Below, piece after piece: positions 1 through 64,000 of a stretch of DNA of 64,000 nucleotides. The stretch is from Spirochaetota bacterium. Its GTDB lineage: Bacteria; Spirochaetota; UBA4802; UBA5550. Both the position numbers and the translations under genes were made by a program. A model generated the notes under the pieces. That model searched no databases, was not told the origin of the DNA, and saw only the letters and a list, made by a program, of their open reading frames with translations. The stretch spans positions 106,849 to 170,848 of the forward strand of contig JAKQPV010000087.1 of the NCBI GenBank assembly GCA_029564515.1. The letters are read 5' to 3'. Numbering within the stretch: position 1 is the stretch's first letter; every line of letters starts with the position of its first letter.

Positions 1-33
1 TTTTAAATCCATGGTTTTCCTCTTTTAATACAT

Positions 34-417
34 CTAAACCTTATTTTTCTTAAGCTCTTTTAGGGGGATTATTTTCAGATACTCTTCTTCATTATTATTT
101 ATAGCATCCCAGAGGTCCACTTCGGTCTGCATCCCCAGCCAGTAATTCACTGTCGTATCAAAAAAACGCGCGAGGCGGATGGCCGTGTCCGTCGATATGG
201 CCCGTTTACCCAGGAGAACTTCATTGATGCGCACCCGGGTTATTCTCAGATAATCCGCCAGCTCTTGTTGGGTTATGCCCATGGGGTCAAGATATTCTGC
301 CTTTAAAATCTCGCCTGGATGCCTTGGGCGCGGCTCTTGTCCGGCATTTATAGTCTCATTTTTTAATTTTTTCAGCATCCTCTGCGCCCAATACTTGTAG
401 CGATAATGGTTGGCCAT
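34..417 (-). CDS. higA: HigA-family XRE-type HTH antitoxin (addiction module antidote protein)
   Basis: 127-aa ORF. The motif HPGEIL...GITQQELA..L.ITR.RINE...GKR.IS.DTA.RLA.FF.T....WL..Q matches the canonical HigA/VapI HTH core. No HigB-like ORF lies upstream, so it appears to be an orphan. Confidence 0.65.
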   Translation of the reverse strand: MANHYRYKYWAQRMLKKLKNETINAGQEPRPRHPGEILKAEYLDPMGITQQELADYLRITRVRINEVLLGKRAISTDTAIRLARFFDTTVNYWLGMQTEVDLWDAINNNEEEYLKIIPLKELKKNKV

Positions 418-949
418 GTAATGAGCAACGTTGCATATTGCAAGAAAAATTTATTTTTTTTGCAATCCTGAAATGGTTCAAATGAATTTGGCACTTAAAA
501 CAAAAAGATAGACCCAGCTTAAAGAAATATAAAAACCGAAAGAACTTAGCCATTAGAAGAAGACATTGAATCTTTCAGGATCAATCACTCTTGATCAACT
601 ATTTGATTCTCCCAATCTCAAAAATACAATTATATACTAAGGGATGCCTTTATAGAAAAACTCCATCAGATATTTATTCATATATGAGTGATTACACTTA
701 ATCTTCGTTTCTCGACTTCAAGTAAATCTTTGATTCATTTGTATGAGGTGGTGATCCGTGTGCCTGTTTGCTGACATCATTCGTCATTGGTAATTATTCC
801 ACTTCAAAAACAAACCCAAAACAACAAGTAACAGCGAACCGTAACTGATACCATTTTATAATCAAATTCTATTAAAATTTATTCTAAACTCCCATCCATA
901 GTAATGGAAGCATATCGCAACTTTTAAAAACCATCGTTATAAGAGACTA

Positions 950-990
950 CAAATCCGCAGGTTGCAGGTTCGACTCCTGCCGGGCGCGCA
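950..990 (+). other. tRNA 3'-end fragment (T-arm plus acceptor 3' strand), putative att-site remnant
   Basis: The sequence gcagg-TTCGACT-cctgc is a T-arm with a GGTTCGAnTCC-like loop. It is followed by the 7-nt acceptor 3' strand cgggcgc. No matching 5' acceptor strand (gcgcccg) occurs within 100 nt upstream. Confidence 0.5.
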
Positions 991-1011
991 TGAACAATCA
1001 GTGATCAGCAT

Positions 1012-1045
1012 AAAAAAGGACAGGTCAACAACCTGTCCTTTTTTT
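1012..1045. terminator. Bidirectional rho-independent terminator
   Basis: A6-ggacaggt-caacaa-acctgtcc-T7: a perfect 8-bp stem flanked by an A-run and a T-run. Confidence 0.7.
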
Positions 1046-1070
1046 ATTTCAGGTTCTATCACGCTTTTTT

Positions 1071-2297
1071 TTAATAATTATCAATACCGTTGCCGTTCCA
1101 GGAATCAGTTACCGTGTCCAGCTGCGGCACTTCTTCATCCGCCATCGGGGCCTTCAGTAAATGTTCCGGCAGGAAGGCCAGATTGGCAATGAGCGTCGGA
1201 ATCACGGCGCTTCCAATGACAGCCGCGATCAGGAACGAATACTGATCGCGTGTAACGATGCCGTGCGTCAGCCCATACAGGGCCGAGATCGAACCAAAGG
1301 TCAGGCCTGTGGACATGAGGAGCGTGTAATACCACCGCTCTTTCCTGCTTTCACGGAACCGCCCGATAACCGGGTAAAGACCGAATATTTTCGATATGAC
1401 CTTGCCGGCGAACAACACAAGGAATACCAGCGGTGCGGCGATGATCGCGGGAATCGACACGAGAAACCCGGCGCGCAGAAAATAGATCGGGGTGAGGAAG
1501 CCGATGGTAAGCGTGCGCAGGCGGCGGATGAAAAACTCGTCCTTAGCCACGCTCCCGGCGAGTACCATGCCCGCAATATAGGCCGGCAGGACCGGTTCGC
1601 TCCCTGCCCAGAGCGCGAGCGCGCCAAGACCGAACAGCACGAACACGATCCACTTCGTGCGTATGGCGGCGGTGCGGTTACCGTATATGCGGGTGAGCCG
1701 CGCCGTTATCGGCGTCATGATAAAGAATACCGCAACGCACGCGGCGATGAACACCAGGGTCCTGTATGAAAATGGTGCATAGATAAGCCCCAGCGCTATG
1801 ACCGTGCCCAGGTCATTGACGAAACAGGCCCCGAGTATCCCTTTCCCGTACTCGGTCTTGTTGAACCCGTATTCCAGCATGACAGCATAGACCACTGCCA
1901 TTGACGTGGTCGAGAGCGCAATGCCGCCAAGGAGGCTCGCGCGCGGGTCCCAGCCCAGAGCAAAGTACGCCAGGGCGGCGCATCCGAGGAACGGGGCCAG
2001 AAAGCCGATGAGCCCGACCACGGTGACCTCCTTCGCCTTTGTTCTGATCGAGACAGGATCGAGATCCGCTCCGGCCAGGAAAGTGAGGAGCACCGCCCCG
2101 GACCCGGCTATAAATTTCATCCATTCAGCGTTCGGCTTCAATATGTCAGGATCGAAGAAACGTGACGCAAGGTACCCGGCGAGCGCGCCCACGCAGATCT
2201 CCATAAGCGCCATGGATATTTTCAAGCGATTGGCAAGTAATGTGGACAGAACCGCCAGGCCAAGCCAGACCGTGGCAATGGTAAACATATCAAGCAT
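1071..2297 (-). CDS. Cation:proton antiporter (CPA family Na+/H+ exchanger)
   Basis: Polytopic membrane protein of about 12 TM segments with CPA-like glycine-rich helices. I moved the start to the internal ATG (MLDMF...), which lies 4 nt after a perfect AAGGAGGA RBS. The listed ORF extends to 2360. Confidence 0.75.
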   Translation of the reverse strand: MLDMFTIATVWLGLAVLSTLLANRLKISMALMEICVGALAGYLASRFFDPDILKPNAEWMKFIAGSGAVLLTFLAGADLDPVSIRTKAKEVTVVGLIGFLAPFLGCAALAYFALGWDPRASLLGGIALSTTSMAVVYAVMLEYGFNKTEYGKGILGACFVNDLGTVIALGLIYAPFSYRTLVFIAACVAVFFIMTPITARLTRIYGNRTAAIRTKWIVFVLFGLGALALWAGSEPVLPAYIAGMVLAGSVAKDEFFIRRLRTLTIGFLTPIYFLRAGFLVSIPAIIAAPLVFLVLFAGKVISKIFGLYPVIGRFRESRKERWYYTLLMSTGLTFGSISALYGLTHGIVTRDQYSFLIAAVIGSAVIPTLIANLAFLPEHLLKAPMADEEVPQLDTVTDSWNGNGIDNY

Positions 2298-2564
2298 GGA
2301 ATCCTCCTTAAAAAAACGGCATCCGCCCGGCGGCGGATACCGTTTTCCGACAGACCCCACCGCACGCTCGCGGCAGGAGTCATCAGCTGTTCATGACGGC
2401 GGTTATAGGGGGACTCCATCCCCGATGTTCAAATCGATGGACAATTAATATATCACAGCAATAATTTCAAGTAGATTAGCATGTAAAAAGTAAATTAAAT
2501 GGCTTGTCAGAACATTGCTCCGGCTGTATGGTAGATTTGAAAACAGGCGCCTCGATCGATCACT

Positions 2565-4232
2565 ATGAAAACAGTCCTGCTCGCCGCCATCAATGCGCGA
2601 TATACCCATTCCTGTCTCGCGCTCTATTGCCTGAAGTCGTATGCTGCCGGTACCGGCAGCTCCATTAGCGTCCGCGAGTATTCGATTAACCGTGACCCCG
2701 GAGAGATCCTCGCGGACATGGCCGCGGTACGGCCGGACATTATCGGACTTTCAGTTTACATCTGGAACTCCGGTCTCATCCGCCGTATCCTCCCCCTCGT
2801 GAAGGAGCGGTGCGGCAATAACCTGCTGCTGCTCGGCGGGCCGGAGGTGAGCTACAATCCCGAATCATGGATCGAGGATTTTCCCTGCATTGACTGCATC
2901 ATTGCAGGACCGGGCGAGGCCGGGTTCCGGAGCTTTCTGGAAAACGGGACTGCGGACGGAGAAAAAATCCTGCGTTTCCCGAACCCCATTTTCGGAGGGA
3001 TGCCGTTCCCCTACTCTGACGAGGACCTGACGGCGCTTGCGGACCGATATGTGTACTACGAGTCGAGTCGCGGATGCCCATACCGGTGTGCCTATTGCCT
3101 GTCGTCGCGCTCGGACCAGAGATTCCAGGCAAAAAGCATGGAGACCGTCAAAAACGAGCTCGGGCTGATTCTCAGGCACCGTCCAAAGCTCGTCAAATTC
3201 GTTGACAGAACGTTCAACATGCCGGGCGACCGGCACCGCGAGATATGGTCCTACCTTATCGACCGGTTCGCTGAAGGGCCCACGGTCTTCCACTTCGAGA
3301 TCCATCCCTCGAACCTTGACGAGGAGGACTTCGCTATTCTCGCCCGAACACCGTCGGGCCTCTTCCAGTTCGAGGCAGGCGTCCAGTCCGTGAACCCGGA
3401 GGTGCGTACCGCTTCGGGACGATCCGGTGAGTGGAAAAAAGAAAAGACAGCCCTCGCACGTCTCATCTCATTGGGCACCATCCGCATGCATCTCGACCTC
3501 ATCGCCGGCCTCCCCTTCGAGGGCATGGCGTCCGCGTCCAGGTCCTTTAACGAGGTGTACGCGCTTTCTCCCGGCCATTTTCAACTGGGTATACTGAAAG
3601 TCCTTCCCGGCACTGAGATGAGGGACCGGGCGGACGAATACGGCATGATTTTCGCTGCAGACGCTCCCTACCAGGTTCGGGAGACCCGCTGGCTGCCAGG
3701 GAACGAATTGCAGATCATAGAGAAAATAGCCGCCGTGGTGGACCGCCTGTACAACACCGGGCGTTTTCCCCTCGCTCTCGCCCGTTTGGCCGCGCGTTTC
3801 GATTCACCCTTTGACCTGTACCGCGCGTTCGCATCCGAGAGAATCCTTCCGACCAGAAGCTGGGAGTCAGGCGCCTCATTTCTGCTCGGTTTCACCACGG
3901 ACCGTTTCCCGGAGGACCGGGGCTATGTTCTTGACGCACTGGGGTGGGACTGGTGCGCACATTCACGATCGCACCGGTATCCGGACATACTAAAGCCGGA
4001 GCAGGCCTCCGGGATCAAGAAAAAAGGATATGCATTTTTCAGGGGCTTCGGGGAAGATGGCACGGTACGTTACGGGAAGGAGGAGTTCGCGCTTTCCGAC
4101 CTGAAGAGAGCTATCTTCTATAAAAGCGAAACGGAAGAGTTCAGGAAGACGCACATGGGCGGCTCATCGTGCGCCCTGTTTCTTCATGACGGGAGAATAG
4201 TGATGTATGACCTCACCCCGCCTCCGGCGTAG
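2565..4232 (+). CDS. B12-binding domain radical SAM protein (DUF4080-type C-terminus)
   Basis: CPYRCAYC forms a CxxxCxxC radical SAM cluster motif. The N-terminus is cobalamin-binding-like, around DIIGLSVYIWN. Confidence 0.75.
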   Translation: MKTVLLAAINARYTHSCLALYCLKSYAAGTGSSISVREYSINRDPGEILADMAAVRPDIIGLSVYIWNSGLIRRILPLVKERCGNNLLLLGGPEVSYNPESWIEDFPCIDCIIAGPGEAGFRSFLENGTADGEKILRFPNPIFGGMPFPYSDEDLTALADRYVYYESSRGCPYRCAYCLSSRSDQRFQAKSMETVKNELGLILRHRPKLVKFVDRTFNMPGDRHREIWSYLIDRFAEGPTVFHFEIHPSNLDEEDFAILARTPSGLFQFEAGVQSVNPEVRTASGRSGEWKKEKTALARLISLGTIRMHLDLIAGLPFEGMASASRSFNEVYALSPGHFQLGILKVLPGTEMRDRADEYGMIFAADAPYQVRETRWLPGNELQIIEKIAAVVDRLYNTGRFPLALARLAARFDSPFDLYRAFASERILPTRSWESGASFLLGFTTDRFPEDRGYVLDALGWDWCAHSRSHRYPDILKPEQASGIKKKGYAFFRGFGEDGTVRYGKEEFALSDLKRAIFYKSETEEFRKTHMGGSSCALFLHDGRIVMYDLTPPPA

Positions 4233-4333
4233 CCTTAAGCGGCAGGATGGCGCGAATGCAGCAACGTGCAGGGATGTACAAGCTGCTGCCTCCTCCAGGA
4301 AAGGGCTCCTGAAAAACGTTCCCTCTTTATCCT

Positions 4334-4358
4334 CCCCCTCTCACCCGGGGAGAGGGGG
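4334..4358. terminator. GC-rich hairpin downstream of the radical SAM gene (terminator-like, no clean T-run)
   Basis: The stem ccccctctc pairs with gagaggggg around the loop acccgggg. Confidence 0.3.
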
Positions 4359-4390
4359 ACCGAGGGGGCGAGGTCTACAAGAAAAAAAAC

Positions 4391-5530
4391 ATGAAAAAAA
4401 AACGCAAACAATACATCACACAGCTTGCTGAACGTTACCGCGGAGAGGGAGCGCAGCCGCTCTGCCCGCACTTCGGCCAGTGCGGCGGCTGCCTGTTCCA
4501 GGATATTCCCTATGAGGCCCAGTGCCTGATAAAAAGGGACATGGTCAACGAGATACTCCAGGGCGTCGCTGCCGTGGACGCTGTCCGGCCTTCCGCACCG
4601 TACCGCTACCGGAGCAGGATGGACATGGTGACCGCGTTCGGCAAATGCGGCCTTCGCCGTGGCGGCAGCTACCGGGTCGTGGTGGACGTCGAGTCGTGCT
4701 CCATCATGCGGGAGAAATCTGATGCCCTATTCCGGCACGTACGCTCCCTGATACAGGAGGTCGAAGGATACGATTACCTGCGGCACCAGGGGTATCTCCG
4801 CTACGTGGTAATCCGTGAAGCGACCTTCACCGGTCAGGTCATGGTTAATTTTGTGACCGCCGTACAGGAGAACAGGCTTGCTCCCGTGATCGAAGCGATC
4901 TGCCCTGAAGCGGATTCCGTTTCTCTCATACACAGCGGCGGCATGGCGGATTTGAGCTACGGCGGAATTTTCGAGACCATCAAGGCCGGTCATATCGAGG
5001 AGTCGTTTGACGGCATACTCTACCGCATTACTCCGAACTCCTTTTTCCAGTCGAACGCGGGCATCGCGATCGAGATGTACCGGAAGATCAGGGACGGCGC
5101 GCGCGGCAGGGTGCTGGACCTGTGCGCGGGCGTGGGGAGCATCTCGCTCTTCATCGCGGGCTCCGTCGATCGGGTAACCGGGGTCGAGATGAACCCCGAG
5201 GCTGTGGAAACCGCACGAATGAACGCTGAGATCAACGGGATCACGAACGCCGAGTTCGTCTGCAGCGAGGCGCGGGATTTTCTCCGGAGCGGTCCCGGCG
5301 GCTATGACACCATCGTGCTTGACCCGCCGCGGACCGGCATGACACGGGACGCCATGGAGCGCATTGATGCGATGAAGACGGAGCGCATCATCTACATGTC
5401 GTGCAATCCTGCCACGTTCAGGGATGACGTCGCGTCGCTCCGCAATTACAGGGTCGAGTCGCTTGAAGCGTATGACATGTTCCCCCAGACCCCCCACGTT
5501 GAGCTTCTGGGAACGCTGAAACCGGTATAG
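4391..5530 (+). CDS. 23S rRNA (uracil-5)-methyltransferase, RlmD/RumA (TrmA) family
   Basis: Has an N-terminal Cys cluster (CPHFGQCGGC), the SAM-binding motif VLDLCAGVGSISL, a DPPRTG motif and a catalytic Cys near the C-terminus. Confidence 0.8.
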   Translation: MKKKRKQYITQLAERYRGEGAQPLCPHFGQCGGCLFQDIPYEAQCLIKRDMVNEILQGVAAVDAVRPSAPYRYRSRMDMVTAFGKCGLRRGGSYRVVVDVESCSIMREKSDALFRHVRSLIQEVEGYDYLRHQGYLRYVVIREATFTGQVMVNFVTAVQENRLAPVIEAICPEADSVSLIHSGGMADLSYGGIFETIKAGHIEESFDGILYRITPNSFFQSNAGIAIEMYRKIRDGARGRVLDLCAGVGSISLFIAGSVDRVTGVEMNPEAVETARMNAEINGITNAEFVCSEARDFLRSGPGGYDTIVLDPPRTGMTRDAMERIDAMKTERIIYMSCNPATFRDDVASLRNYRVESLEAYDMFPQTPHVELLGTLKPV

Positions 5531-5547
5531 CGCATTCAGCAGGCGGC

Positions 5548-6501
5548 TCAGGCCGAGGGCTTGCCCGGCTCACCGTCAAGAACATCACGGAGGGCGGCGG
5601 TTGAATCAACGATGACATCCGCCATGAACTTGAAGTTTATCGTGTCGATGGTGTCATCGGGCGAGTGGTAGTTCTTGTTCCGGTAAAACCCGGTGTCCGA
5701 TATCATGATCGCCGGATAGCCCGACCGGATGAAGGACATGTGATCGGAGAGATCCATACCGGGAATCGATGCCGGCCCGATGTATTCGAAAATCTTGCAG
5801 CGCGCATGGTTGTTGTAAATCTTTTTCCAGCGGTACACGCTATCCGCGTTGGATGGCAGGGAAATCACGCTGATGTAATTTCCGCATACGGGATATTCCT
5901 TGTGCTTGTGGTTCAGGGGGTAATCCTGGGGGCACCGCCGCGATGCGAACCCGACCATCTCAAGGCAGACCATGAGCTCGATCGAGTCTTTCCGTTTGCG
6001 GCAGTTCACGGCGTTCACCATGCTTCCCATCAACTCGGTCGAGAAAAAAGGCGGCTCCTCGAGTGTGAAGGCCACGAACCGTACGGTCTTCCGGTACCGA
6101 CGTACCGCCAGCAGCCGGTAAATCTCCAGGAGAGCGGCAATTCCGGAGGTATTATCATCCGCTCCGGGAGTGTCCTCGATCGTGTCATAATGAGCGCCCA
6201 CCAGTATGATCGAGCCGGGGAATTCGGTGCCGGGAATCTCTGCAATAACATTGGAAACTTTCACCCCTGCGGCGGTATACGTTTCCTCCCTGGGCTTGTA
6301 GCCATACCGGGAAAAATAGTCCTTTATATAGTCCCGTGCCTGCTCGAGGTTCTGATATTTACGTATGGTCCGCTCGCCGAGCTCGACGGAGAGGTAGTGA
6401 AGAATATCCCGTGCGTTGCGAAGGACCTGGTTCTTTTCCCGTGAAGCATTCGACAACTGTGGCAGAATTCGCATGGAGGCCTCGTTTTTAGTTATGACCA
6501 T
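5548..6501 (-). CDS. M28 family zinc aminopeptidase
   Basis: GADDNTSGIAALLE and HYDTIEDTPG are M28 zinc-ligand motifs. Confidence 0.8.
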   Translation of the reverse strand: MVITKNEASMRILPQLSNASREKNQVLRNARDILHYLSVELGERTIRKYQNLEQARDYIKDYFSRYGYKPREETYTAAGVKVSNVIAEIPGTEFPGSIILVGAHYDTIEDTPGADDNTSGIAALLEIYRLLAVRRYRKTVRFVAFTLEEPPFFSTELMGSMVNAVNCRKRKDSIELMVCLEMVGFASRRCPQDYPLNHKHKEYPVCGNYISVISLPSNADSVYRWKKIYNNHARCKIFEYIGPASIPGMDLSDHMSFIRSGYPAIMISDTGFYRNKNYHSPDDTIDTINFKFMADVIVDSTAALRDVLDGEPGKPSA

Positions 6502-6660
6502 AGAGACACTCGATATCTTTTTTTCAAGGATTTTTCAAACTAATTTCTTGACTTAATTTATTTATGATGCAAAATTACCATAATAGTGAATAATTGGCCG
6601 GGGATCAAGCAGCACGACGCCGGACACGTTCGTGAAAATCAATAACCATGAGGACCGACG

Positions 6661-7065
6661 ATGGAAGTATTTGACGGTTTTATTTCGGCCATAGCCAGCG
6701 AATTTAAAATTCGATTTCATAAGGACGCCGAGGGCAGCTACACCACCACCATTGAGTTTGACAACAACCGGTCCCAGGACGTGCTCATAACGCTCGCCAA
6801 GGACGAATCGGGGGACAGGATCATCAACTATTTCTCGATAATCGGTAAAATAAAGAAGGACCTCTGCGAGCTTTACAAGTACTGCCTGCAACTGAACGCG
6901 ACACTCGACTACGGCGCCATCGGGCTGATGAGCGATACGCTCGTGCTGAAAAACAGCATCATGCTCAAGGACTGCGATCCGATCCGCTTTATGAAGTCCC
7001 TTACCTATCTGGCGGCCAAGGCCGACGAGATGGAAGAGCTTCTCATCAAGGACAACATCTATTAA
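6661..7065 (+). CDS. Hypothetical protein, YbjN / T3SS-chaperone-like fold (tentative)
   Basis: 134 aa. GAGGA lies 8 nt upstream of the ATG. Its lower-GC codon usage is coherent. The overlapping minus-strand ORF 6562..7152 is judged a GC-frame artefact. Confidence 0.45.
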   Translation: MEVFDGFISAIASEFKIRFHKDAEGSYTTTIEFDNNRSQDVLITLAKDESGDRIINYFSIIGKIKKDLCELYKYCLQLNATLDYGAIGLMSDTLVLKNSIMLKDCDPIRFMKSLTYLAAKADEMEELLIKDNIY

Positions 7066-7091
7066 CAGTCCATACAATCTTCCAGCCCCGT

Positions 7092-8660
7092 TTGAAACTG
7101 GCTCCCGTTTTATGCCGGTATACATTCCGAGCAGGGAAACCGGACCACGCATCGAAGTATAGCCGACCCTGCCCCGGCGCCGGATTTGACGATATGATCA
7201 AGGAATCCATAAAAATACATGACAACTACCAGTTTGAGCTGAAGCAGACATATAACCTTTCCCTTGATGAAAAGAGAAAAAATTCCTATTTCGTGCAGAC
7301 GTATTTCTTCATCCCTGATAATCTCAATATCAACAGGGAGACCTATACGCGCGAGGATTTCTACAAGGATCTCCGCGCCACCGTGCGTCTGACGACTCCC
7401 TCGATACTTCTCAGGACACTTGAAGCGGATTCCGGCATGTTCACAAGAATGCGGCAGGGCATCGAGGCGGTTCACGGAAAGAACGCTAACCGCCAGGGCA
7501 TTGCCAACTACGAATACCAGGTTAAGATCTTTTGCCTGATCTATAAGAAATCAATGAAAATACAGCTGGGCTTCATTCGTAAGTCCCGCAGAAAAAAAGA
7601 GACCGAACACCTGCTTGAGGAATTTTTAACATGCGTGAACGCGCTTACGGGCAGGTTCAGGGAGCTCAGCCCTCCGGCAGCGGGGGGAAAGACGCCCCCT
7701 GATCTGAGAACGGTCTTTCTGTTCGCGGACGAATACCTGAGCCTGAAGACCGAAACCCATACCTGCCGCCTGATGGAAATACTTGGCGAAGCACATCCGG
7801 CGCTCCTGCGAAGATACAGGACCCGCCTCATGGACATCGTCCGTCGTGAGTCGGCTTACCGGCAGGAAAGAAACTATCCGTCCATCCCTTCTGTCTCCGG
7901 AGAAAACGAAACGTATGTGTTTCGCCAGGGAGCGCTGAAGAAATATCTGAGCAACATACTCTTCCTGGAAACGCGTGTCGAAAGAGGAGGGTTGTTCCTC
8001 GAGCAGGCCATTTACAGCGCCGCGGCCGGTATTGCAATGGTCTTCGCGACCATGGTCGCCTTCATCGGTCAGAGTCGCTATGGCGGCCTCTCCCTCCCCT
8101 TCTTCATTGCCCTGGTCATCAGCTACATGTTCAAAGACCGCATCAAGGAGCTTCTCAGGCTCTACCTGAGCGTCACCCTGCGCTCCCGCCTGTACGACCG
8201 CAGGAGGAACATCTACCATAGCTTTGACGAAAAGATCGGCACCTGCAGGGAGAGCTTTAACATCATCGATAGCGGGAAGGTCCCTTCCAAGATCCAATCC
8301 TACCGGGGCCGGGACCGGATCACCGACATAAACAACAGCATGACATCGGAGCACGTTATACTGTACCGGAAGTACATACGTCTCAACTCGAAGAATTTCC
8401 GGAAAATAAAACAACATCATTCGACCAATGACGTCATCGACATCATGCGCTTTAACGTTCAGCATTTTCTCCGGAGCATGGACAACCCTGAAAAGAAAAT
8501 CTTCATCGCCACACGGGGCGGCTACCTGAAATCCTCGGGCAAGCGGGTGTACCATATCAACATCATCACCCACTTCCTGACAGGCAGCAAGGACTACTTC
8601 CGGCGCTTCAGGCTTGTACTGAACAGAGAGGGGATCCGGCGAATCGAAGAAGTGTTATAG
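7092..8660 (+). CDS. Hypothetical membrane protein (two central TM helices); true start possibly the ATG near 7194
   Basis: 522-aa ORF with no recognisable family. Two hydrophobic helices lie around residues 300-340. It is followed by a perfect terminator. Confidence 0.5.
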   Translation: MKLAPVLCRYTFRAGKPDHASKYSRPCPGAGFDDMIKESIKIHDNYQFELKQTYNLSLDEKRKNSYFVQTYFFIPDNLNINRETYTREDFYKDLRATVRLTTPSILLRTLEADSGMFTRMRQGIEAVHGKNANRQGIANYEYQVKIFCLIYKKSMKIQLGFIRKSRRKKETEHLLEEFLTCVNALTGRFRELSPPAAGGKTPPDLRTVFLFADEYLSLKTETHTCRLMEILGEAHPALLRRYRTRLMDIVRRESAYRQERNYPSIPSVSGENETYVFRQGALKKYLSNILFLETRVERGGLFLEQAIYSAAAGIAMVFATMVAFIGQSRYGGLSLPFFIALVISYMFKDRIKELLRLYLSVTLRSRLYDRRRNIYHSFDEKIGTCRESFNIIDSGKVPSKIQSYRGRDRITDINNSMTSEHVILYRKYIRLNSKNFRKIKQHHSTNDVIDIMRFNVQHFLRSMDNPEKKIFIATRGGYLKSSGKRVYHINIITHFLTGSKDYFRRFRLVLNREGIRRIEEVL

Positions 8661-8667
8661 GCATTAA

Positions 8668-8697
8668 AAAAGGCAGGCCGCCGGCCTGCCTTTTTTA
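8668..8697. terminator. Bidirectional rho-independent terminator
   Basis: aaaaaa-ggcaggccg-ccgg-cctgcc-tttttt. Confidence 0.8.
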
Positions 8698-8703
8698 CGC
8701 GCC

Positions 8704-9588
8704 TTAATCGCGCACCATGTAGCTTTCCTGGTACCGTTCGTTTTCCTGTATGCTCTTCAGCAGTCCAAGCGCCTTCTGTTTGGTCGAGAGAGGCCCTATC
8801 CTCACCCTGAAATACTGTTTACCCTTCACACGGCTCTCGTCGATGTAGGCGTCGTAGCTCTTTTCTTTCAACGCCTTCATCTCGCTCTGCGCCGTCGTTC
8901 TTTTATCGAAGGACGCGACCTGTATGGTATAATGGCCCGTGCCGGTCGTTTTACCGCGCTCGATTTTTTCACCGGAAACCTCGACCACCTTAGATTTCGC
9001 ACTTTTCTTTTTCCTGGAAACGCTCTTAACCGGCTGCTTTTTAGCGGGCCTGTACACCGTGTCGTCCTCGTCAACGCGGGACAATTTCTTCGCATCCGTC
9101 AGATCTGCGGCCGGGGCCTTTTTCTTCGCGTCTTTTTCGGGAATAATCGTTTCCGATATATTGTCCCTGGTCAGGAGATCTGAAGAATCATCCTTCAAAC
9201 CGGCAGATTTTTCACCGGCTGTCCCCTTTTCGAGCCTGTCTCCCTCAATTCCCTTGAGATCTTTGTCAGCACCGAGCATCCTGTCATCAAGGGGCTTGGA
9301 AAGCTCGTCCTCTGCCGCTGCCTCCGGAATATTGGTTTTGAGCATATCCAGCTCTTTCTGGCTGTCGAATATGTCATTACGGGTGAGAAGGGTCTTGCCG
9401 CCGTCCCCTCCCTTGACAAAATTCATCCCAAGCAGGAACGACACGACAATAATGCCGATGACTGCGGCCGAGATGAGGATAATGCGCGCTATATCGAGGT
9501 TCAGAACATACACGCTTTTTTCTCTTACCTTCTGATGAGGTATGTTAAATTGTTCCATATAATGACCTGCCTTCCCAAAATAATGCAT
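8704..9588 (-). CDS. SPOR domain-containing protein (cell-division-associated peptidoglycan binding)
   Basis: Has an N-terminal TM segment, a low-complexity K/D/E linker and a C-terminal SPOR domain (GHYTIQVASF...YFRVRIGPL). Confidence 0.7.
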   Translation of the reverse strand: MHYFGKAGHYMEQFNIPHQKVREKSVYVLNLDIARIILISAAVIGIIVVSFLLGMNFVKGGDGGKTLLTRNDIFDSQKELDMLKTNIPEAAAEDELSKPLDDRMLGADKDLKGIEGDRLEKGTAGEKSAGLKDDSSDLLTRDNISETIIPEKDAKKKAPAADLTDAKKLSRVDEDDTVYRPAKKQPVKSVSRKKKSAKSKVVEVSGEKIERGKTTGTGHYTIQVASFDKRTTAQSEMKALKEKSYDAYIDESRVKGKQYFRVRIGPLSTKQKALGLLKSIQENERYQESYMVRD

Positions 9589-9644
9589 AGCTGAATGTAC
9601 AGATATATATTCGGCCGAACCGATTCGAGCGCTTAATTAAAAAA

Positions 9645-11213
9645 TTATCTCCGTATCTCCGATTTATCGCCTGTTGTACGCCACTCGCGATCAATCAGGT
9701 CACGGTATTTGATCTTTTGCCGTTCGCCGGCCCATCCCCCCAGGGAAGCGTCGAGCAGCTCGTCGAACAGCTTTTCATGCATGATATTCAGCAGTGCCGC
9801 ATACAGTGGTCCGGCGTTGATGGGGCCGGACAACTCCAGTAATTCGCCTATTATCCTTTTTTTGGGAATTTCCCCTTTGCAATACAGCCCTGTAAACGAC
9901 TCAAGGTCAACAACCCTGGCGCCGGCAGGAGGCAGGCCCCGGTCATTCAGAATGGCAACATCCATGCCGTGGTTCCGGATATAATCCTCTGTCAATTGCC
10001 GGTACTGGAGAAACGACTTTCTCGTGAATTTTCCCTCGCGCTTCAGGCCGCCGCTGCTCCCGAGGATATAGCGGCAGTTCAGCCCCTCGACCGTGGTAAA
10101 GCGGTCCTGGAAAAATGACGCGTAGCGATCCTGATAGGCCGTACCGCGGGCATAAATGCGGTAACCGGAAAATGAAAAATCCTGACCGGTGATCCCTATA
10201 GCGGAGAAGCCGCATGCGCGGCAGAGGCTGATCGCGTCTCCCGCCACGCTGCCGGTCGACGAGTCCACCGAGCCGATTGCGTCACCGTACACCTCGGCGG
10301 CAAGCTGTGCAAGGGGATGGGTATTGAGCGAGATGAATGCCCGACGCCGATTGAGCACGGACGGATACGACGAGATCGAGCAGACCACCGGGGCGTTTCC
10401 CGTATCGCACCGGATGAAATGCTCCTGCACATACGGCTGCGGGTCCACGGACATGACCAGGTCGGGGACGATCCCGCACCGGCACAGGACGGGAAGGGCC
10501 GAATCCACGGCCACGATAAAGAACCGCTGCTGCGCGCTTCTCATCATGACGATATCATCCTCAAGGGAGGGGCCGGATACGGCAATGACCGCGGGATGGC
10601 CGGTGAAAGCCCCGAACAGGCTGCGCACGGGGCGCGCCCCCTCCAGGTGCCGGAGATTGCGTAAAATATTCGCCACGTAGCGGGGCCCGAACGCCTCCCT
10701 GGTAGCCTTGTTCCCCGCTTTCAGGTGTATGAGCTTCTCGACCTCGTTCCTGATCCCGCCGTAATAATCTCCGAATGCCCGGACCGAGGCAGGGTGTTCC
10801 AGGACCGATATCCCCCTGATCCTGTCCATGTCGATCCTCGCAGAGAGAACGCCGGCAACATCAGCCGCTGATTTTCCCGCGAGGATCGTCACGCGGGGAG
10901 ATTCGGCAAGGAATGAGGTAAGGCCGTTCCGCCCGATCTCCTTCTCCAGACCCGGAACAATATCAATGATGATGACTTCGCTGTATCGGTCGAGCATCTC
11001 CCTGACAGGCAAAAGGTGATACCCGAGGCCGCAGCCAAGCACAACGAGCATGTCAAAGCGCGCAGGATCAAAGCGGCCGGAAAAATGGTCCGCTTCCCGC
11101 TCCGGACTGACCCTGCTGTGGAGGTACACTTCTCGCCCTCCCGAGCGCACAAGAATCGTATCGCTTCCCAGCCTTGTTTTTACAATCGAGTATGTAATAT
11201 CATTTTCGTTCAT
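9645..11213 (-). CDS. DUF115 / 6-hydroxymethylpterin diphosphokinase MptE-like (motility-associated-factor family) protein
   Basis: AVIAVSGPSL...VDSALP.L...GI.PDLVMSVDPQ matches the PF01973-type Rossmann core. Confidence 0.55.
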   Translation of the reverse strand: MNENDITYSIVKTRLGSDTILVRSGGREVYLHSRVSPEREADHFSGRFDPARFDMLVVLGCGLGYHLLPVREMLDRYSEVIIIDIVPGLEKEIGRNGLTSFLAESPRVTILAGKSAADVAGVLSARIDMDRIRGISVLEHPASVRAFGDYYGGIRNEVEKLIHLKAGNKATREAFGPRYVANILRNLRHLEGARPVRSLFGAFTGHPAVIAVSGPSLEDDIVMMRSAQQRFFIVAVDSALPVLCRCGIVPDLVMSVDPQPYVQEHFIRCDTGNAPVVCSISSYPSVLNRRRAFISLNTHPLAQLAAEVYGDAIGSVDSSTGSVAGDAISLCRACGFSAIGITGQDFSFSGYRIYARGTAYQDRYASFFQDRFTTVEGLNCRYILGSSGGLKREGKFTRKSFLQYRQLTEDYIRNHGMDVAILNDRGLPPAGARVVDLESFTGLYCKGEIPKKRIIGELLELSGPINAGPLYAALLNIMHEKLFDELLDASLGGWAGERQKIKYRDLIDREWRTTGDKSEIRR

Positions 11214-11383
11214 GTTTTCTTCTTATCATTTGACCGGCTATCACTATTATCGACAGTTCTCCGAGAAATAGTTATGCGGCATGAGGCCGTCACTTCCAGA
11301 GACACAATCGTTTTTTCTTTATCAGCATACGCTCAGATAATTAAAAAATATTCATAAATTTTAGCCTGTTCTAAATAAATTAG

Positions 11384-11412
11384 TTGACACTAACTTATTG
11401 GATGACTACATT
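11384..11412 (+). promoter_or_regulatory. Putative sigma70 promoter of feoAB
   Basis: TTGACA, then a 17-nt spacer, then TACATT, about 40 nt upstream of the feoA ATG. Confidence 0.4.
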
Positions 11413-11449
11413 TATTTTGAATTTTTTCTTCTGTTATCAGGTGTTATTA

Positions 11450-14032
11450 ATGAAATTGGCTGATCTGCAAAACGGACAGAAGGGAGTGATCGCCAGGATA
11501 CACGGCCGCGGTCCTTTCCGTAACCGCATCACCGAGATGGGATTTGTACGGGGAAAAACCGTTTCTGTAATAAAGAATGCCCCGCTGAAAGACCCTATCG
11601 AATACCGGCTTATGGGTTATAACGTATCCCTGAGGAGAAGCGAAGCCGCTCTTATTGATGTGGACCCCGTCGAAATGAACAATTGCGCCGCACCTGCTCC
11701 GCTCAGGGAGCGGCATGGGCCGGGCTACCGTCATCGGCACCGCGGCGGCTCCCTCCATGACGGTGCAGACTCTCATCCGCATGCACAATTCCGCGGACGC
11801 CGCAAACACGGTCTCGCGGAACGGACCATCAGGGTCGCCCTGGTCGGCAATCCGAACAGCGGCAAAACGACGCTTTTCAACAACGCCTCCGGCTCACGCG
11901 AGCATGTCGGGAACTACTGCGGCGTTACCATAAGCGCAAAGAAGGCCCGCTTCAACCACGATGGGCGCACGTTCCTCATAACGGACCTGCCGGGCACCTA
12001 TTCTATTTCCGCATACACTCCGGAAGAGCTCTTCGTGCGCGACCACCTGCTCGATGAGCGTCCCGATGTCGTTATCAATGTTATCGATGCCTCCAACCTC
12101 GAGCGCAATTTGTACCTTACGACCCAGCTGATAGATATGGGACACACCGTCGTGATCGCGCTTACCATGAGCGACGAGATGATGAAGCGGGGCGATTCAT
12201 TCAACCATACGATGCTCGGGAAAATGCTGGGTATACCGTTTGTTCCCACTGTCGGGCCGACGGGAGAGGGCATTGACGTCCTTTTCGATACGGTCGCGGC
12301 AGTGCACGAGGGAAGGGACAGCACGGTAAGGCAGGTGACGATCAATTACGGTCCCGACATCGAGAGCGCACTATCAGCGCTGGAGAAGAGCATTGCGGAA
12401 GCAGGCGCCGGCATACTTCCCTTTTCCCCGCGATTCGCCGCCATCAAGCTTCTCGAAAAGGACCCCGACATTATCCGGCGCATGGCCGGGCTCCCGGGCG
12501 GCGCAGGTATAACGATCGGCGCGGACAGCCTAGTGCGGGAGCTCGAAATCGTCATGAAGGAAGACTGCCAGACACTGCTAAGCGACGCACGGTACGGTTT
12601 TATCGCCGGGGCTCTCCGCGAGACGCTTCGTCCGGCATGGCAGCCCGCGTTCACCATGAGCGACCGGATTGACCGGTTCCTCACGCACCAGGTGTTCGGC
12701 TTCCCCATCTTCCTTTTTTTCATGTGGGCCACCTTCCAGCTTACGTTCACCCTGGGTCAGTACCCGATGGACTGGATAGAGTCCGGCGTCGTGTGGCTGT
12801 CCGGTTTCGTCAGTTCCGTCATGCCCGCCGGCCTGTTACGCGAGCTTATTACAGACGGCATTATTGCCGGAGTGGGCGGCGTCATCGTGTTTCTTCCAAA
12901 CATTTTGATTCTGTTTTTCATGATATCCCTGATGGAGGATACCGGCTACATGTCACGTGCCGCCTTCATAATGGACCGGCTCATGCACGGCATGGGCCTC
13001 CACGGCAAATCGTTCATCCCGCTCATCATGGGGTTCGGCTGCAACGTTCCCGCGATCATGGCCACCCGTACCCTCGAGAGCAGGAAAGACCGCCTCCTTA
13101 CCATGATGATCATTCCGTTCATGTCGTGCAGCGCGCGCCTTCCGATCTTCGTCCTCCTGATCGGGGCCTTCTTCTCGGCGTACGCGGGCACCGTTCTGTT
13201 TCTCCTGTATATCACCGGGATCCTTGTTGCGGTCCTCTCCGCGCTGTTATTGAAGAAGACGCTGTTCCGCTCAGAAGAGGCGCCGTTCGTCATGGAGCTG
13301 CCTCCATACCGCGCTCCCCGGCTGAAAAACACCCTGCGTCACATGTGGTCGAGAGCCCTGGAATATCTGAAAAAAATTGGCGGTATTGTGCTCGTGGCCG
13401 CAATCCTGATATGGGCGCTTGGCCGGTTCCCGTATGGTGCCGAAAATGAAGCCGCCCATGAGGCCCGGATCAGTGCGGTAACGAATAAATACGCGCTTGA
13501 ACAGCAAAATCTGAGTCCGGAAGACGTGACCGGACGAAGCTCCCTTGCGGACAGGATGTCAGAAGAGATACGCCTCCTCGAACATGAGCGAGACCGCTTA
13601 CGCCTCGAGGGTTCGGTCATCGGACACGCCGGCAGGCTCATCGAGCCGGCTGTCTCGCCGCTCGGCTTTGACTGGAAAATGGGTGTGAGCCTGTTGACCG
13701 GGTTTGCCGCGAAGGAGATCAGCGTAAGCACATTGGGCGTTCTTTACCATCCCGACAGGAGCGATCGGGCAGACGACCGAGGCATCGAGAAAGCGTTGAA
13801 GGAACAGCGGTACGGATCCGGACCCCTTGAGGGCCGCCCGGTCTTTGATCCCCTGACCGCTCTCGGCTACATGCTTTTCATGCTCCTCTATGTCCCCTGT
13901 GTGGCCACTCTGGCGGCCATGAAAAAGGAATCCGGCTCATTGAAGTGGCCGGTCATCTCGGCCCTGTATTCAACAACGGTTGCCTGGCTTGTCGCGTTCC
14001 TGGTCCGGCAGTCGGGGCGCCTTATCGGGTAA
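11450..14032 (+). CDS. feoB: Ferrous iron transporter FeoA-FeoB fusion protein
   Basis: The N-terminal FeoA SH3-like domain (MKLADLQNGQKGVIARI...) is joined by a His-rich linker to the FeoB G-domain (VALVGNPNSGKTTLFN) and a polytopic permease. The start is set at the internal ATG (MKLADLQ). Confidence 0.9.
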   Translation: MKLADLQNGQKGVIARIHGRGPFRNRITEMGFVRGKTVSVIKNAPLKDPIEYRLMGYNVSLRRSEAALIDVDPVEMNNCAAPAPLRERHGPGYRHRHRGGSLHDGADSHPHAQFRGRRKHGLAERTIRVALVGNPNSGKTTLFNNASGSREHVGNYCGVTISAKKARFNHDGRTFLITDLPGTYSISAYTPEELFVRDHLLDERPDVVINVIDASNLERNLYLTTQLIDMGHTVVIALTMSDEMMKRGDSFNHTMLGKMLGIPFVPTVGPTGEGIDVLFDTVAAVHEGRDSTVRQVTINYGPDIESALSALEKSIAEAGAGILPFSPRFAAIKLLEKDPDIIRRMAGLPGGAGITIGADSLVRELEIVMKEDCQTLLSDARYGFIAGALRETLRPAWQPAFTMSDRIDRFLTHQVFGFPIFLFFMWATFQLTFTLGQYPMDWIESGVVWLSGFVSSVMPAGLLRELITDGIIAGVGGVIVFLPNILILFFMISLMEDTGYMSRAAFIMDRLMHGMGLHGKSFIPLIMGFGCNVPAIMATRTLESRKDRLLTMMIIPFMSCSARLPIFVLLIGAFFSAYAGTVLFLLYITGILVAVLSALLLKKTLFRSEEAPFVMELPPYRAPRLKNTLRHMWSRALEYLKKIGGIVLVAAILIWALGRFPYGAENEAAHEARISAVTNKYALEQQNLSPEDVTGRSSLADRMSEEIRLLEHERDRLRLEGSVIGHAGRLIEPAVSPLGFDWKMGVSLLTGFAAKEISVSTLGVLYHPDRSDRADDRGIEKALKEQRYGSGPLEGRPVFDPLTALGYMLFMLLYVPCVATLAAMKKESGSLKWPVISALYSTTVAWLVAFLVRQSGRLIG

Positions 14033-14038
14033 TATGCC

Positions 14039-14215
14039 ATGGTGCAGACGATTCTGGTCATTACAATTGTGGTCCTTGCCTCCGTCGTCGCCGGGTTCCG
14101 GGTATTCCGCTTTTTTACCGCCTCCCGCTCATCCGGCTGCTCGCCGGAACAGTGCGCTTCCTGTCCCTATTCCGCCCGGCCTTCCGACTGCCGCCCGGGG
14201 CCCGAAAAAAAGTGA
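14039..14215 (+). CDS. FeoB-associated Cys-rich membrane protein (58 aa; not in the ORF track)
   Basis: Translation is MVQTILVITIVVLASVVAGFRVFRFFTASRSSGCSPEQCASCPYSARPSDCRPGPEKK. It has one N-terminal TM helix plus a Cys-rich tail and begins 6 nt after the feoB stop. Confidence 0.6.
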   Translation: MVQTILVITIVVLASVVAGFRVFRFFTASRSSGCSPEQCASCPYSARPSDCRPGPEKK

Positions 14216-14235
14216 TTTTTTAACATTTTTATTCT

Positions 14236-14265
14236 TGACGGTTTTGCGGTGTTTCTATATATAGT
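14236..14265 (+). promoter_or_regulatory. Putative sigma70 promoter of the trp operon
   Basis: TTGACG, then 15-17 nt, then TATATA, about 45 nt upstream of the leader peptide ATG. Confidence 0.5.
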
Positions 14266-14307
14266 AACTATGTTTCTATTCATAGAAACATTTATTCCAC
14301 GCAGGGG

Positions 14308-14373
14308 ATGCAAGCGGTGGCGCGAAACAATGCAACGACGATCTGGTGGTGGGGCATGCATACCTTCCGGTAA
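14308..14373 (+). CDS. trpL: trp operon leader peptide (21 aa, MQAVARNNATTIWWWGMHTFR)
   Basis: Three consecutive TGG Trp codons sit in a short ORF immediately upstream of an intrinsic terminator and trpE. Confidence 0.8.
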   Translation: MQAVARNNATTIWWWGMHTFR

Positions 14374-14405
14374 GCGGTATCGCGCCATGCTCGTGTTGTG
14401 GAAAA

Positions 14406-14436
14406 GTGCGGTATCATGCCGCACTTTTTTGTTTTT
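14406..14436 (+). terminator. trp attenuator (intrinsic terminator with an upstream alternative-pairing segment)
   Basis: The hairpin GTGCGG-tatcatg-CCGCAC precedes TTTTTTGTTTTT. The upstream segment aaGCGGTATCgcgcc repeats the GCGGTATC half and could form an antiterminator. Confidence 0.75.
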
Positions 14437-14460
14437 ACACCGATTTAGCAGGAGAAGACC

Positions 14461-15936
14461 ATGCTGTACCCGTCATTGAATGAATTTTCTGACCTTGCCC
14501 GCACATACCGGCGGGTCGTGCTCTATCGCGAGATCGCTGGCGACCTGGTCACCCCGATCGGCCTGCTCGGCAATTTCGCTGATGAGCCGCACCTGTTCCT
14601 CCTGGAAAGCGCCAATCTGGACCGGAGCTTTTCCCGATACACCTTCTTCGGTGTCCGCCCCCGGCGCGTCATAACCTTCCGTGACGGAACGCTGACTGTC
14701 GAATCAGCTGAAGGGATCGTACAGATAGTTGAATCGAACCCGATTGACTACCTTATATCTCAACTTTCTGCTGAGAATTCCGCGAAAAGCCCGGCCATGG
14801 GCGGCTTCTGCGGCGGATATGTCGGCTTCATCGGATACGATATAGCCAATTACATGGGCATGCTTCGCACGAAAATACGTGAAGACAGGGAAAACCTCGT
14901 CATGGCTTTTCTCCAGGCTGATGAATTCTACGTGTTCGACAATCACCGGGGAAAGCTTTACGCTGCCTGCTCCATGCTCCCCGGCGCGGATCCTGCTGCT
15001 GCTTACCGCACGGCAGCGGCGCGCACTCTCGGGATGGCTGCGGAAATCATCCCCTCGTCTTTCTCGGCCGCGACGCCGGGATCGGGGCTGGAACGGACGC
15101 AGGAGTTCGATGAATCATCCTTCGTCGAAACAGTACGCCTTCTTAAAGATGACATCATGAGCGGAGAATGCATACAGGCGGTCCTCTCAAACAAGCACGA
15201 GATCGAGGGAAGCGTCAACCCTGTTACCCTCTACCGCCTGCTCCGGAATATCAACCCTTCACCCTACATGTTCTACGTCAAGGTACGCGACGAAGTCCTC
15301 CTGGGCGCCTCGCCTGAAATACACCTGAAGATCGAGGACAGGGTCGCCACCCTCAAGCCTATAGCCGGGACCTATCGCCTTGATGGCGGCGATACGGGTT
15401 TACTGGCCGCGAAACTCCTTGCAGATGAAAAGGAGCGCGCCGAGCACCTGATGCTTCTTGACCTCGCCCGGAACGATCTTTATACCGGGTGCGCGACCGA
15501 CTCCGTGAACGTGGTGAGCTCATTCAAGCCGGAAGTATACTCGCACGTCATCCACATCGTATCCGAGGTACAGGGGCGGATGCGGGACGACGTTTCGCCG
15601 CTGCGGCTCTTCTGCAACACCTTCCCTGCAGGGACCGTGTCCGGCGCACCGAAGGTCCGCGCTATGGAGCTGATCGACCGGTATGAAAAGTCGCCGCGCG
15701 GCTTCTATGCCGGCTGCGCCGGATATTTTTCCTACAGCCAAGACATCGACACCTGTATCGTCATCCGCAGTGCGATGGTCAAAAAAGACCGCGTCATACT
15801 TCGGGCCGGCGCCGGCATCGTGTACGACAGCGAGCCGGAGAAGGAGTACCGGGAAGTCGGCGTCAAGCTTGGCGCGCTCTTTGACGCATTTAACTGCATC
15901 AGCACACTGGAGGAGCAGCATGTTTTTACTGATTGA
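14461..15936 (+). CDS. trpE: Anthranilate synthase component I
   Basis: Chorismate-binding enzyme family with C-terminal catalytic motifs. An AGGAGAAG RBS lies upstream. Confidence 0.9.
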   Translation: MLYPSLNEFSDLARTYRRVVLYREIAGDLVTPIGLLGNFADEPHLFLLESANLDRSFSRYTFFGVRPRRVITFRDGTLTVESAEGIVQIVESNPIDYLISQLSAENSAKSPAMGGFCGGYVGFIGYDIANYMGMLRTKIREDRENLVMAFLQADEFYVFDNHRGKLYAACSMLPGADPAAAYRTAAARTLGMAAEIIPSSFSAATPGSGLERTQEFDESSFVETVRLLKDDIMSGECIQAVLSNKHEIEGSVNPVTLYRLLRNINPSPYMFYVKVRDEVLLGASPEIHLKIEDRVATLKPIAGTYRLDGGDTGLLAAKLLADEKERAEHLMLLDLARNDLYTGCATDSVNVVSSFKPEVYSHVIHIVSEVQGRMRDDVSPLRLFCNTFPAGTVSGAPKVRAMELIDRYEKSPRGFYAGCAGYFSYSQDIDTCIVIRSAMVKKDRVILRAGAGIVYDSEPEKEYREVGVKLGALFDAFNCISTLEEQHVFTD

Positions 15937-16492
15937 TAATTACGATTCATTCACCTACAATCTCTTCGCCCTGTTCAGGGAATGCGGTGCTGATGTTGAC
16001 ATCATCAAGAACGATGCCTATGTCCGGGCAGACCGCTACGAGGGGATCATCCTCTCCCCCGGGCCGTCCTCGCCGGAACACTCGGGAACCACGCTCCGGT
16101 ATATCCGGGAACACCTGGGCAGCACGCCTATCTTCGGGGTCTGCCTCGGCATGCAGGCGCTGGCCAGCTCCCTGGGGTACCCGATCGTCAGGGCGCGGAC
16201 AATAAAGCACGGCAAACTGGACGAGATCTCGGTCACGAAAGAATCGGTGCTCTTCCGGGATGTGCCCCGGACCTTTTCAGCGGTGCGCTACCATTCGCTG
16301 GCAGCTGCTGCGGACGAGCGTCATGTCACTTCCCGGTCGCTGGGTGACGGCACCGTCATGTCGATCGAGGACCGGGAGCGGAAATGCTTCGGCGTCCAGT
16401 TCCACCCCGAATCCATACTGAGCCAGTGCGGCCGGCAGATCATACGGAATTTCATCGGTTTCACCGCTGACAATTCATCGTCGGGAAACTGA
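15920..16492 (+). CDS. trpG: Anthranilate synthase component II (glutamine amidotransferase)
   Basis: MFLLIDNYDSFTYNL...GVCLGMQ is a class I GATase. The start is an ATG preceded by GGAGGAG, and it overlaps the trpE 3' end by 17 nt. The listed ORF 15683.. is an upstream in-frame extension. Confidence 0.9.
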   Translation: MFLLIDNYDSFTYNLFALFRECGADVDIIKNDAYVRADRYEGIILSPGPSSPEHSGTTLRYIREHLGSTPIFGVCLGMQALASSLGYPIVRARTIKHGKLDEISVTKESVLFRDVPRTFSAVRYHSLAAAADERHVTSRSLGDGTVMSIEDRERKCFGVQFHPESILSQCGRQIIRNFIGFTADNSSSGN

Positions 16493-16493
16493 G

Positions 16494-17516
16494 ATGCAGG
16501 GAGGAACAATGGACCGGATTCTACAAAAAGTCAATTCAGGCGACCGGCTCAGCTTCAACGAGGCCAGGGATCTGTTCGAATCGATGATGCAGGGAAGCCT
16601 TGCCGAATCGCAGATCGCGTCGTCCCTTATCGCCATGAAGCTGCGCGGTGAGACCGTGGACGAGCTGGCGGCGCTGGCCGTGGCCATGAACCGCAACAAG
16701 CGGGCTTTCACCCCCGGTGTGAAAGGCACGATTGACACCTGCGGTACGGGCGGTGACGGAAAATCCACGGTTAACGTTTCGACCGCAGTGGCGATCATCA
16801 TCGCGTCGATGGGGTATCCAGTCGTCAAGCACGGTAACTACGCCCAGAGCGGTATCGTGGGCTCGGCTGACATTCTATCGGACCTGGGAGTGGATATAAA
16901 CGGCATAACATCGCCGGAAGAGTATCTCGCCAGGCACAACTTCATCTACATGCTGGCGCCTCTCTACCACCCTGCACTCAGGGGCATCGGCAAGGTCAGG
17001 CGAGAGCTCAAAGTCCCCACGCTCTTCAATCTCGCGGGCCCGCTGGCAAACCCTGCCGACCCTGACTACCAGATCATAGGGATCAGCAGGCGGGGAAGGC
17101 TTGAATTCATGGCCGGCGTACTGGAAAAAATCGGCAGAAAAAACATCACTCTCTACTCCTCACGGGACGGATACGACGAAGTCTCCTCCGCCAACACCAC
17201 CGAGTGCATACATATCGGTGAAGGTGATACCCGGCGCTTTACAATCGATCCCTCGGACTTTTTCGAGCCGTTTCCCATGCCGGTCGTCCGTGATCGTGAT
17301 GACGCCCGGCATCAGTTTCTGGACGGCCTGACTGGCCGCTGTGAGACCCTTATGAAGGTATTCGCCCTGAATGCGGCTCTGGCGCTTCGCACCATGAACT
17401 GCTGCGGTATGCGGGAAGGCTTTTTCTCGGCGCGCGAGCAGATATCCTCGGGACGAGCTATCAGTAAGCTCGAAGAGCTCGCATCGGAAGAATCTGCAGC
17501 CCGGGCGGCACAGTGA
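16494..17516 (+). CDS. trpD: Anthranilate phosphoribosyltransferase
   Basis: Contains GTGGDG and the other TrpD signature segments. Confidence 0.9.
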   Translation: MQGGTMDRILQKVNSGDRLSFNEARDLFESMMQGSLAESQIASSLIAMKLRGETVDELAALAVAMNRNKRAFTPGVKGTIDTCGTGGDGKSTVNVSTAVAIIIASMGYPVVKHGNYAQSGIVGSADILSDLGVDINGITSPEEYLARHNFIYMLAPLYHPALRGIGKVRRELKVPTLFNLAGPLANPADPDYQIIGISRRGRLEFMAGVLEKIGRKNITLYSSRDGYDEVSSANTTECIHIGEGDTRRFTIDPSDFFEPFPMPVVRDRDDARHQFLDGLTGRCETLMKVFALNAALALRTMNCCGMREGFFSAREQISSGRAISKLEELASEESAARAAQ

Positions 17517-17523
17517 GGAACCC

Positions 17524-18285
17524 ATGCTTCTGAACGAAATCATCGAGTACAAGAGGCTGGAGATAAAAACGCTGCGACCGGATGCTGTCGAACGCCGGCG
17601 ACCCGTGAGAGACACGATGGCATTTCTCCGTTCACGCCCCTTCATCGCAGAAATTAAAAAAGCATCTCCCTCACGCGGTGTGATCAACAATACGGTTGAT
17701 ATCGCATCACGGGCCCGAGAGTACGAGTGCGGCGGCGCAGGCGCGGTGAGCGTGCTTACAGACAGCCGCTATTTCATGGGAAGCTTCAATGACCTGAGCG
17801 AGATCTCGTGCTCGATCAATATCCCGATCCTCTGTAAAGACTTTATTATCAGCGAAGCGCAGGTCGACCAGGCATACTGCCACGGCGCCGACTTCATCCT
17901 TCTTATCGCTGCCGCCCTCACCGTGCGGGAGATCAGGATTCTGTCACGTCGCGCGGCCCGGTATTCCATGAAGGTGCTGTACGAGCTTCACGATGCGGAC
18001 GAGTTCGATAAAATCCGCCACAACGATCTGGAGCTCGTGGGGGTCAATTCCAGGAATCTTAAGACTTTCGTGATCGACAAAGACGGGGCAGCAGCGACGC
18101 TCCGGGCCGTCAGGGGCTCCTTTACCAGGGTCGCCGAAAGCGGCATCGAAACCGCGGAGGACGTGCGGCGGTTGCGGTCCGCCGGCGCTGACGCATTTCT
18201 GATCGGAACGGCACTCATGATTTCAAAAAATCCTTCCCGCACCCTTGCCGAATTTCACGGTGCGCTGAGGCCGTCATGTTCGTGA
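17524..18285 (+). CDS. trpC: Indole-3-glycerol phosphate synthase
   Basis: TIM-barrel IGPS motifs are present (EIKKASPS, NSRNL). Confidence 0.9.
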   Translation: MLLNEIIEYKRLEIKTLRPDAVERRRPVRDTMAFLRSRPFIAEIKKASPSRGVINNTVDIASRAREYECGGAGAVSVLTDSRYFMGSFNDLSEISCSINIPILCKDFIISEAQVDQAYCHGADFILLIAAALTVREIRILSRRAARYSMKVLYELHDADEFDKIRHNDLELVGVNSRNLKTFVIDKDGAAATLRAVRGSFTRVAESGIETAEDVRRLRSAGADAFLIGTALMISKNPSRTLAEFHGALRPSCS

Positions 18286-18818
18286 AAGTATGCGGCATAA
18301 CAAGGGCCGAACAGCTCGACTGGGCGGTCGAGCTCGGGTATTCTGCAGCCGGTGTGGTCCTGCATCCGGAAAGTTCCCGCTACTGCGGGTTGGACCGCGC
18401 AGCTGAGCTTGCCCGGCACGCCCGTGGCAGAATTTCGACAGTTGCGGTAGGAATTACATTCTCCGAGGTCGCTCCCGTCGCCGACGCATTCGATTTCGTG
18501 CAGGTCTACGAGTATCAAAACGGGGAGCGTGTAATCTGCGCCGGTGACTCGGAGCTTATCGCTCGCGATTCGTCTCTTTTCATGTATGATTCGAGCAGGG
18601 GGACCGGTCGTATCGGCACGCTTCCCGCATGGCTCCATGACGTGCGGTGGAAGCTGATCATTTCCGGCGGTCTGACGTCCCGGAACGTGGCGGGTATAGT
18701 TAGGGAATTCCAGCCCTTCGGCGTCGATGTATCCAGCGCAGTCGAATCTGCGCCGGGCAAGAAAAATTATGAGCAAATGAAGGAATTCATAAACGAGGTT
18801 TGCAATGCGTCCCGATAA
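18276..18818 (+). CDS. trpF: Phosphoribosylanthranilate isomerase
   Basis: Begins MFVKVCGIT. It overlaps trpC by 10 nt. Confidence 0.85.
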
Positions 18819-19980
18819 AGGATTTTTCGGTCGGTATGGAGGACAATTCGTGCCCGAGACGCTCATTCCGGCTCTGGACGGGCTTGAACAAGCATACTGC
18901 GATTTCAAAGCAGATGCCGGCTCGGTGCATGAACTCGAGCGCTACCTGAAGGAATTCGCCGGACGACCGACCCCGGTTTATTATGCGGCGAGTATCTCGG
19001 CCAAATACGGTTTCGATTTATTTTTAAAAAGGGAAGATCTGCTTCATACAGGAGCGCACAAGATCAACAATACGATTGGACAGGCGCTGGTGGCGCGCCG
19101 TATGGGCAAGCGACGCATAATTGCGGAAACAGGCGCCGGTCAGCACGGCGTTGCAACTGCTACCGCGGCCGCGCTCTTCGGTCTTGAATGCTGTATATAC
19201 ATGGGGAGCGTCGATGTTCAACGTCAGATGCCCAATGTGAAAAAGATGCGGCTCCTGGGCGCAGAGGTGGTGCCGGTAGACGACGGACTCAAGACACTCA
19301 AGGATGCCATCAGTGCGGCACTGAGGGACTGGGTCGCCTCGTTCAAAGACACCCATTACCTGATGGGCACCGTTGCAGGACCACATCCGTTTCCGGAGAT
19401 GGTGGCCTTCTTTCACGCAGTCACCGGCCGGGAGGCACGCGAATATTTTCTGGAGAAAGGATACCTCCCCGACACGGTGGTGGCCTGCGTGGGAGGAGGC
19501 AGCAACGCGATGGGCATCTTCCAGGGATTTCTTGACCAGCCGGAAGTTGCGCTCGTCGGCGTGGAAGCCGGCGGAAGGTCGCTCGGTCCCGGGGATAACG
19601 CCGCCACCCTGTCCCAGGGGACCCCGGGCATATTCCAGGGCGCCCTCTCGTACCTGCTTCAGGACGGGCACTGTCAGGTCCAGGACGTGCATTCCGTGTC
19701 AGCGGGCCTGGACTATGCCGGCATAGGACCTCAGCACGCGTTTTTGAAAGACTCGGGCAGGGTGGCCTACACCCACGTATTCGATACAGGTGCCCTTGCC
19801 GCTTTCCACGAGCTTACTCGCCTTGAAGGCATCATGCCGGCACTGGAATCCTCCCACGCGCTGGCCTGGGCCCTGGCCAATGCGAAAGCGCTTTCGGGGA
19901 CACGCGTCCTGGTGAACCTCTCGGGAAGAGGCGACAAGGACCTTGGTATCATAGAGCAGAACATGCGGGAGGCCTTATGA
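18805..19980 (+). CDS. trpB: Tryptophan synthase beta chain
   Basis: PLP-dependent enzyme with the motifs HTGAHKINN and GGGSNA. It overlaps trpF. Confidence 0.92.
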
Positions 19981-20690
19981 AAGGCATTTATCTCACCGGG
20001 GGTTATCCGGACAGGAACGGCTTTATCGATTGCTGTAAAATGGTCGCATCAAGCGGTTTTGATTTCATCGAGGCAGGAATTCCCTTCAACGATCCAATTG
20101 CGGATGGCCCGGTTATCGCCGGTGCCATACATGAATCAATTGCAGCCGGAGCGACTCCGGGAACCGTGATGGACGATATCGCATATATTGGTTCCCTGAA
20201 GCTGAAGAAATTCGTCATGACGTACGCCAACATCATTTATTCGTACGGTATCCGGAATTTCTCTGCGAAAATGGCCCCGGTACTGGACGGCATCATCATC
20301 CCGGACCTGCCAAATCGCTTGGCGGACCTTTTTTACGACGGCGGCTTGGACATACCGATCGTTCCCTTCGCGACGCTTGAATCGCGGGAAACGGACATCG
20401 ACAGAATGAACGCGTCACGGAGCGAGATAATCTACTTTATCGGCGTGCGGGGAATTACCGGAGCGAAGTCGGATTTCAGCGCACCCGAGCTGGCAGATAA
20501 AATCGGCATGATACGAAAACGCACCGGGAAAAAAATAATTATAGGGTTTGGCATAAAGACCGGCGCGGACGCCCGGCAGGCCATGGCTATCGGAGACGGC
20601 TTTGTTGTGGGTACAGAGGCGGTACGCAGACAGAAGAACCCTGCAGCGCTGAAAGAATATTTGGATTCATTGAACAACGCGCCGGCGTGA
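19977..20690 (+). CDS. trpA: Tryptophan synthase alpha chain
   Basis: TrpA fold. Its start overlaps the trpB stop as ATGA. Confidence 0.88.
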
Positions 20691-20737
20691 TGCCGTCCAT
20701 GCACGGCCGAAGTGCCGGCTCGTGTAACGGGAAAATA

Positions 20738-20845
20738 TTACTCGTACTGCTTGTTTTTCTTTTCCAGCTTTGCGAGTTTTTTCTCTTTGTTCGTTTTTTG
20801 CGGCTTCTTCTTATTGTCTTTTTTTGTGTCCTGTGCTTTTGCCAT
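20738..20845 (-). CDS. Possible small lysine-rich protein (35 aa, MAKAQDTKKDNKKKPQKTNKEKKLAKLEKKNKQYE)
   Basis: An ATG-initiated ORF lies in an otherwise empty 330-bp gap, with a weak AGGGA RBS. It is low-GC and low-complexity, so it may not be real. Confidence 0.2.
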   Translation of the reverse strand: MAKAQDTKKDNKKKPQKTNKEKKLAKLEKKNKQYE

Positions 20846-21021
20846 ATGACTATCCCTTGATATTAAGTTTTAATAACTTCACGCCGGGCGTGAATCGCTG
20901 TTGCCGTGCCCTGTCTTTAAAAGGCGGCAACCCCGGCAATAATAAAAAACTCGATTGTAAAAATCAATTATTTATTTGTTCAGGCCAGGATCTCGTCATC
21001 CGCATTCATCAGTGCGGGCCG

Positions 21022-21621
21022 TCAGTTACACCTGTCGAATGTGATCTTTCCCGATGCGCTCCCGCCCCCGGGGAAGGAACATTCAACATCAAGGGCCCCT
21101 TTAACCAGCACGATATCATTAACCATGATACTGGTTCTATCGAGTTTTATTTCATACCGGGTGCAGTACTGAGGGTCAATGATGACTTCCTTGCACTTTT
21201 CGTAGTCAGGCGGCTCGCACGAACCTGGCACTTCCACTTTTAATTGCTTGCCCTTTGCAGGATCAAGGAACGCTACGACGGCCCCGTCCTGTTGTCCTTC
21301 GCCCAGCAATACTGCGCCGAAAAAGCCCAGCCGCTGACCTGAACGGCACTGCCTCGGAACAAAAGTGAAGTTTCCGAGCGGCTCTCCCTTTGACATGAAC
21401 GACCCGGAGACGCTGGAGCAGCCTTTCATCATAAAGAAGGCTCCCGCGACCAGGGCAATATTGAGCGGAATCGTTAAAAGCAGAATTTTTCGTTTCCGGG
21501 CCGTTCCGGGCGCCCGTGTCGCTGCTGCTGGCGGGATGTCCGCAAGCGGTGCGCCGCAGGCACTGCAGTAGCGGGCATCGTCCTCAACAATCTGGTGTTT
21601 GCATATCTGACACTGGCGCAT
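21022..21621 (-). CDS. Zinc-ribbon domain membrane protein (hypothetical)
   Basis: An N-terminal CxxC...CxxC double zinc ribbon is followed by a TM helix and a C-terminal extracytoplasmic domain. Confidence 0.55.
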   Translation of the reverse strand: MRQCQICKHQIVEDDARYCSACGAPLADIPPAAATRAPGTARKRKILLLTIPLNIALVAGAFFMMKGCSSVSGSFMSKGEPLGNFTFVPRQCRSGQRLGFFGAVLLGEGQQDGAVVAFLDPAKGKQLKVEVPGSCEPPDYEKCKEVIIDPQYCTRYEIKLDRTSIMVNDIVLVKGALDVECSFPGGGSASGKITFDRCN

Positions 21622-21876
21622 AGTAATCCTCCTGATATTGCCGCCGCGATCTGTCCTGCAGCGGATTGCATGCTTGTCATCATGCCGGACAATTATATAA
21701 CAGGGACAACAGGATTAAACACGTGCATCCTCTCACTGAACAATGAATAATTCAATAACAATTTAATAGTTAACATTTCGCGGGTATTGAAATGGACGTA
21801 TTCAGACATTTGGCCGGTTACTTATTCCTTGACATATTGAGGCAGGGTGACAATCTCTTCAGCGGAGTGAACCTCT

Positions 21877-23274
21877 ATGAAAGCTTACCAGGAAATAGCA
21901 TCAGCACTGTCCCATCTCATCGGAGAAAATAAAGTCTGCACCAACTGCGATATTCTCGAGACCTACTCCCGTGACGAGACTTCTGACCTGACCGCCATGC
22001 CGGACATCCTGGTCCGGGCTGGAACCGTCGATGACGTGAGCCGCACCCTTAAATTCTGCAACGATAACGGCATTCCGGTCATCCCGCGCGGCGCAGGCAC
22101 CGGGGTCACCGGAGGAGCAGTGCCCGTCATGGGCGGCGTTGTCCTTTCCCTGGAAAAAATGAACCGGATCTTAGAGATCGACCGGGAGAACATGGTGGCA
22201 CTGGTGGAGCCGGGAGCCATAACCCGTGACATCCAGGAAGCGGCGCGGGCCGAAGGCCTGATGTACCCGCCGGACCCGGCAAGCCTGGACTCCTGCTCAA
22301 TCGGCGGGAACGTGGCTGAAAACGCCGGCGGGCCGCGGGCCGTCAAGTACGGCGTCACCAAGGATTACGTCCTGGGGCTCGAGTTCGTCCTCCCCGACGG
22401 CAGCGTCATAACCACGGGGGGCAAAATCGTGAAGAACGCCACCGGCTACAATCTCCAGGGCATTCTCATCGGGTCCGAGGGGACCCTGGCGGTGGTGACG
22501 AAGATATACCTGCGCCTCATTCCGGCCCCTCTTCACTCGATAGACATCCTGATACCCTTTCCCTCACTGGACGATGCAGCGGCTGCGGTATACTCGATAC
22601 TGACAAACCGCATTGTTCCCGGGACCATCGAGTTCATGGAACGCGACGCCATCCTCCTTGTAGCGAAGTCGCTCGGCCGCGAGGTGCCTTTCCCCGACGC
22701 GGGGGCCCACCTCCTCATCCAGATCGACGGCCCCTCCGAGGAGCAGGTCCACCGCGACCTGGAAACGATCGGCTCCCTCATCGCAGTAGACCCGTCCGCC
22801 ATCATCGTCGCAGATTCGCCGCTGCAGCGCGAGCGTCTCTGGAAAACACGACGCTCGATCCGAGAGGCGATCCATGCGGAGAGCCCCGTGTTCCTTGCCG
22901 AGGACTGCGTTGTTCCCCGGTCAAAGATCCCGGAGTTTCTGGTAGAGCTGAAAAAGCATTTTACCGCGAAAGGGCTGAGATCCGTCATGTTCGGTCATGC
23001 CGGTGACGGGAACGTCCATATCGATGTTCTCAAGGGCGGTATGGATTACGAGGCATGGAAAAACGGCCTTCCGGATCTCAAGAGGGAGATATATCGCCGC
23101 GCAATCGCCCTCGGCGGCACCATCACCGGAGAGCACGGGATCGGTTTTATCCGGAAGGACTATCTCCACCTGGCCCTGTCACAGGCGGAGATAGAATTAT
23201 TGAAGCGGATCAAGCGTGCCTTCGACCCGAAGGGGATTATGAATCCGGGCAAGGTATTCGACGATCCGGATTAA
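21877..23274 (+). CDS. FAD-linked oxidase (GlcD / D-lactate dehydrogenase family)
   Basis: Has an FAD-binding PCMH domain (RGAGTGVTGGAVP) and a C-terminal oxidase domain. Confidence 0.85.
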   Translation: MKAYQEIASALSHLIGENKVCTNCDILETYSRDETSDLTAMPDILVRAGTVDDVSRTLKFCNDNGIPVIPRGAGTGVTGGAVPVMGGVVLSLEKMNRILEIDRENMVALVEPGAITRDIQEAARAEGLMYPPDPASLDSCSIGGNVAENAGGPRAVKYGVTKDYVLGLEFVLPDGSVITTGGKIVKNATGYNLQGILIGSEGTLAVVTKIYLRLIPAPLHSIDILIPFPSLDDAAAAVYSILTNRIVPGTIEFMERDAILLVAKSLGREVPFPDAGAHLLIQIDGPSEEQVHRDLETIGSLIAVDPSAIIVADSPLQRERLWKTRRSIREAIHAESPVFLAEDCVVPRSKIPEFLVELKKHFTAKGLRSVMFGHAGDGNVHIDVLKGGMDYEAWKNGLPDLKREIYRRAIALGGTITGEHGIGFIRKDYLHLALSQAEIELLKRIKRAFDPKGIMNPGKVFDDPD

Positions 23275-23275
23275 A

Positions 23276-23758
23276 TCAGAGGCTTCCGATCGTTGTAACG
23301 ATCTTCGGCCCACCTGATGCCGGCTTTATGATCGGTATCGGCGCGGGAAGCCCGGCAACACCGTCCTTCTTTGCAATCCATATCTTGTATCTGGTCCCCT
23401 CGAACAGGGTCGGTCCGTACCCGTCATAATCGTTATCCGTTACCTGAACCCTCGTTATCACCGCCGGAACCTTATAGAATTTCGCGTTCTGGTAGTCCTT
23501 CTTAAGGCTGAATTGAAACACATCGTCGGAAATGCCGCCGTTATGGGAAAGCATGTGTCCGGCCGAAATGGCGGCCATTCTTTTCGCGCACTCCTCAAGG
23601 GTGGGGCTGGTTGTCAGGATTGACAGGTATTTATTCAGGACCTCTATGACATCACGGGGCACTTCCCGCGCCGTTATCTCTTTCCGTCCGGCATTGACGG
23701 AAACGGCAAACAGCAGGGAGAGGGCAATAACAGCGACATGAATAACGCGTGGTTTCAT
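23276..23758 (-). CDS. Secreted hypothetical protein
   Basis: Has a signal peptide (MKPRVIHVAVIALSLLFAVSVNA). I recognise no family. Confidence 0.5.
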   Translation of the reverse strand: MKPRVIHVAVIALSLLFAVSVNAGRKEITAREVPRDVIEVLNKYLSILTTSPTLEECAKRMAAISAGHMLSHNGGISDDVFQFSLKKDYQNAKFYKVPAVITRVQVTDNDYDGYGPTLFEGTRYKIWIAKKDGVAGLPAPIPIIKPASGGPKIVTTIGSL

Positions 23759-23988
23759 TAATGTTCTCCTTTTGGGGTTTTAGTATATCCGGGGATCATC
23801 CCGTGGCCCGTGTGTTCAGGACACCGGAACGTTTATTATACTGACAGGATTCGTGTAAATATCAATACTTTTTTTCCTTATTCGATTTTAACCCTGGCGG
23901 GAGGGCCCGTCCGCGAAATATTCTTCTTGCAAAAATATCATCTCATCAATACATATACCAGCACCATACACGGGCAAGGAGCGGGATT

Positions 23989-24852
23989 ATGAACAAGGCA
24001 TCAATAGGTGTCATTGGCGGATCCGGTCTGTACGAGATCGAGGGAGCGAAAACAATAGAGGAGCTGGACATCACAACTCCATGGGGCAATCCCTCTGACA
24101 CGATCCACATAGCCGATGTCGAGGGATTCCGGGTTGCTTTTATACCCCGCCATGGCAGGGGCCATTTCATTCTTCCCCACGAAGTCAATTACCGGGCCAA
24201 TATCGCGGCCATGAAAATGATCGGTGTCAGGGAAATCATAGCATTTTCAGCAGTGGGGAGTCTGAAAGAAGAGATCCGACCGCTCGACTTTGTCCTCCCG
24301 GACCAGATCATTGACCGGACCGTCAGCAGGCAAAGCACCTTTTTCGGGAACGGGGTTGCGGCTCACATTCCGTTCGGTCATCCCTTCTGCGCCCGTCTTC
24401 ACGGCGTGATAACAAACGCGGCCCATTCCATGGAACTGGTCATGCACACCGATCAGACTCTCATCTGCATGGAAGGTCCCGCCTTTTCGACCAAGGCCGA
24501 GAGCAATCTCTACCGGTCATGGGGAGCCGGCGTCATCAACATGAGCACCCTGCCCGAAGCCAAGCTTGCACGTGAAGCGGAAATCTGTTACGCAGTCGTC
24601 TGCATGAGCACGGATTATGACTGCTGGCATGAAACGGAGGAGCATGTTACCATCGATATGGTGATCAAAAACCTCACCACGAACGCGGGAAACGCGAAAA
24701 AGCTTCTGAAACTGGTACTGGAAAGCCTGGGACGCGAACGGGACTGCACCTGCCCGGAAGCGTCAAAATTCGCCATTATAACCGACGACCGGAAAAGGAA
24801 CAAGGGCCAGATAGGAAAGCTGAAGGCGATACTGCCCGACTACTTCAACTGA
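23989..24852 (+). CDS. mtnP: S-methyl-5'-thioadenosine phosphorylase
   Basis: PNP/MTAP family with the N-terminal phosphate-binding motif IGVIGGSGL. Confidence 0.85.
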   Translation: MNKASIGVIGGSGLYEIEGAKTIEELDITTPWGNPSDTIHIADVEGFRVAFIPRHGRGHFILPHEVNYRANIAAMKMIGVREIIAFSAVGSLKEEIRPLDFVLPDQIIDRTVSRQSTFFGNGVAAHIPFGHPFCARLHGVITNAAHSMELVMHTDQTLICMEGPAFSTKAESNLYRSWGAGVINMSTLPEAKLAREAEICYAVVCMSTDYDCWHETEEHVTIDMVIKNLTTNAGNAKKLLKLVLESLGRERDCTCPEASKFAIITDDRKRNKGQIGKLKAILPDYFN

Positions 24853-24874
24853 CAGGCCGGGGCCCCGCTCGCCG

Positions 24875-25987
24875 TCAGAGGTGCTCGTATACATACTTCT
24901 TCAAAACGTTTACCGCGCTGGGCGACATGTCCTGGAACTTGATGGTATAGTACATGGCGCCACCCTCCTCAACGGTCTTCGTAGCAATGATCTGCGATAC
25001 GATCTTGAAGGCGAAATCCATCGCCGTAAACTCAAGATAATAGAGGCTGCTGAAATCAAGCTTTTCGGGAATGCGGACAACAGCCTCGTAATCATTGATC
25101 TTGTAGACGGTACAGTCCATCCTGTCCTCCGTCGTATCGTCCACGACCATCGCCTCTTCATCGGAAAGTATATCCTTCTCGCCCTGCTCGTCTCTCTCGA
25201 TGATCTCCTCCAGTTCCTCCAGTTCCTTATCCTTGAGCGGTGTAAGGATCTTAGAAAGCTGCGCGGGGATGATCACGTCGATATAGGGGTGGCGCGACTC
25301 CTCCTTCCTGTCCAGGCCGGCAGGGACATCCACATGCAGAGTCGCCCCTTCACGACCGGTGATAGATGATGTGAATTCATATTCAGCATCGCCGACCCGG
25401 AAGATCTGGAATGAAACCGGCTTTTTCAGCGGGATCCCTGCCAGGTCAGCAGGCCTTCCGAAAATAGTCAGGTACAGACTCTTGTTGTCCCTTGAAGCGA
25501 TTTTACCCAGGAACGCCCTGCCCGGAACCGGGGAAAAATAGATGAGTTGCTCTCTGTCAACATCCGTAATGCTTTTCAGAGGCTTTTTAGCAATTGTATT
25601 ATAATAGAGCTTGTCATATATGGATGTGATGTCGCGGCACATCATGAGCTGGGATTCCTCGCTCTCATTGGTCGTGCGCGCATGGGTCAGGAACTTGCCG
25701 ATCGCAGATTCAAAATATTCCGGATCATCGAAAAGCTGATTGGGGTTGGAGAATTCCAGTATTTCAAGAAGGTTGTTGATGATTTTAATCTGGAAATTCG
25801 AAAGCCCCAGCCGCTTTAATCTAAAGAGGAACAGCTGCTCTTCATGGACCCTCTTGTATTTAAGCCTCTGGAGCAGCTTGGCAATGATGATAAAGGCGAT
25901 CGGCACCATAAGCAGGCCGAGAACAAGGAGAACATCCTCCGCCGATGCTTTATACCACGTTATACCCAGTACCGTTTGAATATCCAC
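24875..25987 (-). CDS. Hypothetical membrane-anchored protein
   Basis: An N-terminal TM helix is followed by two beta-rich domains and an acidic linker. I assign no family. Confidence 0.5.
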   Translation of the reverse strand: MDIQTVLGITWYKASAEDVLLVLGLLMVPIAFIIIAKLLQRLKYKRVHEEQLFLFRLKRLGLSNFQIKIINNLLEILEFSNPNQLFDDPEYFESAIGKFLTHARTTNESEESQLMMCRDITSIYDKLYYNTIAKKPLKSITDVDREQLIYFSPVPGRAFLGKIASRDNKSLYLTIFGRPADLAGIPLKKPVSFQIFRVGDAEYEFTSSITGREGATLHVDVPAGLDRKEESRHPYIDVIIPAQLSKILTPLKDKELEELEEIIERDEQGEKDILSDEEAMVVDDTTEDRMDCTVYKINDYEAVVRIPEKLDFSSLYYLEFTAMDFAFKIVSQIIATKTVEEGGAMYYTIKFQDMSPSAVNVLKKYVYEHL

Positions 25988-26207
25988 GATTCGGCTCCTT
26001 GCTCCCGTTCAGCCGGGACCGGAAATCATGTCCGTATCATGATCATACTTCTTCCGGGGGCATTGATGCGACTATTTTAAAGTAAAAGAATTATTTTACA
26101 AAGTCAAACAAAAAATTATTGCTGCATATAGACGTTTCAGATATGGTTCTGATATCGCATATCATCACCCGGAGAAACCGGGTTTCGGGTCAACACGGCA
26201 TAACAGC

Positions 26208-27047
26208 ATGATTATTGACTTTCATACTCATATATTCAGCCCCGACGTATGCGCCGACCGTACGCCATTTCTCAACGACCGGCAGTTTCGCCTCCTTTAT
26301 GATTCCGGCCAGGCGCGTCTCGTCGACCATCGCGGCCTTGAGGAGGAAATGCATTCCTCGGGAGTGCAGCGTGCAGTCGCAATGGGTTTCCCCTGGGAAC
26401 GCGAGGACCATTGCGCTGCCCAGAACGACTATTTTCGCGGCGTCCACGACGAATCCGGCGGAAAAATCCTTCCCTTCGGGTCGGTCCCGGTCAGCGGCAC
26501 TGCCGATATACGGACATGGGTGCGGGATATCAGAAAAGCAGGGCTGGCCGGCGTTGGAGAAGTAGGCTTTTATCGCGACGGCATGAGTCCCGCAAACATT
26601 GAGCTGCTTCGCCGCCTGCTCGCCGCAGTATCCGAAGAGGGCCTTCCCCTCTGCCTGCATGTGAACGAGCCTGTCGGCCACTACTACCCCGGGAAGTACG
26701 ATCCCCGTTTGGGAGAGATGTATGCCGCAGTCGCAGACCATCCTGAAGCGACAGTTATATTTTCCCACTGGGGAGGGGGGCTTCTCTTTTACGAGCTCAT
26801 GCCGGAGGTATCTAAAGCGCTTAAAAATTGTTATTACGACACGGCGGCCTCGCCGTATCTTTATACTGAAGGGATCTATGGGGCCGCGGTGAAAATGATC
26901 GGACCGGGAAGGATTCTTTTCGGGAGCGATTACCCACTCCTGTCACCCGCACGGTATCTGGGACCGATTGGTAAATGCATCGCTGACAGGGAAGCGCGGG
27001 CCGCTATTCTCGGCGAAAACGCGGCCCGTGTTCTGAAGATCAGGTGA
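26208..27047 (+). CDS. Amidohydrolase family (TIM-barrel metal-dependent hydrolase)
   Basis: The N-terminus MIIDFHTHIF supplies the HxH metal ligands. Confidence 0.75.
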   Translation: MIIDFHTHIFSPDVCADRTPFLNDRQFRLLYDSGQARLVDHRGLEEEMHSSGVQRAVAMGFPWEREDHCAAQNDYFRGVHDESGGKILPFGSVPVSGTADIRTWVRDIRKAGLAGVGEVGFYRDGMSPANIELLRRLLAAVSEEGLPLCLHVNEPVGHYYPGKYDPRLGEMYAAVADHPEATVIFSHWGGGLLFYELMPEVSKALKNCYYDTAASPYLYTEGIYGAAVKMIGPGRILFGSDYPLLSPARYLGPIGKCIADREARAAILGENAARVLKIR

Positions 27048-28206
27048 ATAATTTTACCGCCCCGGTAATTGCAAACGCCACGCCAGCGATGACCCACGCC
27101 GCTACCGCTGCAAGGATGACCCATACCAGCACTGCAGTACGGTTTATGGACCGACCCGGGTTCGATTCCATGATTGCGACAGCGACAGACGACAGCGTCT
27201 GCCACAGCGAGACAATATAGCCTCCGAAGAAAAGTAAAAGCACGCCGGAAAACAGGAATACCAGCAGCATGCCCGCCTGCGCGTCAAGCGGCAGTGTCCC
27301 CGTCAAACCGGGGACCAGTGATGACAGGTCACCAGTCAGAAGTCCGCTCTTTGTGAGGGCGGATCCAGCACCGGCAGAGGAAGCAAACCCGGCAAGGAAG
27401 AGGATGCCCGCAACCGGTATAAAGAGCAGCAGCACCGCGAACACCCCGGAGAGAATCCGTATCAGGATCAGATAGAGAGGTATGTTAATATTTTCCCGTG
27501 TGAAGAATTTCAGGATGCCGGCACAGGTGCCGCCAACAGTCCCGGGATGGGCGGCAATGTAGGCCATCACCAGATTCTTAAGCATCTGCACCAGTACCAG
27601 CGCCACGAAAAGAAGGATCAGGGCGGGATAGGTGACGCCGACGTACAGGAGACGGCCGTTGCCGATCAAGAGAGGGGGAAGCACAATGAGGATACAGGCG
27701 GCAGGCAGGCCGACAGATAACAGGCTCACTGTTTTGAGATCGTTAAGAATACCGTCAACCGCCTCCCCGTACCGGAGATCGACGCCCATTTCCATCCTGT
27801 GATCATTGTTCTTGGAAATGAGGTACAGGCTCACGTCAAATATAAAGACACACAGAAGCCCGATAATTACCGCGATAGACAGGCCCAGGACCGGCATCTC
27901 TGAAAGAAGCGCAGGGAAAAGCGATGCCACGGCCATGGAGCACGCCACCAGCAGGCCGATGGCGAGCAGGGCAATCATCGATACGAGGCAATTCCTCAGG
28001 TTGAATGACAGGCGCAGGCCCTCAAGAATATCACCCGCCGACATGAGAGCGTCTTTCAGCGGGCGGGTGCCTGTTGCGCGTGCCGCCCGCGGTCTGACCA
28101 CAACCCTCTCGCCGCACGAGTCGCAGGCGAAATAGGCAAGCCGATCCGCGAGCCGATCATCAGGTATGATGTATTTCCGGGAACAGCCGGGGCAGCGTAT
28201 CTCCAT
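27040..28206 (-). CDS. Zinc-ribbon polytopic membrane protein (hypothetical)
   Basis: An N-terminal CPGC...CDSC zinc ribbon is followed by about 8 TM helices. Confidence 0.55.
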   Translation of the reverse strand: MEIRCPGCSRKYIIPDDRLADRLAYFACDSCGERVVVRPRAARATGTRPLKDALMSAGDILEGLRLSFNLRNCLVSMIALLAIGLLVACSMAVASLFPALLSEMPVLGLSIAVIIGLLCVFIFDVSLYLISKNNDHRMEMGVDLRYGEAVDGILNDLKTVSLLSVGLPAACILIVLPPLLIGNGRLLYVGVTYPALILLFVALVLVQMLKNLVMAYIAAHPGTVGGTCAGILKFFTRENINIPLYLILIRILSGVFAVLLLFIPVAGILFLAGFASSAGAGSALTKSGLLTGDLSSLVPGLTGTLPLDAQAGMLLVFLFSGVLLLFFGGYIVSLWQTLSSVAVAIMESNPGRSINRTAVLVWVILAAVAAWVIAGVAFAITGAVKLFT

Positions 28207-28223
28207 AGAGAGTAATTACCGCC

Positions 28224-28508
28224 TTACTTGGCGTCCTTGTTCTGCTCCTGGAGATGGAGCTCACCAAGCTTTTCCTTGAGAGACGGGTCCTTCTCGACCT
28301 TATCGAACATGTCCTTGTATTGCTCGTAGGTATACCCGTATTGTTTTGCAACCCCTTCGACCTTGGCCCTGTCCAGTTCCGGATTAGGCAGGTTTATCTC
28401 CGACTCTATCTTCGCGTAATCTTCGAGGGTGATTTCTTTTTTCATTTTGCAGGAAACCGCACACGCGGCGACCAGGGCTACAACCAGTATAATGTTAAAA
28501 TAACGCAT
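28224..28508 (-). CDS. Small lipoprotein (hypothetical)
   Basis: Has a signal peptide with the lipobox LVAAC. Confidence 0.5.
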   Translation of the reverse strand: MRYFNIILVVALVAACAVSCKMKKEITLEDYAKIESEINLPNPELDRAKVEGVAKQYGYTYEQYKDMFDKVEKDPSLKEKLGELHLQEQNKDAK

Positions 28509-28645
28509 ACATCCTCCTTGTCATCATGATGTGAGTGCACGCAATGCGAGGTACGGCCGGTATCGCGTATTGCGTTCTTTATATAACAATAGTTTTAATG
28601 GATGTCAAGGATTAATATTTTTTTCATGTCGGGACCGTATGTCAA

Positions 28646-29923
28646 TCAGGAGGCAGAATACACGACGTTCCCGTTGCAGATCGTGTGCCGGACAGAGCCG
28701 TAAAGCTCCCTGCCGATAAAAGGGGAATTCTTGCATTTCGACATCATCGACTCTTCCGTGATTGTCACTTTTTTTTCCGGATCGATGATGGTCACATCGG
28801 CAACACACCCTTTTGTGAGCTGGCCCCGGTCGAGCTTCAGAATGCGGGCCGGGTTTATGGTTACCTTGTCGAACGCCTCGAGATAGGAAAAACCGTTTTC
28901 CCGGATAAGTATCGTGACGATGAGCGGAACCGTCGTTTCCAGGCCGACGATGCCGAAGGGAGCGTATTCCAACTCCTGCATCTTCTCGTTCATTGAGTGA
29001 GGCGCATGGTCGGAGGCTATCACGTCGATAAGCCCCCGCTTCAGGCCGTCAATTATCGCCTTGCGGTCTTCCTCCGTCCTGAGGGGCGGCTTCATTTTCG
29101 CCATGGACAGGTATTCCGCGACCGCGTCGTCGTTCAGTGAAAAATAGTGAGGCGCCGTTTCGCAGGTCACCTTGATGCCGTCGCTTTTGGCCCTGCGGAT
29201 GATCTCAACGGAACCGCCGGAGGAGACGTGTGCCACGTGCAGGCGGCCGCCGGCGAGCCGTGTCAGGATGACGTCCCGGGCGATCATGACCTCCTCCGAT
29301 TCGCGGGGGATCCCCTTGAGTCCCAGGAGCGTGGAGTTTTTTCCTTCGTTTATGATACCCTCGTCAGTCAGGTCCAGGTCTTCAGAATGAGTTATGATCG
29401 GCACATCGAACATGCGGGAATACTCCAAGGCGCGCCTCATGAGGTTTGAGCTCATGACCGGCATGCCGTCGTCGGAAAATCCGACGGCGCCGGCGTTGAT
29501 GAGCTCGCCCATCTCGGATATCTCCTCGCCCTTCAGTCCCTTCGTAATGGTAGCGACGGGATACACGTTGATGGGCCCCTTCTCGGCCTCGAGCTTGATA
29601 AACCGCACCAGTGCCTGGTTGTCGATGACGGGATCGGTGTTCGGCATGGTACAGACCGAGGTGAACCCGCCCTTCGCCGCGACCTTTGACCCTCCGTAGA
29701 TCGTCTCGACATCCTCGCGGCCCGGTTCGCGGAAGTGGACGTGCATGTCTATGAGTCCCGGAAGCACCAGGCACCCGGAGGCATCGATTACGCCGTAGTC
29801 GTCCTTTACCCTGATTTTTTTCCCGATGTCCGCAATCGTGTCGTTCTCGATAAGCAGGTCATACGGTTCGTCAGTCTTTGACGCGGGATCTATCAGCCTG
29901 CCGTTTTTAATTACTATTTTCAA
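28646..29923 (-). CDS. pyrC: Dihydroorotase
   Basis: DMHVHFREPG and the other cyclic amidohydrolase motifs are present. Confidence 0.9.
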   Translation of the reverse strand: MKIVIKNGRLIDPASKTDEPYDLLIENDTIADIGKKIRVKDDYGVIDASGCLVLPGLIDMHVHFREPGREDVETIYGGSKVAAKGGFTSVCTMPNTDPVIDNQALVRFIKLEAEKGPINVYPVATITKGLKGEEISEMGELINAGAVGFSDDGMPVMSSNLMRRALEYSRMFDVPIITHSEDLDLTDEGIINEGKNSTLLGLKGIPRESEEVMIARDVILTRLAGGRLHVAHVSSGGSVEIIRRAKSDGIKVTCETAPHYFSLNDDAVAEYLSMAKMKPPLRTEEDRKAIIDGLKRGLIDVIASDHAPHSMNEKMQELEYAPFGIVGLETTVPLIVTILIRENGFSYLEAFDKVTINPARILKLDRGQLTKGCVADVTIIDPEKKVTITEESMMSKCKNSPFIGRELYGSVRHTICNGNVVYSAS

Positions 29924-30878
29924 TGCCGCCTCGTTCCTCGTTCATTTCCTCAAGCGGAGCGCCGCCTGCCAGGAGGTAGAAGAGCGCCATGCGCACCGCG
30001 ACCCCGTTGGTCACCTGCTCGTTTATTATCGTCCGGGAGCTCTCAACCACGGAGTTGTCTATCTCGATGCCCCGATTGACCGGGCCCGGGTGCATCACGA
30101 TAATGTTTTCCCTGCAGCGGCGGAACCGCTCCTCGGTCAGAGCGAATTGCCGGTGATATTCCCTGAGGGACGGGAAGAGCGAGCCCTTCTGTCGCTCCTT
30201 CTGAATCCGCAACAGATTTATAACATCCAGTTCCGGCAGGATATCGTCGAGGTTGTAGGAAATGTCAACGCCGTATAGGTGAAAGACGTCCGGTACCAGA
30301 GTGGGCGGTCCGCAGAGGGTCACCCTGGCTCCGAGCTTCTTGAAGGCTTCGATGTCGGAGCGGGCCACCCGCGAATGTTTGATATCACCGATGATGCCGA
30401 TATGGAGCCCCTCGAGGCTTCCCCGTTTTTCCATTATGGAATAGGTGTCCAGGAGCGCCTGGGTCGGGTGTGCGTGGAACCCGTCTCCCGCGTTGATGAC
30501 CGACGCCTTGATGTTACGAGATAAAAAATGCGGCGCCATCGACGCCGCATGTCTCATTACGATATAATCAACCTTCATGGCCTCTAAGGTATGGACCGTA
30601 TCGATCAGGGACTCTCCCTTGACCACGCTGGACGTGGACACGGAAAAATTGATCAGGTCGGACGAGAGGCGCTTGGCGGCAAGCTCAAAGCTCAGCCGTG
30701 TACGTGTGGACGGTTCGTAAAAAAGGGTGCACACGGTCTTTCCCCGTAATATGGGAACGCTCTTTACTGAGCGGGTAAAAATATCTTTGAAATACTTGGC
30801 TGATCTGCAGATGAGAAGAATCTCCTCCACAGATAACGACTGGATATCAAGGAGATCTTTTCTTTTGAGGGAACTCAT
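29907..30878 (-). CDS. pyrB: Aspartate carbamoyltransferase catalytic subunit
   Basis: STRTR and HPTQ motifs are present. The start is set at the ATG of MSSLKRK. The listed 30893 start is a TTG extension. Confidence 0.88.
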   Translation of the reverse strand: MSSLKRKDLLDIQSLSVEEILLICRSAKYFKDIFTRSVKSVPILRGKTVCTLFYEPSTRTRLSFELAAKRLSSDLINFSVSTSSVVKGESLIDTVHTLEAMKVDYIVMRHAASMAPHFLSRNIKASVINAGDGFHAHPTQALLDTYSIMEKRGSLEGLHIGIIGDIKHSRVARSDIEAFKKLGARVTLCGPPTLVPDVFHLYGVDISYNLDDILPELDVINLLRIQKERQKGSLFPSLREYHRQFALTEERFRRCRENIIVMHPGPVNRGIEIDNSVVESSRTIINEQVTNGVAVRMALFYLLAGGAPLEEMNEERGGIENSN

Positions 30879-31097
30879 ATTAGAATATAACAATTGTGAC
30901 TCATGCCAAAATTGTCAAACTAATTATGCTGGACCCGGAAATTATTTTTTCGACCAAGCGGATTCCGTCATTAATGGGGAAAATACAAGCAAACGGCTCA
31001 TTCAAAATGCGATATGCAAGGGCTTCTCACAGTCCGTAAGCCATTCGACTCCTTTCATGATGCAGAAAATCCCGATCGGCATGATCATGGGACAGCC

Positions 31098-31748
31098 TCA
31101 GAGCTTACCCGGGTCGACCCTGACAGCGGTCCCGATCTCAATAAGCGAGTACCTGCCCTTTTTAAACGATCCCGAATTGACGACCACGCAGCCCGAGGCG
31201 TTCTCGGATCCGAACGCCTCATGGATATGGCCGGTCAGGCACAGGTCGACAGGCTTTTTTTCAATGAATTCCTTCACCGCCCTGCTGCCGCCGCGGAGAC
31301 CCAGGAAGGTCCTGTCGCGTACCCGGCGGGGCGGTACGTGGGAAACAAGCACGACCCTGCCGGCACCGGCGACATCACGGTATCCCGACTCAAGGAAACC
31401 GGTAATCTCTTCCTCGCTGTATTCGCTTGCGGTGTTCATCGGCGTCTGGCTGGAGCCTCCGACGCCGAAAAATCCGATTCCGTTCCTGACGATTCCCCTG
31501 CCGTGGACGGAATACCCCCGCTCTTCGAGCAGCCTCAGCACTTCGTCCCTGTCCCAGTTCCCGTGAACGGCCACGATGGCATCGGTGATCCCCTCGACCA
31601 GGGAAAGCGCCTCACGCGCCGAGCGCACGTCACCATGTTTTGCAATATCTCCGGATATGACGACCAGGTCTGCCTCCCGGATCAGGCCGGCCGCAGCATC
31701 AAAATATTTCATCTCGCCATGAATGTCGCTTATGGCAAATATTTTCAT
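31098..31748 (-). CDS. Metallophosphoesterase (calcineurin-like)
   Basis: MKIFAISDIHGE and GDIAKHGD motifs are present. I moved the start to the ATG 4 nt after a GAGGGAGA RBS. The overlapping plus-strand ORF 31014..31799 is rejected. Confidence 0.75.
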   Translation of the reverse strand: MKIFAISDIHGEMKYFDAAAGLIREADLVVISGDIAKHGDVRSAREALSLVEGITDAIVAVHGNWDRDEVLRLLEERGYSVHGRGIVRNGIGFFGVGGSSQTPMNTASEYSEEEITGFLESGYRDVAGAGRVVLVSHVPPRRVRDRTFLGLRGGSRAVKEFIEKKPVDLCLTGHIHEAFGSENASGCVVVNSGSFKKGRYSLIEIGTAVRVDPGKL

Positions 31749-31872
31749 ACTATCTCCCTCGCCCATACTCGCGTAAATCAGGAAAATTTCAACCATTAAT
31801 TCCGGCATTTTATTCTTGCAATTATGGACCCACGATCTATACCGAGACGCACTATAATTCCCCGGGGGCGCG

Positions 31873-32673
31873 ATGTACATCGACTCTCACGCACATTTTG
31901 ACCTGGCCCTGGAAGAAACGTCCGTCTCCGAATCCTCGCTGATCGACGCGATGAAGGACCAGTCCATTGAGCGGGCGGTACAGGTCGGCATCGATATGGC
32001 AAGCTCGCACTGGTCCCATGATTTCGCCAGGCGAAATGCGGGTGCGGGCATATACTTCACCGCGGGTATTCATCCCTCATCTACGGCCGGCGACCCCGAG
32101 CTCGCCGAGCTGGCCGACCTCGTCGAATCGGTCCGCTCCGGGGGCAGCGCTCCGCTCCTTTTCGGGATCGGGGAATGCGGCCTCGATTTCTACCGCAAGC
32201 GCATGCCCCGCGAGATGCAGATCCGTTCGTTCAGGTTCCAGATCGAGCTCGCGCGGCTGCACAGGCTCCCGATCATCGTCCATTCCCGCGATGCCATGGA
32301 AGAGACACTCGGCATCCTCGGCGAATACGGACCGTCCGCGGGTATCATGCACTGCTTTTCCGGCGACGCCGCTGCGGCGCGTCGTGTACTCGATCTCGGC
32401 TTCCATGTATCCTTCGCCGGAAACGTCACGTACCGCACGGCGAATATGCTCCAGGAAGCGGCCTCGTATGTTCCCCTGGACCGGCTCCTCATCGAAACCG
32501 ACGCACCCTTTCTCACACCGGTCCCCCTGCGGGGCAGGAAAAACCGCCCGGACTACGTAATTCATACATATCGGTTTATCGCCGGGCTCAGGAGCGAACC
32601 GCTTCCGCGCATCATCGAAGCGGTCCATGAAAATTTTATGGGGATGGTGAGCCATGAAGTCAAAACAGTTTAA
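31873..32673 (+). CDS. tatD: TatD family hydrolase
   Basis: MYIDSHAHFD matches the TatD DNase family signature. Confidence 0.85.
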   Translation: MYIDSHAHFDLALEETSVSESSLIDAMKDQSIERAVQVGIDMASSHWSHDFARRNAGAGIYFTAGIHPSSTAGDPELAELADLVESVRSGGSAPLLFGIGECGLDFYRKRMPREMQIRSFRFQIELARLHRLPIIVHSRDAMEETLGILGEYGPSAGIMHCFSGDAAAARRVLDLGFHVSFAGNVTYRTANMLQEAASYVPLDRLLIETDAPFLTPVPLRGRKNRPDYVIHTYRFIAGLRSEPLPRIIEAVHENFMGMVSHEVKTV

Positions 32674-34312
32674 ATCTGACTTTCTGGTGATAGGCAGCGG
32701 CATCGCCGGCCTCACCTTTGCCATCAAGGCCTCCCGATACGGCACGGTGAATATCGCGACCAAGAAGCAGGACTTCGACTCCAACACGAATTACGCCCAG
32801 GGCGGCATCGCCTCAGTTCTCGCTCCGGATGATTCCTTTGACAGGCATATAGAGGACACGCTCAAGGCTGGAGCCGGTCTCGGCAACCGCACGGCGGTGG
32901 AGATACTCGTCCGCGAGGGACCGGGACGGATCAGGGAACTCATGGAATGGGGCGCCCAGTTTTCCGAGCGCGAGGGGAGCGGGGGAACGGTTCTTGACCT
33001 CGGGCGCGAGGGCGGCCATTCGATGAACCGCATCGTGCATGCGCGTGACCTGACCGGCAAGGAGGTCGAACGCGCCCTTCTCAAGAAGGTATCTGAAATC
33101 AAAAACATACGCCTGTTTGAAAACCATACGGCCGTCGACCTGCTCACGGAGCACCAGCTCGGGCCAAAAGCCAAAAGGCGGGGAACAATCCATTGCTACG
33201 GAGCCTATATTCTCGACAACACCAGCGGCGTGGTAAACACCTTTAACGCGAAGATGATCCTGCTGGCCACCGGCGGTGTCGGCCAGGTCTATCTCCACAC
33301 CACCAACCCCGAGATCGCCACCGGCGACGGCATCGCCATGGCCTACCGCGCCGGCGCGCTCATCGGGGACATGGAGTTTATCCAGTTCCACCCCACGGCC
33401 CTCTATACACCGAAAGGCACCGGCCCCTCTTTTCTCATCAGCGAGGCGGTGCGTGGCGAGGGCGCCCTATTGCTCAATACGCGCGGCGAGCGGTTCATGG
33501 AGCGCGTCCACCCGCTAAAGGACCTGGCGCCGCGGGACATCGTTGCCCGCGTGATCGACATGGAGCTCAAGAAATACGGCGTCCCCAACGTGTATCTCGA
33601 TATAACATCCAAGAGTAAAAAATTCCTCATGCGGCGGTTCCCCAACATCTATGCCCGCTGCCTGCAGGAAGGCATCGATATTTCAAAGGACCCGATTCCC
33701 GTCGTTCCCGCGGCTCACTACCTATGCGGAGGAGTAATCAGCGACACGAACGGCAAAACATCGATCGAGAACCTCTACGTCTCGGGCGAATCGTCCTGCA
33801 CCGGCGTGCATGGAGCAAACCGCCTCGCAAGCAACTCCCTGCTTGAGGGTATCGTATTTTCCCACCGCGCCTTTTTGCAGGCCGAGGAACACCTCCGCTC
33901 GTTAAACCGGAAACCCGCCATCCAGCGCTTTCCCAACTGGAACAAGGAGGGGACCTTCGACCTCGAGGAATGGGTGCTGGTCCAGCACGACATCGAGGAC
34001 GTGAAGCGGCTCATGTGGGACTACGTGGGCATTGTGCGGTCGGACAAGCGTTTACAGAAGGCGCACAAGAGGATACTCATGCTCGCCGAGGACATCCACG
34101 ATTACTACAAGAAAAGCACCATCTCTTCCCGAATCGTCGAGCTCCGCAACCTGGCCACGGTCGCCAAGCTCATTATCAGGAGCGCCATGGCCCGCAGAGA
34201 CAGCATCGGGCTCCATTATAACTCCGATCATCCCCGCACGGGCGCCCGGAAAATGAATGTTGTGCTGCAAGCCGCGCATGAGCCGAAGCTCGTCAGGCTG
34301 GGCCGCGACTGA
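32654..34312 (+). CDS. nadB: L-aspartate oxidase
   Basis: An FAD-binding GSGIAGL motif, the succinate dehydrogenase/fumarate reductase flavoprotein fold, and a C-terminal helical domain. Confidence 0.9.
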   Translation: MKSKQFKSDFLVIGSGIAGLTFAIKASRYGTVNIATKKQDFDSNTNYAQGGIASVLAPDDSFDRHIEDTLKAGAGLGNRTAVEILVREGPGRIRELMEWGAQFSEREGSGGTVLDLGREGGHSMNRIVHARDLTGKEVERALLKKVSEIKNIRLFENHTAVDLLTEHQLGPKAKRRGTIHCYGAYILDNTSGVVNTFNAKMILLATGGVGQVYLHTTNPEIATGDGIAMAYRAGALIGDMEFIQFHPTALYTPKGTGPSFLISEAVRGEGALLLNTRGERFMERVHPLKDLAPRDIVARVIDMELKKYGVPNVYLDITSKSKKFLMRRFPNIYARCLQEGIDISKDPIPVVPAAHYLCGGVISDTNGKTSIENLYVSGESSCTGVHGANRLASNSLLEGIVFSHRAFLQAEEHLRSLNRKPAIQRFPNWNKEGTFDLEEWVLVQHDIEDVKRLMWDYVGIVRSDKRLQKAHKRILMLAEDIHDYYKKSTISSRIVELRNLATVAKLIIRSAMARRDSIGLHYNSDHPRTGARKMNVVLQAAHEPKLVRLGRD

Positions 34313-34759
34313 ATGAAACGTTTCGTCGAGATCAGAAAGATCCGCCCGGACGATCTCCACGACGTTTTCGTCCTCGGCCTTGAGTTCTTTCCAGGACAGG
34401 ACGGCAGGAGCCCGATTCTTTCCTGGAACGAGACAAACCTTGCAGCGGTCCTGGCGGACGATTTATCCCTGTCCCTGGTCGCTGCGAGGAAAAACTCGAT
34501 CGAGGGCTTCCTGATCGCACGGATTGACAACCCCGGACGGGCCGGGATCCTCTGGATCGCAGCACGCGGTCCGGAAGCCGTCCGGATCAGAAATGACCTC
34601 TGCCAGGCCTTTATTGATGGCCTGCCGGAAACCATCACCCGTATCCGGGTCGCAGTGCCGGAATCAAATCCTGAAATGATGGACTTTTTTGGAAAATTTG
34701 GCTTTACTGATTCAGAACATGTTGTAATTATGGAGAACTTTTTCCGAAAAAATACGTAA
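34313..34759 (+). CDS. GNAT family N-acetyltransferase
   Basis: 148 aa with a GNAT-like core. It starts immediately after the nadB stop. Confidence 0.55.
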   Translation: MKRFVEIRKIRPDDLHDVFVLGLEFFPGQDGRSPILSWNETNLAAVLADDLSLSLVAARKNSIEGFLIARIDNPGRAGILWIAARGPEAVRIRNDLCQAFIDGLPETITRIRVAVPESNPEMMDFFGKFGFTDSEHVVIMENFFRKNT

Positions 34760-34823
34760 GCGTTCTGCCGGGAGCCGGCTTTTGCATCCGGCAGGGCATA
34801 CGAATTGAACCGAGGGCATAAGA

Positions 34824-36011
34824 GTGAAGCTGTCACTTGTTCAGGACAATGACCCCAGGGGGCTGGTTTCAAAAACCGGGACCATCATACCCCCGTCCGG
34901 GATCAGGGAATTTTTCGATATTGTCTATTCCACGCCGGACTGTATCTCCCTCGGCGTGGGCGAACCCGATTTCACAACGCCCTGGCGCATCTCGGACAGC
35001 GGCATCTTCGCCATCAAGGACGGGAACACCCACTACACGCCCAACCGGGGCCTCCCGGAGCTCCGCGATCTCATAGCGGCCAGCATGGCCTCGGAATACA
35101 GGATCGAGTGCAATCCCGATACCGAGCTTATCATCACGCTGGGAGTGAGCCAGGGACTTGACCTGGCGCTGCGCGGCATCCTCAACCCGGGCGACGAGGT
35201 CATCGTGATCGAGCCTTGCTACGTGTCCTATGCCGCGAACGTCACGCTCCTGCACGGCGTGCCCGTTATCGTGCCTACCTACAGCAAGGATGGGTTCACA
35301 ATCGACATCGATCTCCTGAAAAAATCGATAACGAAAAAGACGAAGGCGCTTCTGCTAAACTACCCTGCCAACCCCACCGGCGCCACCATCGGCAGGGAGA
35401 CGCTGGAACAGATAGCAGACCTGGCGCTCCGGCATAATTTCATCGTGCTGAGCGACGAGATTTACTGCACCCTGATTTACGGGCGCGAGCACTTTTCCAT
35501 TGCATCAATTCCCGAGATGAAGCAGCGTGTACTATACCTGAACGGATTTTCGAAATCGCACGCCATGACCGGGTGGCGTCTCGGCTACGTCGCGGGTCCG
35601 GCGTACATACTCGACATCATGATGAAGATCCACCAGTACACCGCTCTCTGTGCGCCATCCATGGCCCAATACGCGGCCATCGAGGCCATCAAGAAAGGAC
35701 GCAAGGACGTTCAGCTGATGAAGTCCGAGTATCTCAAGCGGAGGAATTTCATTACCGGCCGGCTCAATGAGATCGGCCTGGCCTGTCATGTCCCTGAAGG
35801 GGCGTTTTACGTTTTTCCCGACGTTTCAGGGACCGGCCTGGAGAGCAGGGATTTCGCCCTCCAGCTTCTGAAAAAGGAAAAGGTCGCCGTGGTGCCCGGC
35901 GGGGTGTTCGGCGAATGCGGGAAGAATCACGTTCGCTGTTCCTACGCCACGTCCATGGAAAATATCCGCGAATCCATGCTCCGGATCGAGAGATTCGTTA
36001 AGCAGCTGTAA
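34824..36011 (+). CDS. Pyridoxal-phosphate-dependent aminotransferase (class I, AspC-like)
   Basis: The NGFSKSHAMTGWRLGY lysine motif and the PLP fold are present. Confidence 0.85.
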   Translation: MKLSLVQDNDPRGLVSKTGTIIPPSGIREFFDIVYSTPDCISLGVGEPDFTTPWRISDSGIFAIKDGNTHYTPNRGLPELRDLIAASMASEYRIECNPDTELIITLGVSQGLDLALRGILNPGDEVIVIEPCYVSYAANVTLLHGVPVIVPTYSKDGFTIDIDLLKKSITKKTKALLLNYPANPTGATIGRETLEQIADLALRHNFIVLSDEIYCTLIYGREHFSIASIPEMKQRVLYLNGFSKSHAMTGWRLGYVAGPAYILDIMMKIHQYTALCAPSMAQYAAIEAIKKGRKDVQLMKSEYLKRRNFITGRLNEIGLACHVPEGAFYVFPDVSGTGLESRDFALQLLKKEKVAVVPGGVFGECGKNHVRCSYATSMENIRESMLRIERFVKQL

Positions 36012-36020
36012 CGCCTCGCC

Positions 36021-36521
36021 ATGTTTCTTATTGACGGATTCAACCTGATCTATAAATTCCCCGACCTGGAAGAAAAAATGCTGCGTGGGCAGCTCGATGA
36101 CGCCCGCGCCGGCCTGCTTGATCGCCTGAAAGAATACCAGAGAATAAAAAAAGCCCGGATCCGCGTCGTGTTCGACGGGAAGAAGGGAGTTGCAGGTGAA
36201 GTCCGCTCGGAAACGGTCGGCTCAATCGACGTGTACTATTCCCTTGATTACTCCGCCGACTTTTTAATAAAGCAGTTTATAAAGAAGGATCTCAATCCCC
36301 GGAGCGCTACCGTGGTGACGTCAGACAAGGACATACTGTTCTACGTGAACCGGTTCAGCGCACGGACCATGACGAGCGAGAAGTTCGCCGAGCACGTGAC
36401 CCGGACCATCATTGAGGAAGCTGAGTCCCGGGACCTGCCCGAAAAGGAGCATGATCCCGTTGTTTCTGATGAAGAGATATCGTTCTGGGAGCGCCTGTTT
36501 AACAAAAAGCGCCCGCGCTGA
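36021..36521 (+). CDS. NYN domain protein (YacP-like)
   Basis: MFLIDGFNLIY... matches the YacP/NYN ribonuclease-like family. Confidence 0.65.
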   Translation: MFLIDGFNLIYKFPDLEEKMLRGQLDDARAGLLDRLKEYQRIKKARIRVVFDGKKGVAGEVRSETVGSIDVYYSLDYSADFLIKQFIKKDLNPRSATVVTSDKDILFYVNRFSARTMTSEKFAEHVTRTIIEEAESRDLPEKEHDPVVSDEEISFWERLFNKKRPR

Positions 36522-36527
36522 TGCCCG

Positions 36528-37424
36528 TTACCGCGCCAGAGTCCGGTCAAAGAAGCCAAGGACGTCCGGCACCAGGTTCCCCCAGTAACGCCAGTCATGG
36601 CCTGCCCCTTTGCTTTTTACTTCTTCGACAATCAGCTCGTATCCGCCTTTCGATTCATGCCGCTCTTTCAGCCGGTCTGCCAGCAAGCGCGTCTGGGGCG
36701 GTGGCACAATGGCGTCGTTGGTGCCATGCCCGAGAAAAACCGGTGTATTTTTCAGGCTGGCAGAAAGCTCCAGAATATTGACCTCCTTTTCCCAGCGCTC
36801 CTGGTTCAGTCCATAGGGACCGTAGACAGACACGAGGAGCCGATCGTTCCATAGCGAGGCTGAATCATAATCGCCGGAAAGGCCGGCAGCGGCACCGAAG
36901 AGCTTCGGGTACTGTGAAGCCAGCAGCAACGCGCCTCGCGCGCCGGTTGAGACGCCGAAAATCCCGGTCCCGGACCGTTCCCCGGCAAGACCGAACTGCT
37001 CCCGCACGAAGGGGAGGAGCACGCGCACGATGTACTCTCCGCCCGGGACCGGCGCCCACCGGTTTTTCGTCTCCGAATAGTATTTCGATTCATAGAGCGT
37101 CGTGCCCATGGCCGGGCAGACCAGAACAAAACCATACCGGTCGGCATAGTCCGTTATGGGCGTGCCGTTCTCCCAGTCGCCGGGCTGTTGGCGGTACCCG
37201 TGCAGCACGATAAGGGTCCGGGCCCTGGAGCCGGCCTCGTATTTTTTCGGGAAATAGATCTGCACCATCCCGTAGCCTGCGCACCCCTCGGCCCGGTACT
37301 CGACCTTCACGTTACGGAGCCATTTCCCGGGCGTTATTTCCGTCCGCAGAGCGGCGCCGGGTCCTGACGCGTAGCAGGTCAGGGAGAGGGCGGCTGACAG
37401 CACAAGACACGAAAATAACCGCAT
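36528..37424 (-). CDS. Secreted alpha/beta-hydrolase esterase
   Basis: Has a signal peptide and a GxSxG nucleophile elbow (FGVSTGARG). Confidence 0.7.
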   Translation of the reverse strand: MRLFSCLVLSAALSLTCYASGPGAALRTEITPGKWLRNVKVEYRAEGCAGYGMVQIYFPKKYEAGSRARTLIVLHGYRQQPGDWENGTPITDYADRYGFVLVCPAMGTTLYESKYYSETKNRWAPVPGGEYIVRVLLPFVREQFGLAGERSGTGIFGVSTGARGALLLASQYPKLFGAAAGLSGDYDSASLWNDRLLVSVYGPYGLNQERWEKEVNILELSASLKNTPVFLGHGTNDAIVPPPQTRLLADRLKERHESKGGYELIVEEVKSKGAGHDWRYWGNLVPDVLGFFDRTLAR

Positions 37425-37511
37425 GATACACCTCGCAAAAACTGGCGCTGGAACGACGGGTTGAAGGATACCTACCCGTTTGATTATTTCAAGAATAATT
37501 TGTCCCTCAGG

Positions 37512-38219
37512 TCAGAGGTACCCGCCCTCCTTGAAGCTGAAATACGAGGCATTGGTTATGATCACATGGTCGAGCACCGGTATCCCGACTATTTTTCCCG
37601 CTTCTACGAGCCTCCGGGTTGTGGCGATATCTTCTCGCGAGGGCGAGAGTTCCCCGGTCGGATGATTGTGTGCAATGATGACTGCGGCGCCGCTCTCGCG
37701 TATCGCGTCGCGGAAAACCTCGCGGGGATGCACGATCGCCTCTGACACGGTCCCTACGGAAATCGTCGTGTTCTTCAGCAGGCTGTTCTTGTTATTGAGG
37801 ATGAGGACCCGGAACTCTTCCTGGCGGAGACCCGCCATGCGCGGGAGCAGGAGGTCCCATACCGCCCCGGGAGAATCCATGTGGCTGGTGTCGGCCGCGC
37901 GCGTAATAACGCGCCTGCCAATCTCGAACGCCGAGTGTATCCGCACCGCCTTGGCCGGTCCGATGCCGCGCGTGCCGGCAATCTCCCGTATGCCCGCACC
38001 GGCAAGACCGCGCAAACCACCGAACCGCTTCAGCATATCCTGGGACAGGTCGATCACGTCATGGTCCTTGATCCCGGTCCCCACGATCACGGCAAGGAGC
38101 TCCTGGTCTGAAAGCTCACGGATATCGTCTCCCGCCAGGCATTTCTGAACCGGGAACAGATAGTTCCCGGAAACGGTCAACTCTACCATCGATCCTCCTG
38201 TGCCGGCGCAGCAAACCAT
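37512..38219 (-). CDS. radC: RadC-family JAB/MPN domain protein
   Basis: The motif HNHPTGELSPSREDIATTRRL and an N-terminal helix-hairpin-helix. Confidence 0.8.
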   Translation of the reverse strand: MVCCAGTGGSMVELTVSGNYLFPVQKCLAGDDIRELSDQELLAVIVGTGIKDHDVIDLSQDMLKRFGGLRGLAGAGIREIAGTRGIGPAKAVRIHSAFEIGRRVITRAADTSHMDSPGAVWDLLLPRMAGLRQEEFRVLILNNKNSLLKNTTISVGTVSEAIVHPREVFRDAIRESGAAVIIAHNHPTGELSPSREDIATTRRLVEAGKIVGIPVLDHVIITNASYFSFKEGGYL

Positions 38220-38277
38220 CCCTGCACCGTCCGATACCGGTATATACGATTAGCGTTTCCAAAAATAAAAAAATTGT

Positions 38278-40164
38278 TTGAAATTATTTTCTGATTCCCT
38301 CTTTCTTTATTCCATGAAAAACAGTTTTCGAAATTTCAACATGACTCATCGCATCCGGTATAGTGCATGCGGGCAGGATTTCCGGGATGCAACGATATCA
38401 ATCCTTGCCTGCCTCATCGTACTGTGCGGCCCGATATTTGCAGCACCGATGCCAGTTGAATCGCCCGAGAAGAAATATCTCGACGAAAAAAAATCCGGAA
38501 ACTTCGGCAGTGCCCTGGACATCCTGTGGAAATGGACCCTGTCCGTCGATGACCCATCGCTTGCAGAAGTCAACCTGTTCAGGATCCGCGAGCTTATGAT
38601 CTATCCCGAGCTTTACGACCGGGGGATCGAAGCGCTGAACAGCATAGGCAATCATGCCCCGGCGGCCCGCTTTCTGCGCGACCGGATCAGCATTATGACG
38701 GCCTGGCTATTGCTGAAAAAGGGACAGGTCATACCGGCGGAAAGGGCCATCGCATCCTTATCATACATGGGTTTTCGCGTGATAGGGCCATGTACCGGTA
38801 ACGGCCCGGAGGAATCAGGCACATCGCGCTGCCCTGAAAACGCCGTTGATCCGGCACAGACCTGCCCCGGCGAATGTTCCGGCATTACATGGTCCCTGAT
38901 CTCTCCTGACCGCATGGGCCTGATCGATATTGACGGGCTGAACGGAAACACTGCAGGCACCCTGTACTATTTTCTCCGGGAAATCAGGATCGAGAAAGAT
39001 GGAGACTATTATCTTGTTCTTGGCAAAACGGGATATATCGATCTCCGCATCGACGGGAATACGGTCTTCTCCGATCGGACGATGCACGGCTTTGATCATG
39101 ACCAGTATTTCATACCGGTCCATCTTGCCGCCGGTTCACACGGCATCCTGATAAAGGCCGGCAGCTCCCCGGACGGCATCAAGGTTTCGCTCAGGCTGGC
39201 TGATGCGGGAGGGGGCAGCCGTGCCATGAAGAGTGAATCCTGCCCACCGCTTTTTTCATCGCTTGTGCACAGGCATGACCCGGTGCCGATTGATTATTTC
39301 AGGGCAGGTTACATCCTGCTTGAGTCCCGCTCACCGGCGCCGGAGAACGACGCAGCAATCGCCCTCCTGTCCCGCATACCCGAATCAGATCCCCTCTATT
39401 CTGCCGCGTGCTTTTACCTTGGCCGGGCTTGCACAGACCGCGATAAGGCGGCCGGGTATTTCAGAAAATCAATTGCGGCCGATCCTGAAAACAACGAGTC
39501 CCTGCGCGAACTTGCGGAGATCGCCATTAATCGTAATCTGTTTTATGACGCTTTTCCCCACATCAAGATGATGAAAAAAATCGGACCCGCCCCGGCGATA
39601 TACGAGGAGGCCATGGCCCGGCTTTTTCTGAAAATGGGATGGACCGCCGAGGTCCGGCGCCACGCCGCAGCCTTGAAGCGCTCCTCCTTTCCCTCGGCCG
39701 GTCTCCTCGCGGAAGCCGGAATATTCAGCGCGGAAGGTGACCTGTACCATGAATCGCTGGTGCTTGAACGGCTCATGGAGCTCGACCGGTACGACCGGGA
39801 CCTCCTGCTGTCGCGTGCCTCGGTCCATGAAAAGTCCGGCGACCTTGCTTCCGCAGCTCTCCTCCTGCATCAGGCTACGGCCCTCTTCCCTAACGATACC
39901 GGAATAAAGCTGCGGCTGGCGTCGGCTGTGCACAATGAAAAAGGCGCAGGCTCCGCGCTCCCCTACCTTGCCGCCGCCCTGAACACGGCGCCGGGCAATC
40001 CCGCGCTGCTCAAGGCCCTGGGACTGGCCTACCTCAACCTGGGGAAAATCGCTCCTGCAGAGTATTATCTCCGGATGGCTTTATGCCGTGACCCGGCGGA
40101 CAGCATGATCAGGCTGAACCTGGATATTATTAACGGCAACCGCGCAGGAGGTATCCGGCATTAG
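38278..40164 (+). CDS. TPR-repeat protein, secreted
   Basis: A probable internal start with a signal peptide, then a beta-rich middle region and C-terminal TPR repeats. Confidence 0.6.
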   Translation: MKLFSDSLFLYSMKNSFRNFNMTHRIRYSACGQDFRDATISILACLIVLCGPIFAAPMPVESPEKKYLDEKKSGNFGSALDILWKWTLSVDDPSLAEVNLFRIRELMIYPELYDRGIEALNSIGNHAPAARFLRDRISIMTAWLLLKKGQVIPAERAIASLSYMGFRVIGPCTGNGPEESGTSRCPENAVDPAQTCPGECSGITWSLISPDRMGLIDIDGLNGNTAGTLYYFLREIRIEKDGDYYLVLGKTGYIDLRIDGNTVFSDRTMHGFDHDQYFIPVHLAAGSHGILIKAGSSPDGIKVSLRLADAGGGSRAMKSESCPPLFSSLVHRHDPVPIDYFRAGYILLESRSPAPENDAAIALLSRIPESDPLYSAACFYLGRACTDRDKAAGYFRKSIAADPENNESLRELAEIAINRNLFYDAFPHIKMMKKIGPAPAIYEEAMARLFLKMGWTAEVRRHAAALKRSSFPSAGLLAEAGIFSAEGDLYHESLVLERLMELDRYDRDLLLSRASVHEKSGDLASAALLLHQATALFPNDTGIKLRLASAVHNEKGAGSALPYLAAALNTAPGNPALLKALGLAYLNLGKIAPAEYYLRMALCRDPADSMIRLNLDIINGNRAGGIRH

Positions 40165-40168
40165 AAGA

Positions 40169-41200
40169 TTACCATAACCGCTTGAATTCTGCGAGGTACC
40201 GGCCTGCAATCTCCCTGTTATCGATGATCATGATATTTTCGTCGTTGTACCGGTTCGCGTTCCGGGAGTAGTTGTATGACCCCATGATGACGCGCTCTCC
40301 GTCGATGATGATGACCTTATGGTGCATGGCGCCCCGATTGCGGTCGAGACGGACCTGCAGGCCTTCGAGCTTCATCTTCGTGTACTCCGAGTACCCCCCT
40401 CGCGTCCCGCGCCTCTCGAATATGCCGGTCACGGCCACCCCCTTCTTAGACCTCTCTATCATGGCCTCGCCGATCCCGTCGCTTGTAAAAGAAAAGGCCA
40501 TGAAATGTATGGATTTCTTCGCCTTTCCAATCCGTTTGATGATGATTCGCTCGATGTTGTCCTCGGGTGAAAAATAGGCGTTGATGTCCGTCTCCCCCAC
40601 CTTGACGTAATACCGCTTCCTTAATTCCGCGAACGGACCTGGCTCCATCCGGTTTCCGAAAATTTGATCCCGGAACATTTCCATGAACTCCTCATGATAT
40701 ATGTCAGCCAGCTCGGCTGACCGGACGACAAGCGCGTTATTGTTGTTCTTCCACCCGTCATTTCTTGTCGCGTTGTAAGACCCGTTCCAGAGAATGGCTC
40801 CGTCTATCACCGCAAACTTGTCGTGCATGAGCCCCCGCCGCGAGTCCGCCACCACCTCGATACCGGCATCTTCAAGCTGTCGCTTGACCGCGCCGCGTTT
40901 TTTATACGTGTCCCCCTCGGTCACGAGCTTCACGTCCACGCCGCGCTTTCGGGCCGCGCAGAGCGCCGTTACCACCGCCGGTGCGGACACCTCGTAGAAC
41001 GCCCCGTGCACCGAGGTTTTCGCTTCCCTGATCAATGCGACAAGGCCGGATTCCGGATTACGCCCGTTATCGCCCGACCGCCCCGCTCCCGGAGCGGTAA
41101 AGTAGATGTTCCACCAGGCATCATGCTCCTGTGAAGCGGGAACCGCCCCGATACAGAACAGCATGCATGAGACCAGCAGATACGTCCTGACAGACTTCAT
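40169..41200 (-). CDS. Phospholipase D family protein (two HKD motifs), secreted
   Basis: Contains HDKFAVIDG and HHKVIIIDG. A signal peptide is present. Confidence 0.75.
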   Translation of the reverse strand: MKSVRTYLLVSCMLFCIGAVPASQEHDAWWNIYFTAPGAGRSGDNGRNPESGLVALIREAKTSVHGAFYEVSAPAVVTALCAARKRGVDVKLVTEGDTYKKRGAVKRQLEDAGIEVVADSRRGLMHDKFAVIDGAILWNGSYNATRNDGWKNNNNALVVRSAELADIYHEEFMEMFRDQIFGNRMEPGPFAELRKRYYVKVGETDINAYFSPEDNIERIIIKRIGKAKKSIHFMAFSFTSDGIGEAMIERSKKGVAVTGIFERRGTRGGYSEYTKMKLEGLQVRLDRNRGAMHHKVIIIDGERVIMGSYNYSRNANRYNDENIMIIDNREIAGRYLAEFKRLW

Positions 41201-41287
41201 GCTGTCCTCCGTACTCCCGTCAAAATCGTTTCCACCGGCAGCCTGCCGGCGGTGATGCTGACCGTAATACGAACGGCGGTACCTATT

Positions 41288-41325
41288 AATAAAAAAAAGC
41301 CGGCGTCAGACCGGCCTTTTTTCCT
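41288..41325. terminator. Bidirectional rho-independent terminator
   Basis: A8-gccgg-cgtcaga-ccggc-c-T6. Confidence 0.65.
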
Positions 41326-41342
41326 TACACTATATCCAACCA

Positions 41343-42299
41343 TCATGCTTCGGCCTTCTCCTTCAGCTCCTCCAGCTTGTCATAGACGATATTTTCATAT
41401 ACCGTATAAAGCTTCTGCTCCTCCGCGCCGGGAAACATGGCCTTCACCTTCGATACGAGCGTGCGATAGGGCGTCAGCTTTTTGACGTCGGATATCGAGT
41501 CAATCATGTCCCGCACTTCCTGCTCGTTTTTCTCCAGGAGGCCATGGTAGAACTTGAATGAGTTGAGCAGGTCCAGGAGTACCGGCTTGTGTTTCAGCAT
41601 TACCGGGTCCGTATCCGTACTTTCCAGGGCAGTCTGCAGAAAGCTCAGGATGTATTCGGTGTCCAGCGCTGTAATCTCGAAATCCAGCAGCAGCTGGTTG
41701 ATTTTTGAAAGGTCCATGGTGCGGAGGTGGATGCGCGCGAGAAACACCGGGTTTGTTGACATCACGTTGAGATTGACCGCCTGTTCGGCTTCCGGGATCT
41801 GGAGCCGCTCGGCCAGAAAATGATTGTTGGCAAGCTCCAGATAGACGATCTCGTCCACCTTGTACCGGTTCTTGATGATGATCACGTCATTGGGCGTCAC
41901 CGTGTCGTCAACGACGACGAACCTGGGGCGTATCGCTACATCCATATCTCGCACCATCTGCGCCACGTCACCTACCTGCATCATCCTGACCGGGATCGCG
42001 TCCATCTCCTTGTCGGTTTCCAGGAAAAAATATTTCGTCCTGTTGTCCTTCAGATCGAGATAGGGCACGACTATGGAGCCGTCCCGGATCTTGAGGAGTG
42101 AATAGGTTTTGTCAAACTCTGTCTTTATCTCAAAGGTCGTACCGATAAAAACAAGTACCGGGACCTCGTGCAGCAGGCTCTTTCCTTCCTTGTCGGCGTA
42201 TATGGACTTTCCCTGCCTGTTGAAGGCAAGGAACTGCCAGTTATCAAACAGGATCTTGATGAGGTATCCCTTCGGCGTTTTTTCCTCGATAAAATTCAT
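41343..42299 (-). CDS. Hypothetical protein
   Basis: 318 aa with coherent codon usage. I assign no family. Confidence 0.5.
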   Translation of the reverse strand: MNFIEEKTPKGYLIKILFDNWQFLAFNRQGKSIYADKEGKSLLHEVPVLVFIGTTFEIKTEFDKTYSLLKIRDGSIVVPYLDLKDNRTKYFFLETDKEMDAIPVRMMQVGDVAQMVRDMDVAIRPRFVVVDDTVTPNDVIIIKNRYKVDEIVYLELANNHFLAERLQIPEAEQAVNLNVMSTNPVFLARIHLRTMDLSKINQLLLDFEITALDTEYILSFLQTALESTDTDPVMLKHKPVLLDLLNSFKFYHGLLEKNEQEVRDMIDSISDVKKLTPYRTLVSKVKAMFPGAEEQKLYTVYENIVYDKLEELKEKAEA

Positions 42300-42302
42300 G
42301 GA

Positions 42303-43001
42303 TCAGCCAACCCTCCGGGTCATTTCGTACAGCCACCGGTGCACCGGGTGCAGGTCCGCGAAGCTTTTGTAGCAATAGTCCACGAACGCGGGAGAATATG
42401 CCTCCTTAGGCACCTTCGACGAGACGCCCGCCCATAAGCCGTTAAACAGAAGCAGTTCGGCGTTTTTATGATCGGCTGGATATCCGCGGGGGACTTTCTT
42501 GTAAAACTCCCCCCACAGCTCGTAGTCCCCTTTTTTCAGAGCGCCCTGCACCGCGCGGGCCAGCTGCTGCCCGTAACGCGGATGAACGACCGAGTCACGG
42601 TATTCTTTTAAAAATTCTTTCGGGAAGATATACATTCCGACACCCAGCATGATCGAAGCAGGCTCAAGATGGAGATAAAAACCGGATGATTCCATCCGCT
42701 TGCCGCTCCCCTCCCAGAACCACAAGGCAAGGTTGGTTTTAAACGGCCGCTTATCGCTGCTGAAGCGGACATCACGGTAAATCCTGAATATGGACCTGTC
42801 AACCATCGGCTCAGCATGGATGCCGGGACACAGCCGCGCCAGTTTGTCACCCATGGCCGTGACAAAACGGCGTGCCGGGCCCAGCACGTGCTCCTCGTAG
42901 TCAGCCCGATGCTGTTCGAACCATTGCTTCGAATTGTTCTTTTCAAGCTCCCGGTAGAATTTGAAGCACTCTACGGGGAACCCGTTGAATTCGTCAGCCA
43001 T
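42303..43001 (-). CDS. DUF2461 / TIGR02453 family protein
   Basis: The N-terminus ...FF.L..NN.K.WF..H...Y is characteristic of this family. Confidence 0.6.
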   Translation of the reverse strand: MADEFNGFPVECFKFYRELEKNNSKQWFEQHRADYEEHVLGPARRFVTAMGDKLARLCPGIHAEPMVDRSIFRIYRDVRFSSDKRPFKTNLALWFWEGSGKRMESSGFYLHLEPASIMLGVGMYIFPKEFLKEYRDSVVHPRYGQQLARAVQGALKKGDYELWGEFYKKVPRGYPADHKNAELLLFNGLWAGVSSKVPKEAYSPAFVDYCYKSFADLHPVHRWLYEMTRRVG

Positions 43002-43025
43002 TGGCGTCTCCTGGCCCCAGCCGCA

Positions 43026-43778
43026 TCATTTCAGGGCGATGATGGTCCGTTTGCGGTAGCGCTCCAGCTCGTCCTTGAACATGGCGGAAATCTCGGTGAT
43101 GTCCTTGAACTGCTTGACCATGAAAAATGTTTTCACGATCTGCTTTATCTTTGTATCATCCTTGATTTCCGTAATCTGCTTCTGGGTTGCCGAGAACACC
43201 TCGTCCGTATGGGAAAATATGTCCCGGATGATGTCTTCCGCCGGCCTGGAGAGCTTGTTGAACGGGGATCCGGTTTTAAGATGAATATTCTTGAGTATCA
43301 GTGCAATCAGGGTCAGGATCTTTCTCTTCTTATCCGCTTCACGGTCCACCAGCATCTTTTCGAAGGCCTTGAGGATGCTCTCGTTCCGTTCCTTGATCAG
43401 GTCGAGCAGCTCAAACCGCACGTCCTCGGGCAGCTTGTTAAAAGAGGGGGCATGGTGCGGATAGAAGGCCTTCAGGTATTGCTGGGAGAGCATGATCTTC
43501 CCGCCCAGTGAATCATTTACGGTCGTCCCACGGACAAAGGAGGCGAGATCATCCAGGTTGATCTCGAACAATGAGGCCAGGCCGTCCAGGAACGCGGGAA
43601 GCTCGATATTGTTTATGTACAGCTCAAAGTTCCGGTTCGATTCCTTTTCCTGCTTGAAAAAATATTCCCCGAGGATCCAGAGGAACTGCTCCCTGACCCC
43701 CTTGCCCAGCTCCGGATCCTCGGTCATCTTGAGATAGGCATCGATCAGGTTGTTAAAACCGACATTTTTTATAGCCAT
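43026..43778 (-). CDS. Hypothetical protein (alpha-helical)
   Basis: 250 aa with no recognised family. Confidence 0.45.
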   Translation of the reverse strand: MAIKNVGFNNLIDAYLKMTEDPELGKGVREQFLWILGEYFFKQEKESNRNFELYINNIELPAFLDGLASLFEINLDDLASFVRGTTVNDSLGGKIMLSQQYLKAFYPHHAPSFNKLPEDVRFELLDLIKERNESILKAFEKMLVDREADKKRKILTLIALILKNIHLKTGSPFNKLSRPAEDIIRDIFSHTDEVFSATQKQITEIKDDTKIKQIVKTFFMVKQFKDITEISAMFKDELERYRKRTIIALK

Positions 43779-43874
43779 CGTTTATACCCGTATATAATCC
43801 TCGAGACAATAATAATCAGAACATGCATTGACCCTGCATATCCTACAGACATCCGTTAATTAAATCAAGTAAAA

Positions 43875-44867
43875 TTAAGCCCGGGCGTGAACGTCCGTGT
43901 CAAGTTCCGCAGTCCTGCCGGCGGTGAAATAGTGGTATCCGATGCCGGCCACCATGGCCGCGTTGTCGGTGCAGAGAATGGGCGAAGCGATGATGACTTC
44001 CTCACCGGCCCTCTTTTCTTCATGAAGCATCTGCCGCAGCCGTCCGTTGGCCGCCACCCCGCCGGCCACGACCAGCGACCGTATCCCCCGCTCGCGTGCC
44101 GCCGTGAAAGCGCGCCTAACCAGGATCTCGAGCACTCGCTCCTGGAAGCCGTGTACCACCCCGGCGCGGTCCGCACCCGGGTTTGTTTTCAGGAAATTTA
44201 TCACCGCGGTCTTGATGCCGCTGTAGGAGAACCTGGTATCTCCCGGTTCGGGAAGTATCTTCGGAAAGAGGACGCCTTTACCCGTAATGGTGCGCGCCAG
44301 CTTTTCTATGACCGGCCCGCCCGGGTATCCCAGGTCCATGTATTTCGCTATCTTGTCAAAGGCCTCGCCCGCCGCATCGTCAACAGTCCTGCCGACGATT
44401 TCCATCTCCCCCACGCCGCGGACATGGTAGAGAACGGTGTTTCCGCCCGATACCAGCAGGCCGATGTAGGGAAAAAACAGCTCGCGATCCTCGAGGAAGG
44501 GCGCGTACAGGTGCGCCTCGAGATGGTTCACGGGAACGAGCGGGATGCCCAGTGCGTAGGAGATGACCTTTGCCGACTGGAGGGCAATCAAGAGTGAGCC
44601 GACCAGCCCCGGACGGCTCGTCGCCGCCACGTAATCCAGGTCACCGAACGAAATGCCTGCCTCGCGCAGGGCCCGTTCTATGAGCAGGTTGATGGTCTCC
44701 AGGTGCGCCCGGGACGCGATCTCCGGCACCACGCCGTAGTATTCCCGGTGAAGGTCAATCTGGCTCGAGATGATGTTCGAGAGTACCGTACGCCCGTCCC
44801 GCACCACTGCTGCAGCGGTCTCGTCGCAGGAGCTTTCCAGTCCCAGGCCCAGTACCGGGATATCCAT
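43875..44867 (-). CDS. tsaD: tRNA N6-adenosine threonylcarbamoyltransferase
   Basis: Kae1/YgjD family motifs are present (GLESSCDETAAAV, HLEAH). Confidence 0.9.
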   Translation of the reverse strand: MDIPVLGLGLESSCDETAAAVVRDGRTVLSNIISSQIDLHREYYGVVPEIASRAHLETINLLIERALREAGISFGDLDYVAATSRPGLVGSLLIALQSAKVISYALGIPLVPVNHLEAHLYAPFLEDRELFFPYIGLLVSGGNTVLYHVRGVGEMEIVGRTVDDAAGEAFDKIAKYMDLGYPGGPVIEKLARTITGKGVLFPKILPEPGDTRFSYSGIKTAVINFLKTNPGADRAGVVHGFQERVLEILVRRAFTAARERGIRSLVVAGGVAANGRLRQMLHEEKRAGEEVIIASPILCTDNAAMVAGIGYHYFTAGRTAELDTDVHARA

Positions 44868-44879
44868 GACGGCGGCCCG

Positions 44880-46250
44880 TTATGATCCGCTGATCTGCCT
44901 GACCGCCGTGTCAAGCTGGTTGTCAAATTCGAGATCAAAGAGGGGCTTCTTCCTGAACCGCAAGAGCCAGTCTTTCAGCATGAAATTCGCTGTCTTTTCG
45001 GAGAGGGTGATGCCGTTCTCGGCGAGGAGCCGGCGGAACGCCGCCTTTGTCTCCGGCGTGTATTCCGTGTCCTTGTGCACGAATGTATCGAGCAGCTTCC
45101 GGTCCTTCACGATCTTCATGCTCTTCATGTCGCTCTCGGAAATTTTCTCCTGCTCGACGGCAATGTCGGGCTTGATGCCTTTCTTGTGGATCAGCTCTCC
45201 CGAAGGCGTGTAGTACTTGGCAACGGTGATTGCGACGCCGACGTCGTCATCCAGGTTAAATGATTTCTGCACCGAGCCCTTTCCGAACGTTTTCCCTCCC
45301 AGGAGCTTGCCCCGGGCGTTGTCCCTGATCGCACCGGAAAGAATCTCGGATGCGGATGCCGAGCCGTTGTTCACCAGGACCAGGAGCATCCCCCGATAGA
45401 TCGGCAGGCTCTGCGACCGGAATACTTCGACCCGTCCGCTGCCCTCCTTCCCCCGGGTGGAGACGATCGTCTTGCCCCGGTCCAGCAGGAGCTCTGAAAT
45501 CTCTATGGACGACTGGAGGAGCCCGCCGGGGTTGTTCCGCAAATCGATAATGATCCGGTTGATCTTTTTTCCATTGAAGAACTTGAGCGCCCGCGTTACG
45601 TCCCGGGTCGTCTCCGAGCCGAAATTCTTGATTTTAAGATAGCCGATGTTTTTATCTTTGATAATTTCATACTCGACGCTCGTGATCTTCACCGGAGCCC
45701 GCTCCAGCTCGAAATCGAAAGGCTCCTCAAATCCCTCCCGCCGCACCTGTATCTTCACCGTGCTTTTTGGAAGTCCGCGGATCAGGGACACGATCTTTTC
45801 CACCTTCATGCCGTTGACCGGCTTGTCGTCGATCTTCGTGATCACATCGCCGGAGAGTATCCCCGCGCGCATTGCGGGCGAATCATCTATCGGCGCAACA
45901 ACGACCACGCGGCCATCATCCACGGTGATCTCGATCCCGACTCCCTGGAACTTTCCGGTCGTCATCTCCTTGAGCTCGTCGAAGGACTTCTCGTCCAGGA
46001 ACCGCGAGAACGGATCGTTGAGAGCGCCCATCATGCCGCGTATCGCGCCGAAGAAAAGCTCCTTGGGCGAGACCTCGTCTACATACTCGGTCAGTATGAG
46101 CTGGTAGACCCGGTGAAAGTAGTCGAGGTATCGGTGCGCCGGTTCGGTCGCCGACGAGAGGAACGATACGTTTATGCCGATGAACAGGCCGGTCAGGAAG
46201 GCCAGGGCCAGGAGGTGGGCGCTCCGCTCTTTTATTTTCTTAAACATCAC
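44880..46250 (-). CDS. ctpA: Carboxy-terminal processing protease (S41) with PDZ domain
   Basis: Has a PDZ domain and the S41 catalytic Ser/Lys region (GASASASE...K). Confidence 0.85.
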   Translation of the reverse strand: MMFKKIKERSAHLLALAFLTGLFIGINVSFLSSATEPAHRYLDYFHRVYQLILTEYVDEVSPKELFFGAIRGMMGALNDPFSRFLDEKSFDELKEMTTGKFQGVGIEITVDDGRVVVVAPIDDSPAMRAGILSGDVITKIDDKPVNGMKVEKIVSLIRGLPKSTVKIQVRREGFEEPFDFELERAPVKITSVEYEIIKDKNIGYLKIKNFGSETTRDVTRALKFFNGKKINRIIIDLRNNPGGLLQSSIEISELLLDRGKTIVSTRGKEGSGRVEVFRSQSLPIYRGMLLVLVNNGSASASEILSGAIRDNARGKLLGGKTFGKGSVQKSFNLDDDVGVAITVAKYYTPSGELIHKKGIKPDIAVEQEKISESDMKSMKIVKDRKLLDTFVHKDTEYTPETKAAFRRLLAENGITLSEKTANFMLKDWLLRFRKKPLFDLEFDNQLDTAVRQISGS

Positions 46251-46334
46251 GGTCTCCGGTTGAATTTGTGAAACTGCACACGCTAACGGATTGAGAAACC
46301 CGGGCGGGGAGAAAGTTACCCCGCCCGCGCTTAG

Positions 46335-49100
46335 TTACTTCGATTTCAGGACGAACACGCCGTCCCACCCCCGCGGCGGGGGCGATTTCATGTACTCCTC
46401 GCACTTTTCAACATACACACGGGACGGTCCGTCGTCGGGCAGTACCTTGATGGCCTGCCTGAAATAGCTGATTGCCTGCTTCCAGTCCCGCTTGATGAAA
46501 TAAGAGCGACCGGCGTTGTACTTTTCAAGCATGTCATACATGTAATCGGGAAGCGCGGCCTTCATGCCGAGGAGCTCGTATATGGGCACCGATTCGCTTT
46601 TACCCACCACGCGGATCTTGCCGAGGATACGCGCCTCGATGCTCTCCTTTGCCGCCTCGAAGGTCGAGCCGCTTATCATGGCGGCCGTATCGAAGGACTT
46701 GTTGGCCCCCTCAAGACGCGATGCCAGGTTGACCGCGTCCCCCATGGCCGTGTAGTCCATGCGGGTGCGGGATCCCATGTTGCCAACCGTCGCCTTGCCC
46801 GAGTGTATCCCCATCCGCGCGAAAATAGGCTCAAGCCCGGCCTTCCGCCACGTTTCCTGGAGCTCGCGCAGACGCTTCTTCATATCGACCGCGGCCATGC
46901 ATGCCTTGGTTGCATGGTCGGGCATGAGCACGGGGGCGCCGTAAAAGGCCATAATCGCATCCCCAATATACTTGTCCACGGTTCCGTTGTATTTAAGAAT
47001 GACGTCCGTCATCTCGGTAAGATATTCGTTCAGGCGCTTGACCAGGTCCTGAGGCGTCAGCTTTTCCGATATGGTGGAAAAGCCCTTTATGTCCGAGAAG
47101 AAAATCGTGATCTCGCGGTCCTCGCCGCCCAGCTCGAGCGATTCCGGGTCCTTGATGATCTCGTCGATAACGGTCGGGGAGAGGTAAAAGGAGAAGGCGT
47201 TTTTAATGAAGCGCTTCTGGTTCTCCTCCCTCATGAACTTGATGGCCACGATGGCCGACGAGGGCAAAAACATCGACAGGACGATGCCCAGCTGCTGCAT
47301 CCACACGTTGAACAGGGCGAACACGAGCATGACCGCGAGGTTCAGGAGGATGAAGGTCACCAGCATCGTGACAAGGGACCGTTTCGCGTCCAGGCGCTTG
47401 ATGACATAGCCCATACCCAGGGCTATGACGAGCATCAGGAGCAGGTTAAGCGGCCAGTTCACCCTGCTGATGAATTGCTTCTGAACGATCGTGTTGATCG
47501 TGTTGTGATACGTTCCGACCCGCGCGTATTCATTGTGCAGCGGGATAGCCCCGATGTCCTGCGTGCCGGTGGCCGTGAGACCCGTGAGGGTGATTCTATC
47601 CGACAGGTCCTCAACGCGGATCGCCAGGTCCATGGCGGTGCGTGCATACTCGAGGTTTTTCAGGTCTTTCCCGAGTGCCGCGCTCCTGGTCTGTTTCAGC
47701 TCTTTTTTTACAGCTGTGATTTCCTTGTCATAATTGCCGAGGTATTCCAGCCGCGTTCGGTTCATCTTTTTTTTCAGCGCTGAAATCCTCTTCCAGAGCG
47801 CGGCCCTTCTCGGCCCCGCGCCGCTTGTGCCGTACTCCTCCCGCACGGTTTTCATCTGTTTCTCCAGGTCGGCGAGAAGAGGATTGGCGGTCGCAGCCGC
47901 GATCTTCCTGTTCACCTCTTCCATGCCGGCCGAGAGCATTTTTTTCGTCTCCGCGTCGGCCCCGCCCAGCTCCTCGGTAAAACCGTCGAGCTGCTGCTGC
48001 AGACCGGCCAGCTCATTGGCCTTGCGCGCGTCTTCCTCGTCAAAGAGTCCCCTGACAAACTCGGCATTTTCCTCGTATTCAAGCAGGGCGTAGAAGGGGA
48101 CGAGATGGAACGTCCGTTCGCGCCGGCCCTCCTTCCCTTTGCCGGAGCCTGCCCAGGTAACGTACATCATTCCCTTGTCATCTATGGGGATGGTGATGTC
48201 TTCGACTTTCTGCGAAAGGGGATGGTGCGCTCCGCGCAGGATTATATGCCTGCCGGGTATCACCTCGACGCGGCTCATCGGGGTCTGGCTTGCGTCCATG
48301 AGCATCACCAGGGCAAGGTTAAAATAGAGGCGCCCCTCGAACACGCGGACCAGCTGTACTTTCCTGATTACGCCGTCTATGTCCGTGTACCGGTTCACGA
48401 ATCCGAAAGAACGGGCTGCAGTCATGAGCTCGGGTATCGGGTACGAGATGCTTTTTACCGTCCCTTCGTCCAGGGATTTGAGACGCTCCGATTTCGGCCC
48501 CGAAACCTTCACCGATGCAAGCTCGGTAAACCGTTTCTTTGCCTTGATAAACGCTTCGGACTTCTGCCGCTCCAGCACGTCATACGCGAGGGGCTCATCG
48601 TTGAACGTATAGGCCAGGATGACCCTGTTCATGTACTTGACGCCGTCGGCAAACTGCCGGTCCTTGTTCACGCCGACCGCTTCCACCTCCGTCGGCGTGA
48701 TGCGCGAACCCGCGGCGGCTTTTCTCGTCAGGGCGTCCAGCTCCTTGTTGTCTATGCCCCGCGGCGATGCGTCGGGAAACATGATATCAAAGCTCACCAG
48801 CCCGGCGCCCACGTCGGCGAGCGTCTTGAGCCCTTCCCCGTAGATGTTGCGCGGCCAGGGGAACTGTCCGACCGTGGTCAGGCTGTTCTCGTCAATGTCG
48901 AGAAAATAGAGCCCGTCCCATTCCTCTATCGAAGGACGAAGTGAAAACCTGAGGTCATAGAGCTTCAGCTCGAACACTTCATACACCCGGGTGAAGCAGA
49001 AGATGACTATGAGCAGGTAGAACACCCCTGCAACGGCAAGGCCCGAAAACCTGTTATTCTCGATGAATCCGCTAATCTGTTCAAGATATCGTTTGATCAT
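46335..49100 (-). CDS. CHASE2 sensor domain adenylate/guanylate cyclase (class III) with C-terminal TPR-like tail
   Basis: An N-terminal CHASE2 periplasmic domain is followed by TM helices and a cyclase core (FSDIKGFSTISE, YIGDAIMAFYGAP). Confidence 0.8.
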   Translation of the reverse strand: MIKRYLEQISGFIENNRFSGLAVAGVFYLLIVIFCFTRVYEVFELKLYDLRFSLRPSIEEWDGLYFLDIDENSLTTVGQFPWPRNIYGEGLKTLADVGAGLVSFDIMFPDASPRGIDNKELDALTRKAAAGSRITPTEVEAVGVNKDRQFADGVKYMNRVILAYTFNDEPLAYDVLERQKSEAFIKAKKRFTELASVKVSGPKSERLKSLDEGTVKSISYPIPELMTAARSFGFVNRYTDIDGVIRKVQLVRVFEGRLYFNLALVMLMDASQTPMSRVEVIPGRHIILRGAHHPLSQKVEDITIPIDDKGMMYVTWAGSGKGKEGRRERTFHLVPFYALLEYEENAEFVRGLFDEEDARKANELAGLQQQLDGFTEELGGADAETKKMLSAGMEEVNRKIAAATANPLLADLEKQMKTVREEYGTSGAGPRRAALWKRISALKKKMNRTRLEYLGNYDKEITAVKKELKQTRSAALGKDLKNLEYARTAMDLAIRVEDLSDRITLTGLTATGTQDIGAIPLHNEYARVGTYHNTINTIVQKQFISRVNWPLNLLLMLVIALGMGYVIKRLDAKRSLVTMLVTFILLNLAVMLVFALFNVWMQQLGIVLSMFLPSSAIVAIKFMREENQKRFIKNAFSFYLSPTVIDEIIKDPESLELGGEDREITIFFSDIKGFSTISEKLTPQDLVKRLNEYLTEMTDVILKYNGTVDKYIGDAIMAFYGAPVLMPDHATKACMAAVDMKKRLRELQETWRKAGLEPIFARMGIHSGKATVGNMGSRTRMDYTAMGDAVNLASRLEGANKSFDTAAMISGSTFEAAKESIEARILGKIRVVGKSESVPIYELLGMKAALPDYMYDMLEKYNAGRSYFIKRDWKQAISYFRQAIKVLPDDGPSRVYVEKCEEYMKSPPPRGWDGVFVLKSK

Positions 49101-49271
49101 GGCCGTACCTCGTAAAATTACAAGGGCCTGCCGATATGCTCGCAGGCCCCGTCTTGTTACTATACCATCATGCGCTTCCCCGGTTCCGGGAGAGCGCCGC
49201 GCGTGCGGCTCTCCCCGCGCTCCCGGGGCTTATATGCATCAGGCATGCATACGATCGCGCATCCGTCATCC

Positions 49272-50858
49272 CTAGAAGCTGATGTTGAAACCGGCCATCA
49301 CGAAATGCCGGTATGCCCGGGACGAAAAGCTCGGCGACGGCGTGATGCTGGCCGGAGACAGCGTGTATTGCCACTTGATGCTGTAACCGAATGCATCGCC
49401 CGGTATGAACAGGCCGTAGTTCGTGAAAAATGAAAAATCGGAAAAGATCTGCCACCTGAGCGAGGCGTCCAGGCCGTGCCCTACCTCGCGCTCAAACTTG
49501 GTCGCGTCAAGCCCGTTGTTGATTGCCGCCTCCGCGCGGTGCTTCATGTAATAGAGGTAGCGGGCGATCAGCGTCATGTTCTTCACCGAATAGATCTTCG
49601 ACCATGATAAAGGCGATACCGCCGCGCTTGCGGATATCACGTGCAGGTTGCCCAGGCTCGGCTTGAGGCCATATCCTCCCACGAAGGTGCCGAAATAGAT
49701 AAAACCGCTGTCCTTGCCGAACCGGTTGCCGGTCGGCAGGCGGTAATCATCGCGGTTCGGGTCGCCTGATCCGAATGCGTATTCTGCCGTGAAGACCGGC
49801 TTCAGGAGCACGTTGAGGTAATATTCGATCTTTGCCATCCCGGCGAACGCCATGATGTCCTTCTTCGAGCGAATGTTGCTCATGAGCGGATCGTAGGTGT
49901 AGCTTTTGCCGGTTTCGGCTATGAACTCGCCGGAATACGTAAGCCCGCTCGTGATGACACCCTCCAGGCCCGCGCCGTAATACTGGGACTCGTACCGCGT
50001 CCTGGTGTTGTAATATTGCGCGCCGTCGGCATTGCCCCCGGCGAGGAAGAAGAGGAAGTTATTGTAATTGTACTGCTCCTTGCCGAAATCGAATTGCGCG
50101 AGCCCGAACGCGTACAGGGTCTGGTTGAACCAGGAGGTCGAGAGGGTACCGCCCGCGAACACCCGCTTTGCGCCGGTGGTAATGTCCCGGTCGGAGAGCC
50201 CGTAGGGATTGTCGTCCTTGGCCAGCCATCCGGTCCACGCGCCCAGGGCTTTTATGTTGATATATTTCGTGTTCACGCCGAGCTCGACGCCGTCGCCGCG
50301 GCCGTTCATGACCATGCCGTTCCCGATGAGGAAGTATTTGCGGCCTATCGAGGCGGTGAACTCCTTCCGCGGCGTGGCCATGTCGATGTATCCCAGGTCG
50401 AGATCGATGACATTCTTGTCCTTAGCTCTACTGGTGCCAAGGTACGTTATGGCCGCGGAGGAGGGGTCGCCGGCCAGCAGGTACAGTAAGCTGTTGCGTT
50501 TCTTTTTCTTCTTCTCCTCGGCCGACGCGTTCTTGTCATAGATCACCGCGGTGTAGGTGTCCTTGCCCCTCACATAAAGGAAGCTGTCCTGCCAGAGATA
50601 GGTTTTCATCCAGGCGCGGAAGGTGGTGATGGAGGTGACCAGCTCGCTGCCCGGCGTGTCCTGGTAGATGATGACCGGGGTGATCCATGCCCCGTACTGG
50701 AACCCGCTGGAAATCATGTCCTTCCTGCTCTGGAGGGAGCGCATGTCCTCGTCGCCCTTCATTATCGGGTAATACGGGTCCGCCGGCGCCGCGAATGCCG
50801 CGTGCGCGAACCCGGCCAGGACCGCCAGCATCAGAAGTATGATCGGTATCCGTTTCAT
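49272..50858 (-). CDS. Outer-membrane beta-barrel protein (hypothetical)
   Basis: Has a signal peptide, alternating amphipathic strands and a C-terminal aromatic residue (..NISF). Confidence 0.55.
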   Translation of the reverse strand: MKRIPIILLMLAVLAGFAHAAFAAPADPYYPIMKGDEDMRSLQSRKDMISSGFQYGAWITPVIIYQDTPGSELVTSITTFRAWMKTYLWQDSFLYVRGKDTYTAVIYDKNASAEEKKKKKRNSLLYLLAGDPSSAAITYLGTSRAKDKNVIDLDLGYIDMATPRKEFTASIGRKYFLIGNGMVMNGRGDGVELGVNTKYINIKALGAWTGWLAKDDNPYGLSDRDITTGAKRVFAGGTLSTSWFNQTLYAFGLAQFDFGKEQYNYNNFLFFLAGGNADGAQYYNTRTRYESQYYGAGLEGVITSGLTYSGEFIAETGKSYTYDPLMSNIRSKKDIMAFAGMAKIEYYLNVLLKPVFTAEYAFGSGDPNRDDYRLPTGNRFGKDSGFIYFGTFVGGYGLKPSLGNLHVISASAAVSPLSWSKIYSVKNMTLIARYLYYMKHRAEAAINNGLDATKFEREVGHGLDASLRWQIFSDFSFFTNYGLFIPGDAFGYSIKWQYTLSPASITPSPSFSSRAYRHFVMAGFNISF

Positions 50859-51301
50859 TTTGTGCCCTCCATGCGCTCCGAAACTATCGCCATGACCTCG
50901 AGGAGCTCATCACCCGTGAGCTTGTCCAGCTCGCTGGTGTTCGCGTCCATGATTTTTTCGGCGACGCATGCCCGGTGGGCGTATCGCTCCGTGTCGAACA
51001 TCAGGTAGAGGAGCGATCCCTTGAGCTTCAGGTGGCGCGCCACGATCAGCGCCAGCATGCCGCGGCGAAGCGGCTTCTGCTCATTGTATTTTTTCGCTTT
51101 CAGCAGCTTAAGGGCCTTGAGCGCCTGCACGTTTGCGTCAAACCCCGCCGGGGCCCTGCCCAGCGTGTACAGGTACATCTTGATCCCTTCGCCGAACGTG
51201 ACAACCTTCTTGCCCGAGAGCTCATTTATGAAATTGATTTCCTGTCCGAACCCGGCGGTGCAGACCATGAGTAATACTAATACTATAGCGCAGCGTCTCA
51301 T
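50855..51301 (-). CDS. Secreted hypothetical protein
   Basis: The start is set at MRRCAIV, which carries a signal peptide. It overlaps the OMP gene start by 4 nt. Confidence 0.45.
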   Translation of the reverse strand: MRRCAIVLVLLMVCTAGFGQEINFINELSGKKVVTFGEGIKMYLYTLGRAPAGFDANVQALKALKLLKAKKYNEQKPLRRGMLALIVARHLKLKGSLLYLMFDTERYAHRACVAEKIMDANTSELDKLTGDELLEVMAIVSERMEGTK

Positions 51302-51462
51302 GAAGACCCCCCATAAAAAAGTAGCTTTGTTTATAACCGGCACGCCGTTGCTCCGGGGAGACGGCGTGCCGAAAAATTTTTTATTGGTACTATGACGGGC
51401 GCAGGCCGTGCGAAGGCCGGCGCTCCATGTTTACCGCCGCGGCCCCTGCGGCCGCGGGACCG

Positions 51463-52191
51463 TCAGTCAGGCCAGATAAGGTATATCGATACCGGCACTT
51501 TCTGTAACTGGTCCTGGTTGCCGGTCGTGCCCTGGTCATAGAACAGGAAATCGTCCCCGAACAGCTCCAGAGCCTTTTCCTCGTCCACGCTGACGAAGAG
51601 CGAATGGGTCTTGGAGATGAAGTCCTCCATGCCCGACATGACGCTCTCCGACCCGCCCTTGTTCATCTTCTGCCAGAACTGGAGGTTCCCGAAGATCAGG
51701 TTCGAGCCGCCATTCATGCCGCTCCCCTCGACGGTGCCGCTCAGAACGAATACCCGCATGCCGAAGGTCGGGCTGTACACCACGATCTGCTCGGTGCCGC
51801 GCACCGAGGAGGTGGCAACCGGCGTCGAGACCTTGAACACGGTCTTGATGCGGGCGTCCTTCGCCACTTTGGTCCGGACCGACCCGCGCCGCAGGCCGAG
51901 CTGCGTGTTGGAGCTGGAGGCCGTATCGGCGCTCTGGCTGATCTTCATGATGGTGAGGGGCTGTACGGTCACTGTATGGTTGTTGATCCTGATCTCCACC
52001 GTGGAGCGCACGCCGGTGCTCACCTTGGTGCCGACCGCCAGCGCCGTGCCGTTCTGGAGGGGCGTCCACTGGTTCCCGGTTTTATATGCGGCGGTTCCTT
52101 TCACGGAAATGACCCTGATCTCGGCAAAGGAAGGGCCGGCAAACAGAATAAGCGCGACAAGTGCGCTTAGGAATACAAAATAACTTCTCAT
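51463..52191 (-). CDS. FecR domain-containing protein
   Basis: Has a signal peptide and a FecR-like beta domain. The start is set at MRSYFV, 5 nt after an AGGAGGA RBS. Confidence 0.6.
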   Translation of the reverse strand: MRSYFVFLSALVALILFAGPSFAEIRVISVKGTAAYKTGNQWTPLQNGTALAVGTKVSTGVRSTVEIRINNHTVTVQPLTIMKISQSADTASSSNTQLGLRRGSVRTKVAKDARIKTVFKVSTPVATSSVRGTEQIVVYSPTFGMRVFVLSGTVEGSGMNGGSNLIFGNLQFWQKMNKGGSESVMSGMEDFISKTHSLFVSVDEEKALELFGDDFLFYDQGTTGNQDQLQKVPVSIYLIWPD

Positions 52192-52715
52192 GACATCCTC
52201 CTGGCAGGCGGCTGGTAATTGCACCTGTTTATACTTGTGTATAATTTAATGCAATTCATTTTTCATGCCGCCCGGTCAATTAATTAGCCTGCCTGCTTAT
52301 TCCCTGATTATCACCGGTTTCTCCCTTTTTTGAATCGGGATTGGCCTGGATAACGCACCTTTCAAGCTACAGGTCCTTGTATTAATATATCAGAAATCAA
52401 GAAAGGGGCAAAAAAAGATCATAGTATTTCCTTCATTATAGGATTTTTATGCAGAATTGTGGAGAGCCTGATGAATAGCATGTTTATGGCAGAGATATGG
52501 CATATAGAAAACTAACGGCAGTGATCCGAATTTAAAAACCGCCTGTCCGTGTTCTTTTATGAACCAGCTGAAAAAATTATATTAATTATTATCATGAAAA
52601 AAGTTTGCCTATTTCAAGCAGGTTAATATTATATATAGAATCCTGAACAGCGGGCAATTAAGCCCATCATGCCGAAAAAAATAGAGGCGTTCAAACAAAA
52701 CCCGGGGGAGTTCCA

Positions 52716-54020
52716 ATGAAAAGAATACTCAACCTGACCATAGTTTTATCCCTGCTCGCGGGGGCATCACTCTTCTCGTGCGCGGATTCTGAATCGAGAT
52801 CGTCACTGGTTGGCGATGCGACGGTTATCATCAACCTGGGCCTGCCGCCTGACAACGAGACTGCAAGCATCTCGATCATTGACCGCGTGCTCCGCTTCTT
52901 TTCGAGCGAGGCCGTAGCCGCACCCGCGCCTGCCGTGTTCAGCACAATCAGCATCCGTGTTACCGGCGACGGAATAGGCTCTATAGCAAAAGACTTCCCA
53001 CCCACCAGCATCATTTCCATGACCGTGCCGGGCGGGGGCCTGCGTACCTTTGATGTGACTGCGCTGGTTGGCGATACAAGTGCGGTCATTAAATTCCATG
53101 GCTCATCTTCTGCGAACGTGCCTTCAGGTGGGACGGTGAGTATTCCGGTTCTCATGTCAATTCAAGAGACAAACCTGGTAATTCCGGATTATTACAACCA
53201 GCGGCTGGTCATGATGAGTGCCGTCAATGGATTGAACACTTTAACCAGAAACGCGGCCCAGATATTCGGAGGAGCCAGAACATTAAATCCCTGGGACGTG
53301 GATATCGACGCGCGCGGCAGGATTTATTTTTCCAATCCATCCGCAACAGCCTCCGGCGGCATATACCGCATGGACAACATGGACAGCACCTGGGCGGCTG
53401 GGACTTGCGAACAGATGGTAACCGTCGCATCAGGTGTATATTACATTGCTATAGACAGAAAAAGAAATTTTCTTTATTACATCGATGAAGCCGGCAACAA
53501 CACTCTTATGCGTTATAACCTTGCCACCGATTCGCCACAGACGTTATATTCGGGTATTCTTTCACTCCAACCGTTAAGAGTCTGCGTGGATGAAGATACG
53601 GGTTATCTATATGTCGGTTATTTCTCAAGTGGAACGACATCTTTCTATGCCATTCGCAGGTTTGATCCAGATACCACCAGCTGGCTCGGCTCCGCATCGG
53701 TGCGGACACCTTTGCCTTTTGACATGACCGTGCATGAGGGATATCTGTACGAATCCTATATTGGGGCTACTCGCATCAACCAGGTGTCTCTCGAATTTCT
53801 GACAACGATAAACTTTTTAACAGGCGCCCCTGCCCCACTGTCCGATCCTTTTATAGGCCCGACATTGTTCATCGCCCTTACAAACAGGAAGCTGTTTGTT
53901 CTTGATGACTCAGCGTTTGTCGATCCGGATGATCGTGTCGTATCTATTGATGACATCGACGGATCCGGGTGGGAAACAACCGAAACGCCGGGCACGTTCA
54001 GGTTTTACTACATGTGCTGA
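52716..54020 (+). CDS. Paralogous surface lipoprotein 1 (NHL/beta-propeller-like repeats)
   Basis: Lipobox LFSCADSESR, a conserved N-terminal domain, D.D.RGRIY-type repeats and a C-terminal FRFYYMC. Confidence 0.75.
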   Translation: MKRILNLTIVLSLLAGASLFSCADSESRSSLVGDATVIINLGLPPDNETASISIIDRVLRFFSSEAVAAPAPAVFSTISIRVTGDGIGSIAKDFPPTSIISMTVPGGGLRTFDVTALVGDTSAVIKFHGSSSANVPSGGTVSIPVLMSIQETNLVIPDYYNQRLVMMSAVNGLNTLTRNAAQIFGGARTLNPWDVDIDARGRIYFSNPSATASGGIYRMDNMDSTWAAGTCEQMVTVASGVYYIAIDRKRNFLYYIDEAGNNTLMRYNLATDSPQTLYSGILSLQPLRVCVDEDTGYLYVGYFSSGTTSFYAIRRFDPDTTSWLGSASVRTPLPFDMTVHEGYLYESYIGATRINQVSLEFLTTINFLTGAPAPLSDPFIGPTLFIALTNRKLFVLDDSAFVDPDDRVVSIDDIDGSGWETTETPGTFRFYYMC

Positions 54021-54022
54021 GC

Positions 54023-54901
54023 ATGAAGGTCGTCTTCTATACATCCGGCACGACCGGGTCGGGCCGGATGGTGCGGGGGATCGCGGTCGGCACCGCGATC
54101 GCGCGCAGCGGCCTGCCCTGGGACTACACGATCGTGAACAGCTCGCCTTTCGCGCACCTGGCGGACGTCCTGGGCCAGAAACACATCGAGATCCCACCCG
54201 AGCACGAGGACCTGCTCCGGCGGGATACTTTTCGCGATTCCGTCTTATATAATACCCTCGACGCGCTGAAACCGGACGTACTGATTGTGGACCTGCTCTG
54301 GTTCCCGCTCGACAGCTTCATACGCGACCTCCCGTGCAAAAAGGTGTTCCTGTGCCACTACGTGGTAGACTCGTTCTTCGCCGCCCCGCTCAGGGAGCGG
54401 ACCATCTATTTCCGGCCCGATGACTATGACCGGATTCTCGCCATCGAGCCGTTCCGGAACAGGATACCCTTCGACGAGATCAATCCCGTTGTCATACGCG
54501 ACAGGGACGAGATCCTGCCCCGGGAACAGGCCTGTGCCAGGCTGGAACTTGACGGCGCGGGAAAGAACTGCCTGTACGCCTTCAACGGCAACCCGGGCGA
54601 TTTCGAAAAGAACAAAGAAAAGTACGCCCATCTCGAGGACGAGGGTTATTCCATGGTGTACACCACTAATTACAAGGCCGGGTTGTTCCCTGTCGTGGAT
54701 TACTTCAACGCCTTTGACCTTGTTATATGCGCAGCGGGCTACAACCAGTTCTGGGAAACAAAATACTTCGGCAAAAAAGCCCTGTATGAAACCATACAGG
54801 GCAATTTCAGCAGCCAGGAAAAGCGGATAAAAATGGGACGCCGTTTCAAGTTTGAAGCCAACGGCGCAGACCAGCTGGTGGAGATAATCAGGAATCTGTG
54901 A
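54023..54901 (+). CDS. MurG/PseG-like GT-B-fold glycosyltransferase-like protein (paralog A)
   Basis: The ATG lies 2 nt after the lipoprotein stop. The N-terminal Gly-rich loop FYTSGTTGSGR and the C-terminal DLVICAAGYNQFWE resemble GT28-family proteins. Confidence 0.5.
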   Translation: MKVVFYTSGTTGSGRMVRGIAVGTAIARSGLPWDYTIVNSSPFAHLADVLGQKHIEIPPEHEDLLRRDTFRDSVLYNTLDALKPDVLIVDLLWFPLDSFIRDLPCKKVFLCHYVVDSFFAAPLRERTIYFRPDDYDRILAIEPFRNRIPFDEINPVVIRDRDEILPREQACARLELDGAGKNCLYAFNGNPGDFEKNKEKYAHLEDEGYSMVYTTNYKAGLFPVVDYFNAFDLVICAAGYNQFWETKYFGKKALYETIQGNFSSQEKRIKMGRRFKFEANGADQLVEIIRNL

Positions 54902-55204
54902 GCATCACGCTGTGCGGCAATCGGAACGATCTGCACCACCCTCCGCCGTATGGCACAGGAATGCGATATCGCGTAACACCATCCACGAAAACAACCCGTG
55001 CAGGTTTTTTTTAAAGTGTAAAACCGGGCCGGGAATCGGAAAAAAATAACTCAGCTGAAAAATTATTGCTTGTTGCGACCCGTTTTTTAATATATATGAT
55101 GGATGTGTTGCACAACTGCCTGTCATAACTGGTTACGAAGCATGTGCATATACAAAACGGTGTGCAAAAAAAATAATACACGCCGGAACAACCGGGGGGT
55201 TTGA

Positions 55205-56590
55205 ATGAAAAAAATATTTAATCTGGTCATGGCAATTTTCATGCTTGCCGGGATGTCGCTACTCTCGTGCGCGGATGACGAATCAAGGCCGTCCCTTGCC
55301 GGCGACGCCACGGTCATCATCAACCTGGGCCTGCCGCCCGAATACGAAACTGTAAACGCGTCGATCATCGACCGGGTGTTACGCTTTTTCACCAGAGATG
55401 CGGTTGCCGCACCGGCGCCGGCCGCATTCGGCAACATCAGCATCCGCGTTACCGGCAACGGCATCGGCTCGATCGCCAAAGATTTCCCGTCCACAGGCGT
55501 CATTTCCATGACCGTGCCGGGAGGGGGCCCTAGGACGTTTGAAGTAACCGCTATTATTGCTCCGGGCGATCCGAGTGCCATATTTTCCTTCTATGGCTCC
55601 ACCATAGCAAATGTACCTTCTGGTGGAACGGTTAACATACCGATCCTCATGAGTCTTAATGAAACGAAGCTCCTGGTGCCGGACCGGAGAAACAACCGGC
55701 TGGTTCTTCTCGATAATCTAAGCTTGGCCGGCTGGAACACAACAATAACCACATCAGAACTGGGGGCCATCACTGGCGGTTTCTATCCGCATGATATTGA
55801 CTACGATTCACGGGGGAGAATATATATAGCCAACTGGGTCAGCTCCGGCACTGACATCATCAGGATGGACGACCTCAATGGGTCCAACCTCAGACAATTT
55901 GACATTAATTTTGCAGGCGTTTTCAATCTTACCAATGTCATTGGTGTCGCCATTGACCGTTCTCGTGACATCCTCTATTGTATCTCTTCGACTGAACTGT
56001 TTAAAGTTCCCCTGGCCAGCATAGAAAACAATAACATGGTTGGCGTTGTGAGACTTGACAACCCTTCCGACGCAATTTCAAGCAACCTGTATGGAATAGA
56101 CGTGGACGAAGACGGCTTTCCTTACATTGTCAATGGCCTTACGGGCAACTGGCGGATTACAAAATACAATCCCGATCTTTCCACGGCCGGTATTATGTAT
56201 CAGCTGGCGTTCCCGAGCCTCAATTGGGGATATGACATCAAGATTGAAAAACCATATATATACGTATTGAATTCAAGCGGCGCTGCCGATTATCAGGTAC
56301 TTAAATATCATATCGATTACGAGTCACCCCCCACCGCGACCTATTCCCTTGTCGATCATTTCGGCACCAACACGACAACAGCAAACCTTGCTGACGGCAT
56401 GTTCTATGGGCCGCGCAAGTTCGTGGGCATCCGCAACGACGGGCTCTTTATCATTAACAACAAAGAAACAGTTACCTGCCTGTGCAAGATGATCCGGCTT
56501 GGCACCCTGCCGTCGCTGGGATCGGGATGGTCCGCGTTCGGAGCGCACGGCGGCGGGGCCGGCCAATTCAGATTCTACAGCAATTGCTAG
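55205..56590 (+). CDS. Paralogous surface lipoprotein 2
   Basis: Lipobox LLSCADDESR. Long near-identical stretches are shared with lipoprotein 1. The C-terminus is FRFYSNC. Confidence 0.75.
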   Translation: MKKIFNLVMAIFMLAGMSLLSCADDESRPSLAGDATVIINLGLPPEYETVNASIIDRVLRFFTRDAVAAPAPAAFGNISIRVTGNGIGSIAKDFPSTGVISMTVPGGGPRTFEVTAIIAPGDPSAIFSFYGSTIANVPSGGTVNIPILMSLNETKLLVPDRRNNRLVLLDNLSLAGWNTTITTSELGAITGGFYPHDIDYDSRGRIYIANWVSSGTDIIRMDDLNGSNLRQFDINFAGVFNLTNVIGVAIDRSRDILYCISSTELFKVPLASIENNNMVGVVRLDNPSDAISSNLYGIDVDEDGFPYIVNGLTGNWRITKYNPDLSTAGIMYQLAFPSLNWGYDIKIEKPYIYVLNSSGAADYQVLKYHIDYESPPTATYSLVDHFGTNTTTANLADGMFYGPRKFVGIRNDGLFIINNKETVTCLCKMIRLGTLPSLGSGWSAFGAHGGGAGQFRFYSNC

Positions 56591-56591
56591 C

Positions 56592-57467
56592 GTGCGCGTC
56601 GTATTCTACACATCCTCCACCAGCGGCGTGGGCCGTCTGGTGACCGGCATGTCGATCGGGAACGCCCTTCAACGCAGGGGCGTTCCCTGCAAGTATACCA
56701 TCGTGCATTCCTCGCCCATGGGCCATCTGGCCGAGGACTTCGCCACCGTGCGCGTACCGGTGGAGACCGAGGAGGAGCTGTCACCCGCCCGGTCCCGTAA
56801 ATCGGTCCTGTTCAAGACCCTGTCGAAGCTTAAGCCGGACGTGCTGCTGGTGAACCACACCTGGTTCATGGTGCACAGCTTCATCGCCGGGCTGCCCGGG
56901 AAAAAACTCTACCTTTCGGACCAGGCGTTTGACGGCCATTTCCGCGTGCCCCTGCCGTCGGGCGAGCTCGTGTTCGACCCGGGCCGGTACGACCGGGTCA
57001 TCGCGATCGAGCCCTTTGATAGCGCGGTCCCCATGGAGCGCATCAACCCGCTCGTGCTCAGGAACCGGGATGAAATCCTGCCCCGCGAAAAGGCGCTGAA
57101 GCGCCTTGGACTCGACGGCTCAAAGCCGGTGGCTCTCTACAGCCTGAGCGGCAGGCCGGAATACTTCGACCAGTTCAGGGAGAAGTACTCGTACCTTGAG
57201 GGAGAGGGCTATGACGTGGTCTACACCGGCACCTGGAGCAGCAGCTGGATATTCCCGGCGGTGGACTATTTCAACGCAATAGACCTGATCGTGTGCGGCG
57301 CCGGGTACAACCAGGTGTGGGAGGCGAACTTCTTCGCCAAGAAGGCGCTTTTTGAGCTGCTCGATGTCCATTTCAGCGACCAGCGGCTCAGGCTGAGCGC
57401 AAGCGAAAATTTTCACTTTGACATCAACGGCGCGGACCAGCTCGCGGATATTATCATCGGTATATGA
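56592..57467 (+). CDS. MurG/PseG-like GT-B-fold glycosyltransferase-like protein (paralog B)
   Basis: A GTG start lies 1 nt after the lipoprotein 2 stop, giving VRVVFYTSSTSGVGR. It is about 50% identical to paralog A. The listed ORF 56499.. is an in-frame upstream extension. Confidence 0.5.
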   Translation: MRVVFYTSSTSGVGRLVTGMSIGNALQRRGVPCKYTIVHSSPMGHLAEDFATVRVPVETEEELSPARSRKSVLFKTLSKLKPDVLLVNHTWFMVHSFIAGLPGKKLYLSDQAFDGHFRVPLPSGELVFDPGRYDRVIAIEPFDSAVPMERINPLVLRNRDEILPREKALKRLGLDGSKPVALYSLSGRPEYFDQFREKYSYLEGEGYDVVYTGTWSSSWIFPAVDYFNAIDLIVCGAGYNQVWEANFFAKKALFELLDVHFSDQRLRLSASENFHFDINGADQLADIIIGI

Positions 57468-57688
57468 CGACCGTCCGGATGGTTTACGCCGTCCACTGCC
57501 TGACGAACTTTTTCAGCTTTGATTTAATATGAACATAAATTAATTCCCGCATTCCCGGAAATTCCGTAAAAAAATTTGATCCCTCCAGAAATTAAAGTAT
57601 TTTAGTATAAGCTCTAATTATAGATCGAGCTTTTCGTAGCATGCCTGCCGGCTGACTGAAGGCGGGCCGCTTATCTGGAGGCAATGAA

Positions 57689-59020
57689 ATGAAACGAAAA
57701 TTTTCTTTGTTAATAATACCCGTCCTCGCTGCGGCGACTCTCTATTCCTGCGCCGATTCGGAATCCAGGATCCCGGTAGCGGGAAACGCACGGGTTATCA
57801 TTGACCTGGGCCTGTCGCCTGATCAGCAGACCCAACAGGTCTCATTCCTGGACCGGGCGCTCCGCCTGTTCTCGCGCGAGGCCGTAGCCGCCGAGACCGC
57901 GCCCGCAAGCTTCAGCGCCATAACAGTCAGAGTCACCGCTCCCGACATCGGTTTTATAGAAGAGACGTTCCCTCCATCCGGGACAGTGTCGATGAACGTG
58001 CCGGCGGGATCGCTGCGCACCTTCGAGGTTACGGCGCTCGTTTCTCCGTATAATTCGGACCTGCCGCCGACCTGGACGGCCGCGGAATCGTTCCGGGGCG
58101 TCACCCGGGCAAACCTGCCCTCCGGGTCCACGGTAAGCGTCCCGGTGCTCATGAAGCTCGAAACGACCAAGATCATCGTACCCGATTACTATCAGAACCG
58201 TATTGCGTTCCTGACTGACATGAGCGACAGCCCGAACTCCCTGACGGCCGCTGACTACAGCGGCGACTGGGTCTCCATAACGCAGCCGAGGGACGTCGAT
58301 TTCGATGCGCGGGGACGGATCTATTTCGTGTACCAGTACGGCCTCTCGCGCTGTGACGACCTGGGCGGCAGCGGCGGGGTTTCGCTGTATTACTCTACCA
58401 CCCTTGTTGCCGCGGCCGTTGACCGGACCAGGGATCTCGTGTATTTCACCGACGGCTCCACGGTGTTTCGGCGGAATCTGGACGGCTCACTTCCCGGGTC
58501 ATTGCCCGATACGGTTAATACCGGCGGTTACCTGACGGGCATACTGGGCCTGGATGTGGCGCCGGACGGCGATGTACTTGTATCGGCGCTTGACCTGTAC
58601 ACGTATAACAACGGCTTTTTCAGGCTGGACGGCAGCGAGTCGAACGGCGGGATAAAAGGCTCTTTCACCGACACGCAGTTCATTTCAGGGATGGTGCCGG
58701 ACATCATGGTACAAGGCATCTCCGTCTTTGTTCTAAACCCGTATCCTCCCAACCAGCCGTACAGCATGAACCTGATGCAGTTCGTGGCGGGTCCGGGCGG
58801 GAGCTTCTCCCTGGTAAGTGACGGTCCGCTCCCCTCAAACGGCTCTTTTGCCAATGCCGGGCATTTTTCCTCAATCAGAAATGACGGCCTGATAATCATG
58901 GATAAAATATTCGGAACTCCTGACAGCAAAATCATTTTCATGCGGGACGTGAGAGGCAACGGCTGGATCGAGACGTCCGACACGACGCTTCAATTTTACG
59001 ATTACGCGCAGGGTGGATAA
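57689..59020 (+). CDS. Paralogous surface lipoprotein 3
   Basis: Lipobox LYSCADSESR, a conserved N-terminal domain and a C-terminal LQFYDYAQGG. Confidence 0.75.
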   Translation: MKRKFSLLIIPVLAAATLYSCADSESRIPVAGNARVIIDLGLSPDQQTQQVSFLDRALRLFSREAVAAETAPASFSAITVRVTAPDIGFIEETFPPSGTVSMNVPAGSLRTFEVTALVSPYNSDLPPTWTAAESFRGVTRANLPSGSTVSVPVLMKLETTKIIVPDYYQNRIAFLTDMSDSPNSLTAADYSGDWVSITQPRDVDFDARGRIYFVYQYGLSRCDDLGGSGGVSLYYSTTLVAAAVDRTRDLVYFTDGSTVFRRNLDGSLPGSLPDTVNTGGYLTGILGLDVAPDGDVLVSALDLYTYNNGFFRLDGSESNGGIKGSFTDTQFISGMVPDIMVQGISVFVLNPYPPNQPYSMNLMQFVAGPGGSFSLVSDGPLPSNGSFANAGHFSSIRNDGLIIMDKIFGTPDSKIIFMRDVRGNGWIETSDTTLQFYDYAQGG

Positions 59021-59050
59021 TGCCCGTTTGCGGGCATTATCCTTTTTTTT
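59019..59050 (+). terminator. Rho-independent terminator
   Basis: atgcccg-tttg-cgggcat followed by T8. Confidence 0.7.
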
Positions 59051-59337
59051 ACAATTCTGTACGAACATCGGCCATAAACCGGCCTTCATAATTTTTTTTA
59101 TAATTCAATAATGACAATGCTGTATTCATGCAAAATTGACCCGATTTTTCACCTAAATTGAATTTCAACCTCATACGAAATCCAAAAAATAAGTTTACAT
59201 AATTATCCGCTTTATAGATATTATCATTTTAAATACGACTGTGCGGGTTTTTTTACCAGCCGGTCGCAACCTGTTCCAGAACACCGATACAGGGCTTGTA
59301 TATCGCGGTTACGTCTGAAAGTCATAGAGGAACCCAC

Positions 59338-60720
59338 ATGAACCACAAAACGATACTGGCTCCCATATTTTTCCTGACCGTCTGCTCCATGGCCCTGTCC
59401 TGTTCCGATTCCGAATCCCGGATGCCGTTTGCCGATGCCGCTACGGCGGTCATCAATCTCGCGCGCGCCGAAGCGCCCGACCAGGCCCTGTCTGTCGATA
59501 CTCCGATCCGCGGGGGGGGAATGCCGGTTGGAGGGCCCCTGCTTCTGTTTGACCGCGTCAAGGTGGAGATAACCGGACCGGATATCGGAACTATCGTAAA
59601 GAACTTCCCCTTTTCCAACACCGTCTCCTTTGACGTTCCCCCGGGCCCGGTGCGCCGCTTCGAAGTGACCGTGTACACGGCGCCGTACGATCCCGACAAT
59701 TCTCCCACCTGGACCGCCGCGAACTCCTTCCGGGGCGTCACGACCGTAAACCTGCCGGCCGGCGCATCGGTCAGCATACCGGTGCTCATGTCCCTGCATG
59801 AAACGAAGATTGTTGTCCCGGACAAGCTGAATTACCGGATAGTCCAGTTCAACAGGGTCGCGGATGTAGATGCAACATGGATTACGTCCGACTCCGTGCA
59901 GTATCCGGAAGATATTGATTTTGACGCGCGCGGCAGGATATTTGTCGCGAACAATCCCGGCGGTGCGAACAATATTTACCGCATGGAGACCATAAACGAA
60001 ACGCCTCAGCCCTGCCTGATGACCGATGAATCCAACGACATAGTGTCAATCACGGTGGATCGGAAACGGAACCTCCTGTATTATGCCACCGACAATCATG
60101 ACGGCACTGCCGCGCTCACGGGCATTGACCTGACGTCCCTCCCCGCAACAGGCAGCCCGCAATCAACAGTCTCCAATATGTTTTATTCGATAACCGCTCT
60201 GGATGTCGCTGACGACGGTTCATTGTATATCGCGGGAATGGACAAATCTGACAACCAGATACTGTTCAGGTTTAATCCGGCTGACGGTATCTTTATCGGA
60301 CAGGCATTTACCAATAGTGAAAACTCATGGTTCTATCCCCTGGACGTGATGGTGCGGGGCGGGAGTGTGTACGTGCTTAACAATCCGGACGACAACAATG
60401 GCTTTGCTCTTCTCAATTTCAATTTTGGCCCGAGCGCAGTAATAGGTGATCTTGGATTCACCCTTGGAGTGCATTTCGGCTCCGTGGCCCAAGTCGCCAG
60501 GCCGCCCGAAAAAGGCCTTTTTTACGGTCCCAAAAAATTTGCCGTTCGCCGCGAGGACGGCTTCGTCATTATCGATGAGGGCGAATTCTTCTCGCCCGGC
60601 TATCTCAGCATCAACCGGCTCGTTTTCACGGATTTTGACCCACTCAGGCCCTGGTATACGTTCGGCAATACCGATTCGTTTAATCCCGATTTCCAGTTTT
60701 ATGACTATTCAATGTGCTGA
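59338..60720 (+). CDS. Paralogous surface lipoprotein 4
   Basis: The start is the ATG after an AGAGGAA RBS. Lipobox ALSCSDSESR and a C-terminal FQFYDYSMC. Confidence 0.75.
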   Translation: MNHKTILAPIFFLTVCSMALSCSDSESRMPFADAATAVINLARAEAPDQALSVDTPIRGGGMPVGGPLLLFDRVKVEITGPDIGTIVKNFPFSNTVSFDVPPGPVRRFEVTVYTAPYDPDNSPTWTAANSFRGVTTVNLPAGASVSIPVLMSLHETKIVVPDKLNYRIVQFNRVADVDATWITSDSVQYPEDIDFDARGRIFVANNPGGANNIYRMETINETPQPCLMTDESNDIVSITVDRKRNLLYYATDNHDGTAALTGIDLTSLPATGSPQSTVSNMFYSITALDVADDGSLYIAGMDKSDNQILFRFNPADGIFIGQAFTNSENSWFYPLDVMVRGGSVYVLNNPDDNNGFALLNFNFGPSAVIGDLGFTLGVHFGSVAQVARPPEKGLFYGPKKFAVRREDGFVIIDEGEFFSPGYLSINRLVFTDFDPLRPWYTFGNTDSFNPDFQFYDYSMC

Positions 60721-60740
60721 AATACTCATTTCGTAATGAT

Positions 60741-60778
60741 AAAAAAATGCCCGCTTCACACAAGCGGGCATTTTTTTC
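60741..60778. terminator. Bidirectional rho-independent terminator
   Basis: A7-tgcccgctt-cacaca-agcgggca-T7. Confidence 0.8.
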
Positions 60779-60880
60779 TTTACAACTCCCGCCGATCGCC
60801 CTTACACTACGCTTCACAAACATCGTTCCCGGCCGTCTGTGACACGCGGCAGGGGGCCTGTATCCCCGGAGGAACCACCA

Positions 60881-62362
60881 ATGACGGAAACAACCGACAC
60901 GACCCGGTCCGACGAGCCGGCAAAAAAGCAGCGGGGCGTCATCTTTATAATCGTCAACACCATTGCAATTGTTCTCCTGCCGGTCGCCATCACGGCATCG
61001 CTCCTCATCCTCACGCTCCTGTGTCCCGATTTTTACACCGGGATACTGAAGAACGGCGGGTTCATCACGTCGTTCGTTGAGGCGAAGAATATCCAGACCG
61101 ACCAGGCCATCAACGCGGAGATCGACAAAGAGCTGGACATCACCGGCGCCAACGAGGTTCTCGCGAGGACAAAGGCCCGGTTTGAGGTAGCGGAGGCCGC
61201 GTATAAAGAGCTGAACCGGGACGGCGAGTATGCGCCCCTCGAGGAGAGGCGTGCTGAGATCAAGGACATGGACTGGAAACGCGAGAAGGACAGCTTTGCG
61301 ACCAGGGACGAGTTCAAGGAGTACCGGAAACTGGAGCTCGCTAAAGTCGACCAGGCCCTGGACAGGATCGAGGAATACCGGGACGAAAACGCTGACGGGA
61401 TCAAGAAGGCGCGCAAGGAGATGATTGCCGCTAAGGAGGAGTACGAGGACGCGTTATCCGATCTCGAGGACCGGAACAAAAAAGCGGAAAAGATCATAGC
61501 CAGGCACTCGGACACCACGGTAAACCGTGTCTATAGCGACCTGGAGATCATCGAGAAGCCGCTGACAAAGATCCTGAACGAGAAGCTGTTCGACGGCCCG
61601 GTGAGGGACGAGATCGCCTTCATGCTGGATTTCATGTCGGATTACGAAACCCAGATAGACCGCAGGGTGATTTACTACGGCAGGACGGCCGAGGGCCGCA
61701 GGTCCATCATGGTCAAGGTTCCCGAGATATCGGTGAGCCTCAGGGTCGATGACGGTTCCGGGAGAAAGAGGCATGTCCTGAGCCAGCTCCTGGTCGAGGA
61801 GATCGATAAGCTCTATAACCTGAGAAGCAAGGGCCTGCTGAAAACCATTTTCAGCATGTCGGATTCAAGCCTGGGCGAATACCTCGGCGGCAAGCAGCTT
61901 TCAAAGCTCGGCCTGTCGCTCAACGGCGGCGTCATACGGCGCCCGGCCGGCGTACTCTCCGGCGATGCGGCGGAATACTTCGTGCTTGCCATGCAGGTGC
62001 TGACCTATGGCCGCTACGCTCCCTACGGGGTCGCCGGGCTTCTGCTGCTTTATCTCCTGTTTCTGGTGTTTTCCTCTGTTGAGCGGCGTCGCAGGCTCGC
62101 GGCCTTGAAGCGCTTCCTCATCTACCCGTCGTTTATAGTCCTGGTTCTCTGCGGCTCGCTCCTCGCGGCGTCGCGGTACCTGCTCGACCAGTATCCTGGA
62201 TTCATCGAGAACATCATGGCGCGGAGCTTCGCGAAGCACATGAGCTTCGTCACGGCGTGGGGGCTCACCATGCCGCTCCTGGCCCTGTTCGGCGCGCTGT
62301 TCATCGTGGGGCTGGTGCTTCGCAAGGTGCTGGCGCGGTCGGGCGCAGGGCAGAAGTCTTAA
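60881..62362 (+). CDS. Hypothetical membrane protein with long coiled-coil region
   Basis: The start is the ATG (MTETTD) after a GGAGGA RBS. Two N-terminal TM helices are followed by a K/E-rich coiled coil and C-terminal TM helices. Confidence 0.55.
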   Translation: MTETTDTTRSDEPAKKQRGVIFIIVNTIAIVLLPVAITASLLILTLLCPDFYTGILKNGGFITSFVEAKNIQTDQAINAEIDKELDITGANEVLARTKARFEVAEAAYKELNRDGEYAPLEERRAEIKDMDWKREKDSFATRDEFKEYRKLELAKVDQALDRIEEYRDENADGIKKARKEMIAAKEEYEDALSDLEDRNKKAEKIIARHSDTTVNRVYSDLEIIEKPLTKILNEKLFDGPVRDEIAFMLDFMSDYETQIDRRVIYYGRTAEGRRSIMVKVPEISVSLRVDDGSGRKRHVLSQLLVEEIDKLYNLRSKGLLKTIFSMSDSSLGEYLGGKQLSKLGLSLNGGVIRRPAGVLSGDAAEYFVLAMQVLTYGRYAPYGVAGLLLLYLLFLVFSSVERRRRLAALKRFLIYPSFIVLVLCGSLLAASRYLLDQYPGFIENIMARSFAKHMSFVTAWGLTMPLLALFGALFIVGLVLRKVLARSGAGQKS

Positions 62363-62372
62363 AGGGCTGCCG

Positions 62373-62978
62373 TTAATCCCGGCATATTTTTTCGCCAAAA
62401 TCTGTCAGGATCCGGGCCGTAAGGCCCCATATCTCGTAGTTGCTGTAATAGTAGTAAAATACCCGGTAATCATTTCCCTGGTAATTAAAGATTTCGTACC
62501 GGTCGAAGGCCTGTTCCACGAACATCGAAAGGGGGGCATCAAAGCTGCTCTCGGCCTCGTTGCTGTTCAATGCATATTCGTACGGATACTCAATTGCGCC
62601 GACGAAGCAGAACACATGGTACCCGGCGATCGAAACGTAATCATCAAACCGTCCCAGGTACTCTATCTTGTCGCGGCTGATCCCAACCTCCTCCTCTGTC
62701 TCGCGGAACGCGGCCGCCAGCCGGTCCTCGTCCCCGGCATCCACGCGGCCTCCGGGAAAGGCGACCTGCCCCCGGTGAGTCGCGAGCGTGTCAGTGCGGC
62801 GGGTGAGGAGCACGTGGACCTGGCCCTCCTTGTTCATGAAAAGCATCATGACCGACGCCTGCTTGAGACCGGTCGCGCTCAGGTCCCGGACATCGCGGTC
62901 CGCGAGCCGTTTCCTGATCTCCTCCTTGAACGCGGTGAAATCACCCTCTTGTTCCAACAACATCTTCATACAGGTCAC
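62373..62978 (-). CDS. NUDIX hydrolase (CoA pyrophosphatase-like)
   Basis: Nudix box GQVAFPGGRVDAGDEDRLAAAFRETEEEVGI. The exact start is uncertain (62963-62978). Confidence 0.8.
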   Translation of the reverse strand: MTCMKMLLEQEGDFTAFKEEIRKRLADRDVRDLSATGLKQASVMMLFMNKEGQVHVLLTRRTDTLATHRGQVAFPGGRVDAGDEDRLAAAFRETEEEVGISRDKIEYLGRFDDYVSIAGYHVFCFVGAIEYPYEYALNSNEAESSFDAPLSMFVEQAFDRYEIFNYQGNDYRVFYYYYSNYEIWGLTARILTDFGEKICRD

Positions 62979-63495
62979 TGCCGTATATATCGTTCACCAC
63001 GATCAGCGGGAAGTCTTCCACCCTGAGCCGATAGATCGCCTCGGTCCCGAGGTCCTCGAACGCGATGAGCTCCGATTCCCTCACCCGCAGGGCCAGGTAT
63101 GCGCCTGCCCCGCCGAAGGTGGCGAAATATACCGCGCGATAGCGCGCGCACAGGTCCCGGAGGCTTGCGTCCCGTTTTCCCTTGCCTATCATGCCCCGAA
63201 CTCCAAGCCCGAGCATCGCGCCGGTGAAGGGGTCCATCCGCGACGACGTGGTCGGCCCGGCTGATCCGATGACCCGCCCCGGGGGTGCCGGGCTCGGTCC
63301 CATGTAATAGATCACCTGGCCGGACAGGTCCAGCGGGAGCGCTTCTTGTCTTTCCGCCATGGCGACAAGCCGCTCGTGCGCCCGGTCGCGTGCGGTATAT
63401 ATCGTACCGGAGAGGAGCACCCGGTCGCCGGCCTTCAGCGACCCGATCACCCCGTCGCTGATCGGCGTTTCGATCTTCCTCCACCCGGCGGTCAT
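62941..63495 (-). CDS. Class I fumarate hydratase, beta subunit (Fe-S hydro-lyase, TtdB/FumB C-terminal type)
   Basis: Matches the beta-subunit family of L(+)-tartrate/fumarate dehydratase. Confidence 0.75.
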   Translation of the reverse strand: MTAGWRKIETPISDGVIGSLKAGDRVLLSGTIYTARDRAHERLVAMAERQEALPLDLSGQVIYYMGPSPAPPGRVIGSAGPTTSSRMDPFTGAMLGLGVRGMIGKGKRDASLRDLCARYRAVYFATFGGAGAYLALRVRESELIAFEDLGTEAIYRLRVEDFPLIVVNDIYGSDLYEDVVGTRG

Positions 63496-64000
63496 AGCTC
63501 GGTCCTCCGGTAGCGCAGGGAATGGCAGGTCATGTTCAGGGCAACCGGCAGCGTTGCGATATGGGTCGGCGCCTCGAGGATAAAGACCCCGGCAGCCGTG
63601 TACCTGCCGCCGAACCCGAGCGGCCCGATACCGGTCCGGTTGACCCGCTCCATGATCCGATCCTCGAGCGCGGCATAGAACGGGTCCGGGTGCCGCGAGC
63701 CCGGCCCCCGCAACACGGCCTTTTTCGCGTTCAGGAGGGCCGTGTCCGCAGTGCCTCCGATTCCCACTCCGAGAAAGAGCGGGGGGCAGGGGTTCGGGCC
63801 GGCCTCAACCACGGCCTTTTCAATATGGTCAAGAATCATCTCCTCCGTGGCGGTCGGCCGGAACATTTTTAGCGATGACATGTTTTCGGAACCGCCGCCT
63901 TTCAGGAACACGGTAAGCCCGAGTCGCCCCTCGCCGGCATGCTCTACATGGATGAACGCGGGCGTATTCGTACCGGTGTTGTTACGGCGGAGCGGGTCTC
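63492..64000 (-). CDS. Class I fumarate hydratase, alpha subunit (partial; N-terminus beyond window edge)
   Basis: The GGGSEN...GVGIGGT motif is typical of the FumA/TtdA N-terminal catalytic domain. The reading frame stays open to the window edge upstream of the listed M. Confidence 0.7.
   Translation of the reverse strand, partial: DPLRRNNTGTNTPAFIHVEHAGEGRLGLTVFLKGGGSENMSSLKMFRPTATEEMILDHIEKAVVEAGPNPCPPLFLGVGIGGTADTALLNAKKAVLRGPGSRHPDPFYAALEDRIMERVNRTGIGPLGFGGRYTAAGVFILEAPTHIATLPVALNMTCHSLRYRRTEL

What the first reader, a model, noticed from the sequence alone, without database searches (positions are those of the whole stretch)
1..1050. Probable right end of an integrated element: orphan HigA antitoxin, low-GC non-coding DNA and a tRNA 3'-end fragment
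A HigA-family HTH gene has no HigB toxin partner. The upstream region is AT-rich and carries TTGCAA palindromes. HigA is followed by about 540 bp of low-GC DNA with no ORFs, which contrasts sharply with the rest of the window. At 950-990 there is a 40-nt tRNA 3' segment (T-arm GCAGG-TTCGACT-CCTGC plus the acceptor strand) that lacks its 5' half. This is the classic footprint of a tRNA-targeting integrase attR/attL duplication. A strong terminator separates it from the GC-rich core genome.
Basis: partly seen in the sequence, partly recalled or inferred. Interest (0 to 1): 0.55.

Follow-up and report, generated by a model that had tools for sequence, protein, structure and literature searches.

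The report
Right end of a tRNA-Arg island
Positions 945-990 are the displaced 3' end of a tRNA-Arg gene that marks the right border of an 11.3-kb DNA island, which some members of one uncultured spirochaete species carry and others lack; this is an ordinary kind of genomic island, unusual only because it has no integrase gene and carries a respiratory-complex-like operon.

Summary
Window 945-990 is the 3' part (positions 30-73 plus CA) of a tRNA-Arg(ACG) gene with no 5' half. An intact tRNA-Arg(ACG) with the same last 27 nt (44 nt with 3 mismatches) lies about 11.26 kb to the left of it, outside the window. A contig of the same species (99.94% identical flanks) has the empty site: one intact tRNA-Arg between the same two core genes, with the same terminator. 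So window 1-944 is the right end of a polymorphic island inserted in the tRNA gene. (1) No integrase gene is present; a suspected integrase remnant got no support in five searches, so the island fits an att-flanked element that has lost its integrase (a "CIME"). (2) The HigA-family gene is not a leftover of a toxin-antitoxin pair. It heads a conserved 9.85-kb block (HigA, an EIIA-HTH regulator, a hydrogenase-4-like operon, a carbonic-anhydrase-like gene) that is 86-87% identical in two related genomes at unrelated loci. (3) Low-GC intergenic DNA is common in this genome. This is a new member of a known kind, of moderate interest.

The parts
1..944 (.). Last 944 bp of an ~11.26-kb island. The rest lies to the left of the window: EIIA-HTH regulator, six-gene hydrogenase-4-like operon, 469-aa carbonic-anhydrase-like gene, 875-nt AT-rich left arm, then the intact tRNA-Arg.
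   Evidence: The empty-site contig L266 is collinear with the window from 6297 down to exactly 945 (99.94%). It then continues into the far-side flank seen in L258. The repeat period is 11,259 bp in L259.
34..417 (-). HigA-family XRE helix-turn-helix gene. The likely true start is the second ATG at 378, giving 114 aa.
   Evidence: TIGR02607 at 103 bits and HTH_3. It is followed 22 bp later by the EIIA-HTH_17 gene. The conserved protein in L253 and L260 starts at MKKLKNE, and upstream of that the reading frame is not conserved.
431..443 (.). Inverted repeat TTGCA-N3-TGCAA in the HigA promoter region; a candidate operator.
   Evidence: The inverted repeat and about 45 nt around it are conserved in all three genomes that carry the block. 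DNA binding was not tested.
462..944 (.). AT-rich right arm of the island (483 nt, GC 0.32), non-coding.
   Evidence: Similarity of the cargo block to L253 and L260 stops at window ~455-461. The arm is absent from the empty site and contains only short ORFs.
799..884 (.). Conserved segment of the right arm, 61-146 nt from the tRNA-like core; a candidate recombinase or accessory-protein binding region.
   Evidence: 71% identical over 87 nt to L257 4647-4733, which lies at the same distance from another tRNA-Arg 3' fragment. Local alignment score is 33, against 14.6 +/- 1.7 (max 20) in 100 shuffles.
945..990 (+). attR: 3' part of tRNA-Arg(ACG), tRNA positions 30-73 plus CA, without the 5' half.
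   Evidence: Aligned with attB (L266), attL (L258) and the tRNA of L130. The last 27 nt are identical to attL, with three mismatches at tRNA positions 36, 43 and 48.
991..1070 (.). Native 3' flank of the tRNA gene, with a bidirectional terminator hairpin at 1012-1044 shared with the convergent antiporter gene.
   Evidence: Apart from one G/A difference (window 1051), the same flank follows the intact tRNA at the empty site. Hairpin energy is -18.7 kcal/mol, z = -5.5.
1071..2297 (-). CPA2 cation:proton antiporter gene, the first core gene to the right of the island.
   Evidence: Pfam Na_H_Exchanger. Orthologues at 82-91% sit in the same neighbourhood in relatives.

Best explanation
Window 945-990 is the right attachment site (attR) of an ~11.26-kb genomic island inserted into the 3' part of the chromosomal tRNA-Arg(ACG) gene of an uncultured Spirochaetota species.

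Shown:
- An intact tRNA-Arg(ACG) (attL) lies next to the MamF-like gene.
- The island follows it: an 875-nt AT-rich arm, a 469-aa carbonic-anhydrase-like gene, a hydrogenase-4-like operon, an EIIA-HTH regulator, the HigA-family regulator and a 483-nt AT-rich arm.
- The displaced native 3' end of the tRNA then follows, still attached to its own terminator, and after it the antiporter gene.
- Other members of the species have the uninterrupted site.

Inferred:
- The insertion was made by a tyrosine-type site-specific recombinase. It recombined a tRNA-like site on the element (44-46 nt) with the tRNA gene and rebuilt a working tRNA at attL.
- The mismatch pattern places strand exchange around the variable loop (tRNA positions 43-48).
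- The island now has no integrase of its own. It is either fixed in place or moved only by an integrase supplied by a related element, which is the 'cis-mobilizable element' (CIME) state.
- The HigA-family protein is most likely a stand-alone repressor of the block's first promoter, acting through the conserved TTGCA-N3-TGCAA repeat. It is probably not an antitoxin.
For: Second copy and gene order.

Repeat alignment.

Empty site in the same species: L266 1-5353 matches window 6297-945 at 99.94%, and L266 5308-5909 matches L258 9116-8515 at 99.8%. L266 carries an intact tRNA-Arg, and one more similar contig exists.

Same core genes on both sides in the closest relative, L130, with no island at its intact tRNA-Arg, though two extra genes lie between that tRNA and the antiporter there.

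Fragment boundary: it falls at the anticodon stem/loop, the usual left limit of tRNA-type att sites. This rests on established knowledge (Williams 2002, Nucleic Acids Res 30:866), recalled and not re-read here.

Conserved arm segment at the same offset beside a second tRNA-Arg fragment in L257.

L257 shows a tandem layout: other genes, then a fragment, then the same left arm 875/875 identical. This matches the accretion model described in PMC5704250.

All nine island genes have non-recombinase assignments.

The block is 86-87% identical between genomes whose core genes are 66-76% identical. This suggests the cargo moved horizontally.

T48 of the empty-site tRNA is otherwise seen only in attR copies among 143 sequences.
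Against: No integrase, excisionase or transfer gene was found in the island.

A short ORF plus frameshifted continuation just after attL looked to me like an integrase N-terminus. It had no significant hit in Pfam, PHROGs (best E = 0.043, an unannotated family), phage tblastn, the fetched loci or the 5.8-billion-protein search.

The two arms share no repeats.

Cargo GC (0.53) is the same as the genome's (0.55). The same block sits in relatives without any tRNA or arms, so it may have entered an older, empty remnant.

The exchange point rests on three mismatches, and 4 of the 8 possible patterns would fit some exchange point.

No circular or attP junction was seen.

L257 could be a chimeric metagenome contig.
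Confidence: 0.8

Rival explanations
1. The island spreads, and is lost, by ordinary homologous recombination and not by a site-specific recombinase. It would be gained through flanking core homology after DNA uptake. It would be lost by RecA-dependent deletion between the 46-nt direct repeats. The repeats would date from an old event that is no longer active.
For: No integrase is present. A 3.3-kb tract at 99-100% identity is embedded between diverged sequence in L257, which is the footprint of homologous exchange. Flanks of the filled and empty sites are 99.9% identical, so exchange within the species is easy.
Against: This does not explain how a tRNA 3' duplication with a precise boundary arose in the first place. 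A RecA deletion should usually cross over in the 27-nt perfect part and leave C48. The empty site has T48, which needs an exchange inside the 4 nt between positions 43 and 48.
Confidence: 0.3
2. The fragment is only a decayed tRNA pseudogene left by a local duplication or rearrangement, and no inserted element is involved.
For: The locus is rearranged among relatives. TrkAH, the 230-aa gene and the GGGtGRT gene are present in some relatives and absent here.
Against: The presence/absence difference within the species is precise. It is bounded by the direct repeats, with identical flanks and an intact tRNA at the empty site.
Confidence: 0.03
3. The region is the end of a degraded prophage or plasmid-like element, and HigA is the surviving antitoxin of a lost HigBA addiction module.
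For: The gene belongs to the HigA family. AT-rich DNA lies beside it.
Against: No phage or plasmid genes are present. There were no matches in IMG/VR or in GenBank phages. The gene is conserved at the head of the same operon in three genomes, none of which has a HigB.
Confidence: 0.05
4. The filled and empty states are artefacts of metagenome assembly.
For: All the data are metagenome contigs. Some contigs break at the tRNA.
Against: The filled state is assembled independently in ENA, JGI, NCBI and Logan data, with at least ten contigs. The empty state is seen in two contigs. Breaks at the tRNA are what a real polymorphism would cause.
Confidence: 0.02

Closest known systems
Genomic islands and integrative elements inserted in the 3' part of tRNA genes by tyrosine integrases (P4-type and related; survey by Williams 2002, recalled from memory)
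   Same: The insertion is in a tRNA gene. The tRNA is rebuilt at one end, and a direct repeat of its 3' part sits at the other end. The repeat starts at the anticodon stem/loop. An empty site exists in relatives. AT-rich arms lie next to the core.
   Different: There is no integrase gene next to the tRNA. The cargo has normal genome composition. No excision product has been seen.
CIMEs (cis-mobilizable elements): elements that lost their integration and transfer genes but kept attL and attR; they can be joined in tandem with an incoming element. Defined in PMC5704250, citing Pavlovic et al. 2004 and Bellanger et al. 2011.
   Same: Both att sites are retained and there are no recombination or transfer genes. 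A probable tandem arrangement with another element occurs at the same tRNA in L257.
   Different: CIMEs were described in streptococci as remnants of known ICEs. Here the parent element is unknown, and mobilisation in cis or trans is not shown.
Dehalococcoides islands carrying the vinyl-chloride reductase operon, integrated at the tmRNA gene ssrA (PMC3146451; abstract seen)
   Same: A metabolic operon is carried on a small island inserted site-specifically in a small-RNA gene. Presence varies among close relatives.
   Different: The target gene and cargo differ. I read only the abstract, so further comparison was not made.
HigBA type II toxin-antitoxin modules
   Same: The protein matches the HigA family model. 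A palindrome lies in its promoter.
   Different: There is no HigB. The gene is followed by a regulator and a membrane-complex operon, and it is conserved in that position.

Membership tests
tRNA-targeted integrative genomic island | Inserted in the 3' part of a tRNA gene, with an intact tRNA rebuilt at one junction | tested here: met
   Intact tRNA-Arg(ACG) at L258 9041-9115, L259 608-682 and L256 9044-9117. It is followed by island DNA.
tRNA-targeted integrative genomic island | Direct repeat of the tRNA 3' part at the far junction | tested here: met
   Window 945-990 against attL: 27 nt perfect, 44 nt with 3 mismatches, same orientation, 11,259 bp apart in L259.
tRNA-targeted integrative genomic island | Unoccupied site in conspecifics or close relatives | tested here: met
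   L266, same species at 99.94%. L130 has the same core genes on both sides and no island at its tRNA-Arg.
tRNA-targeted integrative genomic island | Integrase gene inside the element, usually next to the tRNA | tested here: not met
   All nine genes have other assignments. The suspected remnant had no significant hit in five searches.
tRNA-targeted integrative genomic island | Excision to a circular form (attP junction) | not testable with these tools
   This needs raw reads or PCR.
CIME (cis-mobilizable element) | attL and attR retained | tested here: met
CIME (cis-mobilizable element) | Integration and transfer genes lost | tested here: met
   No integrase, relaxase or conjugation domains among the island genes. 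That they were once present and then lost is inferred.
CIME (cis-mobilizable element) | Mobilised by a related element after tandem accretion | tested here: inconclusive
   L257 has other genes, then a related right arm, then a tRNA fragment, then the identical left arm. The contig ends before any intact tRNA or integrase, and it could be chimeric.
HigBA toxin-antitoxin module | HigA-family helix-turn-helix antitoxin | tested here: met
   TIGR02607 at 103 bits, cut-off 47.7.
HigBA toxin-antitoxin module | Adjacent HigB (RelE/ParE-fold) toxin gene | tested here: not met
   No ORF upstream in the window. None in L253 or L260 either.
Functional tRNA gene | Complete cloverleaf | tested here: not met
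   ARAGORN finds none. Similarity to tRNA-Arg genes stops at position 30.
Prophage | Phage structural or replication genes, or similarity to viral contigs | tested here: not met
   Gene content. Four IMG/VR scans and one phage tblastn found nothing.

The most novel reading that the evidence does not exclude
The island is still mobile although it has no recombinase. An integrase from a related element, such as the one to the left of the fragment in L257, would excise and insert it. In this way it would carry a so far uncharacterised module between spirochaete lineages. That module is a hydrogenase-4-like membrane complex whose 'large subunit' lacks the nickel-iron cysteines, paired with a carboxysome-type carbonic-anhydrase-like protein. 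It could be an ion-coupled CO2/bicarbonate-handling machine.
Probability: 0.15. Interest if true: 0.65.

Novelty: new member of a known kind. Interest (0 to 1): 0.4.

Why it matters
The result converts a guess from raw sequence into a documented case with all three sites (attB, attL, attR) recovered from natural populations of one uncultured species.

It shows that an eight-gene bioenergetic module plus its regulators can be a strain-variable accessory trait in anaerobic-digester spirochaetes.

It gives a defined target, a 46-nt site in tRNA-Arg(ACG), for finding the recombinase and related elements.

For annotation, it warns that a gene named 'HigA antitoxin' can be an ordinary operon regulator.

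Tried and rejected
- Rfam on 1-1300 at E<=10 gave no tRNA hit. Half a tRNA is too weak for that test.
It did not return the source genome.
It returned only more distant relatives, though these gave useful synteny.
- Four scans of viral contigs found nothing: the left-arm end, the core, the attP-type junction and the conserved arm motif.
- I suspected an integrase remnant after attL (MSNGKPCSLYRRNGIYYVHF... plus frameshifted continuation). Pfam, PHROGs, phage tblastn, tblastn on 259 loci and the last homologous-protein search gave no significant hit. It stays an unverified impression.
- I looked for repeats shared by the two AT-rich arms and found none above chance.
- A 469-aa gene near the antiporter in L132 looked like a possible inverted copy of the island's 469-aa gene. 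It is unrelated.
The id obtained through the listing of cluster members was accepted.
- The hairpin just after attL is not more stable than shuffles, so I make no claim that the island supplies a terminator.

Full report
**What is in the window.** ORF 34-417 on the minus strand is a HigA-family helix-turn-helix protein (TIGR02607, 103 bits against a cut-off of 47.7; Pfam HTH_3). It is followed, on the plus strand, by 653 nt without a credible gene (GC 0.34). Next comes a convergent CPA2 antiporter gene at 1071-2297. Inside the gap, the 24-mer at 964-987 is unique in the window and absent from shuffles. ARAGORN finds no tRNA anywhere in the window. A perfect 14-bp hairpin with A and T runs lies at 1012-1044 (-18.7 kcal/mol, z = -5.5).

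**The fragment is the 3' part of a tRNA-Arg gene.**
- The 24-mer is the exact T-arm plus 3' acceptor strand of tRNA-Arg genes in more than 119 species-representative genomes. 115 of 121 occurrences lie inside complete tRNA-Arg genes and 5 are internal orphans.
- BLAST similarity of the window to these genes always begins at 944/945 and ends at 987-991. This corresponds to tRNA positions 30-73 plus CA.
- The anticodon loop reads CTACAAA, one base away from the ACG loop CTACGAA. The 5' half is not there.

**Low GC is not special here.** Many intergenic gaps in the window have GC of 0.34-0.46 against 0.55 overall. The gap in question is only the longest. The HigA gene (GC 0.46) is the most AT-rich gene in the window.

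**What lies to the left of the window.**
- Contigs that encode exactly this HigA protein show the next genes. An HTH_17 + PTS-EIIA regulator follows 22 bp after HigA. Then comes a six-gene hydrogenase-4/complex-I-like operon, and then a 469-aa gene on the other strand. No tRNA lies in those 10 kb.
- I obtained an id for the 469-aa protein by exact cluster look-up and reached the next 10 kb.
- After the 469-aa gene comes an 875-nt AT-rich stretch, then an intact tRNA-Arg(ACG). Beyond it are a MamF-like gene, two tRNA-Ser genes, a 220-aa gene, an amino-acid kinase gene, MurJ and so on.
- The intact tRNA and the window fragment are in direct orientation, 11,259 bp apart in L259.
- They share the last 27 nt exactly, and 44 nt with three mismatches at tRNA positions 36, 43 and 48.

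**Empty sites.**
- The closest relative with a long contig is L130 (antiporter 91% identical in protein, about 82% in DNA). It has the same core genes on both sides and one intact tRNA-Arg(ACG), with no island at it. Two extra genes lie there between the antiporter and the tRNA.
- More decisively, a contig that encodes the identical antiporter protein (L266, with one more similar place) has the antiporter, the same terminator, an intact tRNA-Arg(ACG) and the MamF-like gene in direct succession.
- L266 1-5353 equals window 6297-945 with three mismatches. L266 5308-5909 equals the far flank in L258 at 99.8%. The 46 nt shared by both alignments are the repeat.
- The island is therefore a precise presence/absence difference within one species, bounded by the repeat.
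- Contigs from the MamF side mostly carry the island, and two break at the tRNA.

**Where the exchange happened.** The empty site reads G36, T43, T48. attL reads G36, T43, C48. attR (the window) reads A36, C43, T48. With no later mutation, this needs an exchange between positions 43 and 48, or an overlap region that includes position 48. All relatives have C48. T48 occurs only in attR copies and in the empty-site tRNA among 143 sequences. This suggests that the empty site may be an excision or deletion product and not a never-occupied site. This is inference from three positions.

**The arms.** The cargo block's similarity to relatives ends at window ~455-461. So 462-944 is an island-specific AT-rich arm (GC 0.32), and the left arm has GC 0.36. 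The arms share no repeats. Window 799-884 is similar to a stretch of contig L257 that lies at the same distance from another tRNA-Arg 3' fragment (score 33 against 14.6 +/- 1.7 in shuffles). Both junctions read AGAGACTAC. In L257 the fragment is preceded by unrelated genes (a metallo-beta-lactamase fold protein, an HNH protein and a 525-aa protein). It is followed by the same left arm (875/875 identical) and 2.4 kb more at 99%. After that, the operon is only 66-76% identical. This looks like two elements in tandem at one tRNA with recent exchange, as in the accretion model summarised in PMC5704250. A chimeric contig cannot be excluded.

**No integrase.** All nine island genes have other assignments. 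A short ORF 134 nt after attL, with a frameshifted continuation, reminded me of integrase N-termini. Five searches gave no significant hit. I therefore do not count it as evidence. An att-flanked element without integration genes matches the published definition of a CIME.

**The HigA-family gene.**
- The 9.85-kb block from 38-44 nt upstream of HigA to just beyond the 469-aa gene is 86-87% identical in two other genomes, L253 and L260 (the latter a 4.8-Mb contig). There it sits between unrelated genes, without arms or tRNA.
- Core genes of those genomes are only 66-76% identical to this species. The block has therefore probably moved between lineages.
- More distant relatives have the block without HigA.
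- None has a HigB.
- The inverted repeat TTGCA-N3-TGCAA and its surroundings are conserved in all three HigA-bearing genomes. The second TTGCAA at 460-465 is not conserved.
- The conserved protein starts at the second ATG.
- The simplest reading is a stand-alone repressor at the head of the operon.

**Verdict.** The corrections are as follows. The element has no integrase. It is small (11.26 kb). Its cargo is a hydrogenase-4-like operon with regulators. HigA belongs to that cargo. It is a new member of a known kind. Confidence in the insertion, the repeat and the polymorphism is very high. Confidence that a site-specific recombinase made the insertion is good but indirect.

Noticed in passing
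window 2367-2432 (-): Fluoride riboswitch (Rfam RF01734, 53.9 bits against a gathering score of 34) directly upstream of the CPA2 antiporter gene 1071-2297(-). The antiporter is probably fluoride-regulated.
   Followed up: no
L259 1568-10964 (island cargo, left of the window): The hydrogenase-4-like operon's NuoD/HycE-like 496-aa subunit has no CxxC nickel-iron motifs; it reads AGDT where CGIC is expected. The neighbouring 469-aa protein is weakly similar to carboxysome shell carbonic anhydrase (Pfam PF20686 E 2.6e-4; PDB 2fgy E 1.3e-3). This may be a non-hydrogenase ion-coupled complex linked to CO2/bicarbonate.
   Followed up: partly
L257 4793-8092 vs L256 9074-12368: A 3.3-kb tract is 99% identical (the 875-nt left arm is 100%) between two organisms whose adjoining operon genes are only 66-76% identical. 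It starts exactly at the tRNA-Arg 3' part. This is either recent recombination or a chimeric contig.
   Followed up: partly
L253 9993-19852; L260 9923-19857: The HigA-to-469-aa block has sharp ends and sits in three unrelated chromosomal contexts in three related genomes. It is 86-87% identical, while core genes are 66-76%.
   Followed up: partly
L071 5434-5457, L083 7172-7195, L085 6529-6552; also L015 5002-5025 and L121 3622-3645: These are orphan tRNA-Arg 3' parts in other phyla. Three of them share an unusual upstream context (...GGTAAGCTAAGCCGTAGG...) that is not a normal tRNA 5' half. They might be another conserved element.
   Followed up: no
window 52225-52715, 59021-59295, 11214-11383: Other long low-GC non-coding gaps (GC 0.35-0.37), with no Rfam family at gathering score.
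   Followed up: no
L130 7002-9810 and 11409-13120; L131, L132: Relatives carry TrkA/TrkH between the radical-SAM gene and the antiporter. They also carry a 230-aa gene plus a GGGtGRT-domain gene between the antiporter and the tRNA-Arg. Both sets are absent in this species, so the locus is a rearrangement hot spot.
   Followed up: no
L259 10290-10964 (-): The N-terminal HTH of the EIIA regulator reaches the cut-off of the excisionase-family DNA-binding domain model TIGR01764 (29.2 against 28.8 bits). The gene is conserved in non-island copies of the block, so it is probably a regulator and not an excisionase.
   Followed up: no
L258 9041-9115 and relatives L141, L160, L191, L232: The tRNA-Arg(ACG) of this spirochaete family has a T4-G69 wobble pair in the acceptor stem (GCGTCCG / CGGGCGC). 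L130 has T4-A69.
   Followed up: no

Follow-up and report, generated by a model that had tools for sequence, protein, structure and literature searches.

Predicted transcription attenuation and candidate promoter operators ahead of the trpEGDCFBA operon of an uncultured Spirochaetota bacterium

Results

The trp operon and its host

The window, by which we mean the whole 64-kb stretch of DNA that was analysed, contains all seven trp genes in the order trpEGDCFBA, as assigned with NCBIfam models, the start of trpG at 15920 being read separately:

14461..15936, + strand: trpE (anthranilate synthase I), preceded by the Shine-Dalgarno (SD) sequence AGGAG at 14450-54
15920..16492, + strand: trpG, overlapping trpE by 17 nt
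16494..17516, + strand: trpD
17524..18285, + strand: trpC
18276..18818, + strand: trpF, overlapping trpC by 10 nt
18805..19980, + strand: trpB, overlapping trpF by 14 nt
19977..20690, + strand: trpA, with an ATGA overlap with trpB

The remaining junctions are gaps of 1 nt (trpG/trpD) and 7 nt (trpD/trpC). An earlier note on this DNA had listed the seven genes with these same four overlaps, all of which are as claimed, and the independent gene calls of related genomes show the same overlap pattern. The overlaps suggest translational coupling of the genes concerned.

The TrpE product is 88% identical to that of the Spirochaetota MAG L001, and the TrpE clade in the protein database comprises about 60 sequences (56-99% identity), the named members of which are MAGs labelled 'Spirochaetes/Spirochaetota bacterium'. 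Scans of metagenomes and genomes with TrpE yielded few close relatives; the close ones came from the protein database and from contig look-ups, and 12 loci of the clade (L094-L105) were retrieved. Common to the window and its relatives is a syntenic set consisting of M28 peptidase, SPOR and MptE-like genes, the trp operon, and FAD oxidase and PNP_UDP genes. Judging from these sequences, the host is an uncultured Spirochaetota bacterium, a relative of the Spirochaetota MAGs and no proteobacterium.

Two ORFs flank the operon, neither of which looks regulatory. The first is a small Cys-rich ORF at 14039-14215 (+), after feoB, whose counterparts in the relatives give a weak match to the Pfam family FeoB_associated. 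The second, at 21022-21621 (-) downstream of trpA, encodes a conserved Cys-rich protein with a zinc ribbon, either membrane-bound or secreted, that is 54% identical in L102.

Promoter, leader peptide and terminator

The region between feoB and trpE contains the following features:

14235..14240, + strand: putative -35 hexamer TTGACG, 17 nt upstream of TATATA
14251..14268, no strand assigned: box 1, palindrome GTTTCTATATATAGTAAC over the -10, candidate operator (motif scan, conservation)
14258-14263, + strand: putative -10 hexamer TATATA, at the centre of box 1
14272..14289, no strand assigned: box 2, palindrome GTTTCTATTCATAGAAAC, approximately +1 to +22, candidate second operator (motif scan)
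14303-07, + strand: SD-like AGGGG
14308..14373, + strand: trpL leader ORF, MQAVARNNATTIWWWGMHTFR followed by the stop, 21 codons with an ATG start (sequence and ORF list)
14344..14352, + strand: three tandem Trp codons TGG TGG TGG, the presumed regulatory codons
14346..14364, + strand: region 1, Trp codons and the codons that follow (folding of region 1 with region 2)
14369..14388, + strand: region 2, with the core GGUAUCGCGC at 14376-85 as 5' strand of the predicted antiterminator (folding, duplex energies)
14402..14416, + strand: region 3, terminator 5' arm and loop, including GUGCGGUAUC at 14406-15 as 3' strand of the predicted antiterminator
14417..14436, + strand: region 4, terminator 3' arm UGCCGCACUUUU (14417-28) and U tract UUGUUUUU (folding, conservation)

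The promoter that the earlier note had placed in this unit is borne out by the two hexamers and their 17-nt spacing, together with the occurrence of TTGAC(N) at the equivalent place in 13/13 related loci; transcription would start near 14270. A promoter and terminator consensus scanner reported neither this promoter nor the leader terminator, and both were verified instead by reading, folding and conservation; the scanner missed the promoter because the -10 ends in A.

The leader ORF reads ATG CAA GCG GTG GCG CGA AAC AAT GCA ACG ACG ATC TGG TGG TGG GGC ATG CAT ACC TTC CGG TAA, exactly as quoted previously, and is thus a short translatable ORF with in-frame tandem Trp codons, as expected of an attenuator. 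The sequence TGGTGGTGG occurs twice in the 64 kb, both strands considered, against 0.4 expected. The only SD-like run in the vicinity, AGGGG, abuts the ATG at 14308 with a spacing of zero. By contrast, 9 nt separate the AGGGG from a GTG at 14317 in the same frame, which is aligned with the ATG start of the leaders of L001 and L094; this GTG is the likelier start, and the leader may thus have 18 rather than 21 codons. From either start, ATG 14308 or GTG 14317, the TGG run is in frame, as the earlier note had maintained. The C-terminus of the peptide, T-F-R/H/Q-stop (ACCUUCCGnUAG; 14362-14373 in the window), is conserved in L001, L094, L096, L099, L102 and L103, and the N-terminal part is free to vary.

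The leader ORF is separated from trpE, the first structural gene, by a strong intrinsic terminator, the presence of which had been asserted before. It consists of the hairpin AAAAGTGCGGTA-TCA-TGCCGCACTTTT at 14402-14428 followed by TTGTTTTT, with a U tract that runs to 14436 and ends 25 nt before trpE, and it folds alone with -15.3 kcal/mol. In an alignment of 8 sequences, 98.9% of the cells are paired and 4 of the 11 pairs show compensatory changes, a level that 0 of 500 shuffles reach. The possibility that this hairpin is the terminator of feoB was considered and rejected. The gene feoB is directly upstream in the window, in L001 and in 7/12 fetched loci; in four others, other genes take its place, the upstream neighbour varying among feoB, an MptE-like gene, a methyltransferase cluster and SpoIIE. 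Because the upstream genes differ between loci, the hairpin is assigned to the trp leader rather than to feoB.

Antiterminator and leader folding

Immediately downstream of the leader ORF, GCGGTATCGCGCC occupies 14374-14386, and 10 nt of it (14376-85) are complementary to 14406-15, with three G-U pairs. The energy of this duplex is -15.2 kcal/mol compared with -7.0±2.1 kcal/mol for shuffled region 2, and none of the 500 shuffles was as good. A pairing of such a segment with the 5' half of the terminator had been proposed in the earlier note and is confirmed here, with the partner comprising the arm plus the loop.

In all full-length minimum free energy (MFE) structures, the terminator is present, and the antiterminator would therefore be accessible only kinetically. 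Such dominance of the terminator is normal for attenuators, whose function is not provable by folding. Global MFE folding with ribosome masks always kept the terminator and paired the RNA 5' of the ribosome across the mask; because these structures were uninformative, the nascent RNA downstream of the ribosome footprint was folded instead. With the ribosome stalled, the MFE structure of the nascent RNA from the 3' edge of the footprint to the terminator loop is the antiterminator hairpin (-13.4 kcal/mol), which excludes the terminator; the two hairpins thus appear mutually exclusive, both by duplex energy and by the own-versus-cross permutation described below. With the ribosome modelled at the stop codon (14371-73), region 2 is covered and only -3.6 kcal/mol of competing structure is left. 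The core of region 2 begins 2 nt after the stop TAA, and this placement is the reason why a terminating ribosome would mask region 2 and one stalled at the Trp codons would not.

The segment 14338-14392 folds into a helix between regions 1 and 2 (-18.0 kcal/mol) in which the Trp codons at 14346-51 pair with 14383-88. The whole leader folds with -63.8 kcal/mol (z = -3.7 compared with shuffles). Given that a terminator, an antiterminator, a 1:2 helix and stop-codon masking are all predicted, the four-segment logic of classical attenuation is complete. In the modelled footprints, region 1 overlaps the regulatory codons and the ribosome positions conform to the attenuation geometry, with the caveat that, in the MFE structure of the window, region 2 pairs most strongly with GUGGCGCGA (14317-25), located just 5' of the stalled-ribosome footprint. 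This pairing could, in principle, re-form behind a stalled ribosome, although another ribosome, trailing or initiating, may cover 14317-25.

No Trp_leader or T-box match was found with cmscan, either at E<=10 in 13800-14800 or at the gathering score across the whole window, the matches obtained being chance ones on the terminator hairpin only. The description of this attenuator as being of the E. coli type, made in the earlier note, accordingly stands for mechanism and geometry and fails for homology to the Rfam Trp_leader family: because no Rfam family matches, the leader is to be regarded as an analogue of Trp_leader and not as a detected homologue.

The Rfam result also bears on the sensor. 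The trp operons of Firmicutes are controlled by TRAP and T-box mechanisms, and a terminator/antiterminator pair is common to ribosome-, TRAP- and T-box-sensed attenuation, so that the pair itself would equally fit a leader that is sensed by a TRAP-like protein binding (G/U)AG repeats or by uncharged tRNA-Trp. We consider sensing of either kind extremely unlikely. No T-box or other Rfam family was detected at E<=10, nor at the gathering score window-wide, and a T-box would need a much longer leader; the 90 nt from the leader start to the terminator contain no series of 9-11 spaced GAG/UAG triplets; and neither TRAP nor a T-box would explain a conserved ORF with a run of Trp codons (W run). Sensing by the ribosome is therefore the favoured reading of the leader.

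The attenuator in relatives

A W-run leader ORF, a terminator and a predicted antiterminator precede trpE in 11 Spirochaetota MAGs with TrpE 63-88% identical to that of the window (L001, L094-L099 and L101-L104), as well as in the Leptospirales MAG L028. The W run, which ranges from WW to WWWW, is the sole invariant feature of the leader peptides of these relatives, which otherwise diverge (for example, MNRNATAQTSIWWWGMHTFR, MKPMVTAHVQWWWNRGTSR, MNMNMNDRYNWWWWNVFP and MSIKNKIDNKWWRKT). The spacing is constrained as well: the distance from the W run to the stop is 9-18 nt, mostly 18, and that from the stop to the terminator arm is 27-34 nt in the clade and 60 nt in L028.

RNAalifold applied to a MAFFT alignment of the interval bounded by the stop codon and the terminator loop recovered no column-consistent antiterminator and yielded just a 4-bp hairpin, because the pairing register differs between subgroups. 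We replaced this approach with a permutation of own versus cross-genome duplexes and with a table of pairs anchored on the arm. Region 2 pairs with the arm of its own genome with a mean energy of -12.2 kcal/mol compared with a cross-genome mean of -10.0 kcal/mol (p = 1.4e-4 for 13 sequences; p = 0.002 for 10 non-redundant sequences). In the table, for which the invariant UGCGG core serves as anchor, both partners change at arm positions +5 to +8 (U:A/C:G, A:U/G:C and C:G/G:C/A:U). The duplex between region 2 and the arm does not outperform shuffles in L099, L101, L103 and L104, and outperforms them only marginally in L001 and L098. Taken together, these comparisons support co-evolution of region 2 with the terminator arm. 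A region 1-type partner of region 2 is also present in L001, L094, L096, L101 and L028, and in several relatives region 2 would, until the terminator has been synthesized, most probably pair with the W-codon stretch.

These comparisons weigh against the simplest account of the hairpin, namely that it is no more than a constitutive or partial terminator, or that of feoB, with the WWW ORF untranslated or fortuitous and control exerted solely at the promoter boxes. This account would be in line with the poor SD for the ATG at 14308, with the persistence of the terminator in every full-length MFE structure, and with L100 and L105, where the boxes alone suffice. However, the promoter sits downstream of feoB and ahead of the hairpin, the W run is invariant in otherwise divergent leader ORFs at 12 loci with different upstream genes, and region 2 co-evolves with the terminator arm in a setting of conserved stop-codon geometry. 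We thus regard a mere terminator as very unlikely and retain ribosome-mediated attenuation as the well-supported reading.

Two further observations concern leaders in other genomes. In L098, about 250 nt with inverted CGCAAAG-type repeats (2285-2500) intervene between the attenuator terminator and trpE and resemble an insertion of a small repeat or mobile element. Further W-run leader ORFs were seen before trpE in a Lentisphaerae MAG (L002 213-299; …FYWWWWRSN…, with a terminator), in another Spirochaetota MAG (L007 2845-2922; …GRKWWRSEK) and in an Armatimonadota MAG (L008 1850-1900; …FFCWWWRR, 1.1 kb upstream).

Palindromic boxes at the promoter

The promoter carries two palindromic boxes, which are an addition to the earlier note, where they had not been mentioned. 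Box 2 lies at a distance of 21 bp from box 1 and forms a perfect inverted repeat (10+10) spanning 14270-14291; its RNA, if transcribed, would form a 5'-terminal hairpin (-7.1 kcal/mol). The consensus of the 18-bp boxes is GTTTCTATnnATAG(A/T)AAC, and that of the 20-bp form is TGTTTCTATnnATAG(A/T)AACA. The window contains two matches, where chance would give 0.09. Across about 690 kb of window and loci, matches with at most one mismatch are found solely before trpE, and there is one match with two mismatches elsewhere (L055:330).

The motif is found upstream of trpE in the window, L001, L010, L028, L050-56 and L094-L105, either paired or, in L098, L101, L104 and L028, single; when paired, the boxes are spaced by exactly 21 bp. 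The interval from the -35 to the start of box 1 is exactly 10 nt in the window and 11 loci (L001 and L094-L103) and 9-13 nt in four others. Between the window and L001, the differences in the boxes are confined to the central 2 nt, and in L105 both arms are changed symmetrically (GTTAC…GTAAC). Because the boxes include the -10, their conservation is in part promoter conservation. The boxes also occur without a leader ORF or terminator, in L100, L105 and L010/L050-56, the latter being a distant spirochaete group with TrpE 36% identical.

A palindromic, operator-like site overlapping the -10 or +1 of a trp promoter, at a conserved position relative to the -35, is what would be expected of a TrpR-type operator. 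The boxes are probably the operators of a candidate dimeric repressor and constitute a module separate from the attenuator. An unlikely alternative, although one to be taken more seriously than those discussed above for the leader, holds that the boxes are a lineage-specific promoter architecture (an extended -10 context) combined with a 5'-terminal hairpin that stabilizes the mRNA, with no operator involved. The centre of box 1 is indeed the -10, box 2 begins at about +1 and could yield the RNA hairpin described above, and no regulator was found in the window and loci searched. Several features are nevertheless difficult to reconcile with this alternative: the 18-20-bp palindromes have conserved arms and a free centre and are present once or twice, with the exact 21-bp spacing when paired; they recur at trpE promoters even in lineages with TrpE 36-39% identical; single boxes sit over the -10 and cannot be a full RNA hairpin; and the symmetric arm change in L105 is as expected of a site for a dimeric protein. 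On balance, operators remain the preferred interpretation of the boxes.

A repressor gene for the boxes was not found in the window or the fetched loci of the clade by tblastn and by Pfam searches of small ORFs; in particular, tblastn with E. coli TrpR detected no ORF resembling TrpR, either in the 64-kb window or in these loci. The sole TrpR match in the tblastn search lies on an unrelated marine metagenome contig (L075 2676-2813; E = 3e-5), immediately upstream of a trpE with a product 31% identical. Among 20 small ORFs of the window searched with Pfam, an Xre-type HTH at 34-417 has no link to trp. The TrpR operator TGTAcTnGTnnACnAgTACA and the HisR motifs have been summarised previously (PMC9413887). 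Like TrpR-family operators, the boxes are 20-bp palindromes, have TGT…ACA ends and overlie the promoter of an operon for amino-acid biosynthesis; they differ from the TrpR operator in the inner half-site (TTCTAT compared with ACTAGT). Because no TrpR-family gene was found in the window or the fetched loci of the clade, a TrpR-family regulator is only a lead.

Discussion

The results presented here are best accounted for by a control region of trpEGDCFBA with two layers, ribosome-mediated transcription attenuation and repression at the boxes, a reading to which we assign a probability of about 0.82. The first layer is well supported by sequence comparison and folding, and the second is suggested by the position and conservation of the palindromes; ribosome stalling, the response to Trp, and the repressor with its ligand are presumed components of the model.

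Under this model, transcription would start at about 14270, and the leader ORF would be translated while the RNA polymerase moves on. When Trp-tRNA is plentiful, the ribosome would reach the stop at 14371-73, its footprint would extend over 14376-85, and the terminator would form before trpE. When Trp-tRNA is scarce, the ribosome would stall at 14344-52 and melt the 1:2 helix, leaving region 2 free because it lies at least 24 nt downstream of the Trp codons; region 2 would then pair with 14406-15 before the 3' arm is made, and the polymerase would read into trpE. Should translation fail altogether, the 1:2 helix would form and termination would be the default. At the promoter, a dimeric repressor, presumably Trp-responsive, would bind the boxes over the -10 and +1 and block initiation, so that repression and attenuation would act in series, as in E. 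coli.

The closest parallel is E. coli trpL (RF00513), which the window leader resembles in its short ORF with tandem Trp codons, in the 1:2 / 2:3 / 3:4 logic, in the terminator just before trpE, and in a stop codon so placed that the terminating ribosome masks region 2. The likeness extends to TrpR, given an operator palindrome that overlaps the -10 and two control layers in series. However, the window leader does not match RF00513 at E<=10, and it has three Trp codons and six codons from the W run to the stop, whereas E. coli has two and two. The operator sequence also differs, with two boxes 21 bp apart in a Spirochaetota host, and trpG/trpD and trpC/trpF are unfused in the window, which has seven separate genes.

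The trpL attenuator of Sinorhizobium meliloti encodes the leader peptide peTrpL and gives rise to the sRNA rnTrpL (PMC7298713, PMC6614838); it controls trpE(G) only, and there is no transcriptional repression in that system (PMC7298713). Like the window peptide, peTrpL has three consecutive Trp codons near its C-terminus, with …SIWWW compared with …TIWWW in the window and …SIWWW in L094, a resemblance that is most likely convergent. By analogy with rnTrpL, termination in the window would release a small leader RNA. Outside Proteobacteria, leader-peptide trp attenuators with lineage-specific sequences have been described in Actinobacteria, namely ahead of Streptomyces venezuelae trpE and in Corynebacterium (PMC1262725). 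These differ from the window in phylum and sequence, and no associated palindromic operator has been described for them.

The literature searched contained no description of trp attenuators or trp operators from spirochaetes; the search was incomplete, and such an absence is no proof of novelty. The mechanism is ordinary, and what sets the present case apart is a phylum for which no earlier report was found in that literature. The understanding of attenuation itself is unchanged by this attenuator. Classical ribosome-sensed trp attenuation is extended, with comparative support, to an uncultured Spirochaetota clade and a Leptospirales MAG. Rfam has no model that detects these leaders, and the dozen or so sequences at hand could seed one and improve the annotation of these MAGs. 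The relatives with boxes and attenuator, as opposed to those with boxes only, amount to a small natural experiment on the gain and loss of repression and attenuation, and the operator motif provides a handle for finding its regulator.

More tentatively, and with somewhat less than even confidence, we propose that the palindrome TGTTTCTATnnATAG(A/T)AACA is the signature of a new regulon, controlled by a Trp-responsive repressor and widespread among Spirochaetota, the Leptospirales included. Its repressor would be either a divergent member of the TrpR family or unrelated to it, and would operate in series with a lineage-specific attenuator while evolving independently of it. As part of the same conjecture, the terminated leader RNA of about 165 nt, with a 5' hairpin and the terminator at its 3' end, could also act in trans like rnTrpL.

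Elsewhere in the window, a fluoride riboswitch (RF01734; 2367-2432 (-), 53.9 bits, E = 3.7e-12) immediately precedes a gene of the Na+/H+-exchanger family (1071-2360 (-)).

What the first reader, a model, noticed from the sequence alone, without database searches (positions are those of the whole stretch)
52716..60720. Tandem array of four paralogous beta-propeller-like surface lipoproteins, two with dedicated MurG/PseG-like partners
Four plus-strand genes of 434-461 aa encode proteins with near-identical lipoprotein signal peptides: (L)SCADSESR, SCADDESR and SCSDSESR. Downstream of the lipobox, all four share a conserved domain of about 130 aa: GDATVIINLGLPP...IIDRVLRFF..EAVAAPAPA.F..ISIRVTG.GIGSIAKDFP...MTVPGGG.RTFEVTA...ANVPSGGTV.IP.LMS..ETK..VPD. 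After this domain the sequences diverge into NHL/YVTN-like repeats (D.D.RGRIY, IA.DR.R..LYY, GIDV..DG.LY). Copies 1 and 2 are each followed, 1-2 nt after the stop, by a paralogous GT-B-fold gene of about 290 aa. These partner genes are translationally coupled to the lipoprotein genes. The combination of an expanded, diversifying lipoprotein family with one partner glycosyltransferase per gene is not an arrangement I recognise as a characterised system. It could be a lipoprotein glycosylation module or a cell-surface sugar-transfer or sensing module. The four genes are separated by AT-rich gaps of roughly 220-490 bp, which suggests each is regulated individually.
Basis: partly seen in the sequence, partly recalled or inferred. 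Interest (0 to 1): 0.85.

Follow-up and report, generated by a model that had tools for sequence, protein, structure and literature searches.

The report
Lipoprotein–glycosyltransferase cassettes with cysteine tail
An uncultured spirochaete carries four related lipoprotein genes, two of them fused back-to-back with a small sugar-transferase gene. Across dozens of spirochaete genomes this transferase sits behind a lipoprotein only when that lipoprotein ends in cysteine (rarely tyrosine or histidine), which points to an undescribed way of tagging the tail of exported proteins.

Summary
There are four paralogous lipoprotein genes: LP1 at 52716-54020, LP2 at 55205-56590, LP3 at 57689-59020 and LP4 at 59338-60720. 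Two paralogous 291-292 aa genes, GT1 (54023-54901) and GT2 (56592-57467), start 2 and 1 nt after the LP1 and LP2 stop codons.

Structure prediction supports the predicted folds:
- Neither protein has a curated family.

The LP-GT pair is conserved across Spirochaetota MAGs. In 71 of 86 testable cases the GT gene has the LP directly upstream. The pair often lies in or next to a cluster of small exported protein, AlgE-like barrel, FecR-domain protein and CHASE2 cyclase, which is also present in the window at 46335-52224.

The new result concerns the LP tail. All 86 GT-paired LPs end in Cys (72), Tyr (11) or His (3), in a fixed tail F-x-F-[FY]-x-x-C-COOH. Only 13 of 42 unpaired LPs end in one of these residues.

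My best reading, at about 40% confidence, is that the cytoplasmic GT recognises and glycosylates this tail before export. No experiment exists, and the system is known only from uncultured organisms.

The parts
52716..54020 (+). LP1: lipoprotein precursor, 434 aa. Signal peptide with lipobox LFSC, N-terminal beta-sandwich domain, six-bladed propeller, tail ...FRFYYMC-COOH.
54023..54901 (+). GT1: cytoplasmic compact GT-B glycosyltransferase-like protein, 292 aa, no signal peptide. Its start codon is 2 nt after the LP1 stop.
55205..56590 (+). LP2: lipoprotein precursor, 461 aa, tail ...FRFYSNC-COOH.
   Evidence: It is 100% identical to P0121, a hypothetical protein from a Spirochaetota MAG.
56592..57467 (+). 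GT2: paralogue of GT1 (49% identity), 291 aa. Its GTG start is 1 nt after the LP2 stop.
   Evidence: Its orthologue in L001 is 71% identical and also follows an LP2-type lipoprotein.
57689..59020 (+). LP3: lipoprotein precursor, 443 aa, tail ...FYDYAQGG-COOH with no terminal Cys. It has no GT partner.
   Evidence: No GT remnant was found downstream by tblastn.
59338..60720 (+). LP4: lipoprotein precursor, 460 aa from the ATG, tail ...FYDYSMC-COOH. No GT lies directly downstream.
52779..53210 (+). Conserved N-terminal domain of LP1, from the lipidated Cys to ...NQRLV. The same domain occupies 55268-55705 in LP2, 57749-58210 in LP3 and 59401-59847 in LP4.
   Evidence: Alignment A4 has 69% mean column identity. 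It is predicted as a beta-sandwich with a low-confidence insert at residues 44-71. There is no Pfam or NCBIfam model. A profile search found only 363 representative clusters among 1.84 billion proteins.
53997..54017 (+). C-terminal tail of LP1 (FRFYYMC), the proposed recognition and modification tag. The equivalent tails are 56567-56587 in LP2 (FRFYSNC) and 60697-60717 in LP4 (YDYSMC).
   Evidence: The tail register F(-6)-x-F(-4)-[FY](-3)-[SY](-2)-x-C(0) holds across 73 unique GT-paired tails. The terminal residue correlates with GT presence. The tail is low-confidence coil in the AF2 model.
59015..59042 (+). Intrinsic-terminator-like hairpin (12 bp stem followed by T8). It overlaps the LP3 stop codon.
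52225..52715 (.). AT-rich divergent intergenic region (GC 0.37) between the FecR-domain gene and LP1. It holds several promoter-like sites on both strands.
51463..52191 (-). Exported FecR-domain protein. The likely start is MRSYFVF..., while the ORF runs up to 52224.
   Evidence: Pfam FecR 3e-09, 37.6 bits. It is syntenic with LP/GT in many loci.
50855..51301 (-). Small exported protein ('p162'), with no known family.
   Evidence: No Pfam hit. It is conserved next to the AlgE-like barrel in at least 20 loci.
49272..50858 (-). Outer-membrane beta-barrel of the Alginate_exp (AlgE-like) family.
   Evidence: Pfam PF13372 1.1e-10, 41.4 bits.
46335..49100 (-). CHASE2-domain class III nucleotidyl cyclase with a C-terminal TPR.
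   Evidence: Pfam CHASE2 2.6e-30 and Guanylate_cyc 7.5e-23.

Best explanation
The unit is a Spirochaetota-specific two-gene cassette.

**Gene 1** encodes a Sec-exported lipoprotein. It has an N-terminal beta-sandwich domain of a family with no curated model, a six-bladed NHL/YWTD-type propeller, and a short flexible C-terminal tail with the fixed register F-x-F-[F/Y]-[S/Y]-x-Cys-COOH.

**Gene 2** starts within a few nucleotides of the lipoprotein stop codon. It encodes a cytoplasmic, unusually compact (~290 aa) GT-B glycosyltransferase of the GT1/GT28 structural class.

**Proposed mechanism (inferred).** The GT recognises the free C-terminal tail of its cognate lipoprotein precursor while the tail is still in the cytoplasm. 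The tail is the last segment to enter the Sec channel. The GT then transfers a sugar from a nucleotide-sugar to the terminal Cys, or to Tyr/His in variants. The mature lipoprotein is therefore exported carrying a tail glycan. In some relatives a SAM-methyltransferase-like gene joins or replaces the GT, which suggests interchangeable tail-tailoring enzymes.

**Evolution and context.** The cassette has duplicated as a unit in this lineage, giving LP1-GT1 and LP2-GT2. LP3 has lost both the terminal Cys and a partner. LP4 keeps the Cys and could be served in trans. The cassette is an accessory of a conserved envelope module (exported FecR-domain protein, AlgE-like outer-membrane barrel, small exported protein, CHASE2 cyclase). 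The lipoproteins are most plausibly ligand- or partner-binding components of that sensory pathway.

**Shown:** gene anatomy, folds, conservation of the pairing, and the tail/GT correlation.
**Inferred:** catalysis, the acceptor residue, the timing relative to export, and the role in signalling.
For: 1. **Pairing.** In 78 loci from genomes of different species, 71 of 86 testable GT genes have the LP propeller ORF ending less than 200 nt upstream on the same strand. The stop-to-start gap is mostly -1 to +3 nt.
2. **Co-inheritance.** The cassette duplicates and is inherited as a unit. The nearest relatives of GT1 and LP1, and of GT2 and LP2, sit in the same partner loci. Mantel r = 0.51, with 0 of 999 permutations reaching it.
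3. **Tail correlation.** All 86 GT-paired LPs end in Cys (72), Tyr (11) or His (3). Only 13 of 42 unpaired LPs do. After clustering LPs at 40% identity the table is 26/5/0/10, Fisher p = 2.7e-6.
4. **Not a nucleotide artefact.** Both Cys codons occur (TGT 38, TGC 31), all three stop codons, ATG/GTG/TTG starts and variable spacing.
5. **Fixed tail register.** In paired LPs, F at -6 occurs in 67 of 73 unique tails, F at -4 in 57 of 73, and F/Y at -3 in 65 of 73. The register is loose in unpaired LPs.
6. **Co-loss.** L089 has an LP ending ...DYGGGG followed by a 135-nt GT fragment. L004 has a decayed LP that retains ...GQSLFRFFSTC* directly before an intact GT.
7. **Family-wide feature.** Of 117 full-length family representatives clustered at 50% identity, 73 end in Cys.
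8. **The GT looks catalytically competent.** The model is confident, and the fold matches nucleotide-sugar transferases. The G-rich loop and the A-G-Y-N-x-F-W-E donor-site motif are invariant or nearly so. Some members pass the Pfam Glyco_tran_28_C threshold.
9. **A second enzyme.** A methyltransferase-like gene directly follows Cys-tailed LPs, or follows the GT, in nine related loci.
10. **Precedent.** S-glycosylation of a C-terminal Cys exists in glycocin F (PMC5890784). From my own knowledge, cytoplasmic GT-B-type enzymes are encoded next to exported substrates in the HMW1C/HMW1, Aah/AIDA-I and TibC/TibA systems.
Against: - There is no biochemical or proteomic evidence. All members come from uncultured MAGs.
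- The closest structural neighbours (GtfA, SpnG, UGT51, MGD1, MurG) act on lipids or small hydrophobic molecules, not proteins.
- The G-loop residue that is His in MurG/PseG is Arg in most family members. This comparison with MurG/PseG rests on my own knowledge.
- Some GT genes stand alone: 15 of 86 lack an upstream LP by HMM. At least three of these still sit beside an LP that was masked, decayed or separated by an insertion.
- Nine Cys-tailed LPs lack an adjacent GT.
- A His acceptor would be chemically unusual.
- The correlation shares phylogenetic history, and clustering only partly corrects for that.
- A tail-binding role without catalysis would give the same correlation.
Confidence: 0.4

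Rival explanations
1. The GT is a MurG/MGD/UGT-like enzyme that glycosylates a membrane lipid or small hydrophobic molecule at the cytoplasmic face. The lipoprotein then binds, carries or processes that glycoconjugate in the envelope. The methyltransferase seen in relatives would be a further tailoring enzyme.
Against: It does not explain why the identity of the lipoprotein's last residue tracks the presence of the GT gene. It does not explain why LP-MT cassettes keep the terminal Cys. No flippase or lipid-carrier genes are conserved nearby.
Confidence: 0.22
2. The GT-B protein works mainly as a tail-binding chaperone or export pilot for the propeller lipoprotein. It would hold the precursor export-competent in the cytoplasm, with catalysis absent or secondary.
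For: The tail-residue/GT correlation and the tight 1:1 coupling would follow equally from binding alone. Beta-propellers fold fast and would block Sec export (inference). From my own knowledge, non-catalytic GT-B-fold export factors exist, such as Asp1 and GtfB of the accessory Sec system. The G-loop His is replaced by Arg in most members.
Against: The donor-site motifs are strongly conserved: the G-rich loop, the NGxPGDF loop, AGYNxFWE and the C-terminal NGADQL. This level of conservation is unusual for a non-enzyme. Many unpaired LPs with the same fold evidently need no such chaperone.
Confidence: 0.12
3. LP and GT are functionally linked only through the neighbouring CHASE2-cyclase, FecR and barrel system, for example as co-regulated outputs or inputs. 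On this reading the terminal-residue pattern reflects a translational mechanism, such as termination-reinitiation efficiency or an arrest peptide sensing export, rather than protein chemistry.
For: The pair lies in one operon with p162, the AlgE-like barrel and FecR, or divergent from them. Sixteen of 26 full-flank loci carry FecR within 10 kb. Stop and start are 1-3 nt apart or overlap. Export-sensing arrest peptides upstream of a coupled gene are known, SecM-secA being an example from my own knowledge.
Against: The nucleotide context of the junction is variable. No rule is known that ties reinitiation to a Cys, Tyr or His last codon. The upstream FxF[FY] motif is also present in unpaired LPs. 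Ten of 26 full-flank loci have the cassette without the signalling cluster.
Confidence: 0.1
4. The whole cluster is an exopolysaccharide synthesis and export system. The GT would be the synthase, the AlgE-like barrel the exporter, and the lipoprotein a periplasmic scaffold like AlgK or AlgX.
For: The barrel belongs to Alginate_exp. A GT and a lipoprotein are encoded alongside it.
Against: No inner-membrane synthase, co-polymerase, flippase or sugar-nucleotide genes are conserved nearby. A soluble 290-aa GT-B cannot translocate a polymer. Four paralogous LPs with divergent propellers do not fit a scaffold role. The cluster is instead tied to FecR and a CHASE2 cyclase. These components resemble the S. 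meliloti CHASE2 pathway, where a beta-barrel protein (NsrA) mediates signal sensing and a FecR-domain gene is a target of the pathway (PMC13001267, PMC5498481).
Confidence: 0.04

Closest known systems
MurG / GT28 and the GT1 Gtf/UGT glycosyltransferases (GT-B fold); PseG UDP-sugar hydrolase
   Different: No significant sequence match to any PDB chain or to NCBIfam. The window copies fall below the Pfam thresholds. No Glyco_transf_28 N-terminal domain hit. The G-loop His is Arg in most members. The gene context is not cell-wall, glycolipid or pseudaminic-acid biosynthesis but a lipoprotein gene.
[not shown]
   Same: A soluble GT-B-type enzyme without a signal peptide is encoded adjacent to one specific protein, and enzyme and substrate are inherited together. 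Except for EF-P, the substrate is later exported through Sec.
   Different: The GT family is different. The proposed acceptor is the extreme C-terminal residue in a fixed tail motif, not internal sequons or repeats. The substrate is a lipoprotein with a propeller. Nothing has been demonstrated experimentally.
Glycocin S-glycosyltransferases (SunS, GccA, ThuS); glycocin F carries an S-linked GlcNAc on its C-terminal cysteine (PMC5890784)
   Same: A sugar is placed on a Cys side chain, in glycocin F on the very last residue. The enzyme is encoded beside the substrate gene.
   Different: From my own knowledge, those enzymes are GT2 (GT-A fold). Their substrates are ~40-aa bacteriocin peptides of Firmicutes, not 45-kDa lipoproteins.
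Ig-like domain plus six-bladed NHL/YWTD propeller proteins: TolB, Lin41 filamin-NHL, Bacteroides BT_3476-type lipoproteins, PknD sensor domain
   Different: Sequence identity is only 8-19%. The N-terminal domain has no curated family. The conserved C-terminal Cys tail and the coupled GT are not features of any of these.
CHASE2 adenylate cyclase pathways with a FecR-domain protein and an outer-membrane beta-barrel. Examples: S. meliloti CyaD1/CyaD2/CyaK with NsrA and SMc02177 (PMC5498481, PMC13001267); Campylobacterota clusters (PMC9239204).
   Same: The window and many related loci place a CHASE2 cyclase, an exported FecR-domain protein and an outer-membrane barrel together. This matches the component list of those pathways.
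   Different: The barrel here is Alginate_exp-type. The small p162 protein and the LP-GT cassette are additions not described in those systems. The signal is unknown.

Membership tests
GT-B fold glycosyltransferase superfamily | Two facing Rossmann-like alpha/beta domains with an inter-domain cleft | tested here: met
   [not shown]
GT-B fold glycosyltransferase superfamily | Conserved nucleotide-sugar donor site in the C-terminal domain and catalytic activity | tested here: inconclusive
   E245, the AGYNxFWE motif and the NGxPGDF loop are invariant or nearly so in 38 sequences, and the region aligns to Glyco_tran_28_C. Activity is not testable with these tools.
GT28 (MurG/MGDG synthase family) | Pfam Glyco_tran_28_C above the gathering score | tested here: inconclusive
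   GT1 scores 12.7 bits against a cut-off of 22, and GT2 has no hit. Homologue P0020 scores 25.7 bits, above the cut-off. Fifteen of the 120 listed homologues carry PF04101.
GT28 (MurG/MGDG synthase family) | Pfam Glyco_transf_28 N-terminal domain, and a lipid I or diacylglycerol acceptor context | tested here: not met
   There is no N-terminal domain hit in either copy. No mur or lipid-synthesis genes are conserved nearby.
PseG (UDP-sugar hydrolase of pseudaminic acid synthesis) | Match to the NCBIfam PseG model and pse gene neighbours | tested here: not met
   [not shown]
NHL/YWTD six-bladed beta-propeller | Six four-stranded blades; similarity to NHL/YWTD structures | tested here: met
   [not shown]
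NHL/YWTD six-bladed beta-propeller | Pfam NHL repeat above the gathering score | tested here: inconclusive
   The window LPs score 13.6-16.2 bits against a cut-off of 20. Homologues P0125 and P0126 score 21.3 and 26.4 bits. LP1 passes PF10282 Lactonase (27.8 vs 21.7 bits), but only over 112 residues.
Bacterial lipoprotein | N-terminal signal peptide ending in a lipobox with an invariant Cys | tested here: met
   Each has a basic n-region, a hydrophobic core and L-[FLY]-S-C or A-L-S-C. Cys22 is invariant in 20 sequences. Nearly all the full-length family representatives printed show a Cys after a hydrophobic N-terminal stretch.
Bacterial lipoprotein | Actual lipidation and final location (inner membrane, periplasmic face of the outer membrane, or surface) | not testable with these tools
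Dedicated protein-glycosylation pair (substrate-adjacent cytoplasmic GT) | The GT gene is consistently adjacent to one substrate gene and co-inherited with it | tested here: met
   71 of 86 GT genes have an upstream LP. Paralogue-specific orthology of pairs holds.
Dedicated protein-glycosylation pair (substrate-adjacent cytoplasmic GT) | An acceptor motif in the substrate that depends on the enzyme | tested here: met
   A terminal C/Y/H occurs in 86 of 86 paired LPs against 13 of 42 unpaired LPs. The tail register is fixed. There are co-loss cases. This evidence is correlative only.
Dedicated protein-glycosylation pair (substrate-adjacent cytoplasmic GT) | A glycan demonstrated on the substrate | not testable with these tools
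   This needs mass spectrometry of the co-expressed proteins.

The most novel reading that the evidence does not exclude
A previously unrecognised protein-modification system. A family of compact GT-B enzymes, sometimes joined or replaced by a methyltransferase, would modify the side chain of the very last residue (Cys, occasionally Tyr or His) of propeller lipoproteins. Recognition would be through a C-terminal tag F-x-F-[FY]-x-x-C-COOH, in the cytoplasm just before Sec export. This would be the first S-glycosylation of a bacterial lipoprotein and the first by a GT-B enzyme. It would define a new C-terminal tag/enzyme pair specific to Spirochaetota and tied to CHASE2-cyclase envelope sensing.
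Probability: 0.33. Interest if true: 0.85.

Novelty: new variant of a known kind. Interest (0 to 1): 0.66.

Why it matters
Neither protein family has a curated model or any literature, yet the pair is conserved across many uncultured spirochaete lineages. The link between the lipoprotein's last residue and the presence of the transferase gene gives a concrete hypothesis that can be tested cheaply: co-express in E. coli and measure the mass of the tail.

If confirmed, it would have several consequences:
- It would add a new enzyme family and a new acceptor logic (a C-terminal residue tag) to bacterial protein glycosylation.
- It would give annotators a rule for naming several hundred 'hypothetical' proteins.
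- It would add a modified lipoprotein component to the poorly understood pathways built from a CHASE2 cyclase, a FecR-domain protein and an outer-membrane barrel.
- A short C-terminal tag with a dedicated small transferase could be useful as a site-specific protein-labelling tool.

Tried and rejected
- **Sequence families.** Pfam, NCBIfam and PADLOC gave only sub-threshold or partial hits for LPs and GTs. A profile search of PDB sequences with the GT alignment found nothing meaningful.
- **Other conserved neighbours.** I clustered all ORFs of the 80 loci held at that point. Only LP, GT, FecR, the AlgE-like barrel, p162 and the CHASE2 cyclase recur. The remaining large clusters I checked are shadow ORFs of these genes.
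- **RNA elements.** An Rfam scan of 51000-62000 found no riboswitch. The only hits are sub-threshold Thr_leader/sRNA matches at 60675-60855, at the hairpin after LP4.
- **Regulatory motifs.** There are no CRP-like TGTGA-N6-TCACA sites and no 10-mers shared by three or more of the four upstream regions.
- **Decayed genes in the window.** tblastn found no GT remnant after LP3 or LP4 and no methyltransferase homologue.
- **Positive selection.** dN/dS against the L005 orthologues is 0.1-0.24 throughout. The propeller simply diverges faster.
- **Nucleotide-overlap artefact.** I tested and rejected the idea that the terminal Cys results from overlap with the GT start.
- **Exopolysaccharide-export reading.** Considered and ranked low because no synthase or flippase is conserved nearby.
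- **Anti-phage defence reading.** Rejected.
- **Not available.** The AFDB fold search was not on the machine.

Full report
**1. What is in the window**

ORF listing confirms six + strand genes at the stated coordinates.
- LP1 is 52716-54020 (434 aa) and GT1 is 54023-54901 (292 aa).
- LP2 is 55205-56590 (461 aa) and GT2 is 56592-57467 (291 aa, GTG start).
- LP3 is 57689-59020 (443 aa) and LP4 is 59338-60720 (460 aa from the ATG).

The junctions read TGC TGA gc ATG for LP1/GT1 and TGC TAG c GTG for LP2/GT2. The partner genes therefore start 2 and 1 nt after the lipoprotein stops, and no separate ribosome-binding spacer fits between them.

Other features of the array:
- The four LPs share a signal peptide with a lipobox Cys followed by C[AS]D[SD]ESR.
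- They share an N-terminal domain of about 145 aa with 69% mean column identity, and then diverge (32-46% overall identity).
- GT1 and GT2 are 49% identical.
- The intergenic gaps are 491, 303, 221 and 317 bp. Their GC is 0.37-0.46, against 0.51-0.61 in the genes.
- A strong terminator-like hairpin overlaps the LP3 stop codon (59015-59042).
- LP2 is 100% identical to a 'hypothetical protein' of a Spirochaetota MAG, so the window comes from an uncultured spirochaete.

**2. Folds**

Curated profile libraries give little. For the LPs there is a partial Lactonase propeller hit and sub-threshold NHL hits. For the GTs there are sub-threshold Glyco_tran_28_C and Glyco_transf_4 hits. NCBIfam and PADLOC return nothing of use.

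Structure prediction is clear for the GT.
- GT1, modelled with 38 homologues, gives pLDDT 94.3 and pTM 0.92.
- Invariant or nearly invariant residues fall on the Gly-rich loop after beta-1 (SGxTGSGR), the NGxPGDF loop and the AGYNxFWE helix of the C-terminal domain.
- That helix is the segment Pfam aligns to the GT28 donor site. One homologue passes the Pfam threshold.

The LP model is of moderate quality.
- LP1, modelled with 20 sequences, gives pLDDT 80.
- It shows a signal helix, a low-confidence tether, a beta-sandwich (residues ~34-160, with a disordered insert at 44-71) and a propeller.
- The last ~14 residues are low-confidence coil.

**3. Conservation of the pairing**

- The GT family has at least 324 members. 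The 120 listed are nearly all 283-315 aa (one is a 174-aa fragment) and all are unnamed.
- A scan of one genome per species found 78 loci, nearly all in Spirochaetota MAGs, including Leptospirales, Treponematales and Spirochaetia.
- I built HMMs for each component and applied them to six-frame ORFs. By this test, 71 of 86 testable GT genes have the LP propeller ORF ending less than 200 nt upstream on the same strand.
- Several apparent exceptions are artefacts or decay. One locus has a masked region, one has an insertion of repeats, and one has a decayed LP that still leaves ...GQSLFRFFSTC* directly before the GT.
- About eleven GTs are truly stand-alone.
- In the reciprocal test, among 40 LP-anchored metagenome loci, 27 of 50 LPs have a GT directly downstream. 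Most orphan LPs sit in arrays that contain a paired LP. A few loci (FecR-LP repeats) show no GT within the DNA held.
- Pairs duplicate as units. The nearest relatives of GT1/LP1 and of GT2/LP2 lie in the same partner loci (L005, L001).
- The N-terminal LP domain is a small family. It has 363 representative clusters among 1.84 billion proteins, most of them 410-475 aa lipoproteins.

**4. Wider context**

Upstream on the minus strand the window encodes four proteins:
- an exported FecR-domain protein (51463-52191),
- a small exported protein (50855-51301),
- an Alginate_exp-type outer-membrane barrel (49272-50858),
- a CHASE2 class III cyclase (46335-49100).

The same set accompanies LP-GT in many genomes. 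In several lineages it forms a single operon, p162 - barrel - FecR - LP - GT, with the cyclase divergent. Of 26 loci with full 10-kb flanks, 16 carry FecR, 14 the barrel and 12 the cyclase. Among the large ORF clusters I checked, no other gene family recurs.

Clustering of CHASE2 cyclases with FecR-domain genes has been noted in Campylobacterota (PMC9239204). In S. meliloti a FecR-domain gene is a target of the CHASE2-cyclase/Clr pathway (PMC5498481), and the outer-membrane barrel NsrA mediates signal perception by CHASE2 cyclases (PMC13001267). The LP-GT cassette is therefore best seen as a spirochaete-specific accessory of an envelope-sensing module.

**5. The unexpected result: the last residue**

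While tabulating LP C-termini I found that the very last residue tracks the presence of the GT gene.
- After removing two frameshifted assemblies, both of which in fact also end in Cys, all 86 GT-paired LPs end in Cys (72), Tyr (11) or His (3).
- Only 13 of 42 unpaired LPs end in one of these residues. The rest end in G, S, T, V, P, I, R and others.
- Counting each state once per cluster of LPs at 40% identity gives 26/5/0/10, Fisher p = 2.7e-6.
- In paired LPs the tail has a fixed register: F(-6) x F(-4) [F/Y](-3) [S/Y](-2) x C(0). In unpaired LPs the distance to the end varies.
- This is not a nucleotide-overlap artefact. Both Cys codons occur (TGT 38, TGC 31), all three stops occur, starts are ATG, GTG or TTG, and gaps run from -1 to 19 nt.
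- Among 117 full-length family representatives at 50% clustering, 73 end in Cys.
- Co-loss is visible. An LP ending ...DYGGGG is followed by a 135-nt GT fragment in L089.
- The window itself follows the rule. LP1 (...FRFYYMC) and LP2 (...FRFYSNC) have GTs. LP3 (...DYAQGG) has none. LP4 (...DYSMC) keeps the Cys without an adjacent GT.

In nine related loci a 254-aa gene appears. It has a SAM-binding motif and a weak Methyltransf_23 match. In some loci it directly follows a Cys-tailed LP (tail ...LYSQC, no GT). In others it overlaps the end of the GT, giving LP-GT-MT. It is absent from the window.

**6. Interpretation**

The simplest account of these observations is that the cytoplasmic GT recognises the free C-terminal tail of its cognate lipoprotein precursor. 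The observations it explains are the tight coupling, co-duplication, co-loss, the terminal-residue rule and an alternative enzyme at the same position. On this account the GT modifies the terminal residue before the tail enters the Sec channel.

There are precedents for each element. Glycocin F carries an S-linked sugar on its C-terminal Cys (PMC5890784). From my own knowledge, cytoplasmic glycosyltransferases are encoded beside exported substrates in the HMW1C, Aah/TibC and GtfA/B systems.

I rate this at about 0.4 because nothing is demonstrated and the structural neighbours mostly use lipid or small-molecule acceptors. The rivals are:
- a lipid or small-molecule acceptor whose product the LP handles (0.22),
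- a tail-binding chaperone or pilot role (0.12),
- a purely translational or regulatory link within the CHASE2 module (0.10),
- a polysaccharide export system (0.04).

The biological role of the LPs is inferred from fold and context only. A propeller that diverges 3-5 times faster than the GT but remains under purifying selection suggests binding components with differing specificities that feed the FecR/CHASE2 pathway.

**7. Novelty and verdict**

In kind it resembles known dedicated enzyme-substrate glycosylation pairs. It differs in three respects: a different enzyme family, a lipoprotein substrate and a C-terminal-residue tag. I therefore classify it as a new variant of a known kind. If the tail modification is confirmed, it could prove categorically new.

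Noticed in passing
window 46335-52224 (minus strand): A conserved envelope-signalling cluster sits next to the array. It comprises a CHASE2 class III cyclase with a C-terminal TPR, an Alginate_exp-type outer-membrane barrel, a 148-aa exported protein of no known family, and an exported FecR-domain protein. In other spirochaete lineages these form one operon with LP-GT.
   Followed up: yes
window 44880-46250 (minus strand); also L001 1-398: An S41 tail-specific protease (CtpA/CtpB-like, PDZ + Peptidase_S41) lies directly beside the CHASE2 cyclase in the window and in L001. PDZ domains of such proteases read C-terminal residues, so it might interact with the conserved LP tails. I saw this synteny only in the window and in L001; other loci were not checked for it.
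   Followed up: partly
L083 5195-5959; L001 10501-11265; L007 18911-19687; L038 15161-15943; L088 9565-10362: A 254-aa SAM-methyltransferase-like gene (motif ILDIGVGFGKWG; Pfam Methyltransf_23 E 0.002). In some loci it directly follows a Cys-tailed LP (tail ...LYSQC) in place of the GT. In others it overlaps the 3' end of the GT, giving LP-GT-MT. It is absent from the window.
   Followed up: partly
L004 7139-11150: In a distant genome the GT is flanked by short lipoproteins (157-244 aa). These carry only the N-terminal LP domain, and two of them continue into a C-terminal extension that looks fibronectin-III-like by eye (not tested) in place of the propeller. One ends ...ENYYAC. A decayed propeller ORF leaves ...GQSLFRFFSTC* immediately before the GT start.
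   Followed up: partly
L061 8828-10000: About 1.2 kb of repetitive sequence has been inserted between an LP (tail ...SFYMC) and its GT. Recurring peptide-like units such as SLSNHRDERV and EPVEPSRRA appear in several frames. The nature of the repeats was not examined.
   Followed up: no
window 60675-60855: Sub-threshold Rfam hits occur on both strands just after the LP4 stop (Thr_leader 42 bits against a gathering score of 55; also MicC and anti-hemB). They coincide with a terminator-like hairpin and are most likely a bidirectional terminator, not a leader.
   Followed up: partly
LP residues +1 to +7 after the lipobox: window 52779-52799, 55268-55288, 57749-57769, 59401-59421: The lipoprotein tether C-[AS]-D-[SD]-E-S-R is almost invariant across the closer half of the family (CSDSE[SHR]R in many representatives). 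This is unusual for a tether. It may be a sorting signal, since acidic residues near +2/+3 affect lipoprotein localisation in other bacteria (from my own knowledge). More distant members have unrelated tethers.
   Followed up: no
proteins P0211 (882 aa), P0183/P0186/P0214 (~535 aa), P0207 (618 aa): Some family representatives carry 2-7 tandem copies of the N-terminal LP domain, so this domain can exist as a repeat module independent of the propeller.
   Followed up: no
GT residue 15 (window 54065-54067 and 56634-56636): The Gly-rich loop reads TGSGR in most family members but TGSGH in divergent ones (L068, L072-L074). The His version matches the GGTGGH loop of MurG and PseG, where the His is catalytically important (from my own knowledge). 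The switch does not obviously track LP presence.
   Followed up: partly
window 60839-62362 (+): A 507-aa predicted membrane protein with a long charged coiled region and no Pfam match lies directly downstream of LP4. A homologue was detected only in the closest relative (L005), so it is probably not part of the cassette.
   Followed up: partly
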